From the NCBI GenBank assembly GCA_963698805.1, contig CAVOSN010000005.1, positions 155,553 through 219,552 of the forward strand: a stretch of 64,000 bases of DNA. Reading direction: 5' to 3'. The position numbers and the translations under genes are program-made. Origin of the DNA: an uncultured Acidobacteriota bacterium. GTDB taxonomy: Bacteria > Acidobacteriota > Terriglobia > Terriglobales > Acidobacteriaceae. The notes beneath the pieces were generated by a model. It saw only the letters and a program-made list of their open reading frames with translations. It did not search any database and had not been told where the DNA came from. Positions 1 to 64,000 of this stretch are shown one piece after another. Position 1 is the first letter of the stretch. Each line of letters opens with the position of its first letter.

Positions 1-1
1 C

Positions 2-598
2 CGTGTTTACGGCGTGCAGTCGGGCGTCACGATTTCCAACGTCGTTGCTGGAAGCCCGGCCGATACGGCTGGCCTGAAGGTTGGCGACACCATCACCGCA
101 GTGGACGGCAAGGAAGTGAAGAACGGCGACGAACTGGTTGCCGACATTGCCGCCCGCAAGCCCGGCTCGAAGGCGAACCTGAGCTTCGTGCGCAACGGCA
201 AGAAGGAGCAGACCTCGGTCACCATCGCCGACCGGTCTAAGCTCTTCGCCGCTCGCCTGGGTGAGGATCAGCAGGGCAGCGAGGAACAACAGCCCAAGGA
301 AAGCAAGCTGGGCCTGAGTGTTCGTCCGCTGACCGCAGACCTGGCTGAACGTCTCGATGTCCCTGCCGGCAAGGGCGTGATCGTTCAGGATGTCAAAGCT
401 GGCTCTTTCGCCGATGATATTGGCCTGAATCGCGGCGACGTGATTCTTGAAATCAACAAGCAGCTCGTCAATTCAGCCGACGACTTCACCAAGATTGAAG
501 CGTCGTTGAAGAGCGGGCAGGACGTGGTGTTCCTGGTCCGGCCCAGAGGGGCAGGCAAGCAGGACGGCACCATCTTTATCGCGGGTACACTTCCGTAA
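2..598 (+). CDS. HtrA/DegP-family periplasmic serine protease, C-terminal fragment with two PDZ domains (5' end outside window)
   Basis: Frame open from the window edge to TAA 596-598. Two PDZ-like segments (VAGSPADTAGLKVGDTITAVDGKEV and VKAGSFADDIGLNRGDVILEINKQLV), as in DegP/DegQ C-termini. Confidence 0.8.
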   Translation, partial: RVYGVQSGVTISNVVAGSPADTAGLKVGDTITAVDGKEVKNGDELVADIAARKPGSKANLSFVRNGKKEQTSVTIADRSKLFAARLGEDQQGSEEQQPKESKLGLSVRPLTADLAERLDVPAGKGVIVQDVKAGSFADDIGLNRGDVILEINKQLVNSADDFTKIEASLKSGQDVVFLVRPRGAGKQDGTIFIAGTLP

Positions 599-619
599 CC
601 CGATCATTGTCCGACGGTC

Positions 620-663
620 ACTGGCACTGGCGTCCCGATTCAGGGATGATTTCCAGTGCCGGT
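620..663 (+). terminator. Stem-loop just downstream of the htrA-like gene
   Basis: ACTGGCACTGG (620-630) pairs with CCAGTGCCGGT (653-663), 10 of 11 positions. No U-tract, so terminator function is uncertain. Confidence 0.3.
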
Positions 664-762
664 ACCGCCGGGCATATTCCTTGACAACGCTTCGCGGGGA
701 GAGCTCATCCCATGGTTATCCGGGGTGACATCTGCCGTTGGGGCGAGACAGAGGCTTAGCGA

Positions 763-1314
763 ATGGGACTTTCCGGGGCGTGGCTGAAGAGCAGAGTGGC
801 TGCTTCGAGTGCTGCGCTGCTCGTGTGTTCCATGGCCTGGACGCAGGCGGTTGCGCTGCCAGACGCGTCCGCCGGCAAGACCACCACGACGGCAAACCAC
901 CCAGCCGCCAAGCTGAAATCCACTAAAACGAAACGTACGAAAACGTCAGCCTCAAGCAAGGGTAAGCGGTCGGGGAAGGGGGCCCATCGCGGGCAGCAGA
1001 AAATCGATCTCGAGCGCACGCACCAGATTCAGCAAGCACTGATCAAGCAGCATTACATGAGCGGCGAGCCTTCGGGCAAGTGGGACGCTTCCACCGAAGC
1101 CGCCCTGCGCAAATTCCAGGCCGACAACGGCTGGCAGAATAAGACGGTGCCCGACTCCCGTGCTCTGATCAAGCTGGGCCTGGGTCCGAATCACGATCAT
1201 CTTCTCAATCCGGAAAGTGCGATGACGTCGACGCCGGAAACCTCCGCCACGTCCGAGGCTTCGACACCCGCGGCCAAGGGGCCAGCGGTGCCGGTCAGCC
1301 AGCCGCAGCGGTAG
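763..1314 (+). CDS. Secreted protein with peptidoglycan-binding (PG_binding_1-like) domain
   Basis: 183-aa ORF with an N-terminal signal-like segment (AALLVCSMAWTQAVA). The segment QQALIKQHYMSGEPSGKWDASTEAALRKFQADNGW resembles PG-binding repeat domains. Confidence 0.7.
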   Translation: MGLSGAWLKSRVAASSAALLVCSMAWTQAVALPDASAGKTTTTANHPAAKLKSTKTKRTKTSASSKGKRSGKGAHRGQQKIDLERTHQIQQALIKQHYMSGEPSGKWDASTEAALRKFQADNGWQNKTVPDSRALIKLGLGPNHDHLLNPESAMTSTPETSATSEASTPAAKGPAVPVSQPQR

Positions 1315-1379
1315 CGCGAAGTAGTTTCTCCCGAAAAATTTTCAGACCATCCAAGAACTTAGCGCTCGTGGAATCCCAC

Positions 1380-1402
1380 CTTTGCGCGAAGGACGCGCAA
1401 AG
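1380..1402. repeat. Perfect 9-bp-stem hairpin built on the CGCAAAG word (REP-like)
   Basis: CTTTGCGCG-aagga-CGCGCAAAG. Same heptamer as the 5895-6030 array. Confidence 0.5.
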
Positions 1403-1457
1403 ATGGGGCACCCTTTGTTGTGGTCCTCGCCACAAGCTTTGTATGCGTTCAGCGGGA

Positions 1458-1928
1458 CTACAGCCGCAGCCGCATCTCGTTGGTGGCCGAGAAGCCCATC
1501 GATTCGTAAAGACTTCGTCCTGAGGGACTGGCGTGCAGGATGATCGTGTCGACGCTGTTCTGCTTGCACCAGTCCAGCGCCGTCTGCATCAGCGCTCGGG
1601 CCAATCCGCGACGGCGGAAATTGGCGTTCGTGTAGACGTTGAGGATATTGCCGCGTCGGCCCCGTCCGATCATGTGTGGAGGCCAGTCCATCAGCCAGAG
1701 TCCCGTGCCGGCTGAGATCGTGCCGTCGGGAGCCGTGGCCAGCCACGCGAGGTAGTCCCCCGCATTTATGTGCTCCAACAACCAGACGCGAAATTTCTCT
1801 GACATGACACGCATCGCAGCTTCGTCGCTGTAACCCATGTCTTGAAACATCGCCCTCCGATGCTCGACCAGCGTTTCCAGGTCGGCGGTCGAGGCGCAGC
1901 GAATGGTGAAACCCTCCGGTAGAGACAT
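1458..1928 (-). CDS. GNAT-family N-acetyltransferase
   Basis: 156-aa ORF. RRRGLARALMQTALDWCK region is typical of the GNAT acetyl-CoA-binding motif A. Confidence 0.85.
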   Translation of the reverse strand: MSLPEGFTIRCASTADLETLVEHRRAMFQDMGYSDEAAMRVMSEKFRVWLLEHINAGDYLAWLATAPDGTISAGTGLWLMDWPPHMIGRGRRGNILNVYTNANFRRRGLARALMQTALDWCKQNSVDTIILHASPSGRSLYESMGFSATNEMRLRL

Positions 1929-2077
1929 AAGGTTGATATTTTAGACGCTGCCGAACTCGCGTCGATTCATGGGGCTGCCTCTAACCGGTGATCCCGTCAC
2001 ACCTTCTCGTGACGCCGCACACTTCGCCACCGGGGCGTCGCCGCTAGCATAGAAAAAGAAGTACCCGAAAGGATCGT

Positions 2078-2449
2078 ATGCGACTTTTGAAAGTCATCAC
2101 GGCATTCTTCGCGATCGTTCTTTGTATGTCCGGAGTCTTGGCAGCCAGAACAAACAAATACGGTGTGGCCGACGTGCGCAAGGTCACCCTGAGCGCTCCC
2201 ACGCGTGTCGGCGACGTGTTGCTGCCCCAGGGGCAGTACGAAGTCCGTCACGTGATGGAAGCTGATAGTCACATCATGGTGTTCAAGCAGATCGGGGGCA
2301 AGTCGGCCGAAGCGCGAGTGAAGTGCAACCTAACTCCCCTCCAGCGGAAGGTGGATCACGACCAGGTGGTCTACACGCTCAATGCAGCCAACGAGAGAGT
2401 GCTCCAGACACTTCGCTTCAGCGGGGACACAGCGGAACACGTGTTCTAA
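2078..2449 (+). CDS. Small secreted protein of unknown function
   Basis: 123-aa ORF with a signal-like N-terminus (ITAFFAIVLCMSGVLAA). LPQGQYEV motif resembles MPAGEYVI in the 44413-44832 protein. Confidence 0.6.
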   Translation: MRLLKVITAFFAIVLCMSGVLAARTNKYGVADVRKVTLSAPTRVGDVLLPQGQYEVRHVMEADSHIMVFKQIGGKSAEARVKCNLTPLQRKVDHDQVVYTLNAANERVLQTLRFSGDTAEHVF

Positions 2450-2515
2450 AGCACCGTTCGGATGTGTTCAAGAAGGTGGGAGCCGCGGGCACACTTTTGC
2501 GACACCCGGACTCGC

Positions 2516-3253
2516 CTATCTGTTGAGGACGGGTTTCGGGGAGTAGGGAAGCGGCTGTCCGGAGAGAATCGCTCGCGGGTTTTCCTCGAGCAGGGCCTGC
2601 GCGACTTCCTCGCCCGCGATCTCGGCGGCCGCTGTCCTTGCTTCTGAAAGAATCGGCGTCCGGTGCTTGGTGTCATGAGCATCGGACGCGATCACGTGCA
2701 CTGCCTCGCGCTCCAGAAGCCAGGTGGCCACGCGTGCGACCCGCTGTCCCCAAAAACCAGTCAGGGCGTTGGCTGTGATCTGCACCGCGCAGCCCAACTC
2801 CACAAACTCGATCACGCGCTGCGGGGTTTGCCGCAGAATCGCGTTGCGCTCCGGGTGCGTGATGACAGGGGTTAATCCGAGATCGCCCAGCCGCAAGAAC
2901 CAGTCTCCAATCAGAGAGGGAATGCTGTAGTCGCTCAGCTCCACCAGCAGGTAGCTGGCTCCGGCGACGGTGTAGAGATGCGGCTGCGCCAGCAGGCTTT
3001 GCAGGTTGTCGTAGGAGAGATGGAAGTCGCAGCCCAGGCTGAGTTGCGGCGCGCTGCCGACCATTCCCTGCAGGCGCTGAACGCAACCGGTCAGGTATTC
3101 GTGATCGTAGTGGTAGCGATCGTTGGAGTGGGGCGTCGCCACCATGTGGGTGACGCCGTCGGCCGCCGCTATCCGGCACATCTCGGCCGACACTTCCCAG
3201 GACTTAGGTCCGTCATCAACCTCGGGCAGGATATGGCTGTGAATGTCAATCAC
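2516..3253 (-). CDS. PHP-domain Mn-dependent protein-tyrosine phosphatase (CpsB/YwqE type)
   Basis: Starts MIDIHSHILPEVDDGP, followed by MVATPHSNDRY, VITHPERN and VIASDAHD motifs characteristic of the CpsB family. Confidence 0.85.
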   Translation of the reverse strand: MIDIHSHILPEVDDGPKSWEVSAEMCRIAAADGVTHMVATPHSNDRYHYDHEYLTGCVQRLQGMVGSAPQLSLGCDFHLSYDNLQSLLAQPHLYTVAGASYLLVELSDYSIPSLIGDWFLRLGDLGLTPVITHPERNAILRQTPQRVIEFVELGCAVQITANALTGFWGQRVARVATWLLEREAVHVIASDAHDTKHRTPILSEARTAAAEIAGEEVAQALLEENPRAILSGQPLPYSPKPVLNR

Positions 3254-3410
3254 GCGGCGCGTCCCAACAGTCTAACTATTTGAGTGTAAACAGATTCGGC
3301 GGGAAAGACTACGGGTTGCCGAAACAGGCCAGCGCCGTTTCTGGGAAACCGCCATTCGCGTGGGCGGTGAGGCGTGACCCGGCTCACAGCTTCATTGGCC
3401 GGAATGTGCG

Positions 3411-3755
3411 ATGAAAGAGGCACTTCAAATTCTTGCGAGGTGGCTTATGAACGACAGCCTCTTCTTCGCAACTTTCGATCCCCTGTATATCAACGCTCCG
3501 GAAACCTGCAATCTATGCATCGCAGAGCCCCCGGCCTTTACCTACGAATATTGCATTGAACAGCACGATGGAAAGAGACACTACATCAAGGGCTATTGCT
3601 GCTCGAACTGTGCGGCAGGCTTGATGAGAAGATTGGCCGGCCGGGAAGCCCAGGAGTGGGCCGAGGAGGAGGCCGAACTCGAGGCAGAACAGGTGGACGT
3701 TACTGATCTGCAGAAACGGAGGCTGGCGACGTTTGGCAAAGCCGGCGCGCACTGA
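3411..3755 (+). CDS. Hypothetical Cys-rich protein (possible zinc ribbon) with acidic C-terminal helix
   Basis: 114-aa ORF with CNLC ... CCSNC cysteine pairs. No family recognised. Start may be the internal Met (MNDSLFF). Confidence 0.45.
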   Translation: MKEALQILARWLMNDSLFFATFDPLYINAPETCNLCIAEPPAFTYEYCIEQHDGKRHYIKGYCCSNCAAGLMRRLAGREAQEWAEEEAELEAEQVDVTDLQKRRLATFGKAGAH

Positions 3756-3774
3756 GGACTGAGCGCCCTCAGGG

Positions 3775-4587
3775 CTATCGGCAGAATTTCTGAATTTTGG
3801 GGGGCGGCGGTGTGGGAATTTCACTGAACTCGCCGTCCCACCCGGTGCATCCGTGAGCTGCGATGGAGCGGCTGACGGAGTCCTCTAACTTCCGCGCGTC
3901 TGTTTTGGCTTGATCGATCTGGTCTCGGGAGAGCACGCCCTCCAATTGTCCAAGGTCGTTCTGCGCCGCAGGATCTCCCTCGAGAGCAAGCAGAAACCAG
4001 GTGTAAGCCTTCACGCGGTCGCGATTGATTCCGCGACCTTCTTTCAGAGTCCAAGCATAGGAGTACTGCGCCTGCGGCAGGCCTTGCTCGGCGGCCATTC
4101 GAAACCAGTGCGGAGCCTGTGCGTAGTCGCGCGCGGACAACCGGCTTCCCAGAAGATAGGCGGCGAATGGATTTTTCTGATTTGCAGAAAGCGTCAGCCA
4201 CTTCTGCGCCGCAGAGTCATCTCGCGGGAGCCCTGAAGCCACGACGTAGAGCCGTCCCAGAAGCCACTGCGCCAACCTGTCCCCTGCATCCGCCGCTTTG
4301 CGGTACCAATCCGCGGCCTGCGACGGATCTCTCACCACGATCAGTCCAGTGTCATAGAGGTAGCCGAGCACCACTTGCGCCGGGCCGTAATTCTTCTGCG
4401 CAGACCGGCGAAAGTAATCCACCGCGGCGAGGTCGTTGCGAGTTCCCGCCGAACCCGACAAGGCGTTCATGCCGGCGTCGAATAGCTGTTCCGGCGTGCC
4501 ATTCAGCGGCGGACCTTGGGCAAGCGCCGTTGTGAGAGAAACGATCAGAAGGGCAAAGCAGAGGGATAACGAACGCACCAAATACAT
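3775..4587 (-). CDS. Secreted Sel1-like repeat protein
   Basis: 270-aa ORF with a signal peptide (LCFALLIVSLTTALAQG). Repeated A-x-WYRKAA-x-G and LG-x-LY units typical of Sel1/SLR repeats. Confidence 0.85.
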   Translation of the reverse strand: MYLVRSLSLCFALLIVSLTTALAQGPPLNGTPEQLFDAGMNALSGSAGTRNDLAAVDYFRRSAQKNYGPAQVVLGYLYDTGLIVVRDPSQAADWYRKAADAGDRLAQWLLGRLYVVASGLPRDDSAAQKWLTLSANQKNPFAAYLLGSRLSARDYAQAPHWFRMAAEQGLPQAQYSYAWTLKEGRGINRDRVKAYTWFLLALEGDPAAQNDLGQLEGVLSRDQIDQAKTDARKLEDSVSRSIAAHGCTGWDGEFSEIPTPPPPKIQKFCR

Positions 4588-4640
4588 CTCCTTACAGGCT
4601 TTGTTGCGATTGCGTGTTGAATTTTCTCGGTGCGGAAAAT

Positions 4641-5885
4641 CTATTTGTAACGCGTCTTCATGAAGTCCGCGATTCCGGCGTAGGCCGTGGTTAGGGTCTG
4701 CTCGTCGGGCAGGAACACGATCCGGAAATGCTTCGTGCCTGCCTTCTGGCCGAAGCCCGAGCCGTGCACGACCAGCACGTGCTTTTGCACGAGCAATTCC
4801 TTAACGAACACGTCGTCGCCCTCGGGAATGTCGAGACGCGGGAAGGCGTAGAAGGCTCCCTTGGGCGAAACGCAGCTGACGCGCTTGGTGGAACTGCACC
4901 ACTTCATGGTGAGGTCGCGGCGCGAGCGGAGCTTGGTTAACACTTCTTGCAAGTGATCCTGCGGCCCCTCGAGCGCGGCCTTGATCGCGTACTGCTCAGG
5001 ATGGTTCGCGCACAGGCGCGAGCGCAGCAGGCGCCCGATGCCTTCAACGTACGGCTTCACCGCCGCCGCATCGCCGCTCACGATCCCCCAACCGATGCGC
5101 CAGCCCGGCGCCAGGTAGTTTTTCGAGAGTCCGCCAAACGTGACGATGGGCACGTCGGGAGCGACGGAGGCGAGGGATATTTGCGCGTCGTCGTCGAGGA
5201 GGAGCTTGTCGTAAATCTCGTCGGCGAAGATGACGAGGTTGTTGCGGCGCGCCAATTCGGCGACGGCTTCCAGCATGCGGCGCGAACACACGGCACCCGT
5301 CGGATTGTTGGGATTGATCAGCACAATGCCGCGCGTGCGCGGTCCGATCTTCTTGTGCACGTCAATCAAGTCGGGCTGCCATCCGTCGTCCTCGTTGAGC
5401 GCGTACGTATTCAGTTCGATGCCAAGCTTCGCCAGCACGGCTGAGTACAGCGGATAATCGGGGCTCGGGGTCAGCAGGTTGTCGCCCGGATTCAACAGCG
5501 CGCTCAGGCAGATGTCGACGGTTTCGCTCACGCCCGAAGTGACGAATGCATCCTGCACGGTCGTCATCCCTTTGCGTTCCGCTTCCCCGCGAATCGCGTC
5601 GAGTGCTTCCTTGATCCCCGGCGACGGCGCGTAGCCGTTCTTGCCGTCCTTCATCGCCTTGTACACGGCTTCGATCAGGTGGGAGGGCGTCTGGAAGTCG
5701 AAATTGATCGGGTCCCCGATGTTCAGCGGCAGGATCTTGTGGCCCTTCTTGGCAACTTCATCGGCCACGCAGGCAAGATCGCGAATGGCGTAGCGGACAT
5801 TCTCCAAACGCTGGGCAGCGGCAACTTCCCGTACTTGAGTGGCTGGCATTTCAACTCCGGATCGGACCAGTGCTTCGTACAACAA
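4641..5885 (-). CDS. Class I/II PLP-dependent aminotransferase (alanine/aspartate aminotransferase-like)
   Basis: 414-aa ORF with NPNNPTG and GGLSKNYLAPGWRIGW (PLP-lysine) motifs. True start may be the Met at 5849. Confidence 0.9.
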   Translation of the reverse strand: MLYEALVRSGVEMPATQVREVAAAQRLENVRYAIRDLACVADEVAKKGHKILPLNIGDPINFDFQTPSHLIEAVYKAMKDGKNGYAPSPGIKEALDAIRGEAERKGMTTVQDAFVTSGVSETVDICLSALLNPGDNLLTPSPDYPLYSAVLAKLGIELNTYALNEDDGWQPDLIDVHKKIGPRTRGIVLINPNNPTGAVCSRRMLEAVAELARRNNLVIFADEIYDKLLLDDDAQISLASVAPDVPIVTFGGLSKNYLAPGWRIGWGIVSGDAAAVKPYVEGIGRLLRSRLCANHPEQYAIKAALEGPQDHLQEVLTKLRSRRDLTMKWCSSTKRVSCVSPKGAFYAFPRLDIPEGDDVFVKELLVQKHVLVVHGSGFGQKAGTKHFRIVFLPDEQTLTTAYAGIADFMKTRYK

Positions 5886-5894
5886 AACGAAAAG

Positions 5895-6030
5895 CTTAAC
5901 CGCAAAGAGCGCTAAGCACTACCGCAAAGAACGCAAAGAAAATCTCAGTGCTTCTCCGCTTCGCAGCGGTCGTCGATTCAATCGTTACTTTGCGAGCTTT
6001 GCGCAAACTTTGCGCACTTTGCGGTTTAAG
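5895..6030. repeat. Palindromic array of heptamer CGCAAAG / CTTTGCG (REP/MITE-like element)
   Basis: Forward copies at 5901, 5923 and 5932; reverse copies at 5988, 5997, 6008 and 6017. Terminal arms CTTAACCGCAAAG and CTTTGCGGTTTAAG are inverted repeats. Inner AGCACT/AGTGCT and CCGC/GCGG pairs. Confidence 0.6.
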
Positions 6031-6036
6031 GGTTCT

Positions 6037-6065
6037 GAAGACGAGCGACTGACAACCAACGACTA
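6037..6065. repeat. Stop-rich word tract starting at the ALDH stop codon
   Basis: On the minus strand it reads TAG-TCGTTGGTTGTCAGTCGCTCGTCTTC, beginning with the stop codon (6065-6063). Related to the AGTCGTCAG tracts at 24095 and 44230. Confidence 0.45.
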
Positions 6066-7622
6066 ATCTACTCGATCGATCTGCGCCTTCTGCAGTTTGT
6101 CGGAGTAGTCGATGTACACCGACTTCCACTCACTGTAGAAGTCGATCGCGCCAATGCCACCTTCGCGATGGCCGTTGCCGGTCGCCTTGGTGCCGCCGAA
6201 CGGCAGGTGCACTTCGGCTCCGATGGTCGGCGCATTGATGTAGGTGATGCCGGCGTACAGGTCGCGCATTGCGGTGAAGGCGCGGTTGACGTCCTTCGTG
6301 TACAGCGCCGACGACAACCCGTACTCCACGCCGTTCGCGATCTCGATCGCATCCTCCAGCCCGTCGCACGGAATAATCGAAACCACCGGCCCGAAGATTT
6401 CTTCCTGTGCGATGCGCATCTTCCGATCCACATCGACGAACACCGTCGGTTCCATGAAGAAGCCGTACTGGTAAGCGCCCTTGTCGAGGCGGTTACCGCC
6501 GCATACGAGCTTCGCGCCCTCGTCCTTGCCAATGTCGACGTAGCTGAGGTCGGTCTTCAATTGTGCTTCGTTGACGGCCGGGCCCATGTCGATCGACTCG
6601 TCCAAGCCGTTGCCAACTTTGAGAGCCTTGGCGCGGGAGACATAACGATCCACGAACTCCCGGTACACACCTTTCTGCACGATGATGCGGCTGGTGGCCG
6701 TGCAGCGCTGCCCGGTTGTGCCAAAGGCGCCCCACAGGCCGCCTTCGATGGCGAGATCCAGATTCGCGTCGTCGAGCACGATCATCGGATTCTTGCCGCC
6801 CAGTTCGAGCGAGCAGTGTTTGAAGCTCTTGGCAGCTGTGGTTCCGACGGTGCGGCCGACGGCAGTCGATCCGGTCAGTGAGATGGCGCGCACGTCCGGA
6901 TGCTCGGTAAGTGGCGCGCCGACGCTCGATCCGAATCCGGCCACCACGTTGATCACTCCCTTGGGCACTCCGGCATCGACCAGCGTACGCACCAGATTGA
7001 AGGTAGAGAGCGGTGTATCCTGTGCTGGCTTGATCACGCAGGTGTTCCCGCAGACGATCGCGGGCAGAAGCTTCCACGAAGGGATCGCCATGGGAAAATT
7101 CCAGGGTGTGATCATACCGCAGACGCCGATGGGTTGCCGCACGGCCATGGCGAACTTGTTGGGCAGCTCAGAAGGCGTGGTGGGCCCAAACAGACGGCGG
7201 CCTTCGCCAGCCATGTAGTAGGCCGTGTCGATGGCTTCCTGGGTATCGCCCCGCGTTTCCTTGATGACCTTGCCCATCTCGCGGGTCATGTCGCGTGAGT
7301 ATTCTTCCTTGCGCTCGGCGAGCATTTCGGCGGCGCGGAAGACGATCTCCGCGCGGCGTGGGGCTGGAACCAGGCGCCAGCGCTCGAAAGCGCGCTTCGC
7401 GGCTTCGACCGCGGCGTTGACATCATCTTTGCCGGACTTCTGGAAAATGGCGACCACTTCGCGCGTGTCGGCGGGATTGCGGTCTTCGAAGGTTTCTCCG
7501 GTCGAGGACGCTACCCACTCGCCGTCGATGAAGTTCTTGAGAACTTTGGTATTCCCGCTAGCCATTAGTTCGGGGCTGGTTACAGTATCGGTCGCCATGA
7601 TGCCTCCTATCAATCCACCCAA
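6063..7622 (-). CDS. NAD(P)+-dependent aldehyde dehydrogenase
   Basis: 519-aa ORF with LELGGKNP and GQRCTA (catalytic Cys) motifs. Likely start is MATDTV at 7598. Confidence 0.9.
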
Positions 7623-7715
7623 ACCATCTATGCTACAGGCCCGGCTTGCGAGTGGGCAAGGGACACCGCCCGAACCGCGTCTATGAACAATGCTGGGTAG
7701 TTGATGTTGCCTCGC

Positions 7716-8309
7716 CTACTTGATCAGGCGCATGACGACCACGGTGGCGTAGCGTTCCAGGGCAGGGTAGCGCTTCGAGAGGAGATAGTCCGTCATCCCC
7801 AGCGACTGTGTCATCGACGGCAGCACCATGTTTACCAGCGGGACGATGGGCAGACGGAAAAAGCGCTTGCCTTCGACTTGAAAGGGCGCCGTCATCGTGG
7901 CCAGTTCGTGTTCGGTCAACGGATGCTCGTAGTCGGAAACCTCTTCTTTGGCGGGCAGAAGTTTTCGTAGATGAGTGTAGGTAGACGAAAAGCGGATCGG
8001 TTCCTTGAGGATGATCCGGCCGCCCGGGACAAGCACTCGCTGCATCTCTTCGCGAACGCGCGCGATCTCCAGGTGGTGAATCAGAGACATGCAATAGATC
8101 ACGTCGACAGATGCGTGTGGAAGACCTGTGTCGTAGGCGGACCCTACCTGCAATTCGGATTGCAATTGTGCGTCATCCAGTCGCTTTCGCGCGAGCCGGA
8201 TCAAGTCAGGAGAGATGTCAATGCCGATGGTGCGCGCTCCGCGCTTGATCAGGGGAACAAGGTTGCTGCCCGTCCCACAACCCAGGTCAAGCACAGTCTT
8301 GCCGTTCAC
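7716..8309 (-). CDS. Class I SAM-dependent methyltransferase core; its natural N-terminus (ATG 8480) is cut off by an in-frame TAA at 8444-8442
   Basis: VLDLGCGTG SAM motif lies 5 codons after the GTG at 8309. The same frame is open upstream to the TAA and again to an SD+ATG at 8491-8478. Confidence 0.8.
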   Translation of the reverse strand: MNGKTVLDLGCGTGSNLVPLIKRGARTIGIDISPDLIRLARKRLDDAQLQSELQVGSAYDTGLPHASVDVIYCMSLIHHLEIARVREEMQRVLVPGGRIILKEPIRFSSTYTHLRKLLPAKEEVSDYEHPLTEHELATMTAPFQVEGKRFFRLPIVPLVNMVLPSMTQSLGMTDYLLSKRYPALERYATVVVMRLIK

Positions 8310-8946
8310 GTCTCCCAGAAGATGAAACGCGTATTCCAGCGCGAACGGAGTGGTGGGCGGCGGCGCCAGATAACGCGCGACCTGCGTAGGGTCGACTGGT
8401 TTGCGTACCGTGTTTTGCGCCTCGACGGAACTACGCTCGACTTAAGCTTGAGCACGCAGTGATAACCGAGAGTCCTCCATGAGCAGCCTCCGAAACCGGA
8501 GTAGGGGCCGAGAGAACCAACTGCAGGGGGCGGGATCATATCGCAGCTCTCACGCAGCGCAACGAAAAAATCGGCGCGACTCTTATTCGCAAACATCGCC
8601 GAAATATCGGCACACGATGCGTTCTTGGATTGAGTCGAAGCGCGAATGCTGCCTCCCAGTTGTGATCGAAAAAGAGCTTCGCGCTGAGAGACTGCAGTTG
8701 AGGTCATGAACGTGGAACGGGTGAGAACGCAACCTCAGGGCGCGCGAACTTGGAATCGCAAACTCAGAACTGAAATCAGGGAACCGCCGGCCAAATCCTT
8801 CCCATCGCTCAGCGGGTGTTGGCGGCAACCCGCGAATGGCTTGTTCCTAACCACTGAGCAGTGACCGCTGACACCGTTTTTGCACGACCGGACATGTTCT
8901 AACGGACCTGAACCCAGCTTGTTACCCCGTTCTGACCACGGAAAGC

Positions 8947-10296
8947 TTGTGGTACTGTTGGAATTACCCCATATTCTCTAGGTTTGGCTGGTTTTCATTG
9001 GCCTCCGTGTCATCGTCGAAACGCAAACCGGGCGTCTACATAGCATGGAAGACGGTCACCTACCGCAGCGTGTTGCTGATCGTGCTGGTGGTGGCGCTCG
9101 TTTTCGGGGTGGCGATGCATTTCGCTTTTCCCCAGTTCACCGACAACACGGTTAAAGCCGCCGGAAGCCTGACCACCAACATGCTGGAGCGGATTGCCGG
9201 AATGGCGCCGCCGCCCGAGAAGTCGTCCGCAGGCACCGAGAAGCAGGCGAGGTTCACCGCCATTGAGGGTGGGGTCAAGATCAAGAAGTCGAGCAGCAAT
9301 ACCTGGATCAATGCCGACTACAACATACCGCTCGAAAAAGGGGATGTGGTCCAGACCGGCTCGGAGGGTATGGCTAAGGTGGTCTTCAACGACGGTACGA
9401 ACTACACCGTCAAACAAGATTCTCTGATCGTGATTGAAGAAAACTCGGCAAACGACCAGCAGCAGACTCATGTGGCCGTGGCGGTGACGTCGGGAACGGT
9501 GGACTTGTCGACTGCCACTTACAGCCAGGGATCGAGGTCTCAGGTCATCGTGGCCGGGGCGACGGCTTCGTTGGCCCCGGAAAGCGCGGCGATGGTGCGC
9601 AACGATCCGAAAAGCGATCAGCACGAAATTCTCGTGAAGAAGGGCAGCGGCGACGTATCGCGCAACGGCGAGACCGTCCGCCTTGCCGATTGGGAGCGCG
9701 CCACCTTCAGGGCCAAGTCAGAGAAGATGGCGAAGATAAAGGAGATCGGGCCGCCAACTCCGATTTCGCCTGCGAACATGATTCCGCTTTTCCTCTCGGC
9801 GGGCACGCAAACGAAGGATGTGCAGTTTACCTGGACGGCCATGTCGAACGCGGCGGGTTACCGGCTGCGTATCTCGCAAAATCCCTACTTTTCGTCGACC
9901 ATTGTCGACCGCCCAGTCAACGTGGCGGACGTGACGGTCACTGGCCTCGCGCCCGGAGCTTATTACTGGATGGTGCAGTCGCTCGACGCCAGCGGCAAGG
10001 TGTCGGTGGAGAGCGAAAAGAGCCGTTTCACGATCCTGCCTAAGGGCAAAGACGCGGTCGCAATCGATCTCGAAATCGAATTGAGCCAGCACGGGCACGT
10101 GATCGAGGTGACCGGCAAGACCGAGACCGGCGCGCGCGTCATGGTGAACGGGCGGGAAGTCACTTTTGTGACCAACGACGGCAGTTTTCATTACTTCACG
10201 CCCCCTTTGCCGGCGGGCGAGAGCACGATTACGGTCACGGCGCAGAACGCGCAGGGCGGCGTGAACACCAAGCAGCAGAAGGTCGTGATTCAGTAG
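8947..10296 (+). CDS. Membrane-anchored FecR-domain protein with C-terminal Ig/FN3-like beta-sandwich domains
   Basis: 449-aa ORF with one TM helix (SVLLIVLVVALVFGVAMHF). FecR-like segment VVQTGSEGMAKVVFNDGTNYTVKQDSLIVIEEN. Beta-rich C-terminus (FTWTAMSNAAGYRLRISQNPYF). Start uncertain (8947 or GTG about 9008). Confidence 0.7.
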   Translation: MWYCWNYPIFSRFGWFSLASVSSSKRKPGVYIAWKTVTYRSVLLIVLVVALVFGVAMHFAFPQFTDNTVKAAGSLTTNMLERIAGMAPPPEKSSAGTEKQARFTAIEGGVKIKKSSSNTWINADYNIPLEKGDVVQTGSEGMAKVVFNDGTNYTVKQDSLIVIEENSANDQQQTHVAVAVTSGTVDLSTATYSQGSRSQVIVAGATASLAPESAAMVRNDPKSDQHEILVKKGSGDVSRNGETVRLADWERATFRAKSEKMAKIKEIGPPTPISPANMIPLFLSAGTQTKDVQFTWTAMSNAAGYRLRISQNPYFSSTIVDRPVNVADVTVTGLAPGAYYWMVQSLDASGKVSVESEKSRFTILPKGKDAVAIDLEIELSQHGHVIEVTGKTETGARVMVNGREVTFVTNDGSFHYFTPPLPAGESTITVTAQNAQGGVNTKQQKVVIQ

Positions 10297-10444
10297 CCCG
10301 TATTCACCGGGGTGCAAGACCTTTCGTGTGCGGCAGGGAATGGGAATATCCCATAGAATGAGCAAGTAACCCCCTGACCGGAAGTTTGAAACAGCAGCAA
10401 CGGACAGGCAGTCGTCCGACTTGAGTGAGAGAGAAGTTAACCGT

Positions 10445-11509
10445 ATGTCATCCAACGGATTCCATTCCAGCGCCGGGCGGTTCCACAATCTTCGGTCGCT
10501 GTTCAGCATTTTCTCCAGCGACCTGGCCATCGACCTCGGCACCGCGAACACACTGGTGTACGCGCGCGGCAAGGGCATCGTCGTCAACGAGCCTTCCATT
10601 GTGGCGATCAATAAGAACACTGCCGAAGTGGAAGCCGTCGGAAAAGAAGCGAAGGAGATGCTCGGCCGCACGCCGGGCAACATCGTCGCCATCAAGCCGA
10701 TGAAGGACGGCGTGATCGCCGATTTCAAGGTCACGGAAAAGATGTTGAACTACTTCATCCAGAAGGCGCACAACCGCAAGATGCTAGTGCATCCACGCAT
10801 CGTGATCGGCGTGCCTTCGGAAATTACGCAGGTGGAAAAGCGCGCGGTTATGGACTCGGCCTATCGCGCGAAGGCGAGCGAAGTCTACCTGGTCGAACAG
10901 GCAATGGTCGCCGCGATCGGCGCGGGATTGCCGATCACCGAACCCAGCGGCAATATGGTCGTCGATATCGGCGGCGGCACCACCGACATCGCAGTCATTT
11001 CTTTGAGCGGCATCGTCTACTCGCGTTCCGTGCGCATGGCTGGCAACCAGATGGACGAAGCCATCATGAATTATCTGAAACGGAAATATAACTTGCTGAT
11101 CGGCGAGCGTACTGCTGAGCAGATCAAGATTGAGATTGGCAGCGCCTATCCACTCGACAAGCCGCTGACCATGGAAATCAAGGGCCGCAACCTGATTGAA
11201 GGCGTGCCCAAGACCATCACGGTCGACGACAGCGAAATCCGTGAAGCACTGAGCGAGTGCGTTTCGACCATCATGAACGCGGTGCGCGTAGCGCTGGAGC
11301 GTACGCCTCCCGAACTTTCTGCCGACATCAGCGACCGCGGCATTGTTCTGACGGGCGGAGGCGCCTTGTTGAAGAATCTTGATAAGCGCATCCGCGAAGA
11401 AACGGGCTTGCCCGTCTCGATTGCCGATGACCCGCTGTGCAGCGTGGTGCTAGGCACCGGCAAAATGCTCAGCGACTTCAAACTGTTGCGCAAGATTTCG
11501 ATTGAGTAG
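10445..11509 (+). CDS. mreB: Rod shape-determining actin homologue MreB
   Basis: [14 protein letters not shown] and [10 protein letters not shown] motifs. ATG 10445 is preceded by purine-rich GAGAGAGAAG. A longer TTG ORF from 10421 is possible. Confidence 0.95.
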
Positions 11510-11515
11510 AGCGCT

Positions 11516-11641
11516 GAGCTACGAGCTGCGAGCTGCGAGCAGGCTAGCGCGATATTCCTTCCTACGAATGACGCTCGGGGTTGGATCACTTCCGTTATCA
11601 GGTTCGCTGATGACTAGCGACTGACGACTGACGACTAGTAA
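11516..11641. repeat. Two tandem-word tracts in the mreB-mreC spacer (GAGCTRC x3; CGACTGA/CGACTAG x3)
   Basis: GAGCTACGAGCTGCGAGCTGCGAGC at 11516-11540. GATGACTAGCGACTGACGACTGACGACTAGTAA at 11609-11641 has TGA/TAG/TAA in all three forward frames and ends 14 nt before the mreC ATG. Confidence 0.55.
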
Positions 11642-11655
11642 AGAGAACTGCAGTT

Positions 11656-12879
11656 ATGGAATCCGTCCTCGGCCGTTATAAGAACCTGATCGTCCTGGCC
11701 TGTGTGCTGGTGGCTCAAGTGCTGGGTCTGGCCGTCCAGGTCAAGCGCACCACCGATACGGAATCCTCCCGCCTGATCCGCATCTGGGCCGTCAATACGG
11801 TCACGCCGTTTGAGAAGGTCCTGCACTGGGTCCACTCCGGCAGCGGCAACCTGTGGCACAACTACTTTTACCTGCGCGGCGTGCGCGCCGAGAACCGCGA
11901 ACTGAAAGCGGAAATCGAGCGCTTGCGTCTGGACCAGGTGCGCTTGAACGAAGACGCGGCCCAGGCACGCCGCCTGCAAGCTTTGCTGGCCTTTAAGGAA
12001 CAGTTTATTTCGCAGACGCTGCCCGCCCAGGTGATCGGGTCGGGAGGCAGTGAGCAATCCCGCATCGTCTACATCGACAAAGGTCAACATGACGGGCTGA
12101 AGCCCGACATGGCGGTCATCACGGTGGATGGGATCGTCGGCAAAGTTCTGAAGGTGTTTGGCTCCACATCGCAAGTCCTGCTCATTGATGACCAGTCGAG
12201 CGGCGTGGGTGCGATTCTCGAGAAGAGCCGGCTGCAGGGAATTTTGCGCGGTACTTCCGCCGGTGAAGTCGTTCTCGAACGCATCATGACCGACAATGCC
12301 GTGCAGCCCGGCGAAGAAGTTCGCACCAGCGGCGGCGACCGTATCTTTCCCAAGGGACTACCGGTGGGGACGGTGACGAAGGTTGGAAATGGCGCGGACC
12401 TGTTTTTGAGCATCCGGGTTCGTCCGGCTGCGAACCTCAGCAAGCTGGAAGAAGTGCTGGTCGTAACCAAGCTGGTGGAGCAGGAGCCGACGCAACTGCA
12501 GACCGGGCCGGTGCGCGCCGCGGATATTCTGGCGCAGCGGCTGCCTTCAGTTCCGGATAAGCCTCCGGCCGACGTGGAAAAACCCAAGCAGGACGCGCCC
12601 GCGAAAGAGGCAGCCAATCCCGCGGGACCCGCTCCGGGCAAGACCAGCCCTCCGCCTCGCGCTGACGTAACGCCGAACCCGCGTTCAGATTCGATTACAC
12701 CAATCTCTCCGAAGAACACAGGGGCGGCGCAGAGTGTTCTGCAGCCGGCAACCGCGCATGGACCTGCTCCGGCGCCCGTCAAAGTGGCCGATCCAATACA
12801 GCCGGCGACGCCCAAGAGCAAGCCCGCCGTACCACCGGCGCGCGCGACCGAGCCTCCCGCTCAGAACGGACCGCAGTAA
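11656..12879 (+). CDS. mreC: Rod shape-determining protein MreC with long Pro/Ala-rich C-terminal tail
   Basis: 407-aa ORF between mreB and mreD. N-terminal TM and coiled-coil (ENRELKAEIERLRL), beta-barrel core, and a low-complexity tail of about 130 aa. Confidence 0.9.
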   Translation: MESVLGRYKNLIVLACVLVAQVLGLAVQVKRTTDTESSRLIRIWAVNTVTPFEKVLHWVHSGSGNLWHNYFYLRGVRAENRELKAEIERLRLDQVRLNEDAAQARRLQALLAFKEQFISQTLPAQVIGSGGSEQSRIVYIDKGQHDGLKPDMAVITVDGIVGKVLKVFGSTSQVLLIDDQSSGVGAILEKSRLQGILRGTSAGEVVLERIMTDNAVQPGEEVRTSGGDRIFPKGLPVGTVTKVGNGADLFLSIRVRPAANLSKLEEVLVVTKLVEQEPTQLQTGPVRAADILAQRLPSVPDKPPADVEKPKQDAPAKEAANPAGPAPGKTSPPPRADVTPNPRSDSITPISPKNTGAAQSVLQPATAHGPAPAPVKVADPIQPATPKSKPAVPPARATEPPAQNGPQ

Positions 12880-13397
12880 TGCCGATCACTTACACATCTG
12901 GGGAGCAGGTTGAGGTTTACCGGTTTAACTGGCTGATCACGCTGGGCGTGCCGGCAACTGCGCTTTTCCTGCAGGCCTGGCTGCCGCACCAGTTTCCGTC
13001 ATTCGCCCTGCTGGATCTGCCGCTGCTTGTGACGATCTTTTTCGCGATCTCGCGGCGCAATCCGATTTCCGGATTGCTGACGGGCGGCGCCATTGGCGTC
13101 TTTCAGGACGCTCTCACCGGCCTGCCCATCGGACTCAACGGAATCGCCAAGACGCTGGTCGGCTACGCGGCATCGTCGCTGGGCGTGAAGATCGACGTCG
13201 AGAATGCGGGAGCGCGCCTGCTGGTGACGCTCGTCTTCTGTGTCGCGCACAAGATCATCTACTTTATGGTGGCCCGCGGCATGGTGAACCTGGCCATGCA
13301 ATGGAACTGGCCGCACGAGTTGTGGTCCGCGTTTGTGAATGCGATCGTAGGCGTATTCATGTTCTACGCGCTAGACCGTTTCAAGCTCAGAACGTAA
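12879..13397 (+). CDS. mreD: Rod shape-determining protein MreD
   Basis: 172-aa polytopic membrane ORF. Its start overlaps the mreC stop (TAATG). Assignment rests on conserved position in mreBCD. Confidence 0.8.
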   Translation: MPITYTSGEQVEVYRFNWLITLGVPATALFLQAWLPHQFPSFALLDLPLLVTIFFAISRRNPISGLLTGGAIGVFQDALTGLPIGLNGIAKTLVGYAASSLGVKIDVENAGARLLVTLVFCVAHKIIYFMVARGMVNLAMQWNWPHELWSAFVNAIVGVFMFYALDRFKLRT

Positions 13398-13544
13398 CGA
13401 ACAGTTCTCGGTTCTCAGTGGGAACCTTGAAGATGCTGAACTTAAGTGACACACGACAGAGTCAATGAGCCACGAATGCGGCGTTAGAATCGTGTATTCG
13501 ATGAAACTGAGAACTGGGAACTGAGAACCGAGAACTGATGTTCG
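13398..13544 (+). promoter_or_regulatory. Long-range RNA helix joining the mreD stop region to the mrdA start codon
   Basis: 13402-13419 (CAGTTCTCGGTTCTCAGT) is the exact reverse complement of 13520-13537. CGAA (13398-13401) can pair with TTCG (13541-13544), leaving the ATG (13538-13540) as a bulge. Confidence 0.4.
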
Positions 13545-15496
13545 GTCGTGACGAAAAAGTATCGTCGATCCGCCTCACGGCGGTGCAGTACATCATCCTC
13601 ATCATCTTCATGATCCTCGCCTACGGGCTGTGGCGTCTGCAGGTGATGCAGAGCGATTTCTACGCGCAGCTGGCCGAGAAAAATAGAATCCGCAACGTCC
13701 CCATCCTCGCCCCCCGCGGCAAGATCCTCGACCGTCAGGGCCGCGTCATCGTCGATAACTACCCGTCGTTCTCCGCGCTTCTGTTGCGCGATTCGACGCG
13801 CGACCTGAACGCCGACGCCGACGTCATCGCGCAAGGCCTCCATCTCGAGCCTAAGGAAGTTCGCGACCGCATCCGCAAGTTCACCTCGATGCCGCAGTAC
13901 CAGCCGATCTTCCTGAAAGACGACATCACGCCCGACGAACTGGCCTTCATCGAGTCGCACAAGAACGAACTGCCGGAACTCGACACCATCATGGCCCACC
14001 GTCGCCTGTACCCGCGCAACGGATTCATGGCGCACCTGGTCGGCTACGTCGGTGAAGTCACCGAGACGATGCTGAACCAGCCCCAGTTCGAGTTCTATAA
14101 CCCGGGCGACGTGGTCGGCGTCTCCGGCGTCGAGAAGCAGTACAACCAGATCCTCATGGGACAGAACGGATCCCGGCGCGCTCTGGTCGACAGCCGGGGC
14201 AAGGAAATGGGCCGGCTCGACGAAACGCCCGCTGTTCCCGGCAAGCAGCTCAAGCTGACCATCGACATCGATCTGCAGATTGCCGCCGAAGAGGCTCTGG
14301 CGGGGAAGAACGGTGCAATGGTGGCGATGGATCCCCGCAACGGCGAGATTCTCGCCATGGTCAGCCGCCCTACATTCGACCCGAACGACTTCGCCGTGCG
14401 CGTGTCGCGCGACGAGTGGAACAAGCTGGTCAATGATCCCGACAAGCCGCTGTTGAATAAAGCCATTCAGGCACAACTCGCTCCAGGCTCCACATTCAAG
14501 ATCATTATGTCGGTCGCGGGATGGCAGGAAAACATCGCGCAGACGCTCAACGTGCATTGCACCGGCGGCGCGACGTTCTACGGTCGTCGGTTCGGCTGCT
14601 GGGTCAAGGGTGGGCACGGCCCAGTCGACTTCACCAAGGCCATCTATCAATCCTGCGACGTCTTCTTCTATACGCTCGCAGAAAAACTTGGTATCGATCG
14701 CATCGCCAAGTACGCCACCGCGCTCGGCCTCGGTCAGAAAACGGGAATCGACTTGCCGAATGAAGTCAGCGGCGTGATGCCCTCGGAAGAATGGAAAATC
14801 CGCAACTTCAAGCAGAAATGGTTCGCGGGTGAAACGATCTCGGTCGGTATCGGGCAAGGCGCCATCGCCACCACCCCAGTGCAACTGATCCGAGCGATCT
14901 CCGCCATCTCCATGGATGGCCGCATGGTTATTCCGCACGTGGTGAATCCCACGGAACTACCGCCCGGCGTCGTCGATGTCCAGCGCTACACGGAAGTCAA
15001 AACTGTTCCGATCGACAGCACGGGATACACCACCATCACCGACGCGATGGCGCGTGTTTTGTTACCCGAGGGAACGGCGCCCTCGGCGCACATCCCGGGC
15101 ATCGACATAGCCGGCAAGACCGGTTCTGCCCAGATCGTCTCGCTCGCGCTGCGCGCGAAACACGAGAACGACGATAACTTTGCGCAGAACGGCTGGTTCG
15201 TCGGATTCACTCCGCGCCGCAATCCGGAAATTATCGTCTGCGTGTTGTTCGAAGGCGGCGAGCACGGAAAACTGGCCGCGCGTCTCGCGACCCAGGTGAT
15301 CAAAGCGTACGTCGACAAGCAAAACCGTCAGCCCACGAAGATGGCGAAAGACGGCGCAAAGGTCGACGTGGGCGCCCTGTGGACCGCTCCCGACGAGGAC
15401 GGAAAAGAAAACAACGGCATCGGCGCAGGCCACTTTGTGGTCGAAGCCTCAAAGAAGAAGCCGCCGCTCGCCGCGGCAGCACCGGGCTTGCAATGA
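13538..15496 (+). CDS. mrdA: Penicillin-binding protein 2 (elongasome transpeptidase)
   Basis: 652-aa ORF with an N-terminal TM, STFK (SxxK) and KTGSA (KTG) motifs. Lies between mreD and rodA. Confidence 0.95.
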   Translation: MFGRDEKVSSIRLTAVQYIILIIFMILAYGLWRLQVMQSDFYAQLAEKNRIRNVPILAPRGKILDRQGRVIVDNYPSFSALLLRDSTRDLNADADVIAQGLHLEPKEVRDRIRKFTSMPQYQPIFLKDDITPDELAFIESHKNELPELDTIMAHRRLYPRNGFMAHLVGYVGEVTETMLNQPQFEFYNPGDVVGVSGVEKQYNQILMGQNGSRRALVDSRGKEMGRLDETPAVPGKQLKLTIDIDLQIAAEEALAGKNGAMVAMDPRNGEILAMVSRPTFDPNDFAVRVSRDEWNKLVNDPDKPLLNKAIQAQLAPGSTFKIIMSVAGWQENIAQTLNVHCTGGATFYGRRFGCWVKGGHGPVDFTKAIYQSCDVFFYTLAEKLGIDRIAKYATALGLGQKTGIDLPNEVSGVMPSEEWKIRNFKQKWFAGETISVGIGQGAIATTPVQLIRAISAISMDGRMVIPHVVNPTELPPGVVDVQRYTEVKTVPIDSTGYTTITDAMARVLLPEGTAPSAHIPGIDIAGKTGSAQIVSLALRAKHENDDNFAQNGWFVGFTPRRNPEIIVCVLFEGGEHGKLAARLATQVIKAYVDKQNRQPTKMAKDGAKVDVGALWTAPDEDGKENNGIGAGHFVVEASKKKPPLAAAAPGLQ

Positions 15497-15596
15497 ATTG
15501 GCTGATAGCTGGTAGCTCATGGCTGGTAGCGAGCAAGAGAGCTTTTGCCACCGGCTACCAGCTACCAGCGACGAGCCAGCCGACGACTAAAGACTA
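15497..15596. repeat. GCTGGTAGC / GCTACCAGC word hairpin plus GACGACTA tract in the mrdA-rodA spacer
   Basis: GCTGGTAGC at 15508 and 15522; its complement GCTACCAGC at 15554 and 15561. GCCGACGACTAAAGACTA abuts the rodA ATG. Confidence 0.45.
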
Positions 15597-16679
15597 ATGT
15601 CCCGCTACGTCTCATACCGCGATTTCGACTGGCTGCTGATCATCTTCGTTCTGATGATCTGCGCCATCGGTGTCTTTGAAATCCAGAGCGCCACCGTGCA
15701 CACAAAGTTCGCCGGTGCCCACATCAAGCAGCTCTACTGGATCGTCGGCGGCTTGATCGGCATGTTCCTGGTCAGCCTGCTCAACTACCAGGCGCTGCTC
15801 GAGCAGGTGCACTGGATGTACATCGGCGCCATCGCCTCGCTGATGTCGGTCATGATCTTCGGCCAGAAATATCTAGGCGCGCGCCGCTGGATCAAAATGC
15901 CCGGTGGCCAGCACTTCCAGCCCTCGGAATGGGTCAAGCTGATCCTGATTCTCGCCGTCGCCAAGTATTTCGCCGACATGCACCACCGCGACCTCTCCTG
16001 GTCGGATTTCATCAAGGCGGGAGCCATCGTGGGGATTCCCATGCTGATGGTGCTTGCGCAGCCCGATCTCGGTACAGCGCTGACGTACATGCCGATCGCG
16101 CTCATGGGACTTTTCCTCGGAGGTGTGCGCCTGAAGCAGGCGCTGATCGTCTTGATCATCGCGGGCTCCGTCATGCCCCTGGCCTGGCACAAGCTGAAGC
16201 CATATCAGAAAGACCGCCTCATCAGCTTTATGGAGCCGGAAGCCGACAAGCAGGGTTCCGGATACCAGGTCATTCAATCCAAAATCGCCGTGGGTTCGGG
16301 TGGCATTTGGGGAGGCACAGGTACTCAGACGCATCTTTCCTACCTGCCCGTGCCCCAAACCGACTTCATTTTCGCCGCTTTTTCGGAGGAACACGGCTTC
16401 GTAGGAGCTTTGGGGGTGCTCCTGCTATACTTCATAGTGCTGATGCGGTTGACGCAGAACGCTCAGACGGCGCCCGACCGCGCTGGAACGTTCGTGGTAA
16501 TGGGTGTGGTGGCTGTGCTTAGCTTTCACATCCTGGTCAACGTCGGCATGGTGGTTGGCTTTATGCCGGTCACCGGAATACCCTTACCGCTGATGAGTTA
16601 TGGCGGGTCTTCTGTCCTGTTTATGTTTTTAGCGCTGGGCATGGTCATGAATGTCCGCATGCGCCGTTTCGTGAACTGA
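15597..16679 (+). CDS. rodA: SEDS-family peptidoglycan polymerase RodA
   Basis: 360-aa polytopic ORF with FtsW/RodA/SpoVE-like motifs (QPSEWVKL, TDFIFAAFSEEHGF, GIPLPLMSYGGSS). Confidence 0.95.
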   Translation: MSRYVSYRDFDWLLIIFVLMICAIGVFEIQSATVHTKFAGAHIKQLYWIVGGLIGMFLVSLLNYQALLEQVHWMYIGAIASLMSVMIFGQKYLGARRWIKMPGGQHFQPSEWVKLILILAVAKYFADMHHRDLSWSDFIKAGAIVGIPMLMVLAQPDLGTALTYMPIALMGLFLGGVRLKQALIVLIIAGSVMPLAWHKLKPYQKDRLISFMEPEADKQGSGYQVIQSKIAVGSGGIWGGTGTQTHLSYLPVPQTDFIFAAFSEEHGFVGALGVLLLYFIVLMRLTQNAQTAPDRAGTFVVMGVVAVLSFHILVNVGMVVGFMPVTGIPLPLMSYGGSSVLFMFLALGMVMNVRMRRFVN

Positions 16680-17064
16680 CGCAGGAAGGGCCCCGCAGCC
16701 AGATTGCAGTACCCGCGCGGAGGCGCGGCTAGAACAAGATTACGATCGCCCTCGCGTAAAGAGGGCACTCACCGGCCAGAAGAAGTGAAGGCCGGGCAGG
16801 ATTGCAGCCCGCGCTGCCGGGCGGGAAACGGCCCCCTCCCCACTGAGGAGAGAGCGGTCACAACCCCGGGACGGCGCAACATTGCGATACGTGCATAAGA
16901 TTCCTAAGCTTTCGCTGCGGATTCGCTTCTGGAGTGCTTTCCAGAAGGCTCGTCCACATGAGTGTGGACTCGTACCCATCGCGACGTTCGATCCTCCCCT
17001 GCTTGCCCTCGCTTCTGCCCCGGTGACCCTGCGGCCCTGAAAGTCCGCAGACCCCGGAGTAAGA

Positions 17065-19949
17065 ATGAACAAAGAACTATTCGTCACTTCAACGCCCCAC
17101 GAAACCAAAGTGGGCCTGGTTGAGGATGACCAGCTTGCCGAAATCTACCTCGAGCGCGAAAACGAATACACCCTGGCCGGCTCCATTTACAAAGGACGCG
17201 TGACCCGCGTACTTCCCGGCATGCAGTCCGCTTTCGTGGACATCGGCCTGGAACGCGACGCCTTCCTCTACGTTTCCGATTTCATGGAACTCGAGGAACA
17301 GGACGACGACTTGACCGATGTCGTTCCCACCAACCGTCCGCCGCTGCAGGAGAGCCGGCCGCAGCAGGAGTCGCGGCCGCAGCCACAACGCTCCGAAGTT
17401 TCGTCCTTGCCCCCATCCGAGAATGCTTCATACGTGATCGAATCGGAGCCGTTCGAAGAGGAGCAAGCCAGCGCTGCCTCGTCCGTGCCCGAACCCGGCA
17501 ACAGCGACGCACAGCCCCGCGAGAGCTATTCTCGCGACAGCCAATCGCGTGACAGCCAGTCGCGCGACCGCGGAGGCTTCCGTGGCCGCCGCCGTCGTCG
17601 CGGTCGCCGCTTCGAAGAAGAACGTACCGACCGCCCTGAACGTAGCGACCGTCCTGATCGTGCGGCCAGCTCCGACCGTGGCGAGCGCTCGAGTCGTTCC
17701 GACTCCGGCGACGGCTACTCGGCCAGCTCGACGCCGCCTCGCACGCGCTCCCGAGGGGCTGACGATTACGGACCGCCTCCCGGATATCAGCCGATCATCC
17801 TGCCGGGCGAGTCGATTTCGAAGTATCGCGGCCGGGCTAGCCAGCCCGTCGCTGCCAACGCGACCAAGGAAACGGCTGCCGCTCCGCAAGGAGCATCCGG
17901 CGTTCCCGCGGGCTTTCCGGACGATGAGCCGCTGTTTGCGACCGGTCTCACCGAGCCGCTGCACGAACAGCATGGTGACGAGCATCGCGATGAGGCCGTT
18001 CACCAGGAGTGGGAGCGCGAGCACGCCCTGCAGGATCGCATGAATCTGACTGCGGCCTTCGCCAGCGAGCCGGTGGTCGAGCATGACGAAGTCGTCGAGG
18101 AAGTGATCGGCAGAGGCCGTGAGGCTGAGTCTGAGCCCGAAGCATTCGCCGCTGCTGCGTCCGTGGCTGAGCCGCCGACTTCCGTAGCACCCTATGACAG
18201 CCCTGCGGGCTCGGTCGAGGAGCAGGTCATCGACGAGGAAGAAGCCGACATTACGCACTACGTCGAAGAGCTGGAAGAAGACTCCGTTTTCGACGAGATG
18301 GAAGAAGAGACCAGCGCCGCCGCCGACTACCAGGCGCCGCGCAGCCTCGAAATCGCCGCTACCGGCGAGCCGCCTCTGCATGCAGCCAAGGAAAGCTTAG
18401 AAGCTCCGCACATCGGCGACGAAGGGTCGATCGCGGATGTGGAGGGTTTTGCTGCAGAAGGCGAGACGGAGAGCGAAGAGACGAAGAAGAGACTGAAGAA
18501 GACACAGAAGAAGCAGAAATCGAAGATGCGCAGGCCGAGGCCGAAGCATTGCTCGCTGCGGAGGCACTAGGCACCGGCACCGTCGATGCGCGGGCCGAAG
18601 TTCGCGCTCCCGCCGGGACCGCAGCCTACACGCAGCGCGCTCAGCGTCCAGCTTTCGATCGTCGTCGCGGACGCCGTGGTGGACGCCGCTTTCGCCAGGG
18701 AGGCGGTGGTGGCGGCAGCAACTCGCCTCGCCGCAACAATGCCCCGGTACCTCTCATCAGCGATCTCCTGAAAGAAGGTCAGGAAGTTCTGATCCAGATC
18801 GCGAAAGAACCGATCGGCAAGAAGGGCGCCCGCATTACCAGCCATATCGCTCTGCCTGGACGCTTCCTGGTCTACATGCCGACCGTGAACCACACCGGCG
18901 TGTCGCGGAAGATTTCTTCGGACGAAGAGCGCCAGCGCCTGAAGCGCATCATCATCAGCGAACGCGAAAACGGCCAGGGTGGATTCATCGTCCGCACGGC
19001 CGCGGCCGGAGCCTCGGAAGAAGATCTCCGTGCTGACATCCGCTTCCTGAAGAATCTGTGGCACGAGATCAAGACGCGCTCGGAAGAAGCCAAGGCTCCG
19101 GCGCTCATCTATCACGACCTCAATGTCGTAGAGCGGGTGCTGCGCGACCAGGTCACGTCTGACTTCTCAGCCATCTGGGTCGATACCGAGACGGAATACG
19201 AGCGCATCCTGCGCTTTGCCAACCGCTTCCAGCCCGCGCTGGTCCGGCGCGTGAAGCTCTATACCAAGGAAACGCCGCTGTTTGAGCAATTTGGATTGAA
19301 AGAGGAAATCGACAAAGCCCTCAAGTCGAAAGTCTGGCTGAAGAGCGGCGGCTACATCGTCATCAATCAGACCGAAGCGCTGGTCGCGATCGACATCAAC
19401 ACCGGCAAGTACGTTGGCAAAACGGCACGCCTCGAAGACACGATCGTCAAGACCAACGTCGATGCCATCAAAGAGATCGTGCGCCAGATTCGCCTGCGCG
19501 ATTTGGGCGGCATCATCGTGATCGACTTCATCGATATGGATGAGCGCCGCAACCGCCAGAAAGTCATGCAGGCTCTCGAAGAAGAATTGCGCAACGATCG
19601 CGCGCCCTCAAAAGTCCTTCAGTTCAACGATTTCGGACTGGTGGCCATTACCCGCAAGCGCGTGAAGCAATCGCTCGAACGCACCATCGGATCGCCGTGC
19701 CCGCACTGCGAGTCCACCGGCTTCATCAAGTCGGTGACCACGGTGTGCAACGAGATCTACGTCGAAATGCGCAAGATGGCGAAGCACATCGAACGTCAGG
19801 ACATCATGCTGCGCGTCAACCCCGAAGTCGGCAAGGCCCTGAAAGCGCAGAACGGCCGCTGGTTGACCGAGATGGAAGAGTTGACCAAGCGCACCATCAT
19901 CGTGAAGTCCGACGGCACGCTGCACGAGGAGCAATTCGACATCAACTAA
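17065..19949 (+). CDS. RNase E/G-family ribonuclease with a giant insertion in the S1 domain; reading frame broken by an apparent -1 shift near 18480
   Basis: ORF 17065-18570 carries the first half of S1 (IYKGRVTRVLPGMQSAFVDIGLERDAFLYVSDF). ORF 18549-19949 carries the second half plus the catalytic core (LKEGQEVLIQIAKEPIGKKGARITS, LVAIDINTG, IIVIDFIDM, CPHCESTG Zn-link). The second frame is open upstream to about 18480. Confidence 0.85.
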
Positions 19950-19954
19950 CCGTG

Positions 19955-19980
19955 TGAGGCGGACACTCCTGTCCGCCTCA
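19955..19980 (+). terminator. Perfect 11-bp stem-loop right after the RNase E/G stop
   Basis: TGAGGCGGACA-ctcc-TGTCCGCCTCA. No U-tract follows. Confidence 0.4.
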
Positions 19981-20024
19981 GCTCTAACATTACGATGGAG
20001 CGACGGGCGTCCCCGCCCGTCGGC

Positions 20025-20050
20025 CCGGGCGAAAGCCCGGCTTTTCTGTT
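20025..20050 (+). terminator. Rho-independent terminator-like hairpin
   Basis: CCGGGC-GAAA-GCCCGG followed by CTTTTCTGTT. Confidence 0.55.
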
Positions 20051-20233
20051 TACCAGGCCTTCGCTGGCGTAGCGCCGGCGTCCGCCGGCAGTCCGGAGGG
20101 CGTCTCGCCCTCCACTCCGTTGCCCCGCACATAGCATTACGCCCGTAACTTGAGCATCGCTATTCACACTCACAGAATGGAACGAGGGCGCAGGTCGGTT
20201 CGCGCCTACCGTTCCGGCGACGAGGGGCGTAAC

Positions 20234-20932
20234 ATGCGTCGAGCTTCTCTTTTTCTACTGTTGTTTGTGGTCTCACTAACACCTTCGTGGGCGCAGGAAA
20301 AAGCTGCACCTTCCGCGAATCCGCAGAATTCCGCCAAAGCGACTGTCTTCGTGTACCGCTACAAACAGTTTGTCGGAGCGGCACTTGCTCCTTCGGTCTT
20401 TTGCGACGATGTGCAGCTAGCGCGCATGGAAAACGGCCGCTACTTTACGACCACCGTCGAGCCAGGCAAGCACATCTTCCGCTCGAACGATGAGCAGTCG
20501 GGGATCGTGCTGCTGGCCGCGGCGGGCCAGCAATATTTCATCCGCGTCGACATCGCTGCTGGGTTCATGAAAGGTCACGGACGGCTGCAGTTAATGGACG
20601 TTCAGCAGGGCACGTACGAACTCACTTCCGACAAACTGAAGCCGCTGGATGCAGGCAAGGTTATCGCCAAAGACAAAGTCTCCGTCGAGGTTGCCCACCC
20701 GCAGCCTCCGACGCAAGCTGTGCAGTCCGCGCCGGCTGCAGCTCCCGTCGCGAGCACACTCGCGCCGACCACCATAGTGCAGCAAACGCCCGCACCCGCA
20801 GCGCCGCCCGCGCCGCAGAACGTCTCGATAACCACGAACGCTGTCAGCCCCACCAGCATGACGAGCGATTCGACGTCGCTGGGGGACGCAGCCCGCCTGG
20901 CGCGGCAGAAGAAGCAGGCCCAGCAGAAGTAG
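20234..20932 (+). CDS. Secreted DUF2846-like protein with Pro/Ala/Gln-rich tail
   Basis: ATG 20234 gives MRRASLFLLLFVVSLTPSWAQ (signal). The core ATVFVYRYKQFVGAALAPSVFCDDVQLARMENGRYF resembles DUF2846, from recollection. Confidence 0.7.
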   Translation: MRRASLFLLLFVVSLTPSWAQEKAAPSANPQNSAKATVFVYRYKQFVGAALAPSVFCDDVQLARMENGRYFTTTVEPGKHIFRSNDEQSGIVLLAAAGQQYFIRVDIAAGFMKGHGRLQLMDVQQGTYELTSDKLKPLDAGKVIAKDKVSVEVAHPQPPTQAVQSAPAAAPVASTLAPTTIVQQTPAPAAPPAPQNVSITTNAVSPTSMTSDSTSLGDAARLARQKKQAQQK

Positions 20933-20973
20933 CAGGGAAGAGGCGCACGGGCCGTCTTGCTGAACCAACTAGG

Positions 20974-21007
20974 GAGCGAGTGCTCTGGCGCTCGCTCTCT
21001 TTTTCTC
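20974..21007 (+). terminator. Rho-independent terminator
   Basis: GAGCGAG-10 nt loop-CTCGCTC followed by TCTTTTTCTC. Confidence 0.6.
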
Positions 21008-21031
21008 AGGTAACGCCGTCTAATCTAGACG

Positions 21032-22792
21032 ATGGCTCTCATCTCTCGCCGATTTTCCCTTCTGGCTGCGTTCTTGTCCGCAGCTTTGGCGCTCGCCCAA
21101 CAACCGACGGCTGCCATCCTTCACGTCCACGTGATCCCCATGGACCGCGAGCGCGTCCTCGACGACCAGACAGTCCTAATCGAAAGTGGGAAAATCGCCG
21201 AGATCGGATCGTCTGCTACGGTCAAGGTTCCCGCCGGCGCAAAGAAAATCGATGCGACCGGCAAATACCTAATCCCCGGCCTCACCGATACTCACGTTCA
21301 CCTCTACTCCACCATCGAGTTCCCGCTGTACCTGGCGAATGGCGTCACCACGGTCTTTAATCTCGACGGGCGCCCGGCGCACCTGCTCTGGCGAAAGCAG
21401 GTTGCGAGCGGCGAACTTCTCGGCCCGACCATCTTCACGGCCGGCCCCATCGTCGACCGCCCCCATACCCCCGAGGAAGCGGTGCGCCTGGTCGACGAGC
21501 AAGCCGATGCCGGCTATGACGCCCTCAAAGTCTTCAATCACGTTTCCAAAGAGGAATACCCCGAGCTCATCGCGGAAGCCAAGCGACGCAACTTACTGCT
21601 GATGGGCCACATCTCCCGCGACGCCGGTTTTGATCTCACCGTTCAATCCGGCCAGTCCATCGCGCACCTGGACGAATTTCTCTACACGTACTTTAACCCG
21701 CAACATGACGACAACAACGACCACATCGTTCTTGACGAAGCAAAGATTCCGGTCGTCGCAAAAGAGACGGCTCATTCGGGCATCTATGTCATTCCGACTC
21801 TGTCCACGTATGCAACGACGGTGCAGCAAGCTACGGATTTAGATGGTTTCCTGAAGAATCCAACTCTTCGATATCTGTCTCCGTGGGCTCTCGAGCAATT
21901 CGAACCCGCTGCCAACCAATTCAAGAACACCACCTCGGCGGAACAAGTTGGGCGAATGCGCTCCGCGCTGACGTTCCAGCGAAAACTCGTGAAGACGCTT
22001 TACGACGCAGGCGTGCCACTGATGGTGGGCACCGATGCGCCGGATGTCGGGCCCATGGCCGGTTTCGGCATCCACGACGAACTGCTGGAACTCGTGAACG
22101 ATGGACTGACACCGTTTCAGGTGCTGCAGGCCGCCACTGTGATTCCCGCGCGTTATTTTCGGAAGTCGAGCGAGTTCGGCACGATCGAAACCGGCAAGCG
22201 CGCTGAGTTTGTGCTGCTCGAACAGAACCCGCTAACGAATATTGCGAACACCCGCGCCATTTCCGGTGTGATGCTCCGCGGCCAGTGGCTCTCGAAGGAA
22301 GAACTCAGCAAGCAGGTGGAGAAAATCCCCGCCGCTTACAAACGTGAACTGCAGCAGGTCGAGTCAGATATGGCCGGCAATCCCGTCGCAGCCGAGCAAT
22401 ATCTTGCGGACCACGACCCGCTGCGAACGCTGGCAACCGCCGCAATCGTCGATCTGTTCCGATCTCAGGGACCTGAGAAGTTTCACCAATTGGTCGGGAA
22501 GATGAGACAGGCGAATCCAAAGTCGAGGCTCGCTTCCGAGGCAGGCATCAATGCTCTCGGGTACAACTTTCTCGGCCAAAATCGATATCCCGACGCAATC
22601 GCCGTGCTGCGCATGAACACCGACGACTTCCCAAAGTCTCCCAACACCTACGACAGTTTGGCGGAAGCGCTATTCAAATCCGGCGACGTCGCACATGCGA
22701 GAGCAATGTACGCAAAAGCACTGAAGGTCGACCCCAAATACGTCAACGCCGAGTTTGCTCAGAAGTTTCTGGCTGAGCACACCCAAAAATAA
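21032..22792 (+). CDS. Secreted amidohydrolase-family metallohydrolase with C-terminal TPR domain
   Basis: 586-aa ORF with a signal peptide. GLTDTHVHLY (HxH metal motif) and MVGTDAPD. TPR-like C-terminus (YDSLAEALFKSGDVAHARAMYAKALKVDPKY). Confidence 0.85.
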   Translation: MALISRRFSLLAAFLSAALALAQQPTAAILHVHVIPMDRERVLDDQTVLIESGKIAEIGSSATVKVPAGAKKIDATGKYLIPGLTDTHVHLYSTIEFPLYLANGVTTVFNLDGRPAHLLWRKQVASGELLGPTIFTAGPIVDRPHTPEEAVRLVDEQADAGYDALKVFNHVSKEEYPELIAEAKRRNLLLMGHISRDAGFDLTVQSGQSIAHLDEFLYTYFNPQHDDNNDHIVLDEAKIPVVAKETAHSGIYVIPTLSTYATTVQQATDLDGFLKNPTLRYLSPWALEQFEPAANQFKNTTSAEQVGRMRSALTFQRKLVKTLYDAGVPLMVGTDAPDVGPMAGFGIHDELLELVNDGLTPFQVLQAATVIPARYFRKSSEFGTIETGKRAEFVLLEQNPLTNIANTRAISGVMLRGQWLSKEELSKQVEKIPAAYKRELQQVESDMAGNPVAAEQYLADHDPLRTLATAAIVDLFRSQGPEKFHQLVGKMRQANPKSRLASEAGINALGYNFLGQNRYPDAIAVLRMNTDDFPKSPNTYDSLAEALFKSGDVAHARAMYAKALKVDPKYVNAEFAQKFLAEHTQK

Positions 22793-22876
22793 ACCTGATC
22801 GACTCAGACCTGGCTTTTGTCCGAACTAACCTGTCTCGCTTCCGGGCGTCTATTCCATCCAGGAGGGACGAAAACC

Positions 22877-23983
22877 GTGGACCGCAGAAGTTTTGTGAAA
22901 CGTTCCGCACTACTGTTGGCAGCATCGGTGTGCTCGTCCCGGCTTGCTGCCTGGGCGAACCTCCCGCCGAAGCGAATCTTGGTCCTGGGAGGCACGTTTT
23001 TCTTGGGGCCAGCCGTGGTGGATGCCTTGGTCGCCGATGGCCACACCGTCACTCTCTTCAATCGCGGCGTGACTAATCCAGAACTCTTTCCGCATCTCGA
23101 AAAGCTGAGGGGCTTTCGCAGCCCGGATGCGAACGATCAAGATTTCACTGCACTCTCACACCGCCACTTCGATGTCATCGTAGATGTATGGCCGAACGAC
23201 CCCGTGCTCGTGGCCTCGGCGGCGGAATTTCTGAAGGACCGAACGCAGCATTACCTGTTCGTCTCTTCCGTGGCTGCCTATGACTCGCACGAATTCGCAA
23301 AAGCCGACATTGTCGAGGACGCGCCCATGGAGCCGTGGAATGGCTCAGGCCGGCCCTACAATCGCAATAAGGCTGAGAGCGAGCGGCGCCTCCACCAGAT
23401 TATTGGAGATCGCCTCACCATTGTGCGGCCGGGGCCTATCAAAGGCACTCGCGATACCACACCCGACCTCTTGACTTGGCTGTTGCGCGCGCAGCAGGGC
23501 GGGGAACACATTGCGCCGGGGGACGGCCACGATCCGGTCGAACTGGTCGACGTAAAAGACGTCGCGAGCTTCCTTGCCCTGGCGATCGCTCGCTCGCTCT
23601 ATGGCACCTTTAACCTCACGGGCAAATCAATGAGCTTCCGGGAGTTTCTGGAAGCGTGTAAGAGCGCCACGCGTTCGGATGCTACTTTTGTTTGGATCCC
23701 GCAGCCGTTCCTGCATGAACACGGTCTCGAGACAGACCAAACGCTGCATACCTTTGCCGGGAATTTCCCCTTCTGGCGGCCCGACCCCGCCAACCAGGGA
23801 CTTTATCGCGTGAGCAGCGACAAGGCTTTTAAAGCCGGTTGGAGAACGCGCCCCTTTGAAGACACCGCGTTCGATTGCTTGCACGACTTCTATTCCGCAC
23901 AGGATGTCGACCGCCCCAACTTTTTGTCGGACGCAAAAGAGAAAGAGGTCCTAGCGGCATGGGCGCAAAAGGCGCCCGCGTAG
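22877..23983 (+). CDS. Tat-signal NAD(P)-binding epimerase/dehydratase-family (SDR) protein
   Basis: AGGAGGGA, then 8 nt, then GTG 22877. VDRRSFVKRSALLLAASVCSSRLAAWA matches a twin-arginine signal. Rossmann motif ILVLGGTFFLGPAV. Confidence 0.8.
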   Translation: MDRRSFVKRSALLLAASVCSSRLAAWANLPPKRILVLGGTFFLGPAVVDALVADGHTVTLFNRGVTNPELFPHLEKLRGFRSPDANDQDFTALSHRHFDVIVDVWPNDPVLVASAAEFLKDRTQHYLFVSSVAAYDSHEFAKADIVEDAPMEPWNGSGRPYNRNKAESERRLHQIIGDRLTIVRPGPIKGTRDTTPDLLTWLLRAQQGGEHIAPGDGHDPVELVDVKDVASFLALAIARSLYGTFNLTGKSMSFREFLEACKSATRSDATFVWIPQPFLHEHGLETDQTLHTFAGNFPFWRPDPANQGLYRVSSDKAFKAGWRTRPFEDTAFDCLHDFYSAQDVDRPNFLSDAKEKEVLAAWAQKAPA

Positions 23984-24094
23984 GAACAACTGCACTCGAC
24001 CTCCTCGGTGGAGCAAGGCTCAGTTGGTTTGGTCGCAGGCACGAAGGAAGAACGCCATCGTGATCCACTGGCTTTATTTGGGTTGACTCAGCTG

Positions 24095-24123
24095 AAGACT
24101 GACGACTAGCGTCTGACGACTGT
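24095..24123. repeat. AGTCGTCAG word tract abutting the stop of the 493-aa gene
   Basis: On the minus strand: TAA-ACAGTCGTCAGACGCTAGTCGTCAGTCTTC. Confidence 0.5.
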
Positions 24124-25605
24124 TTAGCCAGCCAGCGCCTTCACTACACACTCAGCTCGCTCGCGCAATTTCCGCATCGACACCTGGACGGCTTCTGCAA
24201 CCGACGGCTCGTCGTTTTGTACTTTCGCAACGACCTGCGACCCGGCATCGTAGGTTGTGCGTGCCACGTCGAGCAAGACTACGAGCGCGTCAGCGCGCAG
24301 CTTCCAAAGCGAGGTTGCTGGCTGGCAGCGCTTCAGTTCCTCAAGCTCGGTCTGAATTCGCGCGATGACAGCAACACTGCGCAACAGAGCGTGCCCCACG
24401 TCGGCCCGCAGGCTTTTCTCTTCAAGGTAGTCGGCGCAGTAGGCCTCGACTTCCGAGGGCGTCAGGTTGAGATTGAAGAACCTCATCGGAACCACCTGCC
24501 GGAATTTCGGATCGGCTACGCGCACGAAGATGCGAATCGATTCTTCAACTCTCGCCAGCTTCGCTTCCTCGAGTGAAAGCTGTTGGGCAGTGACCGGAAG
24601 AGCCACATGCTTGACCGGAACTGGCGCGGTACGCGGCTTTTCGCGTGCCATCTTGGCGGCCGCGGCAGCTCCACCAGAACGCCCGGGCGCCGACGCGCTG
24701 GCCGCCGTGCGGCGAATGCGCGGGCGCTTGTCGATTTCCTTCTTCAGCTTTGAGACACGGCGGAACTTGTCGAGCGCCTCGACGTAATCGATCTTCAGCA
24801 GTTCGCCTTCCTGCAGCGCTTGCACGTGCTCAACTGTCACGTCGACGCCGTCGATGTTGCTGAGAATGCTTCCGCCCAACTCTTCGACGGCTTTCGCGAA
24901 GCTCTTGATCTCGCCGATCGCGCAACCAAACAGCTCATCAAAGCGAATGCCGAATGCCACATTGTAGGGCGCGATTGTGGCCAAAACTCCGGGATGGTTG
25001 AAAGACTTTCCGAACGACTGCTTCAACTCGCGCACACGCGAGAGGATGCCCGAATCAATCAGAGCGTTGAAATTTACGAATCCTTGCGACAGCTCGCGCA
25101 ACGGCTCGAACTCACGCAAAAGCTGTACGTGTTCTTCCGGCAACAGAGGCGCGTCAGAGTCGGCCAGAATCTCGATCAGAGCAATTTCAAAGGGCGAGAG
25201 CGGAAGGCTGCCGTCGAGGCCGTACCCCCGGCGCTCCCACTGCCCGGGAACGCGCGGATGGCGATACAGAAATGTCGCGACCAGATCGGTCTTGTCGCGG
25301 TCGGATTCCGTGAAGTCGCGCTTGCGCGTGTAGTAGCGCAGCAACGCTTCGGCGATTTCCGGGTCGGTGTCGGTGGTCAGGCCCTGGCGCACCATCGCCG
25401 GCGTGATCGCCATGTCGAGCAACTGCAGCCAGCGATGCATCTTGCCAAGAATTTCGCGCAAGTTGGTGCTGGCCTGGTGGATGGCTTCGTCCTCCAGACC
25501 GGGGTGTACCGGGAGATCGCCCTGCAGGTAATCGCGCAGCAGCTTCTGGTAGAAGCCGCTGACGTTGGCCAAGATCGACAGCTCCCATTTTGGGTCTTCG
25601 ACCAA
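24124..25605 (-). CDS. Conserved-looking hypothetical protein, 493 aa, predicted mostly helical, with central Ala/Arg/Pro-rich linker
   Basis: Long ORF with normal amino-acid composition. No motif I recognise. The antisense ORF 24820-25656 is judged spurious. Confidence 0.7.
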   Translation of the reverse strand: MVEDPKWELSILANVSGFYQKLLRDYLQGDLPVHPGLEDEAIHQASTNLREILGKMHRWLQLLDMAITPAMVRQGLTTDTDPEIAEALLRYYTRKRDFTESDRDKTDLVATFLYRHPRVPGQWERRGYGLDGSLPLSPFEIALIEILADSDAPLLPEEHVQLLREFEPLRELSQGFVNFNALIDSGILSRVRELKQSFGKSFNHPGVLATIAPYNVAFGIRFDELFGCAIGEIKSFAKAVEELGGSILSNIDGVDVTVEHVQALQEGELLKIDYVEALDKFRRVSKLKKEIDKRPRIRRTAASASAPGRSGGAAAAAKMAREKPRTAPVPVKHVALPVTAQQLSLEEAKLARVEESIRIFVRVADPKFRQVVPMRFFNLNLTPSEVEAYCADYLEEKSLRADVGHALLRSVAVIARIQTELEELKRCQPATSLWKLRADALVVLLDVARTTYDAGSQVVAKVQNDEPSVAEAVQVSMRKLRERAECVVKALAG

Positions 25606-26056
25606 ACTTCGCTCCGGGTAAGTCCGTGTGAATTCAACTCAACTAGCGGTAATTAAGGGTAACTGAGGTGGGCGAAAACGAAACCTTACTTCCGTGCCAT
25701 GAACTTCCAAGGGAGAGGCGATTCGAGGAGTTGCGTCCATGAATCTTGGATGGAAAAGCTCAGTTGCGAAGAATCGCGCGGCATGGAATTCCGCGAAAAG
25801 GGATTTGCTTCGCAGGAATGCTTGAGAGCGTGCCGAGTAGGCATTTATTAATTAGTTATCGTTGGGGTATCCCCCCTCCCCCCGGCCTTTTGAACTCAAC
25901 AGGTTACAAGCGAGACAAGCGCAAAATCTTTGATGAAAAAGGACTTATAGGCAAAATATTGATTCCAGTGGAGTTACGAGGCGAAATCTCGATTATTCGG
26001 CGCGGTTCTGACTGTGTGAACGGAGAAATTCTGGCGAGTTCTGGGAGCGTGCCGGG

Positions 26057-26914
26057 CTAGTCGAAAACCACGGTTTTTCGGTTGCCGTAGAGCAGCACGC
26101 GGTCGTCGATATGCCAGCGGACGGCCCGGGAAAGGACGACTTTTTCGAGGTCGCGACCCTTCTGGATGAGGTCTTCGACAGCGTCGCGGTGGGAGATGCG
26201 GACCACGTCCTGCTCGATAATGGGGCCGTCGTCGAGTACCTCGGTAACGTAGTGGCTGGTGGCGCCGATCAGCTTTACGCCGCGCTGGAAAGCCTGGTGA
26301 TACGGTTTGGCGCCCACGAAGGCCGGCAGGAACGAGTGGTGAATGTTGATGACGCGGTGTGGAAAGGTGGCGACGAACTCTTCAGACAGCACCTGCATGT
26401 AGCGGGCAAGGACCGTGAAGTCCGCCTTGTGCTCGCGGATCAGGGCGATCTGCCGCTGTTCCGCTTCGCGCTTGTTTTCTTTCGTGACAGGAACAACTAC
26501 GAACGGGATGCGGTAGAAGTCGGCGATGGGCTGATTGTCGGCGTGGTTGGAAATAATGAGGGGGATCTCGCAGTTCAATTCGCCGATCTTGTGGCGGTAG
26601 AGCAGGTCGACCAGGCAGTGATCGTATTTTGAAACCATGATCGCCATACGTTTGCGCTCGCCCGGCTGCGTCAGGCGCCATTCCATGCCGAACTTATCGG
26701 CAATCGGATCGAACTGTTCGGAGAATTTCCCGAGTGGCAAATCAAAACCATCTGGATCGAACTCCACGCGCATAAGGAACCATGCCGATTCGGCATCGGT
26801 GTGCTCGTCGGTGTGGAGGATGTTGCCGCCGTGCCGGAAGATGAAATCGGATACGGTAGCGACCAGTCCTTTCTGGTCGGGGCAACTGATGAGGAGAACG
26901 GCACTGGTTCGCAT
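26057..26914 (-). CDS. purU: Formyltetrahydrofolate deformylase
   Basis: 285-aa ORF with an N-terminal ACT-like domain and a formyltransferase core with [20 protein letters not shown]. Confidence 0.95.
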
Positions 26915-27171
26915 GGGTTATCGAATGTTCTTTACGGGAAATTGAGGGTTCGCGTCGTCTCTGACGGGGTTTTCATTGCATGCGCATTGTACTGAGCAGT
27001 GGGCGGGACGGGCAATCAGTTCGAAGGATCTGCGACCGGCACGGCGCCCCGAGCGCGGAGCTTTTTTGTTGAGGAGTTGATATCACTTCGGCAGCATCTT
27101 GACCCCACTCAATCGCAGAGTGCGCGATTGAAGTTGTGTGGGCCACCCGCCGCCAGATAGAGCGGGACAAC

Positions 27172-30100
27172 TCACTTCGTTCGTGCGCTTCCTCCACCTG
27201 GCGCATCGGCCTGCAACCCTTCGAGAGGCTGCAGGACGAGCGTACATCCTGAGGTCTCGCACGTCACACTAGCTTTGCGCACGATTTTCACCGACGAGAT
27301 CTCCGGGAATCTGACAGGGTATTCTTTCTCGCGGAGTAGGTCGGCAAGCTTGCGCATCTCGGGGGCCCCGTCGAGCCATTCCACTCGTTGTGGTTTGCTC
27401 GATGCTTCGAAGATAAGCGCGAACTGGGCAACTCCCGAGGAGGGTGCCCCGGCAAGCTTGATCGTTCGCATTTTTACCAATTCTGCGGTGGCATCCGTGA
27501 TGAACTTGTCTGAATCCGCACCGGCCAGCTTCGCCAATCGCTCCCGCGATTGAGCAGCGTCCGCGCCTCCTGCCGCAAAGGCAAGAGCAAGCGCGTGGCG
27601 GACGCCTTGTGTTTGTCCTTCCTTCTCCAGAACGCGCGCCACGCGGTTTTGGACCGTACCCGATTGGCTAAGCAGCCAAGAGGACTGCAAAAATCCCAAA
27701 GCCTCCAGGTAGTCTCCTTGCAGGAACTTCGCCCAGCCGGTGCGAGCCCAGGCGAGTGCAACGAGGTCCATGGCGTGATATGCGGATGGTCCCGGATGAT
27801 CAAACTCACCGGAGTCGAACTGGTCCCCAATGTCGTCGAGTGTCTTGCGTGCCTCTTGCCAGGCCTGGTTCGGATCGATGTCGTCGCGCAGGACCGAAGC
27901 ATAGACGTCAGCCCCGGTGCCTAACGAAGATCCGGTTACGCTCTTGACCAGCGCCTCTGACTTCGTCGTTTCTCCAGCTTTCGCATAAAGTCTCGCGAGA
28001 GCTATCTTCACTTCAGGATCATCCGGCGGCAAAGAATCGGCGGCTTCTAGCTCTTTAATCGCCTCTGTATCCTGATTGTGTTCGGCTAACAGCAATCCCA
28101 GATTCTTCTGAGTCAACTTGTTGAATGGCGTGACCTCAAGTTGCCGCCGATAGGCAGCGACAGCGTCGTCGAACTTGCCCGTTTGCTGCAGTTCCCGGGC
28201 AAGATCCTGATTGGCGCTTTTATCGAAAGCATCGACCTCAATCTGCTTTCGGAAGGCACGAATCGCCTCATCGTGTTGTCCCAGAGAAGCATATGTTCGT
28301 CCAAGATCACCCCAAGCACCTTTCTGGGTTGGATCGGCGTCGAGAGAACGTTTCAATAAGTCGGTTGCGGCGCTGAAATCCTGCCGCTGCATTGCCGAAA
28401 TGCCGGCCTTGCGTAATTCTTCCGGCGTGCCAGTCACTTTCGCAGCTTCCGCCATCGCGGTGGCGGAGGCCGGCCTGATGGTTGCGGTCAACACCTGCTG
28501 CACTTCGTTCCCGGTAGTATTTTCAAAAGACTCGTAGTCGCTGCGTCGCGAAGCGGGCAACTCGTTCACCTTCAGAATGAGTTTCTTCTCCGCTTCCAGG
28601 ATATTTTTGTTGAGATCGTAAGAGACCGAGTAGGTGCCATAGTCACGGCTTATCAGTGCTCTGGGCACCCCCTGAATCGTGTAGTTCGAGGGGAACTGAA
28701 TGCGTGCATGGTATAGCTCCTCCACCGTTGGCCCCACATTGAGCGGGTTCATCGGTTTCTTCCGATCCAAGGGCGGCACATGGTGCACTCGCATCGGAGG
28801 CAGGATGCGAAAACTCACTCCGGAATTCGGAACGATGAAGTAATTGTCCTTGTGGTAGTGATAGACAAGATGAAACGGTTTGCTCGTATCTTCGACGGAA
28901 TCCAGATGGACGTCGGAGACGTCTCCCTCCAATCCCCACATGCTGGAAATGCGCTTCAACACATCGGTCCACTCTGCCTGGGAGAGATTGCGGAATGCTG
29001 CCCGCAGAGGTACGTCGCTATCGCCCTGGGCCGTGATCTCAACTGCTGAATCAAACGCGCCGGTCTGAGTAAACTTGCCATCCAGCTTGATCGAGAGCTC
29101 GTTCTTCACAGGGGAATTCGCCGGAGTCCGGTGCACGTCGCCCAATTTCCCGTCTGCAGCCAGGAGCGCCCGCTTGTTCCGGAGCTGATACAAAATCAGC
29201 CCATAGGGAGCGACTTCGGCGGTGGTATCAAGCCATGTCAAGTCGCTTCCCAGTTCGACCGCTGTAATCTCGTGATTGAATTGGGCAGGCGAAGGGATAT
29301 CGGGATCCAGAGCCCGGTAGCTGCTAATGAGCACGGGATAGCTCTGAATTCCTTGCGCGCGCAGCAGTGCTTGCAGCAGCGTGTGCTTGTCCTTGCAATC
29401 ACCAAAGCCGTTTTGCAGGACTTGCGAGGCGGCATGGGGCTGAAGCCGTCCCACACCAAACGAAAGGCTTACATAGCGGATATTCCGCGCTACGTAGTCG
29501 TAGAGCCGCCGGGTCTTCTCCTGAGGTGTGGTCGCCCCGCGCGTCAGTTCTGCTGCTTTGTTGCGAACGCTCTCGTCCACAACCACGCGTTCGCCTTGCA
29601 GCTTGGCATACCATTGCGCGACGTGCTGCCAATCGACGAAGGTTGAGAGCTGGACTTCAGGCGTATAGTCTGGCTCGCTGTCTTCTTCATCGTCCTGATG
29701 TTTTCTGTCAGGATAGGAATCTCGAATCGTCCAGGTGTAGATCCTGCGATCCCCGGAATCGCTGGTCTCGTATTTTCGATCTGGGCTCTTCAGCTTTACA
29801 TCGCGGCTCTTCGGAACGTTGATTTCAAGCTTCTCTTCATGAACTGCCACGTCTTTCAAGAAAGAATGTTCATACCAAAACTCATGGGGCGCGAGAGGCG
29901 TCGTGACATGCGTGACGGTGCGGTACTCGAGGGTGTCGCCCGCCTGCAAGTTTGCTATTGAGACATGCCGCTCACGGTAATCACTATAAGTAGGCGCTTG
30001 GCGTAGCACGTCGGGAGCAAAATCCTGTGCGTTCGCAACCTGTGTTTCGATGACTTGTCCGTTGGGCTTGCGAACCCTTACATAATCGACCTCCAAGCTC

Positions 30101-30369
30101 TCTGTCGCGGATGAGTATCCGAGCACCAGCTGTCCTAATGCCTGAACACCTGCCTGGCTTTGCACGCGAATGACGGCGTTAGTTTCCCGGGTCCCCGTGC
30201 CATCGTCTTCGTAGCGGACCAGGTCGTAAATGCGATCAAAAACGAAAGCTTCCTGGGAAGGATTCTTCTTGGAGTCGCCCTCTACTTGAGCCATCGCACA
30301 TACTGATGCGCTCACCGAAACTGTAAGACAGGCTAACAACAACAGCCGTTTAGAGCAGACACTCGACAT
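27172..30369 (-). CDS. Secreted 1065-aa DUF3857/transglutaminase-like/DUF3858-type protein fused to a C-terminal TPR domain
   Basis: Signal peptide. GFGDCKDKHTLLQALLRAQGI (transglutaminase-core Cys motif). Several TPR units in the C-terminal region of about 400 aa. Confidence 0.85.
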   Translation of the reverse strand: MSSVCSKRLLLLACLTVSVSASVCAMAQVEGDSKKNPSQEAFVFDRIYDLVRYEDDGTGTRETNAVIRVQSQAGVQALGQLVLGYSSATESLEVDYVRVRKPNGQVIETQVANAQDFAPDVLRQAPTYSDYRERHVSIANLQAGDTLEYRTVTHVTTPLAPHEFWYEHSFLKDVAVHEEKLEINVPKSRDVKLKSPDRKYETSDSGDRRIYTWTIRDSYPDRKHQDDEEDSEPDYTPEVQLSTFVDWQHVAQWYAKLQGERVVVDESVRNKAAELTRGATTPQEKTRRLYDYVARNIRYVSLSFGVGRLQPHAASQVLQNGFGDCKDKHTLLQALLRAQGIQSYPVLISSYRALDPDIPSPAQFNHEITAVELGSDLTWLDTTAEVAPYGLILYQLRNKRALLAADGKLGDVHRTPANSPVKNELSIKLDGKFTQTGAFDSAVEITAQGDSDVPLRAAFRNLSQAEWTDVLKRISSMWGLEGDVSDVHLDSVEDTSKPFHLVYHYHKDNYFIVPNSGVSFRILPPMRVHHVPPLDRKKPMNPLNVGPTVEELYHARIQFPSNYTIQGVPRALISRDYGTYSVSYDLNKNILEAEKKLILKVNELPASRRSDYESFENTTGNEVQQVLTATIRPASATAMAEAAKVTGTPEELRKAGISAMQRQDFSAATDLLKRSLDADPTQKGAWGDLGRTYASLGQHDEAIRAFRKQIEVDAFDKSANQDLARELQQTGKFDDAVAAYRRQLEVTPFNKLTQKNLGLLLAEHNQDTEAIKELEAADSLPPDDPEVKIALARLYAKAGETTKSEALVKSVTGSSLGTGADVYASVLRDDIDPNQAWQEARKTLDDIGDQFDSGEFDHPGPSAYHAMDLVALAWARTGWAKFLQGDYLEALGFLQSSWLLSQSGTVQNRVARVLEKEGQTQGVRHALALAFAAGGADAAQSRERLAKLAGADSDKFITDATAELVKMRTIKLAGAPSSGVAQFALIFEASSKPQRVEWLDGAPEMRKLADLLREKEYPVRFPEISSVKIVRKASVTCETSGCTLVLQPLEGLQADAPGGGSARTK

Positions 30370-30592
30370 AGCACTTCCTTGACTCGCGCCTGAGACGGAC
30401 GGAATTGTATAGTTAAATCTAATGATCGTGAACTGCCCCGAATGGTTACTCCTCCGATGAGTTGTTCCGGAGATGCGCGGATGAGAGAAGTAGGAGGATC
30501 GCCGCCACCCTCAGCAAGAGCCTGGCTTGTCGAGTTCGCGGCAGGCTGCTAAACCGTGTTGGATCGGCTGACGGTCACTCGCGCTTCTGGAA

Positions 30593-32224
30593 TCAATCCG
30601 CCGTCGCTTTTGTAGACCAGGCCCAGTCCTGAAACTGCTTGCGCAACGCGGACTTCAACAGCTTGCCCGTCGACGTGTGCGGCAAGCTGGCTACGAAGAT
30701 GAACTCATCGGGTAATTGCCATTTAGCGAACTTGCAGGCTAGAAAAGAGCGCAGTTCTTCGGGCGTGACGTGGCAGCCCTCCTTCAGCACGACTGCCGCG
30801 AGCGGCCTTTCTTGCCACTTGGGATGCGGAGCCGCGACCACCGCTGCCTCCTGCACGGCCGGGTGGGCGACGATAGCGTTCTCCACGTCGACGGAACTGA
30901 TCCATTCCCCTCCCGACTTGATGAGATCCTTGGTTCGGTCCGTGATCTTGACGTAGCCCTCAGCGTCGATGGTCACCACGTCGCCCGTGCGAAACCAGCC
31001 GTCGTTTGTCCAGCGATTCATCTCATCGGGTAAGTTGTGGTAGCTGGCGGCAATGAAGGGACCGCGGATTTCCAGTTCGCCTGGAGTTTTGCCGTCCCAG
31101 GGGATTTCTCCGTCATCTGCCGTGGCCCGGATTTCGATAAACGGGGACGCCAGTCCTTGCTTGGCGCGAAGCTCAAATTTTTGATCCTCCGACCAGTCCT
31201 CCATGCCGGGCTTGAGCGTGCACACCGTGGCAATGGGAGTGGTCTCGGTCATACCCCAGGGCTGAATCACGCGCACGCCGAACTTCTCGAAACGACGGAA
31301 CAAGCTTTCCGGAGCGGCCGACCCTGCGACCACGATGCGCAGCCCGGGCAAAAGTTGCCAACGCTCCGGTTGGCGCTCCAAAGTGTCGATGACACTCAGC
31401 CAGACGGTGGGCACACCTCCGGTCAGCGTCACGCGTTCCGCGGACAAGAGGTCCAACAGTTTTTCTGGCTGAAGATTGGGCCCGGGTAACACCAACTTGC
31501 TGCCATTCATGACCGCCGCATGCGGCAGTCCCCAGGCATTGGCATGGAACATCGACATGGCGGGCAAGATGCAATCGAATCGCGAGAGAGAAAAATTGTC
31601 GGGCAGCGAGATGGAATAGGAATGCAGCGCGATAGCACGATGGGAATACACGACACCTTTCGGCTTTCCGGTTGTGCCCGAGGTGTAGCACATGGCGGCG
31701 GCGTCGTTTTCGTCGAGATCCGGGAAGAGGGGGCTATTGCGATTTTCAGCCAGCAGGGTTTCGTAATTTTCGAAACCTGCGGGCACGGTTTTCCCACTGA
31801 ACGGGACCACGAAGACGCGCTCAAAGTTCACTTTGCTTTTGAGGTCTTCAAATATGTGCAGTAGCACATCGTCCACGATCAAGAAGCGGTCTTGAGCATG
31901 ATTGATGATGTACGCGAGTTCGTCGGGATGGAGGCGAAGATTCAGGGTGTGCAACACGCCGCCGGCGCAAGGAACGCCGAAGTAAGCTTCCAGGTGCGCG
32001 TGATGGTTCCACATCAGGCTGGCGACGCGATCGCCACGTTGTAGGCCCGCCGTCTGCAGAACAGCCGCAAGGGATCGTGCACGCCGGGACACTTCTCCGT
32101 ACGTAGAACGGTGTATCGAGTTGTCAGGGCGGCTGGAGACGACTTCGACTTTCGGGAAGAGTGTTGCCGCCCGCTCCAGGAGCGGTCTCAGGGTGAGGGG
32201 AAACTGCATCATTGTTCCCTTCAT
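30593..32224 (-). CDS. AMP-dependent acyl-CoA synthetase/ligase (long-chain fatty-acid-CoA ligase-like)
   Basis: 543-aa ORF with YTSGTTGKPKGV AMP-binding motif and TGDV ... DRTKDLIKSGGEWIS. Confidence 0.9.
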   Translation of the reverse strand: MKGTMMQFPLTLRPLLERAATLFPKVEVVSSRPDNSIHRSTYGEVSRRARSLAAVLQTAGLQRGDRVASLMWNHHAHLEAYFGVPCAGGVLHTLNLRLHPDELAYIINHAQDRFLIVDDVLLHIFEDLKSKVNFERVFVVPFSGKTVPAGFENYETLLAENRNSPLFPDLDENDAAAMCYTSGTTGKPKGVVYSHRAIALHSYSISLPDNFSLSRFDCILPAMSMFHANAWGLPHAAVMNGSKLVLPGPNLQPEKLLDLLSAERVTLTGGVPTVWLSVIDTLERQPERWQLLPGLRIVVAGSAAPESLFRRFEKFGVRVIQPWGMTETTPIATVCTLKPGMEDWSEDQKFELRAKQGLASPFIEIRATADDGEIPWDGKTPGELEIRGPFIAASYHNLPDEMNRWTNDGWFRTGDVVTIDAEGYVKITDRTKDLIKSGGEWISSVDVENAIVAHPAVQEAAVVAAPHPKWQERPLAAVVLKEGCHVTPEELRSFLACKFAKWQLPDEFIFVASLPHTSTGKLLKSALRKQFQDWAWSTKATAD

Positions 32225-32459
32225 GCGGCACCTCGTTTCAAAGATCTCGCTCTGTGGCTAAGGGCACGAGGATTCTACGCCGAACGGGCGGTTGCGTCTG
32301 ACAAGATTCAGCCATGCCCGATGGCCGGGAACTTGGCCAGGCCGGAGTGTCGTTCGCATCGTAAGCCGCAATCACCACAGCTGGAACACTTCGAAAAAGA
32401 TTGCATTGCCGACAGGAAATGCCATCATCAATCGCAGCAAAAATATCAAGGAGACTGGC

Positions 32460-34163
32460 ATGCGTCTTTCTTTGGGGATTCATTTGCGGAAGGCGGCAAC
32501 TACTCTATTGCTGGCAGGAGGACTGTTCCTTTGTGCGACGAGCAAGTTGCAAGCAGCACGATCCGCCTCGGTCGCTTCAGGAAAGAATGGGGTCGTCGTC
32601 GCCGGAGAGAAGAGGGCAGCGGAGATTGGGACGCAAGTGCTGGAAAAAGGCGGAAACGCCGCGGATGCAACGACGGCAGCCCTGCTCGCCTTGAGCGTGA
32701 CGAAAATTGGTGCTTTCACCATAGGCGGAGAGGCCTCGGTCATTCTCTACGATGCCCATCAGCGGAAAGCCCATGCGCTGTGGGCGCAAGGAGCTGCTCC
32801 GCTCGATCCGCAAGCGATTGCGTGGTACCTGAAGAATGGAATGCCTGCCAGCGACATCCGTACCGCAGCCGTGCCGGCAGCGGTGGATCTGTGTGTCACG
32901 TTGCTCAAGCAGTATGGGACGATTTCGTTTGAAGAAGCCGTCAAACCGACTTTGGCACTGCTCGATGCGGGAGGGCCGACCTGGTACATCGATACCTCGG
33001 ATGGAAGCAAAATTGAGACGGGCCGAAACTGGCAAGCGGATTTAGCCCGCACGCTACGCAAACTGGTCGAAGCGGAACAAAAAACTAAGGGAAACCGCGA
33101 GGTCCGGCTGCAAGCGGTGGCTGACCGCTTTTATCGCGGCGATATCGCGGACGAGTTGGAAGTCTGGTACATATCGCAGGGAGGATTTCTGCGAAAACGG
33201 GATCTGGCGGCCCACCGGACCTATATCGAAGATCCGGTTTCCCTGGATTACCGCGGATATCAAGTATTGAAGTGCGGCCCCTGGACGCAGGGCCCTTTCT
33301 TGTTGGAAGGGCTCCGCTTGCTGGAAGGATTTGATCTCAAGAAAATGGGGCTGCTCTCGCCGGACTACATCCACACCGTTACCGAAGTGATGAAGCTGGC
33401 CATGGCGGATCGAGATGAGTACTATGCCGATCCGCGATTTGTGGAAGTACCGATCAAAGGGCTGCTCTCTGAGGAATACACAAAAATCCGGCGGCCGCTG
33501 ATTGATCCGCATCAAGCATCGCTCGAACTTCGTCCCGGCGATCCTTATCAAATGAAAGCGGTCAAGAAAGGATTGCGGTCTTTCCCAACCCAGGGAGGAA
33601 CCACTACGCTTACCGTGGTGGACCGTTGGGGAAATATGGTGGCCGCTACGCCCAGCGGGCTGGGCAGCACGGCTGGTCCAGCTGGGAACACCGGCATCAT
33701 TCATGGCAGCCGATTGATCAGTCTTAACACTTGGCCTGGACATCCGAATTGCATTGCCCCTGGCAAGCGGCCGAGAATTACCTTGAGTCCAGCCCTGGTG
33801 CTGAAAGCGGGGAAGCCGGTGGTTGCCATTAGCGTTGCGGGAGGGGATTTGCAGGACCAGGCCGGCCTGCAGCTCATCCTCGATTCCATTGAATTTGGCA
33901 TGCACGCAGCCACGGCTGTGTCGACTCCTCGCTTCGCAACCGCGCACCATATCAGCTCGTTTGGTCCGGAGGGGCCGAAGTTGGGTAGCTTGCAAGTGAA
34001 TCGTGATGTTCCGGAAGAAACGGTAAAGGAGTTGGAACATCGTGGCCACAAAGTGGAACTCACTTCCGGAGAAATTGGAGGAGCCGCAATGATTTCATGC
34101 GACCTTGCCGCTAGCGTGGACTGCGAAGGAAGTGGATCTGCTGCTCAGAACGCTGGGAAATAG
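32460..34163 (+). CDS. ggt: Gamma-glutamyltransferase family protein
   Basis: AAGGAGAC then ATG 32460, followed by a signal peptide. GGTTTLTVVDRWGNMVAATPS (autoprocessing Thr region). Confidence 0.9.
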   Translation: MRLSLGIHLRKAATTLLLAGGLFLCATSKLQAARSASVASGKNGVVVAGEKRAAEIGTQVLEKGGNAADATTAALLALSVTKIGAFTIGGEASVILYDAHQRKAHALWAQGAAPLDPQAIAWYLKNGMPASDIRTAAVPAAVDLCVTLLKQYGTISFEEAVKPTLALLDAGGPTWYIDTSDGSKIETGRNWQADLARTLRKLVEAEQKTKGNREVRLQAVADRFYRGDIADELEVWYISQGGFLRKRDLAAHRTYIEDPVSLDYRGYQVLKCGPWTQGPFLLEGLRLLEGFDLKKMGLLSPDYIHTVTEVMKLAMADRDEYYADPRFVEVPIKGLLSEEYTKIRRPLIDPHQASLELRPGDPYQMKAVKKGLRSFPTQGGTTTLTVVDRWGNMVAATPSGLGSTAGPAGNTGIIHGSRLISLNTWPGHPNCIAPGKRPRITLSPALVLKAGKPVVAISVAGGDLQDQAGLQLILDSIEFGMHAATAVSTPRFATAHHISSFGPEGPKLGSLQVNRDVPEETVKELEHRGHKVELTSGEIGGAAMISCDLAASVDCEGSGSAAQNAGK

Positions 34164-34187
34164 GCTCGAGCGGGAAGTGTTCGAAAG

Positions 34188-34802
34188 ATGAACCGCGCAT
34201 CGGTGAAGCTTAAGGTTCTGCCTCTCACTCCCAAGTTGTGGCCAGCACTCGAGGACCTGTTCGGCGAGAACGGTGCCTGCAACGGCTGCTGGTGCATGTA
34301 TTGGCGGATAGGCAAAGCGTATTGCAAAAGACCGCTCGCGAAGAACAAAGCGGAGTTACACGACATCGTGAAGAAGGGGCCATCTCCGGGCTTGCTCGCC
34401 TTCCAAGGGGATATGGCGGTGGGCTGGTGCCAGCTCACTCCCCGTGATGCGTTGCCCTGGCTGGATCGCACCTGGCGGCTCCGGCGAGTGGACGATGTGC
34501 CGGTGTGGTCGATCTCCTGCTTCTACATTCGCAAGGGCTATCGCAGGCAGGGCGTTACGTCCGCGCTCATCGCAGGCGCGTTGAAAGCTGCAAAACGTGC
34601 AGGTGCACCGGCTCTGGAAGCTTATCCTCTTGATGCAGACTTGACGGGCAGTTCTTCATGGACCGGTTATGCCTCAACGTTCGCCCGAGCGGGCTTCAGA
34701 GTCGTTGGTTGTCACACACCGCCTCGTCCTATCATGCGCCGCGATCTGACGACGGCGCCCAAGCGAGCTTCAGTGCGCAGTCGCGTCGCTAAGAAAGTTT
34801 AG
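34188..34802 (+). CDS. GNAT-family acetyltransferase
   Basis: 204-aa ORF. FYIRKGYRRQGVTSALIAGALKAAKRAGAPALEAYP matches the GNAT motif A region. Confidence 0.75.
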   Translation: MNRASVKLKVLPLTPKLWPALEDLFGENGACNGCWCMYWRIGKAYCKRPLAKNKAELHDIVKKGPSPGLLAFQGDMAVGWCQLTPRDALPWLDRTWRLRRVDDVPVWSISCFYIRKGYRRQGVTSALIAGALKAAKRAGAPALEAYPLDADLTGSSSWTGYASTFARAGFRVVGCHTPPRPIMRRDLTTAPKRASVRSRVAKKV

Positions 34803-34855
34803 GTCGATCGCGAATCGCTGAATGAATGCGCTTAGAACGACTTTTTCCGGGGAAC

Positions 34856-34886
34856 AAAAAAATCAGGGCGACCTTAGTCGCCCTGA
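34856..34886 (-). terminator. Rho-independent terminator of the OMP gene
   Basis: TCAGGGCGAC-ctta-GTCGCCCTGA (10-bp perfect stem) with an A7 run on the plus strand, which is a U-tract on the minus strand. Confidence 0.65.
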
Positions 34887-34908
34887 GCACTGCCAAACTT
34901 CTGAAGTG

Positions 34909-35436
34909 CTAGTAGCGGAAGAGAATGCCCGTGGAGATCCGCATGTTGTTGTTGTCGCTGGCGCCGTTGGAATGCAGCGAGAGCCAGTCGAATTGGACCG
35001 CTCGCAACGCAAGGTGCTGCGAAGCCTTCACGTCGAGGCCGCCACCGAACATCATGGCGAAGCCGTTATCCGATCCAGAACCCACACCACTGATGGAAGC
35101 GGAGGCGTGGTTGCCACCGGCCAGGAAGTGTGCGAACGGAGTGAAGGTTTCGTTGTGGCGATAGGAAATCACCGGCCCGAAGGTATAGGTGTAGTTGTTG
35201 AAGCTCACGCCGTTCTGGGTTTTGTACGCGCCGCTGAAATCAGCAGCAATGCCGAACCAGTTGTTCAGATTGCCGGTCAGGGACGTATTCCAGCCATTCG
35301 CGTTCACGCCGCCGTCGAAGCGGGTGTACTGGTAGCCGCCGAAGATTTCTGCCTTCGGCGTATTGCCGCCTTCTTGCGCGAATGCCGCCAGGGAAACCAA
35401 GCTCACCAACAGTGCCAACCCAATAAAGTTACGCAT
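34909..35436 (-). CDS. Small outer-membrane beta-barrel protein (OmpA-like beta-barrel/OmpW-like class)
   Basis: 175-aa ORF with a signal peptide and an alternating hydrophobic pattern. C-terminal ...GILFRY with terminal aromatic residue. Confidence 0.8.
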   Translation of the reverse strand: MRNFIGLALLVSLVSLAAFAQEGGNTPKAEIFGGYQYTRFDGGVNANGWNTSLTGNLNNWFGIAADFSGAYKTQNGVSFNNYTYTFGPVISYRHNETFTPFAHFLAGGNHASASISGVGSGSDNGFAMMFGGGLDVKASQHLALRAVQFDWLSLHSNGASDNNNMRISTGILFRY

Positions 35437-35560
35437 CTACTGAACTCCTAAATACTGAAATTGCACTCCTCTCCGGTCGAGGGACTCAGCGGTAGCAAAG
35501 AAACAGGCGTACCCGAGAGTGCGCCTGATGCTGAAGTCAAAGTGCTGCCTATAGTGGAAT

Positions 35561-36727
35561 TCAGTACGGAATAGCGGGCAAGTAACTGAAGACAGAGGAC
35601 AATCGGTCTTTGGTAATAGTGCCGGAAGTGCCTGCAAGATCGTACGGTTGCGTCTGCCGGTGGAGCACCGGGCCGTTGGTCGGGCCGTCTCCTTCGCGAT
35701 GCCGGCGCAGGATCGGTCGGTCGCCCCACTCCAGCTTGGCCTTCACTTCCTGGAACTCGCTGGTGTCGAGGATGTAGTCATTTCGGCTGGGAAGAAGCTG
35801 GGCAATCTCGGACTGCGCCTTCTGGATGCGTTCCTCAGTGGGCGGGTAGTTGGAGAAGGCGTTCGTAAACTTGTTATGGAGCGGCACCTTAGCCGCAACC
35901 GGCAGAGCCTTATTGATACGAGCCCGCATCTGGGCGTCTCGAGCCTGCAATTTTTCCAGAGCGTCAATAAAGGTCTGCGGATCGTAGCCGGCGGCGTACT
36001 GATATTCGAGGCCGAGCAGGTCGGCTTCAAATTCGGCGTCGCGGCTGAACTTCTTCAGCGTAAGAGGCGCGATCTGCCGGGTGGCGATGGCGGCGGGACC
36101 GCTGAGGTAAGTGATCGGAATCGAGAGCAGGTTCCATGCGTATTTTCGGCTGACGAGGCGAGTCGTATGGCGAGCTGCAACGTGCGCAATTTCGTGAGCC
36201 ATCAGGCCGGCGAGTTCCGATTCGCTGTCGACCGCCATGATCAATCCCTTGTCGACATAAAGGATGCCGCCGGGCAGGGAAAAAATTCTGAGGTCCGGTG
36301 AATCGATCACCTTCGTGGTAAGCATCACCTGCGCGTCGGAATTGCGGGCGATTTTCTGGCCGAGCCGGCTGATGTAGTCGTTGATCTCAAAGTCGGCGAC
36401 AAATTTCGTGCCGCGATCGATGGTCGATGCCATCGACTCGCCAAGGGCGTGCTCTTTCTGCATGGAGTAGATATTCACGCCGTGGCCGACGTCCCGCTGG
36501 CCTATGCGGTTGATGTCGTACTTGCCGGGCTTTTCGGTTTGCAGTTCAGGAGCGATCGAAGGCTGCGTTGTCGAGGTCACGGAAATCGCGGCTTCTTCGG
36601 CGGCCGGCTTGGAGGTGTGAGGTGCGGCATCGTCCGAGGCCCACACCTGCTGCGTGCAGAACAGCAAGCTCGTCGTGCAGACCACAAGCCGCGCGTAGTG
36701 GCGAATGGGAGAAGTGAAGTATTTCAT
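35561..36727 (-). CDS. Secreted M48-family Zn metalloprotease
   Basis: HEIAHVAARH (HExxH). Start chosen at MKYFTSPIRHYARLVVCTTSLLFCTQQVWA (36727) rather than the longer ORF start at 36955. Confidence 0.85.
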   Translation of the reverse strand: MKYFTSPIRHYARLVVCTTSLLFCTQQVWASDDAAPHTSKPAAEEAAISVTSTTQPSIAPELQTEKPGKYDINRIGQRDVGHGVNIYSMQKEHALGESMASTIDRGTKFVADFEINDYISRLGQKIARNSDAQVMLTTKVIDSPDLRIFSLPGGILYVDKGLIMAVDSESELAGLMAHEIAHVAARHTTRLVSRKYAWNLLSIPITYLSGPAAIATRQIAPLTLKKFSRDAEFEADLLGLEYQYAAGYDPQTFIDALEKLQARDAQMRARINKALPVAAKVPLHNKFTNAFSNYPPTEERIQKAQSEIAQLLPSRNDYILDTSEFQEVKAKLEWGDRPILRRHREGDGPTNGPVLHRQTQPYDLAGTSGTITKDRLSSVFSYLPAIPY

Positions 36728-37052
36728 TGGTGATCCGCCGGAAATGGTTCGTAAGGTATACCTCAGCGCTGGCGGAGTGCAACAGGCGTTTACACTGCGG
36801 CTGGTTGTGAAAGGGTTTTCACATCTTGGTAAAGTTCTTGGCGTGGAAAGCCGCACGGGGCGGCCTGAGGCAGCGACTTCGGATGGCACGATTTGGGGAG
36901 CGACCGCGGCTTCAGTGCCGTGGAAAGGCAGCGAATCTACGCCGTAAAGCCCCACTTATTCACCCCAACGCCGGGATCCGTTGCTCTCGGAGTTGCCCGA
37001 CGCTCTTGTAGCTCTGGTTGGGGATAGAGCACGGGGAAGTCCAAAGTGTCGC

Positions 37053-37067
37053 GGGAGGGTGGGTGGG
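37053..37067 (+). other. Canonical G-quadruplex motif GGGAGGGTGGGTGGG
   Basis: Four G3 tracts separated by single-nt loops, in the divergent spacer between the M48 and DUF4262-like genes. Confidence 0.6.
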
Positions 37068-37135
37068 TGTGATTTGGTGACGACGGTGCGTCTTGAATCC
37101 ATAGGGTTACCATGGGTTCCGTCGGAATATTTTGA

Positions 37136-38095
37136 GTGATGGTAGCGTGCGAGATCCGGAAAGAAGACAAAAAGTCCAAGATTGCCTGCGCCGAATCGGG
37201 CAATTTCGCAGTGAGTGTAAACGCTGCTAACAAAGTGAGCATGATAGCCTTGCTGCCTGATATGGCTCCCGGTAAGACAAAATTCCAAACCAAGCGAACT
37301 CGAAAGTTCAGGGCTAATGCGTTGTCCGAAGCGGACGAGCGCACGATCAGCCACATTGAGGAATTTGCCTGTTCTGTTGTCAGCGTTAAGCGGACGAACT
37401 ACGGCCTCGGGTGGTCGTACACCCTGGGCATTTTCGATACCAGCGGCGAACCCGAAATCATCGCTGTGGGACTGTTACCAGAAACCGCGCACTTTGCATT
37501 GAACGAAGCCGCGAAACTGCTACGAGCCGGAGTCGATCTCACTACGGGCCGACACCGCGATCTAATCGGGCAGGTGGATTGTGAGTTCCGCCCTGTTGAC
37601 CGAAAGTGGGTCGAACACCTTATGGGGTGGGCGCTCTGGTACTACGATGGCGATGACTTTTCTGTAGTTCAGGCTGTCTATCCCGATCTGCAGAATCGGT
37701 TCCCGGAGGACGAAGGGTTTGACAAGGCCTTTGAGCAGCCTCTGATGCAGCCCGATGCTCCCATGACGGGAGCCGAGAATGATTTTTGGGCCTCAGCTGA
37801 TCCGAAAAGTAGCCTATTCAACTGGAAGTTCCCAGACGCTCCGCACACGAGAGTATTCCTTTCGGAGACGGTCAACAGCGGGACCGAACCAGTCACATAC
37901 GTCTCACACGACGGTGAAGACGGTGCGTGGCAGTTTTTGGGTGACAGTATGTCCGATGGAGGCGGTCCCATAATCTCTTGCTTTCACCACCCGATCGACC
38001 GCGATCCAAGTCTCACTGAATTGGCTGATCTTCCCTTGGGATGGTATGCCGAGCGGGATAGAGTCGGGGAACCGTGGACTCGAAAGAAGAGGTGA
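37136..38095 (+). CDS. DUF4262-like N-terminal domain fused to a DUF2185-like C-terminal domain (unknown function)
   Basis: WSYTLGIFDTSGEPEIIAVGL resembles DUF4262. VTYVSHDGEDGAWQFLGDSMSDGG resembles DUF2185. Both assignments are from recollection. Start ambiguous (37136, 37139, 37238 or 37262). Confidence 0.65.
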   Translation: MMVACEIRKEDKKSKIACAESGNFAVSVNAANKVSMIALLPDMAPGKTKFQTKRTRKFRANALSEADERTISHIEEFACSVVSVKRTNYGLGWSYTLGIFDTSGEPEIIAVGLLPETAHFALNEAAKLLRAGVDLTTGRHRDLIGQVDCEFRPVDRKWVEHLMGWALWYYDGDDFSVVQAVYPDLQNRFPEDEGFDKAFEQPLMQPDAPMTGAENDFWASADPKSSLFNWKFPDAPHTRVFLSETVNSGTEPVTYVSHDGEDGAWQFLGDSMSDGGGPIISCFHHPIDRDPSLTELADLPLGWYAERDRVGEPWTRKKR

Positions 38096-38194
38096 AAAAG
38101 TTATGACTACATTGCCCCACTTGATGGAAGTGGCAAAGTTGCGAGGATTGACCTGAAGAGGCTGCAGAAAAAGTCTCCGAAGCCACAGAGAACG

Positions 38195-38320
38195 GACCTC
38201 AGGCGCTAAAGCGCGGAGGGATTTTCAGCGACTTAACGGCACGACTGAAGTCGTGCCCTTCCCAAGACCAGCCCGAAGCACGGTTTTTCCCGCAGCCAGT
38301 GAAGGCGTGCCCTGATACGG
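38195..38320. repeat. REP-like cluster of hairpins
   Basis: GCGC-taaa-GCGC (38203-38214). GGCACGAC-tgaa-GTCGTGCC (38238-38257). GAAGTCGTGCCCT repeated as GAAGGCGTGCCCT (38301-38313). Confidence 0.35.
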
Positions 38321-38408
38321 ACCTTAAAAGCGCGACCTCATCGAACCTGCTCCCCTTCCAGTCCTCCTGAGGCGTGGCTCTCCATGGCCCGCTATTAGCA
38401 GAAATCAC

Positions 38409-39992
38409 TTACTTCTTCAATTCTTTCAGAATCTCACGCGCAGCGTTCGCGCCCGAGCCGCCTGTCAAGCCTGCGCCTGGGTGCGTCCCGCTTCCGCAGA
38501 GATACAGATTCGTTATCGGCGTGCGGTAGCGCGCCCAATCGAGCAGCGGGCGCATGGTGAAGAACTGGTCGAGCGCCAACTCGCCGTGGAAGATCTGGCC
38601 CGACGTCAGGCCGTAAGTGTCTTCCAGATCTTTGGGCGTGATGATCTGGCCTTCGAGTACGAGCGAGGGCAGGTTGGGCGCGTACTGCGCTAGCGTGCTG
38701 ACGACCGTGTCGCCGAGGGCGCCGCGTTGCGCGTTCCAGTCGCCTTTCAACTTGTAGGGCGCGTACTGCATGTAGATCGACATGACGTGCTTGCCGCTTG
38801 GAGCCAGGCTTGGATCGGTGAGCGAGGGGATGGTCACTTCCAGGTAAGGTTGCTTCGAGAAGTCGCCGTACTTCGACTCGTCGAAAGCGCGCTCCAGGTA
38901 GTCGATGCCGTGGCTGATCTGGATGCGGCCCTGCAGCGCTGCGGAGTTGCCGTTCTTGATGGCGGTGAAGTTGGGGAGGCCGTCGAGGGCGAGATTGATT
39001 TTCGCCACCGTTCCCATCATGCGATAGTGCTGGAGCTTCTCGGCGAAGCCCGGGGTCAGATGCGTCGGGTCGACCAGGTGCAGAAGGGTGCGCTTCGGGT
39101 CGGCGTTGGAGATGATCGCGTTCGCGGCAATCTCGTCGCCGGACTTCAGCACGACTGAGGTCGCTACGCCGTTTTTCACGCGGATCTCTGCGACTTCGGC
39201 GTTGGTGCGGATTTCGGCGCCGGCCGCTTTCGCAGCGGACGTCATGGCCTGCGTGATGGCTCCGATTCCACCTGCGGCAAAGTTGGCTGAGCCTGCCGGA
39301 TGCGCGTCGCCTGCGCCGCGAATCAGAAGCACGAGCGCGCTGCCTGCTGACCACGGTCCGAGGAAGGTTCCGAAAATGCCACGCGCGGCGATCGTGCCGC
39401 GAATTAGATCGGTCTCGAAGTATTCAGCGACAAGGTCGGCAACTGCCATCGGCCCCCAGCGCAGGAGGCGATAGAGGTCTTTCTTGCCCAGCTTGCGCAG
39501 GGCGCGGCCGGTTTGCAGCATGCCCCAGAGATCGGTGCGGCTCGGGCTGTCGATGTCGGGCGGCGTCATTTTCAACGCGTCGGCGATGACGCTACCCATC
39601 TTGCGCAACGATTCCTGCAGCTCGGGATACTTCGCGGCGTCTTTTTGCGAGAACGAGGAGATTTCTTTGGCTGATTTTTGCGTGTCGATGTAGAGCGTGA
39701 GGGCGCGGCCGTCGGGCGTGAGCGAGACAACGCTGGTTTCGGGCGTGATCAGCTTCAGGCCGTGTTGCTCGAGTTGCATGTCGCGCACGATGTCGGGGCG
39801 GATCGGCCCTGCGGCGTGCGCGAGCGTCGAGCATTTGAATCCGGGATGGAATTCTTCGGTGATGGCGGCGCCGCCCGTCTGGGCGCGGCGTTCGAGGACG
39901 AGAGGTTTAAATCCTGCCTTGGCGAGGTAGAAGGCGGTGACCAGGCCGTTGTGACCGCCACCGATGATGACGACGTCGCGCTTGTCGGCCAT
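38409..39992 (-). CDS. CrtI-like (phytoene desaturase family) FAD-dependent oxidoreductase, paralogue B
   Basis: Start MADKRDVVIIGGGHNGL at 39992 (dinucleotide-binding motif). C-terminal CGSGTHPGAGLTG. Confidence 0.85.
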   Translation of the reverse strand: MADKRDVVIIGGGHNGLVTAFYLAKAGFKPLVLERRAQTGGAAITEEFHPGFKCSTLAHAAGPIRPDIVRDMQLEQHGLKLITPETSVVSLTPDGRALTLYIDTQKSAKEISSFSQKDAAKYPELQESLRKMGSVIADALKMTPPDIDSPSRTDLWGMLQTGRALRKLGKKDLYRLLRWGPMAVADLVAEYFETDLIRGTIAARGIFGTFLGPWSAGSALVLLIRGAGDAHPAGSANFAAGGIGAITQAMTSAAKAAGAEIRTNAEVAEIRVKNGVATSVVLKSGDEIAANAIISNADPKRTLLHLVDPTHLTPGFAEKLQHYRMMGTVAKINLALDGLPNFTAIKNGNSAALQGRIQISHGIDYLERAFDESKYGDFSKQPYLEVTIPSLTDPSLAPSGKHVMSIYMQYAPYKLKGDWNAQRGALGDTVVSTLAQYAPNLPSLVLEGQIITPKDLEDTYGLTSGQIFHGELALDQFFTMRPLLDWARYRTPITNLYLCGSGTHPGAGLTGGSGANAAREILKELKK

Positions 39993-41584
39993 TACGCAGC
40001 CCCCTTGACGTCTTTGAGAATCTCGAGCGCGGAGAGGCGGCCCGGTGCGCCCATGATGCCGCCGCCGGGATGCGTGGCCGATCCGCACATGTAGAGGTTC
40101 TTGATCGGCGTGCGGAACTGCGCCCAGCCTGCGACCGGGCGCAGGAAGAAGAGTTGCTCGAGCGAAAGCTCGCCCTGGAAGATGTTGCCTTCGGTCAGGC
40201 CAAATTCACGTTCGAGATCGAGCGGCGTGACGACCTGGCGGTGCAGGATGATGTCGCGAATGTTGGGTGCGTATTCGGCGATGGTGTCGATGACGGTGTC
40301 GCCGAATTTTTCTTTCTCCGTGTCCCAGTGCAGTCCGGGCGCGAGCTTGTAGGGCGCGTACTGCACGAAGCATGACATCACGTGCTTTCCCGGAGGCGCG
40401 ACGGACGGATCGGTGAGCGACGGAATCACGGTGTCAATGTAGGGACGGCGGGAGAAGTGTCCGTACTTCGCGTCGTCGTAGGCGCGCTCCATGTATTCGA
40501 CGCTGGGAGAGAACGACATCGCGCCGCGCAGGTGCGCGCCCTCGCCGGGCATGCATTTGAAGTTCGGCAGGCCGTCGAGCGCGAGATTCACTTTGCCGGA
40601 AGAGCCGCGATACTTGTAGCGGCGAATCTCTTCCAGGAAGTCGTCGGCGATGTTGCCCGGCTCGATGAAGTCGATGAAGGTGTGCTTCGGGTCGACGCTG
40701 GAGGAAACGATGTCGGCATAAACCTCGTCACCGTTGCCAAGGACGACGCCCTTCGCTTTGCCTTCCTTCACGATGATTCTTGCAGTAGGAGCTTGCGTGC
40801 GGATTTCGACTCCTGCTTCGCGGGCAGCGTCAGCGATTGCATTCGAGATCGCGCCGGTGCCGCCGCGCGCGAATCCCCAGGCACGGAAGGCGCCGTCGAT
40901 TTCTCCCATGTAGTGATGGAGCAGAACGTACGCGGTTCCCGGCGAGCGCACGCCGAGGAACGTGCCGATGATGCCCGAGGCCGACATGGTGGCTTTGAGC
41001 ACATCGGTCTCGAACCACTGGTCGAGGAAGTCGATCGCGCTCATGGTCATAAGCTGCACCTGGTTGTACTTGTCGTCGCTGGAGAGATCCTGGAAGCGGC
41101 GGCCGATGAAGAGCAGCTTCATCAATTCTTTGGGATTCAACGTAGCTGGATCGGGCGGGACCATGCCGAGGATGGGCTTCACGAATCGACACATGGCCTG
41201 CATCGCCTTGCCGAATTCGTCGTAGGCCTCGGCGTCGGATTTCGAATGGCGCGCAATTTCGCGATGGGTACGGCCGTGATCGTTCACGCGCCAGAGGTAG
41301 TCGCCGCTGGGCATGGGCGTAAAGGTGCCGTCGAGCGGAAGGATTTCGAGGCCGTGGCGCGGGAGGTCGAGGTCGCGGATGATTTCCGGGCGCAACAGCG
41401 AGACGACGTAGGAGCAGACCGAGAACTTGAAGCCCGGGTAGACCTCTTCGGTGACAGCGGCGCCGCCGAGCACGTGACGGCGCTCGAGCACGAGAACTTT
41501 TTTGCCCGCCTTGGCGAGGTAGGCGGCGTTGACGAGGCCGTTGTGGCCTCCGCCGATCACGATGACGTCGTATTTGGTAGCCAT
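39992..41584 (-). CDS. CrtI-like (phytoene desaturase family) FAD-dependent oxidoreductase, paralogue A
   Basis: MATKYDVIVIGGGHNGL and C-terminal CGSATHPGGGIMG. Its stop TAA shares one nt with the ATG of paralogue B (TAATG). Confidence 0.85.
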   Translation of the reverse strand: MATKYDVIVIGGGHNGLVNAAYLAKAGKKVLVLERRHVLGGAAVTEEVYPGFKFSVCSYVVSLLRPEIIRDLDLPRHGLEILPLDGTFTPMPSGDYLWRVNDHGRTHREIARHSKSDAEAYDEFGKAMQAMCRFVKPILGMVPPDPATLNPKELMKLLFIGRRFQDLSSDDKYNQVQLMTMSAIDFLDQWFETDVLKATMSASGIIGTFLGVRSPGTAYVLLHHYMGEIDGAFRAWGFARGGTGAISNAIADAAREAGVEIRTQAPTARIIVKEGKAKGVVLGNGDEVYADIVSSSVDPKHTFIDFIEPGNIADDFLEEIRRYKYRGSSGKVNLALDGLPNFKCMPGEGAHLRGAMSFSPSVEYMERAYDDAKYGHFSRRPYIDTVIPSLTDPSVAPPGKHVMSCFVQYAPYKLAPGLHWDTEKEKFGDTVIDTIAEYAPNIRDIILHRQVVTPLDLEREFGLTEGNIFQGELSLEQLFFLRPVAGWAQFRTPIKNLYMCGSATHPGGGIMGAPGRLSALEILKDVKGAA

Positions 41585-41615
41585 TAGCTTCGAGCCTCGA
41601 GCTTTGGAATTCGAT

Positions 41616-41647
41616 ACTGGCTGCTAGCTACTGGCTGCTGGCGAGCC
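41616..41647. repeat. Tandem word ACTGGCTGCT x2 upstream of the CrtI-like operon
   Basis: ACTGGCTGCT-AGCT-ACTGGCTGCT-GGCGAGCC. Similar in style to the GCTGGTAGC tract at 15508. Confidence 0.45.
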
Positions 41648-41816
41648 ATTTCAATTCGAAACGAATGAGAACAAGTTTGCGCGTAGGTGGAATCGCGGAT
41701 CAGAGACCGCTGAGGCGAACGGACCAGGCTATGAGTGTGCGGCGCATGTCGATTAAGTTTGCCATTCTAGCTGAGGGCGGCGGATTTGTCTTTGGGAATG
41801 CTGCTCAGCCTGCGAT

Positions 41817-41844
41817 TTGACAGAGTCTCACCGTGGGCTACAAT
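41817..41844 (+). promoter_or_regulatory. Sigma-70-type promoter for the Sel1/TM gene
   Basis: TTGACA (41817-41822), a 16-nt spacer, then TACAAT (41839-41844), 23 nt upstream of ATG 41867. Confidence 0.5.
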
Positions 41845-41866
41845 CCGCGATGCTGGTCATCAGCGT

Positions 41867-42970
41867 ATGACAAGGAATTGGAAACTTGGACTCGGAATCT
41901 GCCTCGCAATAGGCGCCGCAGGATTAATCGTTGGCATCAGTGTTCAGAAGCTTAAGCAACGGCGGCTCATTCAAGCGGCAAAGACCATGCGAGTTCGGGC
42001 CGAACAGGGAGATGCGAAAGCTCAATTCCAGCTCGGCTATATGTACTTTTACGGAAAAGGAGTGCCCCAGAGCTACACAGAGTCGGTCCGCTGGTGTCGT
42101 AAAGCCGCAGAGCAGGGTGACGCTTTAGCCGAGTCTCGAATGGGCGCGCTGTACTTCTACGGAAACGGAGTACCACAGGACTACAACGAAGCAGTCCAGT
42201 GGTACCGCAAAGCCGCCGAGCAAGGCGAGCCTCAGGGCGAGCTCGGTCTCGCTTCCGCCTATTTCTATGGCAAAGGTGTACCCCAGGACTATGGCGAAGG
42301 GGTCCGCTGGTACCGCAAGTCTGCTGAGCAGGGGAACGCGGCAGCTCAATTTAGTCTCGGATCCATATATAGCCAAGGAACGGGCGTGCAGCAAGACTTT
42401 ACCGAAGGGATCGCTTGGTATCGCAAGGCTGCAGGCCAAGGGGATGCTGGTGCGGAATATGCCCTCGGGTATTTGTATTACAACGGAAAGGGCCTTCCCC
42501 GGGACGATCGCGCAGCGCTACGGTGGCTACATGCGTCAGCCGACCATGGGTCCACAGATGCGAAGTTCGTTCTTCGATCTTTCGATAAAAGGTCGACCAC
42601 AAGCAGAGCAATTGACTATTCCGTGTTTTTCTTTGCTCTCGGCGGAGGATCGTTCTTCCTGCTGGATTTCTTACGTTCGGGAAGGAGCCTTCGAAATTCA
42701 CTGCCTCCGGTCGCGTTTGGAATGGTGTGCTTATGCAACGCCGGGTTGGTTTTATACGGGATTAGGCACGACAGTATGCGCTATTCCGCATGCCGCAATG
42801 TTTTCTATATGGCCAAGGGCATCATGATCGGCATGGCCATAATTTTGGGTTTAGCGATCATGATCGCACCCACACAAAAGAGGACTGCGCGCGAACAGAG
42901 AAATCAAACCGAATACGGTCCAGCCCATCCCGACGAACCTAACGCTAAAGCCGATTCCACCCAGAGCTAG
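41867..42970 (+). CDS. Membrane-anchored Sel1-repeat protein with C-terminal multi-TM region
   Basis: N-terminal TM (LGLGICLAIGAAGLIVGISV). Six or more Sel1 units (AQFQLGYMYFYGKGVPQSYTESVRWCRKAAEQG and similar). Hydrophobic helices near the C-terminus. Confidence 0.8.
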   Translation: MTRNWKLGLGICLAIGAAGLIVGISVQKLKQRRLIQAAKTMRVRAEQGDAKAQFQLGYMYFYGKGVPQSYTESVRWCRKAAEQGDALAESRMGALYFYGNGVPQDYNEAVQWYRKAAEQGEPQGELGLASAYFYGKGVPQDYGEGVRWYRKSAEQGNAAAQFSLGSIYSQGTGVQQDFTEGIAWYRKAAGQGDAGAEYALGYLYYNGKGLPRDDRAALRWLHASADHGSTDAKFVLRSFDKRSTTSRAIDYSVFFFALGGGSFFLLDFLRSGRSLRNSLPPVAFGMVCLCNAGLVLYGIRHDSMRYSACRNVFYMAKGIMIGMAIILGLAIMIAPTQKRTAREQRNQTEYGPAHPDEPNAKADSTQS

Positions 42971-43035
42971 TGAGGGCTGCCAAACCTTCATCGCTGCTAT
43001 AATCCGCCTTCGATCTTTCACTGTGAGGGACTCCT

Positions 43036-44232
43036 TTGCCCATCGGAACCGCACTTCATGAGCGCACCTTTCCTCTTTGTCACAGCCTGAATTACCGCGA
43101 GTGGTCGGGGTACTACACGGTCAGCGTGTACGAGGTGCATCACGAGCACGAGTACAACGCGATCCGCAATGCTTGCGCGATGATCGACATCTCGCCGCTC
43201 TACAAGTACCTGATCACTGGGAAAGACGCGACCAAGCTGGTCAATCGCGTGATCACGCGCGACATTAACAAGGTGAAGGTCGGGCAGGTCATCTACTGCT
43301 GCTGGTGCGATGAAGATGGCAAGGTCATCGACGATGGAACGATTTCTCGGCTCGAGGAAAATGTTTATCGCTGGACGGCGGCCGATCCGAGCCTGCGCTG
43401 GTTCAAGCAGAACGGCTTGAACATGGACGTGCAGATTGAGGACATCTCGGAGAAGGTCGCGGCACTGGCGCTGCAGGGGCCGACTTCGGGGAAGTTGCTC
43501 AAAGTCGCGGCCGAAGCGGATATTGCGAACCTGAAATATTTCCGCGTGACGCGTGGCAAGATCAACAGCGTGCCCGTGGACATTTCGCGCACCGGGTATA
43601 CGGGCGATCTTGGCTATGAGATCTGGGCTCCATGGAATGACGCCGTGAAAGTGTGGGACGCGCTCATGGCGAAGGGCAAGCAGTTCGATATTCACGCTGC
43701 GGGCATGCTGGCGCTGGACGTGGCGCGGGTCGAGGCCGGGTTGCTGCTGATCGAGGTGGACTACAGCAGTTCAAAGAAAGCGCTCATTCCGTCGCAGAAG
43801 TTTTCGCCGTACGAGCTGGGCTTCGGGAAGATGGTGCATCTCGACAAGGAGAATTTTGTCGGCAAGACGGCGTTGCAGCGCGATGAGAAAAATGGCGTGC
43901 CGCGACAACTGGTCGGGCTCGAAGTCGATTGGGTAGAAGTGGAGGAGCAGCACGACAAGTATGGGTTGACCCCGGCGGCCCCTTCCCAGGCTTCGCGCGT
44001 GGCCGTGCCGATTTACTCCGGCGACAAACATATCGGGAAGGCCACCACGACTACGTTCTCTCCGCTGTTGAAGAAACTGATTGCGCTGGCCAGCGTGGAC
44101 ACCGCGTACTCGACGCCTGGCACAAAGCTGCAGATGGAATTGACGATTGAGGCGCAGCGGTTGAAGACGACAGCGACGGTGGTGAAGTTGCCGTTTTTCA
44201 ATCCGGCGCGGAAGACGGCGACGCCTGTCTAG
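43036..44232 (+). CDS. Aminomethyltransferase-family (GcvT-like) folate-binding protein
   Basis: 398-aa ORF with GcvT-like motifs (MIDISPLYKYLITGKDA, ALQGP, ISRTGYTGDLGYEIW). TTG start is uncertain. Confidence 0.85.
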   Translation: MPIGTALHERTFPLCHSLNYREWSGYYTVSVYEVHHEHEYNAIRNACAMIDISPLYKYLITGKDATKLVNRVITRDINKVKVGQVIYCCWCDEDGKVIDDGTISRLEENVYRWTAADPSLRWFKQNGLNMDVQIEDISEKVAALALQGPTSGKLLKVAAEADIANLKYFRVTRGKINSVPVDISRTGYTGDLGYEIWAPWNDAVKVWDALMAKGKQFDIHAAGMLALDVARVEAGLLLIEVDYSSSKKALIPSQKFSPYELGFGKMVHLDKENFVGKTALQRDEKNGVPRQLVGLEVDWVEVEEQHDKYGLTPAAPSQASRVAVPIYSGDKHIGKATTTTFSPLLKKLIALASVDTAYSTPGTKLQMELTIEAQRLKTTATVVKLPFFNPARKTATPV

Positions 44233-44263
44233 TCGTCAGTCGTCAGGCGCTAGTCGTCAGCGC
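44230..44263. repeat. AGTCGTCAG word tract beginning with the gcvT-like stop codon
   Basis: TAGTCGTCAGTCGTCAGGCGCTAGTCGTCAGCG. It is the reverse complement of the CTGACGACT tract upstream of mreC. Confidence 0.5.
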
Positions 44264-44291
44264 AATCTCGTGCTGCCGGCAGAACGCAAGT

Positions 44292-44339
44292 GTCCCTCGA
44301 CTTCGTTCGGCCGGCGCCTCACTTCGCTCGGGATGACAA
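44292..44339 (+). repeat. Dispersed 48-nt repeat, copy A
   Basis: GTCCCTCGACTTCGTTCGGCCGGCGCCTCACTTCGCTCGGGATGACAA. 43 of 48 positions identical to copy B at 46326-46373, same orientation. Confidence 0.65.
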
Positions 44340-44362
44340 ACTGAGGGTGACTCGAGAAAGTC

Positions 44363-44390
44363 AAAAGGCACGCCTTTCGGCGTGCCTTTT
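44363..44390. terminator. Bidirectional rho-independent terminator between convergent genes
   Basis: AAAAGGCACGCC-tttc-GGCGTGCCTTTT: 12-bp perfect stem with A/T runs on both sides. Confidence 0.7.
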
Positions 44391-44412
44391 CCGTGTTGAC
44401 ATCCTTTGCTGC

Positions 44413-44832
44413 TTAGCGCACGGATGCGATCACGGGGACGTCGCGCGAGCGGAGTTTCGCTTCGATTTCGTTTTCGAGAGCGCTCTTCTGGAATTGCTGT
44501 CCCCGTCGAGTACCCTCGACCCAGATCTGGTACAGGAAGCACTGGTCCTTGCCGTAGCAGTGGAAGACCAGCTTGGTGGTTTTGGAGGGCGACGAAAGCT
44601 CCGCGCGATTTGGCATCACTAGCTTGGCAGCATTCTTCTCGTAGCTCTGAATCAACAGGTTGTTGCCGCTGCTGCCGAGCGTCGAAATTACGTACTCGCC
44701 AGCCGGCATGTTGGTACGGTTCACGGTGAAGTTGAACGGCACATTGGCCTCGACCCGATTCTGTGCCAGCGCCGAGCCTGCCACAAGCGTCAAACTCAGC
44801 ACGCCAACCAAAGAGAGAATTTGCTTTTTCAT
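44413..44832 (-). CDS. Small secreted protein (139 aa), unknown function, sigma-54-dependent candidate
   Basis: AAGGAGGA, then 5 nt, then ATG 44832. Signal peptide MKKQILSLVGVLSLTLVAGSALA. The longer ORF start at 44940 is rejected. Confidence 0.75.
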   Translation of the reverse strand: MKKQILSLVGVLSLTLVAGSALAQNRVEANVPFNFTVNRTNMPAGEYVISTLGSSGNNLLIQSYEKNAAKLVMPNRAELSSPSKTTKLVFHCYGKDQCFLYQIWVEGTRRGQQFQKSALENEIEAKLRSRDVPVIASVR

Positions 44833-44951
44833 CGTTCCTCCTTTGTGAGGACGGCGGAAGCCCAGCCTTGCTGGCCCTTCGATTCCCGAATAAGGGGAGG
44901 CCGCCTTCACTGCCCCACGATTTGCGGCTGCACGCCGCATGTCCTATGACA

Positions 44952-44968
44952 ATGCACGGCGCGTGCCA
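44952..44968 (-). promoter_or_regulatory. Sigma-54 (-24/-12) promoter
   Basis: The minus strand reads TGGCACG-CGCC-GTGCAT against the consensus TGGCACG-N4-TTGCW. It lies about 120 nt upstream of the small secreted-protein ATG and next to a sigma-54 activator gene. Confidence 0.65.
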
Positions 44969-45089
44969 ACCGCTGCCGGGAACTACGCGTCGGCCCTTTT
45001 GAGTGGCGTAAGTTGGTGAGGCGGTTCGCCCTTCGAACGCGGGTCCTGCCAAGCCCAAAGAAAGCTTGTAACGAATAAGCGGACCGTTT

Positions 45090-45109
45090 CACTAACCCAT
45101 CAGTTAGTG
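45090..45109. promoter_or_regulatory. Inverted repeat, candidate activator binding site (UAS/operator)
   Basis: CACTAAC-ccatca-GTTAGTG, about 130 nt upstream of the -24 element and just upstream of the activator gene start. Confidence 0.3.
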
Positions 45110-45120
45110 GGCCTCGCTGT

Positions 45121-46218
45121 TTGGTTCCACCTGAGGATGGCGAGTCTGGGAGAATAACAGTGCTGGGCTGGGCGGAGTCTGAGAGAGAGCGATGTGCGCA
45201 TGCATTGGTTGCTCGATGTGCGCACGGGGCCGTGAACTGCAGATATGAGATCGTCGGCGATAGCGCTAAGCTGCGGGATTTGCTCGAACTGATCGAGCGC
45301 GTGGCGCCGACCTCTTCTACAGTTCTGATCCAGGGAGAAAGCGGAACTGGAAAAGAATTGGTTGCGCGCGCACTGCACCGCAACAGCCCGCGCGCGGATG
45401 GACCACTCATCGCGATCAATTGTGCAGCTCTCACCGAAACACTCCTGGAGAGTGAACTGTTTGGCCATGAGAAGGGCGCGTTCACTGGCGCCATCTCGCG
45501 CAAGAAGGGGAAGATCGAGATGGCGGAAGGCGGGACATTGTTTCTCGACGAGATCAGCGAACTCGCAGGGGGCATGCAGGCGAAACTGTTGCGCGCGTTG
45601 CAGGAGCGGGAGTTTGATCCGGTGGGCGGAACGCGATCGGTGAAGGTCAATGTGCGCGTGATTGCCGCGACCAATCGCAATCTTGCGGAGGAAGTGCAGG
45701 CGGGGAGGTTCCGCAGCGATCTGTTCTATCGGCTGAATGTGGTGAGTCTGACGACGCCCAGTTTGCGTGACAGACGCGAGGATATCCCGCTGCTGGCGCA
45801 GAATTTTGTTGCAAAGGTCAGCGAGAAATATCACGTGCCTCCCAAAAAGCTCTCGGCCGAGGCGCTCACCCTGTTGATGCAGTACGACTGGCCGGGCAAT
45901 GTGCGTGAACTGGAGAACGCGATCGAGCGGGCGGTAGTGCTGGGGGCGTCGGAGGAGATTGTTGCTGAGGACTTGCCCGCTACCCTGCGCGAACCAGTGC
46001 ATTGCGAGACGGCGGACTCGGGTTTTCAGGGAGCGGTGAAGGAAAACAAGAAGCAGTTGGTGCTGCAGGCTCTTGAAAAAGCCAACGGCTACTATGTGGA
46101 CGCTGCGAAGATTCTGGGGTTGCATCCCAATTCGCTGTTGCGCTTGATTCGAACACTGGGGCTGCGAACTGTCGCGAACGGAGCGGTTGGGCCGCACGTG
46201 GGGCGGTTGCCTGCTTAG
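45121..46218 (+). CDS. Sigma-54-dependent transcriptional activator lacking an N-terminal sensory/receiver domain (PspF-like architecture)
   Basis: AAA+ core (GESGTGKE Walker [16 protein letters not shown] with GAFTGA loop) begins within about 45 aa of any possible start (TTG 45121 or GTG 45160). C-terminal Fis-type HTH ([17 protein letters not shown]). Confidence 0.9.
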
Positions 46219-46325
46219 TTCCGCGCACTGGCGCATTCTTCGTAGTTCTGTCGACGGTCTCTACCTCGCCCTTCAGGCGCATCGTAAAAATGCGTCAAGG
46301 TCCGTGCTGCACTCGGCAGGCGCGG

Positions 46326-46373
46326 GTCCCTCGACTGCGTTCGGCTGTCGCCTGACTCCGCTCGGGATGACAA
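46326..46373 (+). repeat. Dispersed 48-nt repeat, copy B
   Basis: GTCCCTCGACTGCGTTCGGCTGTCGCCTGACTCCGCTCGGGATGACAA. 43 of 48 positions identical to copy A. Confidence 0.65.
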
Positions 46374-46435
46374 TGTGAAGGGAAAGCTGCGCGTTGTTGC
46401 TCATCGACGGTAATTGACTTGCGAGGAGTGCGTCC

Positions 46436-48031
46436 TTACGCCGCAGATCTTCGACCAGCGAGCGCCTCTCGAATTTTCGGCGCATAAAAAATCCCAACGC
46501 CAATCAGCACCATGATGGCCGACAGGCCAACGATTTTCGCTACGGCTAGCGGTTTATTCGGCTCGTCGGGCGGAGGCAGCACGGAGATCGCAATCGTGGC
46601 TGTGGTCGTGAGGAAGCCGACGATCGCTACCAGCCGGGCGACTGGTTTTCCGCCGGGGACCCGAATGATGCCGGGCGCCGCGGGCTCCCGTTGCAGTTTG
46701 TACATGGCAGCGAACAAATAGAGGTAGGGAATGAAGTAGGTGATCACACCCATGCTGACCAGAACGTCGTAGGCGCCTTTCACGCTAGTGCCGGCCTGCC
46801 CCAGAAAAATGAACAGGGCGCCGAAGACGAATTGGGTGAGCAGTCCCACCCAGGGCGTCTTCCAGCGCGGATGCAAAGCCCCGAACGCGCGCGGCAGGAA
46901 GCGGTCGATGCCGGCGACATAGGGAAGACGAGCCACGGCCGCCAGGTACGCGCCCGCCGCTCCTACGTTGCTCATCATGATCAGAAAAGCAGCAAATGGA
47001 ATCACAGCCTCCCAATGAAGTTTTTGGGCAGTGCTTGAAATGGCCTGCATCAGTCCCTGCAAATTGCCAACTTGCGACGATGGCAGCGCGAGAAGAACGC
47101 CCACGGTGCCGGCGATGTAACAGAAGGCCACCGTGATGCCCGCAAGGAACAAAGCCCATGGAATGGCACGGCGGGCATTCTTGATTTCGTCGCCCATGAG
47201 CGAAGCGGTCTCGCACCCGGCAAAGGCGTAGACCAGCACGGACCAGAACACCATGTCTTTGATCTGCGTGCTCGGAGTGAAGGTGTGCGCGTTGAAGACG
47301 GTGGCGGAGCCGAACCGACTATAGGCGATTGCGCCCATGAGGATCACAATGCCAGCGGGAATCAACATGGCCAGGGCGCCGAGGTTGTGCAGCCAGGTGC
47401 CGACGTCGAGCCCGACGAGGTTCATTAATGTGGCGATGGTGAGCGTCACGAGGGCGAACACGATGAAGAAGGTGGGATTGTGCTCGAGATGTCCCAGAGA
47501 GTCGTGCCGCATGTAGAGCGCGTTGCTGGCGGCGAAGTAGAGCGCGGCGGGGAAGTAAGGGAGGTTACAGGTCCAGTAGCACCAGGCGGTGATGAATCCG
47601 GCGAAGTCGCCGAAGGCGTGCTTGGTCCAGACGTAGATTCCGCCCTCGCTGGGGTATCGGGACGAAAGCTCGATGACCGAGAGAGCGAGGGGCGTGTAGA
47701 ACACCAGCCAGGCGCCGATCCAGATCACGATCGAGCTAGGGCCCGCCGCTGCGGCGGTTGCGATCCAGCGCAGGCTGATTCCGGTGACTACGTAGAACAG
47801 CAGCAGGTCGCGAAAGCCGAGAGCCTTCCGTGGACGATTCGGATCCTCCACCTCTGCAATGGAGACTCCGGAACTTAGAAATTGCGAAGCTCGTGCTGCG
47901 TCCGGTATGGGCGGGTCAGGCAAGCAGGGGTTCCCGTAGTGGCAATACAGAACATCAGGTGGAGAAGGAATACCATCGGCATGCTTAGCAGAGCAAGGTA
48001 AAAGCCTGTTTTCCTCGGCAAACCAGTGCAA
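46436..48031 (-). CDS. APC-superfamily amino acid/polyamine permease
   Basis: Polytopic ORF with about 12 hydrophobic helices. The true start is probably downstream of 48031 (for example GTG 47851) because the first 55 aa or so look non-genic. Confidence 0.85.
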   Translation of the reverse strand: MHWFAEENRLLPCSAKHADGIPSPPDVLYCHYGNPCLPDPPIPDAARASQFLSSGVSIAEVEDPNRPRKALGFRDLLLFYVVTGISLRWIATAAAAGPSSIVIWIGAWLVFYTPLALSVIELSSRYPSEGGIYVWTKHAFGDFAGFITAWCYWTCNLPYFPAALYFAASNALYMRHDSLGHLEHNPTFFIVFALVTLTIATLMNLVGLDVGTWLHNLGALAMLIPAGIVILMGAIAYSRFGSATVFNAHTFTPSTQIKDMVFWSVLVYAFAGCETASLMGDEIKNARRAIPWALFLAGITVAFCYIAGTVGVLLALPSSQVGNLQGLMQAISSTAQKLHWEAVIPFAAFLIMMSNVGAAGAYLAAVARLPYVAGIDRFLPRAFGALHPRWKTPWVGLLTQFVFGALFIFLGQAGTSVKGAYDVLVSMGVITYFIPYLYLFAAMYKLQREPAAPGIIRVPGGKPVARLVAIVGFLTTTATIAISVLPPPDEPNKPLAVAKIVGLSAIMVLIGVGIFYAPKIREALAGRRSAA

Positions 48032-48142
48032 GAGAGCGCGGCGATTCTAGGCCCGGGCTACCCTGCCTGAACGGAGAGCAACCTTCGTAGATTGACAATG
48101 CGATTCGCTCGCAATAGCGTTCCAAGAGAAATCCTTCTTCCA

Positions 48143-49999
48143 ATGACATTTTTTCAGAATTCCTTGCGCTCCCTTCCGAAGTACAAATCAACTCTTCTTG
48201 CGGCGATTCTTGTCTGTGTTTTTGCGGTGGCTGGTTCCGCTGGGCCGAGCGAGCAAGTTCCCGTTGCGTCTGATCCCAAGCTCTACCTTGACGATGTGAA
48301 GGCTTTGACGACGCCGGCGATGGAGGGCCGAGGAGATGGCACCAAGGGTTTGACGCTCGCGGCGCACATGCTCGAAAAGCGCTACCGTCAACTCGGGCTG
48401 AAGCCGGCGGGTTCGAATTCTTACTTTCAGCCCTTCAGCGTGATCACTGGAGCGAAACTGCGATCGGCGCACAATCGCTTTACGGTCGAAGAGTCTGAGA
48501 AGAAGACAGACCTGAAATTGAATCAGGATTTTGTTCCCTTTAGCTTCTCTTCGTCGGAGGCGATGAGCGCTCCGGTGGTGTTTGCGGGATACGGCGCATC
48601 CGCCGAGGAATTTGGGTACGACGACTATGCCGGCGTGGACGTTAAAGACAAGATCGTGGTTGTACTGCGTTATGAGCCGGCGTCCTTCGCTGACAAGGCA
48701 GGGAATACTGGCCTGACGCGACATGCCCAGTTGATCACCAAGGCAATCAACGCGCGGAATCACGGCGCAAAAGCGCTGGTGCTGGTCAACGGAAAGCTGG
48801 GCGACGGCGAAGAAGATCTCCTGACCCGATTCGGCAGCGTCAGCGGTCCCGAGAATACCGGGATCGTGCTGGTGCAGGTGAAGAACGATGTGGCAGACCG
48901 CTGGTTCAAGGCGGCCGGCAAGTCGCTGGAAGAGGTGCAGGGGCAGATTAGTCATTCTGCGAAGCCGCAGTCCTTCGCGTTTCCCGACAGCCTCCGTATG
49001 GCAATCCATGTCGATATCGAAACGACGCGCGCCACGGTCAACAACGTCCTGGCCTATCTGCCGGGGAAGACCGACGAGTACGTGATTGTGGGCGCGCACT
49101 ACGATCACCTGGGTCGAGGCAACTACGATTCGCTGGCGCCTTCGCAGATCGGGCAGATCCATCCCGGCGCGGACGACAACGCGTCCGGCACCGCGGGTGT
49201 AATGGAGCTGGCGCGCATGTTTGCACCCATGAAAGGCGAGCTGCAGCGCGGCATTCTGTTCATGTCGTTCGCGGGAGAAGAACTGGGTCTGCTCGGCTCC
49301 GCCTACTGGGTAAAGCATCCGACCATGCCGATTGAAAAAGCGGTGGCCATGCTCAACATGGACATGATTGGGCGCATCAAGGATGACAAGGTCTTTATCG
49401 GCGGCGTGGGCACGGGATCGACATTGAAACCGGTGATCGAGCAAGCTGCGGCGAAGGAGAACTTCAAGGTCGAATATTCTCCCGGCGGCTACTCGGCGAG
49501 CGATCACACTTCTTTCGTGACCAAGCAAATCCCGGTGCTGTTCTTTTTTTCAGGGCTGCACTCCGACTATCACAAACCGTCCGATACCTGGGACAAGATC
49601 AACGCACAGTCCGCGGCGAAGCTGGTCGATGTCGTGGCCGACGCGGCGCGCCAACTTGCGTCGGCATCAGAGCGCCCCACGTTCGTGACCGTAATGGAAG
49701 ACAAGCCGCTCTCGGGCGTCGGAGGCAGCGGCTACGGCCCATACTTTGGATCGATCCCGGACTTTGGGCAAGTGGAGAACGGCGTGAAGTTCTCCGATGT
49801 GAAGCCTGCGTCCCCCGCAGACAAGGCCGGGTTCAAAGCCGGGGATATCCTGGTACAGTTCGGGGACAAGCCCATCAAGAATCTCTACGACTTCACCGAC
49901 GCGCTGCGGAGAAGCAAGGTCGGCGACGTGGTCGAAGTCACCGTGATGCGGGACGGCAAGCCAGTGAAGGCCTCTGTGAAATTGGAGCAGAGGAAGTAG
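48143..49999 (+). CDS. Secreted M28-family aminopeptidase with PA domain and C-terminal PDZ domain
   Basis: Signal peptide after ATG 48143. PA-like VDVKDKIVVVLRYEP. M28 motifs GAHYDHLG and DDNASGTAGVMELAR. PDZ-like VKPASPADKAGFKAGDILVQFGDKPI. Confidence 0.85.
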   Translation: MTFFQNSLRSLPKYKSTLLAAILVCVFAVAGSAGPSEQVPVASDPKLYLDDVKALTTPAMEGRGDGTKGLTLAAHMLEKRYRQLGLKPAGSNSYFQPFSVITGAKLRSAHNRFTVEESEKKTDLKLNQDFVPFSFSSSEAMSAPVVFAGYGASAEEFGYDDYAGVDVKDKIVVVLRYEPASFADKAGNTGLTRHAQLITKAINARNHGAKALVLVNGKLGDGEEDLLTRFGSVSGPENTGIVLVQVKNDVADRWFKAAGKSLEEVQGQISHSAKPQSFAFPDSLRMAIHVDIETTRATVNNVLAYLPGKTDEYVIVGAHYDHLGRGNYDSLAPSQIGQIHPGADDNASGTAGVMELARMFAPMKGELQRGILFMSFAGEELGLLGSAYWVKHPTMPIEKAVAMLNMDMIGRIKDDKVFIGGVGTGSTLKPVIEQAAAKENFKVEYSPGGYSASDHTSFVTKQIPVLFFFSGLHSDYHKPSDTWDKINAQSAAKLVDVVADAARQLASASERPTFVTVMEDKPLSGVGGSGYGPYFGSIPDFGQVENGVKFSDVKPASPADKAGFKAGDILVQFGDKPIKNLYDFTDALRRSKVGDVVEVTVMRDGKPVKASVKLEQRK

Positions 50000-50002
50000 A
50001 AG

Positions 50003-51010
50003 TCAGGGGGCGTGACGAAGAACATTCGCAACGTTAGTGATGCCGATCGCCGAGGCGGCCGCCAGAATCGAGCTGAGGACAGCGATTCCCCACAACACTC
50101 TCCTGTCCTTGGGAATCCAGCGATACAACGCCAGCAGCGCAAAGGGAAGAATGGGAATCGCGAAGCGCGCGAAGTTGCCGCGGGCCCAGTGCGAATAGTT
50201 GTACGTGTAGAGGGTCCAGAGGTACGGGGCAAGAAAAATGGTCTCGACCAAGTGGGGTAGCTGCTGACATTGGCGAGCGGATCGTTGAAATGGCGCGCCA
50301 ACGGCAAGACGTAAAGTCCTCCTACGACCGCTCCGATCAGAATCGCGGCGAGCAACGTGCGCCAGTCACGCCGGATCAGCAGTGCGATCCCAATCCCAAG
50401 CAAGGCAAACACCCCGAGCGGACGAACAATGGTCGCCAGAGAGGCAAGCAGTGCGGCGACTAGCCAGCGTTCTTTGCGGGCCATCAGGAACGATCCGAAG
50501 AGCAACGCAACGAACAGAGGTTCGGATCCTCCTAGGTACGAACGCTGGAGCCAGTCGAAATTCAGGACCGCAAAGAAACCGGCGATCCATCCGTCCCAGA
50601 GAATCCAGGCAAGCGCGGCCGCCGCGATTGATGCGACGACACTGATCGCAAGCAGGCGGTGCGGTCCGACACTCGCGTGACGGTGGAGGGCGCCGCCATC
50701 GCGTAGGGAAGCCCCCAGAATTGCTTGACCACCACGCCTTCAAAGTCCAGTGCCGAGTCGCCGAAGCGAGTGTCATGTAGGCGGAACTGTCGCCGAAATC
50801 GTCCACTGCGGCTGCGTAGTTGCGGAACAAAGCGAGAAAGGTCACAAAAACTACGCATGTTGCGAGGCATAGCGCGAATATCTCGCGGCGCGAGGGAGCG
50901 ATCTTCCATCTTGAGGTTGCCCTGAGGGCATGCTCGCGATCCGCCGAGACAGGGGCACTTGTGCTGGGGTTGAAGATCGACATGAAACAGCAGTGTAGCG
51001 CGCTCGCCAT
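50003..51010 (-). pseudogene. Polytopic GT-C-like membrane glycosyltransferase-family gene broken by three frame shifts
   Basis: Family-like sequence continues across four frames: ...YMTLASATRHW | DFEGVVVKQFWGLPYAMAA | SVGPHRLLAISVV...FDWLQRSYLGGSEPLFVALLFGSFLMARKERWLVAALLASLATIVRPLG...ANVSSY | HLVETIFLAPYLWTLYTYNYSHW... Shifts near 50748, 50691 and 50255. Confidence 0.65.
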
Positions 51011-51066
51011 GCATTTCGTTGGGCATCGTCACAGAACGTTCAAGCATCGTCGCTTATACTTCGGGC

Positions 51067-52035
51067 ATGAAAGTTCTGGTGATTGGCGGCGCCGGGTATA
51101 TCGGCAGTCACGCGGCGCGCATCCTGCGGCGGCATGGTCACGATGTCATCATTTATGACAATCTTTCAACCGGCCACGAGTTTCTCGCGAAAGGCTTTGA
51201 ACTCGTGGTCGGAGATATCGCGGAGAACGACAAGCTTCGCCGCGAATTGAGCCGCGTCGAGGCAGTGATGCACTTCGCTGCGCACGCCTACGTCGGCGAG
51301 TCGACCGCCAATCCCAGGAAGTATTTTCGAAACAACGTGGAGAGCGCGCTGACGCTTCTGAACGCCACGCTGGATACCGGCATCAAGAAATTCGTGTTTT
51401 CCTCCACCTGCGCGGTATACGGAACGCCTGCCAAGGTGCCGATCACGGAAGGCACTCCGCGCCAGCCCATCAATCCGTACGGAGTGACGAAGCTTTTCAT
51501 GGAAAACGCGCTGGAAGCTTACGATCACGCCTACGGGTTGCGATTTGCGGCCCTGCGCTATTTCAATGCTGCCGGTGCCGACGAAAACGGAGAGATCGGG
51601 GAAGTTCACAGCCCCGAGACGCACCTGATCCCTCTGGCGCTGCGAGCTACGCGAAAAGAATCTGAGCCGCTGCAGATTTTTGGAACCGACTATCCCACGA
51701 GCGATGGAACTTGTATTCGCGATTACATCCACGTGAACGATCTGGGGGAAGCGCACGCCCTGGCGCTAAGTCGGTTGGCGGAAGGGCAGCCTTCATTCGC
51801 TGCGAACCTTGGCACGGGACAGGGGTACTCGGTGGTCGAAATTTTGAAAGCCGTGGAGCAGGTGACGCGGACCCCAGTCCATCGCAACGAAGTGCCACGC
51901 CGCGCCGGCGATCCCCCGGAGTTAGTTGCAGATCCTGCGCGCGCGCAACATTTGCTGGGATGGAAGGCGAACCGTTCGCTGCACGACATCGTGACGACCG
52001 CCTGGAAATGGATGCAGAAGTACGAATCGCGCTGA
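51067..52035 (+). CDS. galE: UDP-glucose 4-epimerase
   Basis: MKVLVIGGAGYIGSH Rossmann motif and PYGVTK (YxxxK). 322 aa from ATG 51067. Confidence 0.9.
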   Translation: MKVLVIGGAGYIGSHAARILRRHGHDVIIYDNLSTGHEFLAKGFELVVGDIAENDKLRRELSRVEAVMHFAAHAYVGESTANPRKYFRNNVESALTLLNATLDTGIKKFVFSSTCAVYGTPAKVPITEGTPRQPINPYGVTKLFMENALEAYDHAYGLRFAALRYFNAAGADENGEIGEVHSPETHLIPLALRATRKESEPLQIFGTDYPTSDGTCIRDYIHVNDLGEAHALALSRLAEGQPSFAANLGTGQGYSVVEILKAVEQVTRTPVHRNEVPRRAGDPPELVADPARAQHLLGWKANRSLHDIVTTAWKWMQKYESR

Positions 52036-52111
52036 CCAGACTTGCAGAATGAGGAAAACCGCGGCGTCTGCGCATTTATACTCGATGGGCAAGTCCTGAG
52101 GGATAGCAGCC

Positions 52112-54016
52112 GTGTGCGGAATTGTGGGGATTCTGGCGCGAGGATCCGAAGTTCCAGAACAGTTGCTGGAGCGGGCAACCCAATCGCTCGCCCATCGCGG
52201 GCCCGATGATCACGGCACCGTTATCCTTCGCGAAACGGTACCCGAGCCACTCGAACTCGGCCTGGGCAACCGCCGCCTGGCCATCCTCGACCTTTCGCCG
52301 TTAGGCCACCAGCCGATGCAGGATCCCACCACGGGCAACTGGCTCGTCCACAACGGCGAAATCTATAACTTTCGCGAAGTGCGCACCCGGCTCCAGCAGG
52401 AAGGGGTTCAGTTCGTCAGCCAGTCTGATACGGAAGTGATCCTGAAGGCGTATGCGCGCTGGGGTGAAGATTGTGTGGCCGAGTTCCGCGGAATGTTTGC
52501 CTTCGCGTTGTGGGACGCGAAGCATCATCGATTGCTGATCGCGCGCGACCCGATGGGAATCAAGCCACTGTACTACTGGAACAGCGATCGACATTTTCTG
52601 TTTGCGTCCGAGCTGCGAACTTTGCTGCAGACGGGGCTGATCCCGCGCAAGCTGAATCACAGCGCCCTGTTGAACTACCTTGCGTTCGGATCCGTGTACG
52701 AACCCGATACCTTGATTGATGGCGTGTTCGCCTTGCCGCCGGGTCACGTGCTCACGTGGGAAGGTGGGCGAGTTTCTGTGCGCCAGTACTGGGATCTTGG
52801 CAGTGAAAAAGCGGGAACAGCGCCAGCAAGTTCAAACGGACATCATTCCGCCGATCACAGCCAGGTAGCGGCGTTGCTTGATGAGTCCGTGCGAATGCAA
52901 CTGGTTAGCGATGTGCCGGTCGGCGTGTTTCTTTCTGGGGGCATCGATTCGAGCAGCCTGGTTGCGATCCTGAGCCGCGCCGGCGTGCGAGCGAGCACGT
53001 TTTCGATTGTGTTTCGCGAAGCCGACTTTTCTGAGGCAGAACACTCTCGGGCAGTGGCCGCCTTGTTCAAGACAGATCATCACGAACTGCCAGTCTCTCA
53101 GGAAGATGCCCTCGCCGCGATTCCCGATGCACTGCGTGCGATGGATCAGCCGACCATCGACGGTGTGAACACGTATTTCGTCTCCCAGCGGACGCGCGCA
53201 GCAGGTGTGAAGGTGGCGTTATCGGGGCTGGGGGGAGACGAAATTTTCGGCGGGTACGGCAGTTTCCATGCGGTACCGCGCATGGAACGGTACGGCCAAC
53301 TCTGGGCGAATGTGCCGGGAGTGGCGCGCATGGCCATGTCTGGAGCATTCGAGTTGCTGGCGCCCGCGAGCGATCAGAGCCGCAAGCTGGCGGCCCTGAT
53401 CCGGGGCAACGGCAACGTGGTGCATCCATACTTTTTATCACGCCAGTTGTTCGTCCCCCGCACTCGCGCCGGCCTGATGCCTTCGCTTTCGCGCGAGACC
53501 CTGCAGCAGGCTGAGGCGCCGCTAAAGGAAAGCCTGCGACACACCAGAGGCATGGACCCGATCAACCGCGTTTCCTACCTTGAGTCGCGGTGTTATATGC
53601 TCAACACTTTGCTGCGCGATTCCGACATCATGAGCATGGCGCACGGGCTGGAGCTGCGCGTTCCGTTGATCGACCATTGCCTGGCTCAGCAAATGATCGC
53701 GATACCGGGAAGCTTGAAAGTAGGGGGTCCGTCGCCCAAGCATCTTCTGGTAGACGCGTTGCAGGGCGCTTTGCCCGATACGATTGTCCGGCGGCCGAAA
53801 AAGGGATTTACCCTGCCTTTCCAACATTGGATGCGGGACACGCTCCGGGCCGAAGTAGAGAGCACGTTGAAGAGAATCGGTAGCGGGCCGCTGAATGGAA
53901 TCGTGAGTTCTGAAGCTGCGCTGAGCGTGTGGGCCGGATTCGTGCGTGGTGAAACATCGTGGTCGCGTCCCTGGGCTCTCTTTGTTTTGCAGCGATGGTG
54001 CGAACAGAATATCTAG
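52112..54016 (+). CDS. Asparagine synthase-like glutamine amidotransferase, paralogue 1
   Basis: GTG start then CGIVG (Ntn Cys). PP-loop FLSGGIDSSSLVA. 634 aa, intact. Confidence 0.9.
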   Translation: MCGIVGILARGSEVPEQLLERATQSLAHRGPDDHGTVILRETVPEPLELGLGNRRLAILDLSPLGHQPMQDPTTGNWLVHNGEIYNFREVRTRLQQEGVQFVSQSDTEVILKAYARWGEDCVAEFRGMFAFALWDAKHHRLLIARDPMGIKPLYYWNSDRHFLFASELRTLLQTGLIPRKLNHSALLNYLAFGSVYEPDTLIDGVFALPPGHVLTWEGGRVSVRQYWDLGSEKAGTAPASSNGHHSADHSQVAALLDESVRMQLVSDVPVGVFLSGGIDSSSLVAILSRAGVRASTFSIVFREADFSEAEHSRAVAALFKTDHHELPVSQEDALAAIPDALRAMDQPTIDGVNTYFVSQRTRAAGVKVALSGLGGDEIFGGYGSFHAVPRMERYGQLWANVPGVARMAMSGAFELLAPASDQSRKLAALIRGNGNVVHPYFLSRQLFVPRTRAGLMPSLSRETLQQAEAPLKESLRHTRGMDPINRVSYLESRCYMLNTLLRDSDIMSMAHGLELRVPLIDHCLAQQMIAIPGSLKVGGPSPKHLLVDALQGALPDTIVRRPKKGFTLPFQHWMRDTLRAEVESTLKRIGSGPLNGIVSSEAALSVWAGFVRGETSWSRPWALFVLQRWCEQNI

Positions 54017-54026
54017 CGAGTTTTGC

Positions 54027-54926
54027 ATGCAGGAAGTAGAACAGACCCCAAGTCTCCAGCGCCGCACGTCTCCGGTACAAAAGTTGCCGGTGACGGTCAT
54101 TATTCCTGTGCGCAACGAGGCAAAGAATCTTCCGCGTTGTCTGAGGTCTCTGGGCGAAGTGGGTGAAGTGATTGTGGTGGACTCGCACAGCACAGACGCC
54201 ACGGTTGAAATCGCGCGCGAGTTCGGCGCGCAAGTCGTACAGTTTCATTACCAGGGTGGATGGCCGAAAAAGCGGCAGTGGGCTATGGACACCCTCCCGC
54301 TGGCCCATGACTGGGTTCTGCTACTCGATGCTGATGAAGTCCTAACTCCCGACTTGACCGCCGAAATTCGACGCGCCATCCAGAGCACGGAGATCAACGG
54401 TTACTACATCGCGCTCAGGATGTACTTCCTTGGCCGGGTGTTGCGCCACAGTGATGCCAGCTTCTGGAAGTTGTCACTTTTTCGCCGAGGGAAGGGAAAG
54501 TACGAGTGCCGGCTGAAGGATCAGGACGCTTCGATGGCGGATATGGAGGTCCATGAACACGTCTTCGTGGAGGGCAAGACCGCACGCCTGCAACATCCCC
54601 TGATTCATCACAACATAGAGTCGCTTTCACGATACATCCAGAAACACGATGAATATTCGAACTGGGAAGCGAAGGTGCTTTCGCAGGAATCTGGTGGGAG
54701 CGAAATTTCGGCTTCGTTGTTCGGAACCCAGGCGCAACGCCGCCGTTGGCTCAAGCAGAGACTTTTCGCAGTCCCGGGTTCACCCGTGCTTTTGTTTCTT
54801 TACCGGTATGTCTTCCGCCTTGGTCTTCTCGACGGCGTGCCGGGGCTGATTTATAGCAGCTTTCAAGCAGTCCAGATGTTTCACACCAAATCCAAAATCT
54901 ACGAATTACGCTCCAAAAAGGATTAG
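54027..54926 (+). CDS. Family 2 glycosyltransferase
   Basis: VTVIIPVRNEAKNL and LLLDADEVL (DxD) motifs. ATG 54027 lies 10 nt after the upstream stop. Confidence 0.85.
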   Translation: MQEVEQTPSLQRRTSPVQKLPVTVIIPVRNEAKNLPRCLRSLGEVGEVIVVDSHSTDATVEIAREFGAQVVQFHYQGGWPKKRQWAMDTLPLAHDWVLLLDADEVLTPDLTAEIRRAIQSTEINGYYIALRMYFLGRVLRHSDASFWKLSLFRRGKGKYECRLKDQDASMADMEVHEHVFVEGKTARLQHPLIHHNIESLSRYIQKHDEYSNWEAKVLSQESGGSEISASLFGTQAQRRRWLKQRLFAVPGSPVLLFLYRYVFRLGLLDGVPGLIYSSFQAVQMFHTKSKIYELRSKKD

Positions 54927-54933
54927 TCCAGGG

Positions 54934-56925
54934 ATGTGCGGGATTAGCGGCGTGGTGAATTGCGGGAGCAGGGAAGTGCTTGCCCGGATGACGCACGTCC
55001 AGAAGCACCGCGGCCCCGACGATTCGGGCCTCTGGGAGCAGCGCTTTCCGGACGGTACTTACGTTGGACTCGGCAGCCGCCGTCTTGCCATCCTCGACCT
55101 CTCGCCCAGTGGCCACATGCCCATGATGAATGCGGACCGCTCGGTCTGCATTACATACAACGGGGAGGTCTACAACTTCCGCGATCTGCGCCGGGAACTC
55201 GAGAGCAAGGGATACCGCTTCGTCTCCGACACCGACACGGAAGTTGTGTTGCACCTCTACGAAGAAGAAGGGCCGGAATGTGTCCGGCGCTTGAATGGGA
55301 TCTTTGCGTTTGCGATCTGTGATACGCGATCGGGTACGCCGGTGGTTTTTGTGGCGCGCGATCACTTTGGGGTGAAGCCTTTTTACTACTGGTACCGCGG
55401 CCGGCAGATGGCGTTCGCGTCGGAGGCGAAGGCTCTGCTGGAGGTTCCCGGAATCACGCCAGAGCTCGACACGCAGTCGCTGCATCAGTACCTGACATTC
55501 CTGTGGGTGCCCGATCCCAAGACGATTTTTCGTGGCATCTTCAAACTGCCCGCTGGGTACTACGCCATTCTTAAGGGTGGGGAGTTGGCGATCACGAAGT
55601 ATTGGGATCTGACCTTCCCTGCGGCTGACCAGCCATATTCACGGTCTGAGGAGGATCTTGCGCAGGAAATTCGGGAACGATTCCAACGCTCGGTGGAAGC
55701 GCAAATGGTTAGCGACGTCCCGATCGGTGCATTCCTGAGTGCGGGACTCGATTCCTCGAGCATCGTCGCGATGATGAGGCGCGCCACCACCCAGCCGGTG
55801 CGCACTTATACGATCACATTTCCGCGCAAGTATCGTGTCGGCGAGACGGCTCTGGACGATCCAGCAGTTGCAGCGCGCCTGGCACAGCATCTGGGCTGCG
55901 AGAACGAGCAGATTGTCGTCGAACCAGATGTTGCAACCCTCTTGCCGCAACTCACCTGGCACATGGATGAGCCAACGGCGGATCCGGCGATCATTCCTGC
56001 TTACCTGGTCTGCCGGGCAGCTCGGAGACAGGCGACTGTTCTGCTTTCTGGCGTTGGCGGAGATGAACTTTTTGCCGGCTACCGCAAGCACGTGGCGCAC
56101 GGTTGGGCGGAGCAGTATGGCAGGCTGCCGGCCTTTGCGCGCAAGCTGTTCGAGCCTGCCATTCTGAAGTTGCCCAGCCTGCGCGGAACACCGATGAAAG
56201 GCGGAGCCCGTCTCGCCAAGAAAATGGCCCGCAGCGCGTCGCTCAGTCCGACTGCGCGGTTCGTGATGAACTGTACCTATCTGGATCAGGAACAGAAGGC
56301 ATCGCTGTATACGGGAGATTTATTGAGCGATCTTTCAAATGTCGAGCCTGCCGAGCGGCACTACGCGGCTTTCGACGAAGTGTCGCATGCTGACTTTCTC
56401 AACCAGATGCTCTATCTCGATACGAAGATATTCATGGTGAGTCTGAACCTTACCTATAACGACAAGATGAGCATGGCTTCGTCGGTGGAGGTGCGCGTTC
56501 CTTTCCTTGATCGCGAGCTGGCGGAGTTCGTGGCATGGAATGTTCCGCCCCATATGAAGCTGCGAGGTGTGCTGCGTCCGACCACCAAGTACATTTTCCG
56601 GAAAGCGATGCACGATGTTCTACCCGCCGAAGTCCTGCGGCAACCGAAGGCAGGATTCGCCGCTCCGGTAGACTATTGGCTGGCGCACGACCTCAAGGAA
56701 ATGGTGGACGATTTGCTCTCCGGCAAGCAGATTCGCGACCGCGGGCTTTTTCAACCTGAAAAATTACGCACTCTGGTGGACGAGCAGCGGCGCGGCACCA
56801 ACGACTGGTCGATGCAAATCTGGCAATTTCTGACGCTCGAATTGTGGATGCGAATGTTTCTCGATGGCGGAGCGCGAAAGTTGGGAGAGGAAACGATCCA
56901 GTCGGAGCAGGCGGCGACCGCATGA
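54934..56925 (+). CDS. Asparagine synthase-like glutamine amidotransferase, paralogue 2
   Basis: MCGISG (Ntn Cys). PP-loop FLSAGLDSSSIVA. 663 aa, intact. Confidence 0.9.
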   Translation: MCGISGVVNCGSREVLARMTHVQKHRGPDDSGLWEQRFPDGTYVGLGSRRLAILDLSPSGHMPMMNADRSVCITYNGEVYNFRDLRRELESKGYRFVSDTDTEVVLHLYEEEGPECVRRLNGIFAFAICDTRSGTPVVFVARDHFGVKPFYYWYRGRQMAFASEAKALLEVPGITPELDTQSLHQYLTFLWVPDPKTIFRGIFKLPAGYYAILKGGELAITKYWDLTFPAADQPYSRSEEDLAQEIRERFQRSVEAQMVSDVPIGAFLSAGLDSSSIVAMMRRATTQPVRTYTITFPRKYRVGETALDDPAVAARLAQHLGCENEQIVVEPDVATLLPQLTWHMDEPTADPAIIPAYLVCRAARRQATVLLSGVGGDELFAGYRKHVAHGWAEQYGRLPAFARKLFEPAILKLPSLRGTPMKGGARLAKKMARSASLSPTARFVMNCTYLDQEQKASLYTGDLLSDLSNVEPAERHYAAFDEVSHADFLNQMLYLDTKIFMVSLNLTYNDKMSMASSVEVRVPFLDRELAEFVAWNVPPHMKLRGVLRPTTKYIFRKAMHDVLPAEVLRQPKAGFAAPVDYWLAHDLKEMVDDLLSGKQIRDRGLFQPEKLRTLVDEQRRGTNDWSMQIWQFLTLELWMRMFLDGGARKLGEETIQSEQAATA

Positions 56926-59140
56926 AGCAGGTTCTGCAACAGCCGAGTACTGGTGAAATTTCGGTGGCGGAGGTCCCGGCGCCCCAGTTGCTGCCCGGCT
57001 GCGTTGCTGGTAAGCATTCGCGCCTCGCTAGTGTCGGCCGGTACTGAGCGCGCTTCTTCGGAGTTCGCCCGCAAGAGTCTCCTTCAGAAAGCGCAAGCCC
57101 GGCCTGATCTGGTGCGAGACGTCGTCAACAAAGTTCGGCGCGACGGATTGCTTTCGGCGGTGCAGGCAGTCCGCAGCCGTCTCGACCAGCCAACTTCGCT
57201 GGGCTACAGCAGCGCCGGCGTCGTGACCGGAGTTGGCGAAGGCGTGACGGACATCGCGGTGGGCGACCGCGTCGCTTGCGCGGGTGCTGGATACGCGGTG
57301 CATGCCGAAGCCGTTTGCGTTCCGCGACTGCTGGTCGCGAAGATTCCCGACGGTGCGTGTATCTTTCGATGAGGCTGCTTTCACCACCGTGGGAGCAGTT
57401 GCCCTGCACGGAATTCGTACGGCTGAAGTGAAACTCGGGGATGCGGTGGCGGTGATCGGACTTGGCCTGGTTGGCCAGTTGACCGTTCAATTGCTGAAGG
57501 CCGCCGGGTGCCGAGTTCTTGGGATCGACATTGCGCCCGACCGAGCCGAACTTGCCGCGCCGTCTCGGGGCGGATGCTGCGCAGTTCTGCGTCGTCCGAG
57601 TTCGCCGATATCTGCGCGCAAAAGACGCATGGCTTCGGGGTGGACGCCGTTCTGATCACGGCCGAGACTCCAGCAGCGAGCCTGTGAATCTGGCGGCAGG
57701 AGTTGCGCGCGATCGCGCCGTGGTTGTCGCGGTGGGCACCGTTGGGATGGAACTGCAGCGGCAGCGTTATTACGAGAAGGAACTCGACTTCCGCGTTTCG
57801 CGTTCCTACGGACCCGGCCGCTACGATGCGGCTTATGAACAAAAAGGGCGCGACTATCCCATCGGTCACGTGCGCTGGACGGAAACGCGGAACATGGAAG
57901 GCTTTCTGCATTTGCTTGCCGAGGGCAAGCTCAACCTGAATCCGCTCATCACGCATCGCTTCACCATTGATCAGGCTAGGGAGGCATACGAACTGATTTC
58001 TGGGGCGAGGCGAGAGCGATCGCTGGGTGTGATCTATTACTTATTCGGAATCCGCCGACTTGAGCCAGCGCGTTAATCTGGTGCCGCTCGAGTCGCAGAA
58101 CGCCGCAAGACATCAAGAGGATCTCAGGATCGGCCTGCTTGGTGCGGGAACTTTTGCAGTTGGCACGCTCATTCCCGCTATTACAACAGGCAGCTAATGC
58201 TGAAATGGTAGTCGTTTGTGCAGCCACTGGCGCGCACAGCCGGCATGCGGCTGAAAAATTCAGGTTTCGCATTTCGAGCACGGATGAGCGTGATGTCCTC
58301 GATAGTCAGGACGTCAACACGGTGGTGATTGCGACGCGTCATCATCTGCATGCAGGCCATGTGCTCGGCGCCTTGGCCGCGCAGAAGAATGTGTTTTGCG
58401 AGAAGCCGCTCTGCCTGAATGAAGAGGAGTTGGCCAAGATCGTACGCGCGCGCGGTTCGTCATCGCATGAGCAGAACCCTCGCCTGATGGTTGGCTTCAA
58501 TCGCCGATTTTCTCCGATGACTTTGCGGATGAAAGAATTTCTGGCAATCAAAGAACCGCTGGCGTTGCATTACAGAGTGAACGCCGGCGCGTTGCCGCCC
58601 GATCACTGGATCAATGATCCGGAGACAGGAGGCGGGCGCATCGTGGGCGAGGTCTGTCATTTCGTCGACTTGTTGTCGTTCCTTGCAGGCGCTTTGCCGA
58701 TCGAGGCTTACGCGCGGACGCTGGCGAATAACGGACTCTACAGCGACGACAACGTGCTGATCTCGCTGTGTTTTGAAAACGGTTCGGAAGGGACGATTCA
58801 TTACCTGGCGAACGCCGATCGCGCATTCTCCAAGGAGCGCATTGAAGTCTTCGGCGGCGGCGCCGCAGCGGTGCTCGAGGATTTCCGCAAGCTGGAGATG
58901 ACGCGCTTCGGAAAGCGATCGACTCTGTCGGCGCGCTGGCGGCAGGACAAGGGGCATCGCGGCGAGTGGCAGGCGTTTGCGAAATGCCTGCGCGAAGGCG
59001 GGCCGGAGCCCATTCCGTTCGAATCGATCGTCAGTTCCACGCTTACGACATTTTGCATTCAGAAGTCGCGTGCCAGCGGGCAGCCCGTTATCGTAGATGT
59101 GCGCGGCTTCATGCAGGCCGCACTCCGAAACGATTCATAA
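56922..59140 (+). pseudogene. Bi-domain oxidoreductase (Zn-ADH/MDR domain + Gfo/Idh/MocA domain) broken by about 7 frame shifts
   Basis: ATG overlaps the upstream stop (ATGA). Conserved sequence hops between frames near 57006, 57353, 57558, 57585, 57667, 58045 and 58180. MDR motifs (LVSAGTE, VAVIGLGLVGQL) are followed by RIGLLGAGTFA and CEKPL of Gfo/Idh/MocA. Confidence 0.75.
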
Positions 59141-59172
59141 AACTAGCTTCTGGGAAGGATGGATCGCAGTTC

Positions 59173-60908
<1,736 letters not shown>

Positions 60909-60913
60909 ACACC

Positions 60914-61990
60914 ATGCCAGAGCACCCCGCCGCCGCGACGGACTCTGTGCCTATACTGACTTTAGTCGAGCGCCTTCCCGGGTTCCGAGTACTAGCCTGG
61001 CATCGTGGAGCCTTGTACGCGTCACGCGGATACGAAGTCATGCGCGGTGATATGAACGGCGGCCGCATGCATTGGCAAAGCGTTGGCCGCTATCGACCTG
61101 CTGCGTGGCGATCGCTGACTTCGAAGAGCAAAATCACCTCTCGTCTGGTGCGCGATGGATTTCACGCTCTGGCGATCACGCCGGGAGGACATTTAATCGG
61201 GGCCGTGCCAGGGGCCATCGTGTCTCTCATGCCCGGCCAGTCGCAATTTGCCGTCGCTCATCGAATCACGCGTGGCATTCGCCCTTTGCACGTGACCGCC
61301 ACCTCGGATGGGCGCGTGTTTTTTGGGGAGTACTTCAGCAACGAACAGCGCGACGAGGTTCACATCTATGCATCACAGGATGAAGGCCAGACCTGGCGGC
61401 TCGCGTACACCTTCCCGAAAGGCGCTGTGCGGCACGTGCATAACATCGTCTATGACCGCGGGGAAAACTGTCTGTGGATTTTCACTGGCGACAACGGCGA
61501 CGAATGCAGAATTCTGCGCGCGTCCTGCGACCTGAAGACGGTCGAGAGCGTGATGGCGGGTAACCAGCAGGCTCGAGCCGTCGCTGCCGTCGTGACCGCC
61601 GAGGGCGTGTACTTCGCGTCCGACACGCCCTTGGAAGCGAATCACGTGTATCGCCTGAGTCGTAACGGGACTCTTGCAACGCTGGCCGATCTGGACAGTT
61701 CGTGCATCGAAGGATGCCTGGTCGGAGAGACGGCAGTTTTCTCCACCATGGTCGAGCCGAGCGCGGCGAATCCGTCGCGGCTTGTGTCCTTGTATGGGGG
61801 CCGGGAACTTGGCTCATGGCGCCGCATCGCGTCTTGGACCAAAGATGCCTGGCCTATGCGGTTCTTTCAATACGGCAACGCGTTCTTGCCCACCGGCGAG
61901 AATCCGACGGAATACCTGGCGGTCACAACGATTGCTGTTCAAGCCGACGATCTTGTGACCTCGATCTTCAGAATGCGGCACGACAAGTAG
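60914..61990 (+). CDS. Hypothetical protein, beta-rich (possible beta-propeller), intact
   Basis: 358-aa ORF from ATG 60914, 5 nt after the upstream stop. Repeated beta-strand-like segments (HIYASQDEGQTWRL, WIFTGDNGDECRIL). No family recognised with confidence. Confidence 0.6.
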   Translation: MPEHPAAATDSVPILTLVERLPGFRVLAWHRGALYASRGYEVMRGDMNGGRMHWQSVGRYRPAAWRSLTSKSKITSRLVRDGFHALAITPGGHLIGAVPGAIVSLMPGQSQFAVAHRITRGIRPLHVTATSDGRVFFGEYFSNEQRDEVHIYASQDEGQTWRLAYTFPKGAVRHVHNIVYDRGENCLWIFTGDNGDECRILRASCDLKTVESVMAGNQQARAVAAVVTAEGVYFASDTPLEANHVYRLSRNGTLATLADLDSSCIEGCLVGETAVFSTMVEPSAANPSRLVSLYGGRELGSWRRIASWTKDAWPMRFFQYGNAFLPTGENPTEYLAVTTIAVQADDLVTSIFRMRHDK

Positions 61991-62040
61991 AGTCGGAACG
62001 GCGTGCTATATTCGCTTCGACTCCAAAACCTGCCGCCCAT

Positions 62041-63021
62041 GTGCCCTTCGTGAAGCGCCTTCGTTATCTACAGCGCGTTTTCAGCGCCTACCTGCTGCCG
62101 GGAAGAAGTCAGTTGACGTTCTGGCACGAGCCACCGCGTGCCAATACGAGAGCGACTTTCGATCAGATCGGCGAATACTACATGGAATTCGCGTCGAAAG
62201 CCGACTACGCCGGGCACTACGATGCTTCTGGCATTCCGATGCTCGACTACCGCGGCCACATCGGTTTGCAATACAACCCGATCGCGATCGCGCAGTACGG
62301 CCTCGGAAATTACAACTTCTTCGTTCAGGAGAAGAGCGAAGAGAGACGAAGAAAGTTCTTGGCTGCAGCCGAATGGCTGGTGGCGAATCTTGCGCAGAAC
62401 GCGCAGGGAGTCTGGGTCTGGAACCATCACTTCGACTGGGAATATCGCGATACGCTCAGGGCACCCTGGTATTCCGGACTTGCCCAGGGACAAGGGATTT
62501 CGCTGCTGGTTCGCGCGCATCACGCGACTCAGGATCCCAAATACGATGTGGCTGCGCGGCGTTCCTTCGAGAGCTTGACGCGCTCCGTGGACGAAGGTGG
62601 CGCCCTTTTCCAGGATGAGCGTGGCGATGTCTGGATCGAAGAGTACCTGGTCGATCCCCCCACGCACATCCTCAATGGAATGATCTGGGCGCTGTGGGGA
62701 GTGCACGACTACGTGCTAGCCACGCAGGATCCATCCGCGAAGGACTTGTTCGACAGAGTTGTGCGTACGCTCGAGCGCAATCTTTCAAAATACGATGCCG
62801 GCTTCTGGTCGTTGTACGAACAGTCGGGAACTCGACTGAGGATGATGGCGAGTCCCTTTTACCATCGCTTGCACGTTGTGCAGCTACGCATCATGCACCA
62901 ACTGACCGGACTGGGAGTTTTTGGCGATTATGCCGATCGATGGGAGCGCTTTGAGCGCAGCCGGATCAAGCGCATCACGGCGCTGGCGTACAAGAGCGCG
63001 TTCAAGCTGTGCTACTACTAA
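62041..63021 (+). CDS. D-glucuronyl C5-epimerase-like protein (C5-epim_C domain)
   Basis: WYSGLAQGQGISLLVRAH, WIEEYLVDPPTHILNGMIWALWGVHD, YDAGFWSLYE and YHRLHVVQL align by eye with conserved blocks of animal heparan-sulfate glucuronyl C5-epimerase. GTG start at 62041 is uncertain. Confidence 0.8.
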   Translation: MPFVKRLRYLQRVFSAYLLPGRSQLTFWHEPPRANTRATFDQIGEYYMEFASKADYAGHYDASGIPMLDYRGHIGLQYNPIAIAQYGLGNYNFFVQEKSEERRRKFLAAAEWLVANLAQNAQGVWVWNHHFDWEYRDTLRAPWYSGLAQGQGISLLVRAHHATQDPKYDVAARRSFESLTRSVDEGGALFQDERGDVWIEEYLVDPPTHILNGMIWALWGVHDYVLATQDPSAKDLFDRVVRTLERNLSKYDAGFWSLYEQSGTRLRMMASPFYHRLHVVQLRIMHQLTGLGVFGDYADRWERFERSRIKRITALAYKSAFKLCYY

Positions 63022-63027
63022 TAACCA

Positions 63028-64000
63028 GTGAAGATTCTCTACGTCTCCCAGTACTTCCCGCCTGAAATGGGTGCGCCCGCCGCGAGGGCCGTGGAACTGG
63101 CGCGGCACTGGGTTCGTGCCGGGCACGACGTCACGGTGCTCACCGGGTTTCCGAATCATCCGACGGGCGTCGTTCCCGAACAGTGGCGGCCGCGGTTGCG
63201 CAATCTCGTTTATCGGGAAGATGTCGAAGGGATTTGCGTGGTACGCACGTGGCTGCTGCCTCTGCCGAATCGTAAGGCGCATGAGCGGATGCTGAACTAC
63301 GGATCGTTCTGTGTCTCAGCGGCGTGGCGCGGAATGGAACTTTCACGTCCGGATGTGGTCATCGCAACGTCGCCGCAACTTCTGGTCGGCCTTTCCGGTT
63401 GGTGGATTTCTTTCTGGAAGCGCGTGCCTTTTATTTTCGAAGTGCGCGATCTTTGGCCGGAGTCCTTGAGTGCGGTCGGTGTTGGATCAGACAACTCGTT
63501 GCTACATCGCGTTCTTGGAGAGATCGCCGGGTTCCTGTATCGCAAAGCCGATCGGATCGTTGTGGTGACTCCCGCTTTCAAGGATCATTTGACTAAGCAT
63601 TGGCAGTTGCCCGGCGAGAGAATCTCAGTCGTCGAAAACGGAGTAGAAAGTTCTCTGTTTACCCCCGAAGCCGCAGAGGCTGCGCTTAAAGAGCGACTCG
63701 GCCTGAAGGAAAAATTCGTTGCGGCTTACATCGGAACCATGGGCATGGCGCATGGGCTTGACACACTGATCGAAGCGGCTAGCAGGTTGAAAGAGAGTGA
63801 TCCGGATATCAGTTTTCTGCTGGTGGGCGAGGGCGCTGACAAGGAACGAGTCCAGGCAATCGTGCGAGAGCGGCAACTGTCAAACATCACTTTCGTGAAC
63901 CAGCAGGCGCGGGAGAAAATTCCTGCATTCATCGGGACGTCCGATGTCTGCCTGGTGCTCTTGAAGAAAACCGAACTCTTCAAGACCGTGATTCCGACCA
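63028..64000 (+). CDS. Family 4 glycosyltransferase (WcaI-like), 3' end outside window
   Basis: My own translation from GTG 63028: VKILYVSQYFPPEMGAPAARAVELARHW...FEVRDLWPES...GTMGMAHGLDTLIEAA. Frame is open to the window edge. Confidence 0.85.
   Translation, partial: MKILYVSQYFPPEMGAPAARAVELARHWVRAGHDVTVLTGFPNHPTGVVPEQWRPRLRNLVYREDVEGICVVRTWLLPLPNRKAHERMLNYGSFCVSAAWRGMELSRPDVVIATSPQLLVGLSGWWISFWKRVPFIFEVRDLWPESLSAVGVGSDNSLLHRVLGEIAGFLYRKADRIVVVTPAFKDHLTKHWQLPGERISVVENGVESSLFTPEAAEAALKERLGLKEKFVAAYIGTMGMAHGLDTLIEAASRLKESDPDISFLLVGEGADKERVQAIVRERQLSNITFVNQQAREKIPAFIGTSDVCLVLLKKTELFKTVIPT

Follow-up and report, generated by a model that had tools for sequence, protein, structure and literature searches.

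An oversized insert in the S1 domain of the only RNase E/G-family enzyme of Terriglobia, a candidate internal scaffold

Within the window, that is, the whole stretch of 64,000 nucleotides of acidobacterial DNA analysed here, positions 17065-19949 of the plus strand form one RNase E/G-family gene, which encodes the single rne/rng-family endoribonuclease of the host. The gene starts with the ATG at 17065, with a GGAG 6 nt upstream, and follows mreB, mreC, mreD, mrdA (PBP2) and rodA on the same strand (10421..16679), which have been assigned from Pfam matches and from the gene tables of the two closest relatives, L001 and L002. An Rfam scan of 16000-20500 with E-values up to 1 has returned only two sub-threshold chance matches and none in the 385-nt leader. 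In the host genome (100% complete) RNase E/G occurs in one copy and an RNase J is present, while no RNase Y has been found. The first part of the gene (17065..17283, +) encodes the RNase H-like subdomain and the first half of the S1 OB-fold (aa 1-73, ending in DAFLYVSDF), and its product has been aligned to residues 4-72 of E. coli RNase E and to chain 23-92 of the Caulobacter structure 4OXP. The last part (18753..19949, +) encodes the second S1 half (LISDLLKEG..., in frame 0), the 5' sensor, the DNase I-like domain, the Zn-link and a small thioredoxin-like domain up to the stop codon. Between the two halves lies a charge-blocked, predicted disordered insert in an S1 loop (17284..18752, +) of 1469 nt. 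As the assembly holds the gene in two frames, with 17065-18570 open in frame 1 (the 501-aa ORF1) and 18198-19949 open in frame 0, the insert corresponds to 489 codons plus 2 nt. Both the boundaries of the split and the insert length of about 490 aa had been given in a first-pass annotation of this DNA, and they have proved accurate.

The family assignment rests on several profiles. The RNase G profile NF008689 (NCBIfam) aligns positions 1-79 with aa 1-79 of ORF1 and positions 87-486 of 489 with aa 87-488 of ORF2 (from 18480); these pieces score 86 and 412 bits, and their sum of ~498 bits stays under the equivalog cut-off of 594 bits. Membership of the RNase E/G family has been obtained with PF10150 (349 bits, cut-off 25.5) and with TIGR00757 (437 bits on the frame-0 part, cut-off 326), and PF20833 has also been matched within 18753..19949. 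The RNase E equivalogs NF008074 (enterobacterial), NF052588 (mycobacterial) and NF052586 (cyanobacterial) have yielded only 260-286 bits, far from their cut-offs of 908, 1400 and 900 bits, respectively. The gene product carries neither the C-terminal nor the N-terminal extension that typifies the non-catalytic regions of lineage-specific RNases E. Since the protein ends with the small thioredoxin-like domain, no C-terminal scaffold follows the core, as had been claimed before. The gene is thus RNase G-like in its core length and in its place after mreBCD-mrdA-rodA. The core aligns to residues 88-420 of E. coli RNase E and keeps the 5'-sensor Arg-Thr pair (GFIVRTAA, 18981-19004); within 19386-19721 it keeps the catalytic Asp pair (E. 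coli D303 and D346, here in AIDIN and IVIDFIDM) and CPHCESTG, which we have counted as the Zn-link motif CPxCxGxG.

Regarding the S1 domain, aa 39-72 encoded in the window correspond to chain 10-43 of 1SLJ, a structure solved for the S1 domain of E. coli RNase E in isolation, and aa 553-589 of the intact orthologue P0001 correspond to its chain 59-95. About 480-490 residues thus stand where E. coli has 15. Residues equivalent to F57, F67 and K112 are conserved. That the N-terminal segment belongs to S1, on which the first-pass annotation depended, is borne out by agreement of the RNase G profile with the 1SLJ and 4OXP alignments. AlphaFold2 has been run twice on P0001, with 30 close sequences and then with 44 Terriglobia sequences; the mean pLDDT has risen from 42 to 53, and the core is acceptable in the second run. 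The split S1 has stayed at pLDDT 30-45 in the second run as well, and the intact S1 fold therefore rests on sequence alignment, according to which the fold is split by the insert and both halves are retained.

The change of frame is brought about by 11 extra nucleotides (18475..18485, +) which are absent from L001 and L002 in the DNA alignment. They repeat, imperfectly, the 12-nt GAA-rich unit next to them and shift frame 1 to frame 0, within a stretch that varies in length in frame among 105 relatives; every other indel between the three closest sequences has a length divisible by 3. The uninterrupted frame that the host assembly lacks is found as a single ORF in 66 named and 24 further relatives and in more than 100 database proteins, with 920-1344 aa in the relatives. 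Although overlapping ORFs in frames 1 and 0 do occur in the assembly, it is thus highly improbable that these are two separate genes or that programmed -1 frameshifting joins them. For the latter, inspection by eye has detected no X XXY YYZ slippery site in 18470-18570 and the breaks of other MAGs lie at other positions, and we have rejected it.

We consider the split of the ORF to be most likely an error of the consensus, superimposed on an in-frame variant of the repeat, because carB, near 98380 on contig 4 of the same assembly, is also frame-broken, by one extra nucleotide inside its invariant motif YFEPL/TLEDV, and because breaks in the insert are confined to the MAGs of one project. They occur at 7 of 27 loci from this project ('MFD...bin', contigs contig_N) and at none of 46 others (Fisher p = 5e-4), at scattered positions and several times in some genes. 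The closest relative, L001, has a 1-nt break of its own in mrdA. Against an artefact, rpoB, rpoC and dnaE are intact in the host assembly, and a difference of 11 nt is untypical of single-base consensus errors. The latter would fit a real break, that is, a recent pseudogene or two polypeptides in the host strain, as would the presence of the 11 nt in the assembly, the slippage-prone GAA repeat with its natural length variation, and the RNase J, which could take over RNA decay. In the two-polypeptide version, the 501-aa N-terminal piece would be accompanied by a C-terminal piece from the TTG at 18549, with a GAGG 8 nt upstream. We regard a real break as unlikely: besides carB and the project-specific, scattered breaks, the gene is the only RNase E/G of the genome, its catalytic core is not relaxed (omega 0.005 against L002), and pieces with half an S1 domain each would hardly function. 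With the split as a probable artefact, the gene product in the organism is probably a single chain of about 960 aa. The low-complexity insert is a hot spot of frame breaks in MAG assemblies that are long and highly contiguous, and an rne/rng gene called in two pieces there should not be taken for a pseudogene.

The insert is rich in charge, with 10% R, 0.6% K, 15% E and 7% D, a charged fraction of 0.33 and 16% hydrophobic residues, a composition which resembles the scaffold and AR segments of RNase E, as the first-pass annotation had noticed; the Arg-rich and acidic runs it had named are all present. As no Pfam family has been matched in the 501-aa ORF1, an intein or other domain within the insert has been rejected. 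The AlphaFold2 pLDDT lies below 50 across the insert save for three islands, which, given the shallow alignment, is weak evidence for disorder. An acidic lead, conserved directly after beta3, is followed by the first Arg-rich block (AR1), a mixed R/S/D stretch, the LPGES peptide, a long acidic block in which two helices are predicted, and the second Arg-rich block (AR2) directly before beta4. SRDSQ repeats (17530-17568, +) lie upstream of AR1 (GGFRGRRRRRGRRF, 17572..17613, +), the Arg columns of which are at least 90% conserved in 44 Terriglobia sequences, and RPERSD units and GAA tracts are further short tandem units of the insert. The short linear motif YGPPPGYQPIILPGESISKYRG (17767..17832, +) has the core LPGES(L/I)(S/A)KY. 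It is followed by a predicted long helix A (17980..18063, +; orthologue aa 302-326), which reaches pLDDT 71-90 in both runs and is conserved among close relatives only. The acidic block VEEQVIDEEEAD...FDEMEEE (18214..18309, +) is conserved class-wide and has a net charge of -12 per 25 aa, and the predicted helix B (18480..18566, +), acidic and then AEIEDAQAEAEALLAAEA in frame 0, is invariant in close relatives (pLDDT about 78-80). AR2 (FDRRRGRRGGRRFRQ) together with a Gly run (18654..18716, +) adjoins the second S1 half and is conserved throughout the class.

A survey of insert length across Acidobacteriota, which the first-pass annotation had proposed, has found the insertion site to be identical in every extracted gene. 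The insert measures 309-873 aa in 90 Terriglobia species, namely 66 named species, including the isolate Tunturiibacter empetritectus M8UP27, with 309-853 aa and a median of about 508, and 24 further genomes; it covers 406-873 aa across 20 genera of the family Acidobacteriaceae and 322-497 aa in four other Terriglobia families. In other classes of Acidobacteriota, its counterpart has 130-241 aa or just 15-46 aa. The giant S1 insert is therefore a class-wide trait of Terriglobia and not peculiar to one genome. No C-terminal tail has been found among the extracted insert-bearing genes, and one genome of another acidobacterial class (L036) has a paralogue with a loop of 15 aa and a C-terminal Arg-rich tail instead. 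Thus the first-pass reading of a split S1 domain, an insert of ~490 aa with scaffold-like composition and a missing tail stands, but it had overlooked that the insertion site is a known one and that the trait is spread over the whole class.

Throughout Terriglobia the blocks follow one another in a constant order (acidic, AR1, motif, acidic, AR2). The insert is under purifying selection, with a dN/dS of 0.12-0.13 against at most 0.005 in the cores. The motif PxxLPGES(L/I)(S/A)KY has been found in 116 instances in 89 of the 90 Terriglobia proteins, with one to three copies each, duplicated or triplicated in some lineages; in the 44 Terriglobia sequences compared, its L, P, G, E and Y never vary. 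A six-frame translation of the host genome has revealed no LPGES peptide beyond the copy in RNase E/G, and its occurrence thus offers no clue to a shared partner. Most insert columns are less than 40% conserved, and the length varies almost threefold; conserved islands sit in a variable spacer.

Poor conservation and variable length are expected of a tolerated spacer, and they count against a scaffold. Together with the range of 309-873 aa within one class, the short tandem units and the in-frame indels between near-identical relatives, they would agree with an insert that is mainly a low-complexity loop expansion by replication slippage, tolerated and serving for spacing only. Such an expansion alone is quite unlikely to account for a dN/dS of 0.13, for motif residues that are invariant and Arg columns that are nearly so over 44-90 species, for the multiplied motif copies and for the constant block order.

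The insert might also be chiefly a gate in cis on the RNA channel of its own enzyme, in which acidic segments mimic RNA and Arg blocks raise the local affinity, with no recruitment. It shares its site with the insert of Caulobacter, for which cis gating has been proposed and which has a helix with acidic side chains lying in the path of the RNA (PMC4245959), and the conserved acidic stretch right after beta3 and AR2 right before beta4 would suit this role. Deletion of the Arabidopsis insert has lowered activity, as far as the citation in PMC4245959 tells. As the chief function we hold gating to be somewhat unlikely, since it leaves unexplained both a sharply conserved, non-charged peptide in one to three copies in mid-loop and the need for about 480 aa. 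Gating and scaffolding are compatible with each other.

Arg-rich segments and short linear motifs in a disordered region, as known from RNase E scaffolds, are present in the insert by composition and pattern, and our best reading of this composition and of the conservation is an internal scaffold which may bind RNA and dock partners. The explanation that we prefer, with a probability of roughly 0.55, is that in the sole rne/rng gene of Terriglobia the beta3-beta4 loop of S1 has grown into a disordered candidate scaffold of ~480-490 aa. This intrinsically disordered region would take the part that the C-terminal tail plays in E. coli-type RNase E: RNA would be held beside the S1/5'-sensor channel by the Arg-rich blocks, the LPGES peptide, often in two to three copies, would dock a putative partner, and self-association or condensates may result from the opposite charges arranged in blocks. 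More tentatively, and at somewhat less than even odds, one may postulate that the entire non-catalytic scaffold of the sole RNase E/G of Terriglobia has been relocated into this loop, with PxxLPGES(L/I)(S/A)KY as the docking site of a putative degradosome partner and alternating Arg-rich and acidic blocks that drive BR-body-like condensates at the RNA entry.

The scaffolds of RNase E are a model for disordered regions that organise bacterial RNA decay, and almost all data on them come from Proteobacteria, whose scaffold forms a C-terminal tail. In soil, Terriglobia rank among the most abundant bacteria. Their insert surpasses all published S1 inserts in size by a factor of three to six and lies inside the RNA-binding domain of their only RNase E/G. 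The purpose of S1 inserts has thus become testable in a lineage in which the insert is the only candidate scaffold, and the sharply conserved LPGES peptide provides a handle for pull-downs. A classification of RNase E types has reportedly been given by Ait-Bara and Carpousis in 2015. In a survey of 2011, the only RNase E/G entered for the Fibrobacteres/Acidobacteria group is one of 511 aa (PMC3071783), and our literature search, with subscription journals outside its range, has found nothing that connects acidobacterial taxa with RNase E or S1 inserts.

S1 inserts at the same site are known from alpha-proteobacteria, plants and Chlorobium (PMC4245959, PMC2486463), and those published for Caulobacter and plant RNase E have 50-150 aa (PMC4245959). 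Terriglobia thus have, class-wide, an oversized version of a known type of insert. The insert of Caulobacter crescentus RNase E (PDB 4OXP; Hardwick 2011, PMC3045602; Voss 2014, PMC4245959) has the same insertion point, as the alignment with the window resumes at chain 167-288 after chain 23-92, and both inserts are highly charged, predicted to be disordered and poorly conserved in sequence. The catalytic-domain fragment of Caulobacter (residues 1-274), insert included, binds the helicase RhlB (PMC4245959). Unlike Caulobacter RNase E, which keeps a long C-terminal scaffold besides an insert of the published length range, the host enzyme lacks a C-terminal scaffold and has an insert of about 490 aa, which in relatives reaches up to 873; the Terriglobia insert has its own LPGES peptide and two Arg-rich blocks. 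The RNases E/G of plant chloroplasts and Chlorobium tepidum (PMC2486463) share the insertion in the S1 region and the conserved catalytic domain, but the plant enzymes have large N-terminal extensions and much shorter inserts of unrelated sequence; the Arabidopsis insert is functionally important, as cited in PMC4245959.

The C-terminal scaffold of E. coli-type RNase E comprises AR/RBD segments, together with short linear motifs that recruit RhlB, enolase and PNPase (PMC4435900, PMC11964227). The Terriglobia insert resembles it in its predicted disorder, in Arg-rich, RNA-binding-like blocks, in the preference of Arg over Lys, in acidic blocks and in conserved islands within a fast-evolving spacer, and it differs in lying inside the S1 loop and not at the C-terminus. 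No sequence homology of the insert to any described RNase E scaffold motif has been found, and no membrane-targeting amphipathic helix has been recognised in it. With E. coli RNase G (CafA/Rng), the host enzyme has in common the end-to-end coverage of NF008689, the missing C-terminal tail and the gene position after the mre rod-shape genes, to which rng is also linked in E. coli. It differs from RNase G in its giant insert and in being the only family member of its genome, and it must therefore also cover RNase E-type tasks.

The first-pass annotation had placed an insertion of about 490 aa within the S1 domain of the RNase E/G-family gene (17065-19949, + strand), with boundaries at about 17283 and about 18753 and no C-terminal scaffold after the catalytic core. 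These boundaries have proved exact: the insert (17284-18752) comprises 489 codons plus 2 nt in place of a 15-residue loop in E. coli, and the S1 halves match chain positions 10-43 and 59-95 of 1SLJ, the solved isolated S1 domain of E. coli RNase E. In the alignment to solved structures, residues 5-72 correspond to E. coli RNase E 4-72, and residues 553-885 of the intact orthologue P0001 to 88-420. The enzyme keeps both catalytic Asp residues, the Arg-Thr of the 5' sensor and the Zn-link, as well as the aromatic and Lys residues of S1. The gene is read in two overlapping parts on the + strand, ORF1 (17065-18570, frame 1, 501 aa) and the frame-0 reading that follows it (open 18198-19949). The NCBIfam RNase G profile (489 positions) has confirmed the insertion point across both frames, with aa 1-79 of ORF1 on positions 1-79 and aa 87-488 of the frame-0 product (from 18480) on positions 87-486. 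TIGR00757 has scored 437 bits against its cut-off of 326 bits, and Pfam has returned RNase_E_G at 349 bits together with a thioredoxin-like small domain at the extreme end of the protein; ORF1 has matched no Pfam family. A C-terminal tail is absent, as had been claimed.

The closest database proteins, from Terriglobales MAGs, are single chains of 920-963 aa, so that the two ORFs are not independent genes in relatives. Over the gene, the two best relatives share 97.8% (L001) and 90% (L002) identity with the window, and comparison with their DNA has revealed 11 extra nt in the window at 18475-18485. These nt imperfectly repeat the GAA-rich 12-nt unit next to them; all other indels among the three are multiples of three. 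The break lies within an acidic E/T stretch that varies in length in frame among 105 relatives and is followed in them by the invariant AEIEDAQAEAEAL. Judged from these sequences, the two-ORF split is probably a consensus error and not a dead gene, and a real recent frameshift appears unlikely. The former reading is favored because the genome, 100% complete, contains no other RNase E/G gene, and because the catalytic core downstream of the break shows an omega of 0.005 against L002. Furthermore, carB of the same assembly (carbamoyl-phosphate synthase large subunit, C4:97019-100247, outside the window) is also in two frames due to one extra nt inside the conserved YFEPL/TLEDV motif near C4:98380, which suggests single-base consensus errors in this assembly, of which rpoB, rpoC and dnaE are whole. 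L001 has its own break within the same 9 kb, where a 1-nt difference from the window (L001:~1010-1053, window 15164) has led to mrdA (PBP2) being called as 546 + 120 aa, vs. an intact 652-aa gene in the window and L002. Finally, the two halves are in different frames in 7 of 80 species-representative loci (L062, L066, L083, L091, L098, L101 and L107), and these breaks are confined to one MAG project, defined by record titles ('MFD...bin', contigs named contig_N): 7/27 of its records vs. 0/46 other loci spanning both halves (Fisher p = 5e-4). They occur at different positions, with several breaks in three of the genes. Programmed frameshifting has been rejected, as no slippery site was seen by eye in 18470-18570 and the break positions are scattered. 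Assembly errors seem to concentrate in the low-complexity insert; in the genome scan, two further family members (G353, G359) have their halves out of frame, and at least three have the insert divided between contigs.

The anatomy of the insert has been observed directly. It contains 10% R, 0.6% K, 15% E and 7% D, with abundant G, P, S and A, a charged fraction of 0.33 and 16% hydrophobic residues, and its charge is arranged in blocks. An acidic lead (17284 onward) and SRDSQ repeats (17530-17568) precede the Arg-rich block AR1, GGFRGRRRRRGRRF (17572-17613), followed by a mixed R/S/D stretch and the LPGES peptide YGPPPGYQPIILPGESISKYRG (17767-17832). Next come an extended acidic region (about 17900-18570), which contains VEEQVIDEEEAD...FDEMEEE (18214-18309), and the second Arg-rich block AR2, FDRRRGRRGGRRFRQ with a Gly run (18654-18716), which adjoins the resumption of S1. 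L001 lacks one 15-nt unit of the SRDSQ tract (gap 17536-17550); copy number here varies in frame between two genomes that share 98% identity across the gene. AlphaFold2 on P0001 has given low overall confidence and marks in the insert only the peptide region (pLDDT 54-58) and two long helices, 302-326 and 467-491 (pLDDT 71-90), the second of which begins where the 11 extra nt lie.

In proteobacterial RNase E, the C-terminal scaffolds are characterised by Arg-rich blocks and short invariant peptides set in a disordered, fast-evolving spacer (PMC4435900, PMC11964227), and the insert resembles them in composition and conservation pattern. By this analogy, the S1 loop may serve as the non-catalytic region of the enzyme (probability roughly 0.5-0.6), which is the most economical reading because the genome has no second family member and the protein lacks a tail. 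AR2 and AR1 would keep RNA close to the S1/5'-sensor channel, the acidic blocks would either gate this channel or pair, within and between tetramers, with the Arg blocks, and the LPGES peptide would recruit a partner, multivalently where duplicated. A purely cis-regulatory role or a largely neutral expansion may also apply, both partly compatible with a scaffold. As to neutrality, the comparison of L001 with L002 gives a dN/dS of 0.128 for the insert and ≤0.005 for the cores, so that the insert is coding and under selection, weaker than in the cores; across Terriglobia the spacer is poorly conserved, but conservation is seen in AR1, AR2 and the acidic block, and most strongly in the peptide. 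The L, P, G, E and Y of LPGE...Y are the sole invariant insert columns in a 44-sequence alignment. The peptide, with consensus (Y)xP[IFM][LVI]LPGES[LI][SA][KR][YH], has been found 116 times in 89 of 90 species-level proteins (one copy in 63, two in 25, three in 1), and six-frame translation of the own genome has revealed no second occurrence. This genome encodes one RNase J (C12:111187-112821, 553 bits) and no detectable RNase Y (best match 20 bits), so that RNase E/G and RNase J are the main RNA-decay nucleases found. The 385-nt spacer between rodA and the RNase E/G start (16680-17064) has no Rfam match at E up to 1, and directly downstream lies a DUF2846 protein (20150-20932) with a signal-like N-terminus and Ala/Pro-rich tail, present in L001 and absent from the same position in L002.

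Insert length across Acidobacteriota, which the annotation had suggested surveying, ranges over 309-873 aa in Terriglobia and is 130-241 or 15-46 aa in other classes. The survey applied TIGR00757 to 300 genomes from the phylum and to 70 genera from the family, and defined the insert as the stretch between the positions that correspond to residues 72 and 553 of P0001. Twenty genera of the family carry inserts of 406-873 aa. Those of three other families of the class (four genomes) measure 322-497 aa, and those of other classes 130-241 aa (eight genomes) or 15-46 aa (four genomes); the position is always directly after the AFLYVSDF-type beta3 and before xIxDLLKEGQE. The named-genome scan has yielded 66 intact genes, all Terriglobia, with inserts of 309-853 aa (median about 508) and a C-terminal tail in none; they include the isolate Tunturiibacter empetritectus M8UP27 (finished chromosome, 1274 aa, insert 803) and MAGs labelled Ca. 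Korobacter versatilis, Edaphobacter, Terracidiphilus, Silvibacterium, Acidisarcina and Ca. Sulfotelmatobacter. Both layouts occur within the phylum, since two paralogues are present in G001, a genome from a different class: L036 (C33), which combines a 15-aa S1 loop with a C-terminal tail (about 120 aa) that contains three poly-Arg runs, and the RNase G-like L037 (C17) with a 46-aa loop. Inserts of 172-219 aa in other classes (L031, L033, L034) carry the words ILPETLP, ILPDRL and LILPDRF, similar to the LPGES peptide, and may share an ancestral motif with it.

S1 inserts at the same site have been published for alpha-proteobacteria, plants and Chlorobium, where they are given as 50-150 aa long, with a charged, disordered sequence and an unknown role (PMC4245959, PMC3045602, PMC2486463). 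In Caulobacter, a catalytic-domain fragment containing the insert binds RhlB, and an insert helix places acidic side chains in the RNA path (PMC4245959). In a 2011 survey, the Fibrobacteres/Acidobacteria group was represented by a 511-aa enzyme, and no degradosome was predicted for it (PMC3071783); a search of open-access literature has returned no description of the Terriglobia insert. The insert is a lineage-typical feature of a known insertion type, and its main practical value lies in a well-defined peptide and cultured strains with which the role of S1 inserts can be tested. Compared with the published examples, it is 3-6 fold larger, contains a class-specific invariant peptide, and belongs to an enzyme with an RNase G-like core, an mre-linked position and no other non-catalytic region.

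Follow-up and report, generated by a model that had tools for sequence, protein, structure and literature searches.

A probable sigma-54 promoter unit of conserved layout in an acidobacterium, pairing a sensor-less activator with a small exported-protein gene

A single locus (44363-46218) in the 64-kb stretch of DNA from a soil acidobacterium that was analyzed (the window) contains a gene for a 352-aa bEBP lacking a sensor domain and, divergent from it across a 328-nt spacer, a gene for a 139-aa protein that is predicted to be Sec exported (Table 1). The anatomy of this locus is conserved in related genomes, the activator has a history of domain loss, and the shortened activator gene is under purifying selection. 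The best overall explanation, which we regard as moderately probable, is that the locus is a complete enhancer-dependent sigma-54 unit in which the short activator originated through sensor loss and is intrinsically active.

Table 1. Features of the locus, with positions in the window
Feature	Position	Strand	Details
Intrinsic terminator hairpin, AAAAGGCACGCC-GAAA-GGCGTGCCTTTT	44363-44390	-	3' of the small gene; common to the convergent gcvT-like gene
Small exported-protein gene	44413-44832	-	ORF and translation; 139 aa, mature protein ~115 aa
Predicted signal peptide, MKKQILSLVGVLSLTLVAGSALA then Q	44761-44832	-	MKKQ..SALA, cut before Q; read from sequence
Shine-Dalgarno GGAGG of small gene	44837-44841	-	4 nt from ATG 44830-44832
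Predicted 5' UTR, ~110 nt	44833-44942	-	TSS inferred from the -12 GC at 44955-44954
Sigma-54 promoter, TGGCACGCGCCGTGCA	44953-44968	-	TGGCACG-CGCC-GTGCA; GG 44967-44966, GC 44955-44954
IHF-like box TCA-N5-TT, CCTCACCAACTTA	45010-45019	-	Fixed position in the locus alignment
Block ATTCGTTACAAG	45065-45076	.	Conserved in short-form loci only
Proximal UAS, CTAAC-N6-GTTAG	45092-45107	.	Perfect palindrome; extended CACTAAC-N6-GTTAGTG 45090-45109
Distal degenerate second UAS, GGAAC-N6-GCGAG	45113-45128	.	~21 bp from the proximal UAS
Shine-Dalgarno GGGAG of activator gene	45148-45152	+	7 nt from GTG 45160
Sensor-less bEBP gene	45160-46218	+	352 aa: linker remnant, AAA+, lid, HTH; Pfam
N-terminal 30 aa	45160-45249	+	GAF-AAA+ linker helix remnant; alignment A2
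AAA+ sigma-54 interaction domain and lid	45250-46005	+	Pfam and motif location
Walker A, GESGTGKE	45334-45357	+	Activator AAA+ motif, intact
GAFTGA	45475-45492	+	Activator AAA+ motif, intact
Walker B, TLFLDE	45535-45552	+	Activator AAA+ motif, intact
Fis-type HTH	46051-46152	+	Recognition helix 46123-46152

The sequence-only reading had placed a near-consensus -24/-12 element about 120 nt upstream of the Shine-Dalgarno sequence and ATG of the small gene. This element is present, 121 nt separating the -12 element from the ATG, and it is conserved across orthologous loci. Its GG and GC doublets are exactly 10 bp apart in the TGGCAC-N5-TTGCW frame, the single departure being G for T. TGGCAC-N6-TGCW has no other exact match in the 64 kb, where ~0.25 would be expected, and at one mismatch five matches were found in the window versus 8.6 expected. 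A single exact match is not significant alone. The promoter motif is instead considered real because it is in the same position in every orthologous locus examined, in both S-type and L-type loci.

A palindrome had been noted about 130 nt further upstream. CTAAC-N6-GTTAG occurs once in the window, with its center 132 nt upstream of the -24 GG. The palindrome is 123 to 132 nt from the -24 element in 11 of the first 11 loci, with a gap between promoter and palindrome of 114 to 123 nt in each, and the pairing of promoter and palindrome is also found in ~35 long-form loci. The -24/-12 element and the palindrome thus have the appearance of functional, conserved parts of one enhancer-dependent promoter, as had been proposed. 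The IHF-like box and the distal UAS are additions to that description. In the long-form loci the matching distal UAS is TTAAC-N6-GATTG. With one perfect palindrome and a degenerate second site, assembly of an activator hexamer in the window may need a high protein concentration or a partner.

Alignment of 30 loci revealed four conserved islands in DNA that has otherwise diverged. The IHF-like box, which played no part in selecting these loci, was found in 28 of the 30, at 66 to 72 nt past the palindrome and 38 to 41 nt before TGGCA. Its family consensus is AATCAnCnAnTTG, compared with an IHF consensus of WATCAANNNNTTR; the window copy fits only the TCA..TTA core of the latter, and IHF binding is predicted. 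Some distant loci fit the IHF consensus perfectly, for example, AATCAAAGGTTTA in locus L073. The block at 45065-45076 might represent the -35 region for the activator gene or else an additional half-site. A sigma-70 consensus scan found no sigma-70-like promoter for the activator gene, and the candidates selected manually (TTGTAA...TCACTA) were poor and were dropped.

The longest ORF for the activator spans 45121-46218 on the plus strand, but its TTG start was rejected because it falls inside the distal UAS and orthologues begin at the GTG. The most likely start, judging from sequence comparison, is GTG 45160, since database orthologues begin with MLGW or VLGW and GGGAG precedes this codon. 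Pfam Sigma54_activat (PF00158) matched from residue 44 of the longest ORF (E 1.6e-72), followed by AAA_lid_14. Thus, the earlier estimate of at most about 45 aa before the AAA+ core was correct and conservative; from the GTG there are ~30 aa. The protein has no receiver, GAF, PAS, or FHA domain, which makes it a type Ic bEBP and bears out its earlier description as lacking a sensor. There is no room for an upstream sensor domain, because the spacer is filled with promoter elements. In alignment A2 the pattern V..W.E..E in the N-terminal segment aligned with VRHWE.LRQE of the long forms, and the HTH segment was strongly conserved. The HTH_8 match was weak (E 4.6e-4, 20.3 bits, below the 22-bit Pfam cut-off).

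The small gene is located where the sequence-only reading had placed it, with a strong Shine-Dalgarno sequence and an ATG, and its product is predicted to be exported. The signal peptide reads as a Sec/SPase I type without a lipobox. Residues 1 to 23 have a pLDDT below 50 in the first structure model, and the majority fraction among homologues is 0.82 in the signal peptide versus 0.66 in the mature part, with synonymous variation present. An ORF of 175 aa from ATG 44940 was rejected as an over-extension of the gene because homologues begin with MKKQ or MKNQ and the predicted TSS is at ~44942. The small gene is the only local target of the promoter, as had been suggested, and appears monocistronic because a strong terminator follows it. 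The 75-nt stretch that holds this hairpin folds with a dG of -27.4 kcal/mol and is followed by a U-tract; a simple terminator scan did not list the hairpin. A strong terminator also follows the small gene in long-form loci, and therefore the possibility that the sigma-54 promoter drives a small-gene/rapZ operon in those loci was rejected. The neighbors of short-form loci are a gcvT-like gene and, depending on the lineage, an amino acid permease or a hybrid kinase. A hybrid histidine kinase is encoded beside the activators of loci L009 and L011, but it was dropped as a candidate partner, since the activator lacks a receiver domain and neither the window nor loci L001 to L004 contain the kinase.

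In the predicted leader, a hairpin lies near the 5' end (44923-44939), and a closing stem, GGCGG/CCGCC, comes right before the Shine-Dalgarno sequence. An Rfam search of 44300-45300 returned nothing at E≤1, and RNAalifold on 23 leaders recovered only an invariant 5-bp stem without covariation. The 5' hairpins were modestly more stable than shuffled sequences (mean z, -1.3). In light of these results, a riboswitch or regulatory RNA in the leader is not claimed.

The small protein belongs to a very large family. A search at E≤1e-3 recovered 151 homologues, all hypothetical, and the family comprises at least 10,000 clusters (10,068 representatives at 50% identity). No Pfam match was found for any of 82 members, nor was there a consistent Pfam or NCBIfam match. 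A sigma-54 motif of at least 10/11 was present in 9 of 40 distant relatives of the small gene, compared with 0.14 expected. Structure prediction, which had been suggested previously, yielded a confident AF2 model from 82 sequences (pLDDT 92.6), consisting of an all-beta structure plus one helix; an earlier model from 18 sequences had a pLDDT of 74.8 and no PDB match. When the PDB was searched with the better model, the best hit had an E of 0.87 and a TM of 0.28, with only SH3/Tudor-like fragments recovered, and a profile search of PDB sequences with the family gave none below E 0.29. The fold is apparently new. The best guess is that the small protein is an envelope or periplasmic protein, which agrees with the bias of sigma-54 regulation toward the cell exterior.

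Homologous loci were searched for with single proteins as queries. In a neighbor-joining tree of the AAA+/HTH core, the short-form activators were monophyletic and nested within activators with an FHA-GAF-AAA+-HTH architecture. Small-gene partner, divergent arrangement, and enhancer are common to these FHA-GAF activators and the short form, so that the short form shares core, partner, and enhancer with this acidobacterial clade and lacks its N-terminal FHA and GAF domains. The sister of the short forms is a GAF-only protein (P0153), which suggests stepwise sensor loss. Short-form genes have a dN/dS of 0.07 to 0.18 at a dS of 0.5 to 2.5 (saturated), indicative of purifying selection, and the same GTG start is conserved across their clade. 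It had been anticipated that orthologues might carry a sensor domain that is truncated in the window. In an evolutionary sense only, this proved to be so, as the sister lineages carry FHA plus GAF or GAF alone; however, the truncation is not a local artefact, because the short forms are a stable clade under purifying selection.

The four-part layout of two UAS, IHF-like box, and -24/-12 element recurs with almost fixed spacing in ~70 Terriglobia genomes. A 22-base composite pattern searched against 185,579 genomes gave 78 matches, ~72 of them in Acidobacteriota, where ~6 would be expected by chance; the activator upstream of the match was of the FHA-GAF type in 52 of the 78 and of the short form in 6. 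Orphan promoters with this enhancer precede multicopper-oxidase-like and di-haem peroxidase-like genes. The half-site covaries with the HTH recognition helix across lineages. Terriglobia combine CTAAC/GTTAG half-sites with an HPNSLL helix, and Blastocatellia-type loci combine CTATC/GATAG with HPNYLHRLIR. The Blastocatellia-type loci have two perfect copies of CTATC-N6-GATAG that are 21 to 22 bp apart and stand at the same distance as the enhancer in Terriglobia. We found no literature report of FHA-GAF sigma-54 activators in Acidobacteria.

From these features we infer how the unit might operate. Dimers of the 352-aa activator would bind CTAAC-N6-GTTAG and, more weakly, the degenerate site that lies one to two helical turns beyond it, and an IHF-like protein would bend the DNA at TCA-N5-TT, ~45 nt upstream of the -24 element. 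Through its GAFTGA loops, and powered by ATP hydrolysis, the assembled AAA+ hexamer could then open the closed complex that sigma-54 forms at TGGCACG-N4-GTGCA. The resulting transcript would have a leader of ~110 nt, encode one Sec-exported, beta-rich protein of 115 aa, and end at the strong terminator. No rpoN or ihf genes were seen in the 64-kb window; from general knowledge of Acidobacteria, both are presumed to be present in this genome. The activator itself descends from the FHA-GAF-AAA+-HTH activators of homologous small-protein genes throughout Acidobacteriota, with FHA apparently lost first and then GAF, only the last linker helix kept, and a GTG start gained 50 nt from the enhancer.

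The ancestral N-terminal domains most likely acted negatively, because the core appears to have worked without them over a long evolutionary time. If so, the short form would be intrinsically active. In NifA, NorR, and FhlA the N-terminal domains are negative and their deletion yields constitutively active proteins, and the inference of intrinsic activity draws on this precedent. Loss of the N-terminal domain inactivates NtrC-type activators, which counts against constitutive activity of the short form. With an intrinsically active protein, output would depend on activator concentration, on the availability of sigma-54 and IHF, and possibly on the leader RNA, and not on a ligand or phospho-signal. 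The switch is probably either fixed in the on state or adjusted through the activator level alone. This level is probably autoregulated, on the positional argument that the activator promoter must overlap the enhancer.

One alternative is that an unlinked anti-activator resembling PspA, HrpV, or NifL restrains the short activator, in which case the circuit would still respond to signals. There is precedent in PspF and HrpS, which are restrained by PspA and HrpV, and with 64 kb of the genome visible the gene could be elsewhere. However, Pfam searches of the 46 window ORFs found no PspA-like or other candidate, and in short-form loci the pair has no third gene beside it that is conserved. We consider this alternative rather unlikely. 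The sequence-only reading had seen no such partner, which agrees with the Pfam result, but its view that a constitutively active bEBP would need one was assumed; among known sensor-less bEBPs, regulated expression of the activator is another possible means of control.

It is less probable still that the short activator cooperates with, or is overridden by, an FHA-GAF paralogue acting on the same enhancer, either in mixed hexamers like those of HrpR and HrpS or through competition for the site. Short and long forms do share a recognition helix and palindrome, and in MAG QIAH01 the short form (locus L170) coexists with a long-form paralogue (L142). Yet there is no FHA-GAF activator in the window, and the genome-wide pattern scan found a single such promoter in five of the six short-form MAGs, although the incompleteness of MAGs limits both arguments.

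The N-terminal remnant might itself serve as a minimal redox or metal sensor in the window subclade, through the motif C-A-H-x5-R-C-A-H-x4-C. Two Cys and one His are conserved in alignment A2 among orthologues with 79 to 93% identity. The motif is absent elsewhere in the short-form clade (for example, in P0140, L004, L009, and L011) and therefore cannot explain regulation across the clade, and no structural or family support for such a sensor was found, making this suggestion quite improbable. That the short activator is a decaying remnant beside a promoter that is silent or served by another activator is hardly credible, because despite the loss of two N-terminal domains and the degenerate second UAS, the dN/dS is low at saturated dS, every catalytic motif has been preserved, the GTG start is conserved clade-wide, and promoter, UAS, and IHF box have been retained.

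A broader proposal, which is tentative, can be made: the exported family with its apparently new fold may be the dedicated output of an Acidobacteriota-wide FHA-GAF sigma-54 pathway that is hard-wired on in the window lineage. If this is true, the FHA-GAF activator would couple Ser/Thr-kinase and small-molecule signals to envelope composition, and the window lineage would show, as an experiment of nature, a pathway fixed in the on state as first FHA and then GAF were lost. The short form would also serve as a bEBP that is intrinsically active as it stands and comes with its matching enhancer, and a specificity code could be read by comparison, with S/L changing to Y/H in the helix and A to T in the half-site.

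Acidobacteria are among the most abundant soil phyla, but to our knowledge their sigma-54 regulation is essentially uncharted. The locus provides a resolved promoter architecture, comprising two UAS, an IHF-like box, and a -24/-12 element, that is conserved in ~70 genomes. Stepwise sensor loss in a bEBP that remains under selection bears on whether the N-terminal domains of this class act negatively, and the covariation of helix and half-site predicts a specificity swap. The pathway is tied to a very large, uncharacterized group of small exported proteins, whose fold is predicted with confidence but resembles no solved structure. Current models are not overturned. Rather, the 1.9-kb circuit offers a tractable entry point, and its reconstitution in Escherichia coli is possible.

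Several known systems resemble parts of this unit. In enterobacteria, zraP encodes a periplasmic protein of ~140 aa from a sigma-54 promoter divergent from a bEBP gene, and ZraR is the solved structure closest in sequence to the activator (1OJL, E 4e-96). However, ZraR carries a receiver domain and works with a cognate kinase, whereas the activator here has no receiver. ZraP is helical and CpxP/Spy-like, in contrast to the small protein, which does not belong to the ZraP/CpxP/Spy chaperones: the model is all-beta with one helix, no PDB fold neighbor was found, and none of the 82 members has a Pfam match. The nearest NCBIfam profile to the activator is NifA, at 394 bits, below the equivalog cut-off of 528.85. 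NifA, NorR, and FhlA are GAF bEBPs, and a GAF domain directly before the AAA+ domain is also found in the ancestors of the window activator; the window protein itself lacks GAF, and its ancestral proteins carry an additional FHA domain. In Myxococcus xanthus, FHA bEBPs have an FHA domain fused to a sigma-54 AAA+ core, an arrangement that implies Ser/Thr kinase input, and their targets are developmental genes. We know of no GAF domain in these proteins. They are from a different phylum.

HrpR/HrpS, LafK, and PspF are type Ic bEBPs without a signal-recognition domain (PMC3162934). HrpR/HrpS and LafK lack such a domain, as does the activator here, and are controlled by expression level and partner proteins, but their targets, type III secretion and lateral flagella, are different from the target here. 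HrpR and HrpS act as a hetero-hexamer, and the homology considered here is that of the AAA+ core. The PspF-pspA system of E. coli is similar in having an activator with only AAA+ and HTH domains, divergent from its sigma-54 target, with UAS and IHF sites in the shared spacer and an activator promoter that overlaps the enhancer. The proposed likeness to PspF and HrpR thus holds for architecture and does not extend to orthology with PspF: the activator scored 285 bits versus 443.55 for TIGR02974 and 240.9 versus 529 for NF008622, and it is nested in the FHA-GAF clade. The adjacent target is also not of the pspA type, as it carries a signal peptide and does not match PspA/IM30. PspA, the first target of PspF, is a cytoplasmic anti-activator, whereas the single target here is predicted to be Sec exported, so that it would make no contact with the activator after export. 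The neighbor-joining tree indicates that the short form here arose independently of PspF, from an FHA-GAF lineage.

The 328-nt spacer between the activator gene and the divergent gene for a 139-aa exported protein (the small gene) contains both the sigma-54 promoter motif and the palindrome that a sequence-only reading had placed there. Neither is statistically compelling alone in 64 kb (G+C, 58.7%). There was one exact match to the promoter motif versus ~0.25 expected, with 5 one-mismatch matches versus 8.6 expected, and one occurrence of the palindrome versus 0.5 expected at one mismatch. The palindrome and TGGCA-N7-TGC were both present in the first eleven related loci, separated by 114-123 nt, and the pairing also held in ~35 further loci. 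Alignment of 30 loci from the enhancer to -12 revealed four conserved islands amid diverged sequence. The loci had been picked independently of the IHF-like box (the third island), which in 28 of them follows the palindrome by 66-72 nt and precedes TGGCA by 38-41 nt. A pattern of 22 specified bases joining all the elements was used to scan 185,579 species-representative genomes, yielding 78 hits (~72 in Acidobacteriota, mostly Terriglobia, and ~5 elsewhere; chance expectation, ~6). The excess in Acidobacteriota, with outside hits at chance level, demonstrates that the regulatory signature is real and lineage specific.

Features of the locus and of the rest of the window
Feature	Position	Strand	Remarks
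Hairpin	44363-44390		Perfect, with U-tract, 3' of small-gene stop codon; 75-nt fold including hairpin, dG -27
Small gene	44413-44832	-	139 aa; ORF and translation
Signal peptide	44761-44832	-	MKKQxLSLVGVLSLLLVAGSALAQ (window and homologues)
Shine-Dalgarno sequence of small gene	44837-44841	-	GGAGG, strong; from sequence
Leader insert	44850-44908	-	Closed by GGCGG...CCGCC
Sigma-54 promoter (-24/-12)	44968-44953	-	TGGCACGCGCCGTGCA; conserved in related loci; island 4
TCA-N5-TT box	45010-45019		Island 3; consensus AATCAnCnAnTTG, near IHF consensus WATCAANNNNTTR
Block between palindrome and IHF-like box	45065-45076		ATTCGTTACAAG
Perfect palindrome	45090-45109		CACTAAC-N6-GTTAGTG; conserved in related loci; island 2
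Distal degenerate site	45113-45128		GGAAC-N6-GCGAG; island 1; TTAAC-N6-GATTG in most lineages
Activator, longest ORF	45121-46218	+	Sigma-54 interaction domain from residue 44, E 1.6e-72
Linker remnant	45193-45240	+	C-A-H-x5-R-C-A-H-x4-C
mreB-mreC-mreD-PBP2-rodA	10421-16679	+	Complete cell-shape cluster
RNase G/E-like ORF pair	17065-19949	+	501-aa ORF (N terminus MNKELFVTSTPHETKVG...) and 466-aa ORF
Sel1-repeat protein gene	3775-4587	-	
Sel1-repeat protein gene	41786-42970	+	Between FAD oxidoreductase and gcvT-like genes
Polysaccharide-type region	51019-63999		Epimerase, GFO/IDH/MocA oxidoreductase, glycosyltransferase
Asparagine-synthase-like genes	52112-54016, 54934-56925		Two paralogues within polysaccharide-type region

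More distant homologues of the small gene, from Blastocatellia, Pyrinomonadaceae, and other Acidobacteriota, had a sigma-54 match of at least 10/11 in 9 of 40 loci, versus 0.14 expected. At the same upstream distance, distant loci carry a pair of perfect CTATC-N6-GATAG palindromes spaced at 21-22 bp, in place of the Terriglobia half-site CTAAC/GTTAG. The 5-N6-5 geometry is unchanged between the lineages. Activators adjoining the distant loci are of the FHA-GAF type with the recognition helix HPNYLHRLIR, and the Terriglobia activators, whether they have these domains or not, have a different helix in common. This co-variation of helix and half-site, the strongest computational evidence available, argues that the palindrome is the activator's probable binding site. 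The twin palindromes were found at nine loci (L058, L063, L066, L069, L073, L076, L088, L091, and L092), ~140-165 nt upstream of TGGCAC in promoters of the form TGGCACG-N4-TCGC[AT]; six of the nine have no activator within 3 kb.

Alignment with database orthologues places the probable true start of the activator at GTG 45160, behind GGGAG, predicting a 352-aa product with ~30 aa ahead of the AAA+ core. Walker A, Walker B, and GAFTGA are all intact, and Pfam recognized an AAA lid and then a weak Fis-type HTH C-terminal to the sigma-54 interaction domain. The usual divergent activator in related loci is a 600- to 664-aa protein with FHA and GAF domains ahead of the core. Among the pattern-scan loci, 52 had this long form and 6 the short form; the remainder were at contig edges or had no adjacent activator. 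The first 30 residues of the short form can be aligned with the last part of the long-form GAF domain and the linker helix (V..W.E..E versus VRHWE.LRQE). A neighbor-joining tree built from the AAA+/HTH cores groups the short forms as one clade inside the long forms, with a 532-aa, GAF-only activator (P0153, locus L160) as their sister. The simplest domain history that these sequences suggest is FHA-GAF to GAF to none. Pairwise dN/dS among the short genes is 0.07-0.18 (dS, 0.5-2.5) and all share the GTG start, patterns indicating genes that are not decaying. Thus, the concern that orthologues might carry an N-terminal sensor truncated in the window was borne out to the extent that most related loci encode FHA-GAF, but the short forms are a single, non-decaying clade. 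The block at 45065-45076 is conserved throughout the short-form loci, and long-form loci lack it. It could be part of the activator's promoter, if this has been relocated, or one more half-site (GTTAC versus GTTAG).

These facts fit the standard enhancer-dependent mechanism. Activator dimers would occupy one or more palindromes, with an IHF-type bend at about -70, and the AAA+ hexamer would act on the sigma-54 closed complex, giving a transcript with a ~110-nt leader and a single secreted product. Most leaders (L012 and L014-L062) have a ~70-nt insert just before the Shine-Dalgarno sequence, closed by GAGACGG...CCGTCTC. The insert is cleanly missing from L031, L040, L047, L049, L051, and L056, and it had no Rfam match and no covariation. 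The activator's own promoter must be inside the spacer. The activator start codon is 50 nt from the end of the palindrome, the distal site overlaps the sequence immediately upstream, and no sigma-70-like promoter for the activator was found in the spacer. Because the activator promoter is confined to the enhancer-bearing spacer, autoregulation of the pspF type is plausible.

The N-terminal domains of NifA, NorR, and FhlA are negative regulators. We infer the same of the lost FHA and GAF domains because the core has worked without them over a long span of evolution. In that case the short form would be intrinsically active. It is possible that its output is modified by cross-talk with a long-form paralogue, as both forms are present in one MAG. 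The subclade-specific Cys/His motif in the linker remnant is another possible control element; its first two Cys are kept in the closest orthologues only (79-93% identity). A trans-acting inhibitor encoded elsewhere in the genome is also possible, but no PspA-like partner was found among 46 window ORFs scanned with Pfam, in line with the sequence-only reading, and no third conserved gene was found in short-form loci.

The hairpin and U-tract that follow the stop codon indicate that the small gene is monocistronic. Its product begins with a predicted Sec signal peptide of the classical kind (MKKQILSLVGVLSLTLVAGSALA|Q). Some databases list a 175-aa version that starts at ATG 44940; this is too long, because homologues all begin MKKQ or MKNQ. 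A 90%-identity cluster set contained 151 homologues at E<=1e-3, all unnamed, and a profile search recovered 10,068 representatives at 50% identity, 4,485 of them at E<=1e-10. Neither Pfam nor NCBIfam recognized the protein, and 82 members gave no consistent Pfam hit. As the earlier reading had proposed, we modeled the structure. AlphaFold2, with an 82-sequence alignment, confidently predicted the mature protein (pLDDT, 92.6; pTM, 0.84) to have eleven strands and one helix. Foldseek against the PDB found only SH3/Tudor-like fragments (best E, 0.87; TM, 0.28), and a profile search of PDB sequences was empty. Therefore, the modeled fold would be either new or too diverged for recognition. Among loci with only ~45% identity, conservation is higher in the signal peptide than in the mature part (majority fraction, 0.82 versus 0.66), which is unusual for a Sec leader. 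Synonymous sites still vary, and thus the constraint is on the signal peptide itself rather than on the DNA.

The enhancer-promoter cassette, with no adjacent activator, also precedes small-family paralogues at L130, L144, and L161. In a few genomes it precedes genes of other kinds, identified by eye from motifs rather than by family search: multicopper-oxidase-like genes with HxH motifs and a Tat-like (twin-arginine) leader (L097, L142, and L147), SAM-methyltransferase-like genes (L098, L124, and L150), a metallophosphoesterase-like gene (L102), a di-haem cytochrome c peroxidase-like gene (L110), and a membrane protein gene (L129). Judged by these motifs, the genes may share an envelope, redox, or metal theme but are too few to assign function.

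The closest relative of the locus in the genome collection is L002, a Terriglobales MAG, with 95% amino acid identity for both genes. An FAD oxidoreductase gene and a gcvT-like gene lie to one side of short-form loci; long-form loci are flanked by rapZ and a gene for an MsbA-like ABC transporter on one side and by mtnA on the opposite side. No rapZ, mtnA, or FHA-GAF protein gene was found in the window. The Sel1-repeat gene beside the gcvT-like gene is not at that place in L011. L009 (5073-7286) and L011 (4966-7212), more distant short-form loci, have a hybrid histidine kinase gene (HAMP-HisKA-HATPase-receiver) convergent to the activator gene, which is absent from the window and L001-L004. 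Long-form loci L109, L121, L139, and L148 have no small gene and a sigma-54 promoter ~130-250 nt ahead of rapZ, suggesting that the target gene was deleted and the promoter retained. Elsewhere in the window, a 501-aa ORF with an RNase G-like N terminus and no Pfam hit overlaps a 466-aa RNase_E_G-domain ORF by 22 nt in a different frame; possible explanations are a frameshift, an assembly error, or a long insertion within an RNase E/G gene.

The original observation was confirmed and its interpretation supported with amendments: the sensor-less bEBP evolved independently, as part of a sigma-54 module that spans the phylum, had not been described before, and has a large dark exported-protein family as its output. 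The logic of regulation follows convention. Experimental follow-up is warranted by the series of domain losses, the readable change in DNA recognition, and the target of unknown fold.

By its predicted domains, the activator is a bEBP with the architecture that Francke et al. (PMC3162934) class as type Ic, which lacks a sensor and includes PspF, HrpR/S, and LafK. The proposed resemblance to PspF and HrpR therefore holds for architecture but not for PspF orthology, as the activator scored 285 bits versus a cut-off of 443.55. Nor is it a NifA equivalog (394 bits versus 528.85), and the solved structure closest to it by sequence is ZraR (1OJL).

Follow-up and report, generated by a model that had tools for sequence, protein, structure and literature searches.

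Animal glucuronyl C5-epimerase (GLCE) is a known relative of the protein analyzed here, and its catalytic residues are E499, Y500, N510, Y560 and Y578 in human numbering (PMC13308652). The beta domains and the membrane anchor of GLCE are defining features of the animal subfamily rather than of the whole Pfam family PF06662 (C5-epim_C). Prokaryotic PF06662 candidates have been catalogued since 2011 (Raedts 2011, PMC3068255), and RED65_08024 of Bermanella marisrubri is, in the account of Raedts 2013 that PMC13308652 cites, the sole bacterial member of PF06662 whose activity has been demonstrated; this is the Bermanella enzyme mentioned in the initial annotation of the locus. Furthermore, Agl32 of Halobacterium salinarum is a small protein made of the helical domain only, which converts GlcA to IdoA and acts on a short glycan, not on a long polymer (PMC12624080, PMC13308652). 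The catalytic residues of GLCE are missing from Agl32, and another mechanism is thought likely (PMC13308652).

We analyzed a 64,000-nt stretch of DNA (the window) from a soil acidobacterium, in which a short GLCE-type protein is encoded directly after a protein of an unnamed family; the genes lie within a surface-sugar cluster. The epimerase homologue has about half the size of animal GLCE (326 versus 617 aa), with which it shares a homologous helical barrel (rmsd 2.3 Å over ~213 columns) and the five catalytic residues, whereas it has no beta-hairpin, beta-sandwich, membrane anchor or lumenal targeting, and its locus, unlike the setting of animal GLCE, is without sulfation machinery. Like the candidates of the Raedts 2011 survey, it is a prokaryotic PF06662 protein among the glycosyltransferases of a surface-polysaccharide locus. 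Many of them were reported to have a signal peptide (PMC3068255), which is absent from its clade, and the N-terminus of this clade is shorter. Agl32 can be regarded as a functional analogue for the short prokaryotic form, although the epimerase homologue here keeps all of the GLCE catalytic residues, which Agl32 lacks.

Organization and integrity of the locus

The features of the locus are listed in Table 1. Both open reading frames that had been annotated as an epimerase homologue and its upstream neighbour are present on the + strand, at the annotated positions.

Table 1. Features of the locus, with positions counted in the window
Feature	Coordinates	Strand	Evidence and state
Bi-domain oxidoreductase (zinc-ADH-like + Gfo/Idh/MocA)	56922..59140	+	Pfam pieces ADH_N, ADH_zinc_N, GFO_IDH_MocA; split over several frames
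NodU/CmcH-type carbamoyltransferase	59173..60908	+	Fragments match Carbam_trans_N, Carbam_trans_C; frame-broken
Asp-box beta-propeller (predicted), 358 aa, unnamed family	60914..61990	+	AF2 model; without Pfam/NCBIfam family
Short GLCE-type uronyl C5-epimerase homologue, 326 aa	62041..63021	+	PF06662 C5-epim_C
WcaI-like GT4 glycosyltransferase	63028..63999, cut by window end	+	Pfam Glyco_trans_4_4, Glycos_transf_1

The propeller gene starts with an ATG 5 nt past the TAA (60906-60908) of the preceding gene, as annotated, the epimerase gene starts with a GTG 50 nt past the TAG of the propeller gene (61988-61990), and the GT4 gene starts 6 nt past the epimerase stop. A longer epimerase start at 61987 was ruled out, as the codon at this position is GTA and is not a start codon; the length of 326 aa is that of most homologues. 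The GT4 at 63028 matched the NCBIfam WcaI family below the cut-off.

This is a surface-polysaccharide operon that is conserved in Terriglobia (Acidobacteriota). Specifically, the gene order is GalE, AsnB-like amidotransferase, GT2, a second AsnB-like amidotransferase, bi-domain oxidoreductase, NodU-like carbamoyltransferase, propeller, C5-epimerase and GT4, and in the operons of relatives the GT4 is followed by genes for an exporter (Wza-like) and an initiating transferase (WecA-like). The synteny from the carbamoyltransferase through propeller, epimerase, GT4 and Wza to WecA was observed in 80 species-level Terriglobia genomes. Our literature search found nothing relevant on the cluster or on the carbamoyltransferase-propeller pair.

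We assessed the frameshifts of the two preceding genes by comparison with intact relatives and by dN/dS. Relative to the genome L017, the oxidoreductase gene has seven single-base indels (at 57005, 57361, 57561, 57581, 57669, 58036 and 58182) and the carbamoyltransferase gene has six (at 59883, 60161, 60323, 60352, 60574 and 60659), so that all 13 are inside 57005-60659 and confined to these two genes; the intact orthologues in the genome L003 are 739 and 577 aa long, respectively. The dN/dS values against an 87-92% identical relative were 0.14 for the propeller gene and 0.17 for the epimerase gene, so that both genes are under purifying selection; they are also intact beside their shattered neighbours, as the initial annotation had it. 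When the indels were taken out, dN/dS was 0.08 for both the oxidoreductase and the carbamoyltransferase genes. If the 13 frameshifts were real, the pair could be the intact leftovers of a decaying, non-functional operon, and the dense packing of the indels within 3.65 kb, with the flanking 6.4 kb free of any frame-breaking indel, would suit such a history. We nevertheless consider decay very improbable: the dN/dS values of the broken genes are as low as those of their intact neighbours (0.06-0.17), there are no in-frame stops within the segments and no larger deletions, and in further long-read MAGs from this project different genes of the cluster are split (the carbamoyltransferase in L018, the oxidoreductase in L019 and the GT4 in L003 and L016). 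The frameshifts look like assembly errors. Should they be real, the tailoring module may fail in this strain, since the carbamoyltransferase reads as broken.

A short epimerase homologue with the complete GLCE catalytic set

The 326-aa protein matched PF06662 with an E value of 8.1e-46 over profile positions 2-187 of 188; its score of 156.3 bits, where the cut-off is 23.3, is much higher than chance could give. The motif blocks from which GLCE homology had initially been proposed are present in the translation (PWYSGLAQGQGISLLVRA, WIEEY, LNGM, YDAG and YHRLHVVQL). The best sequence matches were GLCE crystal structures (PDB 6HZZ, 6I01 and 4PW2; E ~1e-22), and identity to the GLCE helical barrel was 27-29%. 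In the HMMER alignment to 6HZZ, in which the chain index plus 90 gives the human GLCE numbering, E201, Y202, N212, Y259 and Y274 were aligned with E499, Y500, N510, Y560 and Y578 of GLCE, respectively, and these residues were invariant in 58 homologues (alignment A3); the suggested alignment to GLCE thus found every catalytic residue conserved. In a Foldseek search with the AF2 model (pLDDT 85.6), ranks 1-8 were all GLCE chains (E 2e-12, rmsd 2.3-2.4 Å), and AGE-type barrels ranked next. The protein consists of the helical (alpha/alpha) barrel only and the alignment is confined to the GLCE helical domain; the N-terminal beta-hairpin dimerisation domain, the beta-sandwich domain and the membrane anchor of GLCE are absent. 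Because we detected neither a signal peptide nor a membrane helix (the highest 19-residue Kyte-Doolittle hydropathy mean was 1.03), the epimerase is probably cytoplasmic. We therefore place the 326-aa protein firmly in the GLCE/PF06662 family, as a short form with the full set of catalytic residues.

The view in the initial annotation that bacterial members of this family are rare did not hold, given the 4443 clusters at 90% identity that matched and the catalogue available since 2011 (PMC3068255), although C5-epim_C is sporadic by genome, being found in 5 of the 201 genomes of our Acidobacteriota phylum sample. The epimerase is a new and fairly ordinary member of a known enzyme family, and its sighting is not new.

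The neighbouring protein is a predicted beta-propeller of an unnamed family

The initial annotation had recognized no family for the 358-aa protein, and we likewise found no Pfam or NCBIfam family for it. The AF2 model (pLDDT 90.6) is all-beta with ~27 strands, and on the basis of this model we confidently predict a roughly seven-bladed Asp-box beta-propeller. Foldseek returned only generic propellers (TM 0.45-0.61), and the top 50 PDB fold matches were generic WD40, YWTD, Kelch-type or designed propellers. The propeller has one canonical Asp-box (SQDEGQTW, residues 154-161), and two more turns that resemble Asp-boxes are visible in the consensus of the family. BNR_2 scored 13.3 bits against the 358-aa protein (E 0.052), which is below the cut-off of 31.4, and a scan of 70 family members gave weak matches to BNR, BNR_2 and Sortilin-Vps10 in 19-32 of the 70, all below the curated cut-offs. 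In addition, the family profile searched against PDB sequences weakly matched Asp-box motifs only, in GH74 structures (best E 0.005). A named family for the propeller was rejected, since none of these searches gave a significant match. The predicted fold and the SxDxGxTW Asp-box are shared with the BNR/Asp-box propellers (the sialidase clan, GH74 xyloglucanases and Sortilin-Vps10), whereas the sub-cut-off matches, the lack of a signal peptide and of any known catalytic constellation that could be mapped, and the location of the gene in biosynthetic loci, where it adjoins transferase genes or is fused to them, set the protein apart from them.

The propeller family has at least 2823 homologues and 1717 representative clusters. 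Neither a hydrophobic helix nor a signal-like N-terminus was found in the propeller, and the protein is probably cytoplasmic. At a family identity of ~30%, about 29 residues are near-invariant and most of these are polar or charged, including R77, R80, R123, E139, Y140, N143, R173, H174, H176, D181, D193, E197, Q218, R221, D237, N243, E281 and D311. Judged by their positions relative to the predicted strands, the conserved polar residues may form one putative pocket. The sialidase catalytic set consists of an Arg triad, a Tyr/Glu nucleophile pair and an Asp acid/base in one pocket; by residue type alone, the family has several near-invariant Arg, the E139-Y140 pair and several Asp, and no alignment to a sialidase was obtained. 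The many conserved His, Asp, Glu and Arg residues would suit an enzyme and a binding module equally.

Gene neighbourhoods of the propeller

The loci were gathered with the narrower alignments A1 and A6. Of the 80 Terriglobia loci, 69 had a carbamoyltransferase gene immediately upstream of the propeller and 7 had a DDAH-like gene there. A second propeller subfamily was represented by 58 loci from Blastocatellia, Vicinamibacterales, Nitrospirales and Latescibacteria, and in 53 of these the gene immediately upstream was again a carbamoyltransferase. Note that start codons in the spacing analysis were picked by rule; on this basis, the median gap from carbamoyltransferase to propeller was 14 nt in Terriglobia and 6 nt in the other set, the gap from propeller to epimerase had a median of 66 nt and was 10 nt or less in just 4 of 75 Terriglobia loci, and the gap from epimerase to GT4 had a median of 6 nt, with 52 of 72 loci at no more than 10 nt. 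The spacing thus groups the carbamoyltransferase with the propeller and the epimerase with the GT4.

The initial annotation had offered the propeller as a possible partner or substrate-binding subunit of the epimerase, and such a dedicated subunit might even replace the missing beta domains in trans. In favour of this, at least 75 of the 80 Terriglobia loci, including 7 in which the carbamoyltransferase is replaced, have the two genes side by side with the propeller first; a further point is the short epimerase itself, which lacks the GLCE beta-hairpin and beta-sandwich and is aligned by Foldseek over ~213 helical-domain columns only. However, the pairing is confined to Terriglobia: none of the 58 second-subfamily loci contained C5-epim_C, and in the phylum sample of 201 genomes, where the suggested co-occurrence of the two genes was checked, C5-epim_C was present in 3 and absent from 7 of the 10 propeller-bearing genomes, while the propeller was absent from 2 of the 5 genomes with C5-epim_C. 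Furthermore, the sister genome L006 keeps the epimerase and GT4 in the order GT2-AsnB-oxidoreductase-epimerase-GT4 but has neither the carbamoyltransferase nor the propeller, the spacing between propeller and epimerase is loose, and the predicted fold is a propeller and not a GLCE-type sandwich. The supply of GLCE beta domains in trans was ruled out by the propeller model, which had no GLCE chain in its top 50 PDB matches.

The fusions point in the same direction as the spacing. Sulfotransferase-propeller and GT4-propeller fusions were found in three sequences each, and six long propeller representatives carried a GT4 (3), a sulfotransferase (2) or an unknown N-terminus (1); no propeller-epimerase fusion of the "Rosetta stone" kind was found among the 6 fusions checked. 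A word-indexed search from a propeller fusion protein gave 13 hits. Sulfotransferase and propeller also occur as adjacent or overlapping genes, and the association of the propeller family with glycan-tailoring transferases, as neighbours or as fusions, extends over at least three phyla. We regard a dedicated epimerase subunit as decidedly unlikely, and the wider and tighter tie of the propeller is to the carbamoyltransferase, sulfotransferase or GT4 upstream of it. The propeller is probably not an epimerase subunit and represents an undescribed accessory family tied to glycan-tailoring transferases. Because the adjacency is near-universal in Terriglobia and persists in the 7 carbamoyltransferase-replaced loci, there may be a functional link between propeller and epimerase that is specific to this lineage.

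Outside the Terriglobia-type loci, the position of the epimerase can be taken by another protein. In 3 of the 58 loci, a heparinase II/III-like protein (Hepar_II_III_N/C) of the cytoplasmic type seen in glycan biosynthesis loci was found there; in Nitrospirales and Latescibacteria it occupies the slot X of oxidoreductase-carbamoyltransferase-propeller-X-GT4, and in another locus a heparinase II/III-like protein follows a sulfotransferase-propeller fusion. In each case the gene is tightly coupled to the next GT4, although heparinase II/III-like proteins and C5-epim_C are unrelated in family and fold.

Proposed roles of the two proteins

The results are jointly best explained by a surface-polysaccharide operon of Terriglobia in which the short epimerase works with the GT4 and the propeller is one half of a transferase tailoring module, a reading that we consider somewhat better than an even prospect. 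The epimerase would act in the cytoplasm by reversible removal and re-addition of the C5 proton on a hexuronic acid residue of a growing lipid-linked glycan, which would convert a D-uronate to its L-epimer, e.g., GlcA to IdoA. Epimerase and downstream GT4, with their conserved 6-nt gap, would form one unit, and the GT4 could lock in the epimerised form through chain extension. The propeller would be the constant half of a two-part module, whose variable half would be a group-transfer enzyme, upstream or fused: in this locus and most genomes a carbamoyltransferase, and elsewhere a sulfotransferase, GT4 or DDAH-like enzyme. It may bind or prepare the acidic sugar acceptor for this partner.

The propeller might itself be an acceptor-preparing enzyme, e.g., a metal-dependent hydrolase that takes off an ester or an N-acetyl group before the neighbouring carbamoyl-, sulfo-, methyl-, amidino- or glycosyltransferase adds its own, a reading that differs from the one above solely in whether the propeller catalyses a step. 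The same logic is seen in animals, where N-deacetylase/N-sulfotransferase acts before GLCE. Catalysis would be consistent with the conserved RHxH-x4-D stretch (R173, H174, H176 and D181) and the many near-invariant acidic and basic residues at ~30% identity, with the sialidase-like Asp-box propeller topology, with the fusions to sulfotransferases and with the presence of one constant protein beside many different group-transfer enzymes. We think it unlikely, however, as similarity to known hydrolase families is undetectable, the fold is absent from known deacetylases and the conserved residues could equally serve binding.

A broader view, which we put forward tentatively and rate as possible but on the improbable side, joins these elements: the propeller would be the common acceptor-handling part, binding or deprotecting, of a modular glycan-tailoring system. 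Carbamoyl-, sulfo-, amidino-type, methyl- and glycosyltransferases would plug in by adjacency or fusion, and the module would precede an interchangeable uronyl-C5 slot, held by C5-epim_C or a heparinase II/III-like protein and coupled to a GT4.

Significance

The epimerase clade is a well-populated, easily expressed and domain-minimal addition to a family of practical interest, since the enzymatic step that forms IdoA limits the biomanufacture of heparin. The more useful result is on the neighbour, whose family is large (1717 representative clusters), unnamed in Pfam and NCBIfam and systematically located beside or fused to glycan-tailoring transferases. In addition, the use of the same GT4-coupled slot by C5-epim_C and heparinase II/III-like proteins leads to concrete, testable hypotheses for two common types of "hypothetical" or misleadingly named genes in polysaccharide loci. 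If the modular view is true, the system would be a bacterial cytoplasmic counterpart of the animal order, in which a neighbouring sugar is modified and the uronate is then epimerised, and the numerous heparinase II/III-like genes whose presence in biosynthetic loci is puzzling would be C5-epimerases.

Gene Pair and Its Upstream Region

The initial annotation described an intact pair of genes, encoding a 358-aa protein (hereafter the propeller) and a 326-aa homologue of animal heparan-sulfate glucuronyl C5-epimerase (GLCE), lying after two shattered genes with a gap of 5 nt to the nearer one. This arrangement was confirmed, and coordinates are collected in the table below. A longer in-frame epimerase start at 61987 was ruled out, as the codon there is GTA; 326 aa is also the length of most epimerase homologues.

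Locations of the genes and comparison loci discussed in the text
Feature	Location	Strand	Remarks
Propeller gene, 358 aa	60914-61990	+	ATG, 5 nt past TAA of preceding gene
Epimerase gene, 326 aa	62041-63021	+	GTG, 50 nt past TAG of propeller gene
WcaI-like GT4 gene	63028-63999		Cut by window end
Span holding all frame-breaking indels	57005-60659		
Second C5-epim_C paralogue, 366 aa	L015:9507-10607; contig C28, 311162-311689 region		Own genome
Loci with carbamoyltransferase replaced	L028, L042, L046, L050, L052, L073, L090		e.g., L073:6127-6978
Heparinase II/III-like gene between propeller and tightly coupled GT4	L153-L155; L096:6394-11378		
Locus with order confirmed by Pfam	L153:4-10436		
Propeller fusion	L010:8845-10962		

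When compared with two intact relatives, the upstream breaks amounted to 13 frame-breaking single-base indels, all of them inside the oxidoreductase and carbamoyltransferase genes; save for one compensated pair, no such indel was seen in the 6.4 kb of aligned flanking coding sequence. The dN/dS of the two indel-corrected genes (0.08) resembled that of the intact neighbours (0.06-0.17), indicating that the breaks are probably assembly artefacts or very recent. Different genes of this cluster were split in other long-read MAGs from the same project. With a 19-residue Kyte-Doolittle window (top means of 1.47 for the propeller and 1.03 for the epimerase), neither protein showed a hydrophobic helix or signal-like N-terminus, so that both are, judging from their sequences, probably cytoplasmic.

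Epimerase Identity and Distribution

The epimerase matched Pfam C5-epim_C (PF06662) with an E-value of 8.1e-46 (156 bits; cut-off, 23.3), and every motif block quoted for this domain in the initial annotation was found in the translation. Its only significant sequence relatives in the PDB were human and zebrafish GLCE (E 2e-22 to 8e-21). The AlphaFold2 model, built with an input alignment of 58 homologues, was a helical barrel (pLDDT 85.6) whose eight top fold matches were all GLCE chains (E about 2e-12; rmsd 2.3 Å over about 213 columns, 27-29% identity); cellobiose-2-epimerase-type barrels ranked next, far behind. The catalytic residues of GLCE, given in PMC13308652 (citing Debarnot 2019) as E499, Y500, N510, Y560 and Y578, were aligned by HMMER against 6HZZ to E201, Y202, N212, Y259 and Y274, all of which are invariant across the 58 homologues. 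Note that human residue numbers correspond to the 6HZZ chain index plus 90 in the HMMER alignment, as confirmed by comparing 6HZZ with 6I01, which differ by Y578F. A weak second stretch (domain E 26, not significant alone) aligned epimerase residues 62-98 with GLCE 194-229, and by our own reading the position of human Y222 falls within it. Unlike animal GLCE, whose domains include a beta-hairpin and a beta-sandwich (PMC13308652), the window epimerase lacks both and is a minimal form consisting of the catalytic domain only. It is a well-founded addition to a known family, and an ordinary one.

The initial annotation called bacterial members rare, which is contradicted by a word-indexed search that gave 4443 clusters with E-values no higher than 0.001 and by prokaryotic candidates catalogued in 2011 by Raedts et al., which include an acidobacterium and sit amid glycosyltransferases (PMC3068255). 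Per genome, C5-epim_C is sporadic, being found in 5 of 201 genomes evenly drawn across the phylum and 1 of 14 control genomes. The initial annotation was correct that a Bermanella enzyme has been tested, and PMC13308652 still describes it as the sole identified bacterial one. The second paralogue in the same genome is distant (30% identical) and adjoins a GDSL-like lipase and a TPR protein, with no propeller or obvious glycan locus there.

Fold and Conserved Residues of the Propeller

As the initial annotation had supposed, the 358-aa protein belongs to no family in Pfam or NCBIfam. It has at least 2823 homologues in the indexed database, and an exhaustive search gave 1717 representative clusters (50% identity), of which 299 had E 1e-30 or better. 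The AlphaFold2 model (pLDDT 90.6, pTM 0.89) was entirely beta, with about 27 strands that may be read as seven blades. Foldseek returned generic propellers only (TM 0.45-0.61, about 10% identity), among which no enzyme family stood out. One canonical Asp-box (SQDEGQTW, residues 154-161) is present, family members score weakly against BNR, BNR_2 or Sortilin-Vps10, and a profile of the family aligns weakly with GH74 enzymes at their Asp-box motifs.

Across 70 representatives (about 30% identity), about 29 positions were near-invariant and mostly polar or charged, including R77, R80, R123, E139, Y140, N143, R173, H174, H176, D181, D193, E197, Q218, R221, D237, N243, E281 and D311. In sialidases, Asp-boxes occupy the turn from strand three to strand four of a blade. 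If those of the propeller are placed likewise, the conserved residues would lie at innermost-strand starts and in the second/third-strand loops of successive blades, and hence, by secondary-structure register rather than coordinates, would be grouped about the propeller axis on a single face. Such predicted clustering points to a specific pocket, catalytic or ligand-binding. The propeller may bind the acceptor only or may catalyse a preparatory step, e.g., amino-sugar deprotection, the latter being kept as a rival reading.

Gene Order

The order carbamoyltransferase-propeller-epimerase-GT4-Wza-WecA holds almost throughout a set of 80 species-level Terriglobia genomes. The carbamoyltransferase lies directly upstream of the propeller in 69 loci and is replaced by a DDAH/arginine-dihydrolase-like gene in 7, with a DUF2252 gene further upstream in the three loci scanned (L028, L042 and L072). 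A close relative (83% identical) carries this cluster too, and there the genes for the oxidoreductase (739 aa) and carbamoyltransferase (577 aa) are unbroken; beyond its GT4 come genes for a Wza-like exporter and for a WecA-like transferase. The window's contig stops about 2.4 kb past the window, so that the last two are unconfirmable for this genome.

The propeller had been proposed as a partner or substrate-binding subunit of the epimerase. Adjacency in Terriglobia favours this, as the epimerase follows the propeller in at least 75 of the 80 loci; however, co-occurrence fails elsewhere. In the phylum sample of 201 genomes, only 3 of the 10 with a propeller also have C5-epim_C, and in one epimerase-only genome (GT2-AsnB-oxidoreductase-epimerase-GT4) the carbamoyltransferase and propeller are missing together. 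Furthermore, C5-epim_C accompanies none of the 58 loci of a second propeller subfamily (Blastocatellia/Pyrinomonadaceae, Vicinamibacterales, Nitrospirales and Latescibacteria), 53 of which have a carbamoyltransferase before the propeller, often preceded in turn by a methyltransferase. The methyltransferase-carbamoyltransferase-propeller trio is conserved in Blastocatellia/Pyrinomonadaceae (L009, L011, L013 and 35 of the 58 loci L099-L156), and in L013 it adjoins a gene with SIS and cytidylyltransferase-like domains.

Spacing, approximate because starts were picked by a fixed rule, was consistent with this separation. Median gaps were 14 nt from carbamoyltransferase to propeller in Terriglobia (10 nt or less in 30/68) and 6 nt in the second set (29/56), 66 nt from propeller to epimerase (4/75), and 6 nt from epimerase to GT4 (52/72); the corresponding gaps in the window are 5, 50 and 6 nt. 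The genes thus fall naturally into two units, carbamoyltransferase plus propeller, and epimerase plus GT4.

In three Nitrospirales and Latescibacteria loci (L153-L155), the order oxidoreductase-carbamoyltransferase-propeller-heparinase II/III-like-GT4 equals that of the window, with the heparinase II/III-like protein in the epimerase slot. In L153, an extra 472-aa ORF of no assigned family lies ahead of the carbamoyltransferase, and the propeller and heparinase II/III-like genes are separated by about 1.5 kb that holds short ORFs only (under 200 aa). The shared slot suggests that C5-epim_C and heparinase II/III-like proteins, although unrelated, have equivalent roles in such loci.

Long representatives included three GT4-propeller and two sulfotransferase-propeller fusions, and two more of the latter brought their total to four, one being followed again by heparinase II/III-like and GT4 genes. 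Unfused sulfotransferase and propeller genes, adjacent or overlapping, were also found. In other fusions (L010 and the cluster representative P0332), the N-terminal 350-500 residues have no Pfam match and would be a further enzyme type attached to the propeller.

Functional Implications

In the reading we favour, the propeller is the constant part of a tailoring module whose variable part is the transferase upstream or fused. The epimerase may be a cytoplasmic enzyme that targets a uronic acid in the lipid-linked glycan, and the coupled GT4 may pull the reversible epimerisation forward by elongating the acceptor once it is epimerised. The presence of two AsnB-like amidotransferases suggests that uronamides are formed, and a GalE equivalog is also in the cluster. 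What this analysis adds is the link of the propeller family to tailoring transferases, together with an interchangeable epimerase slot.
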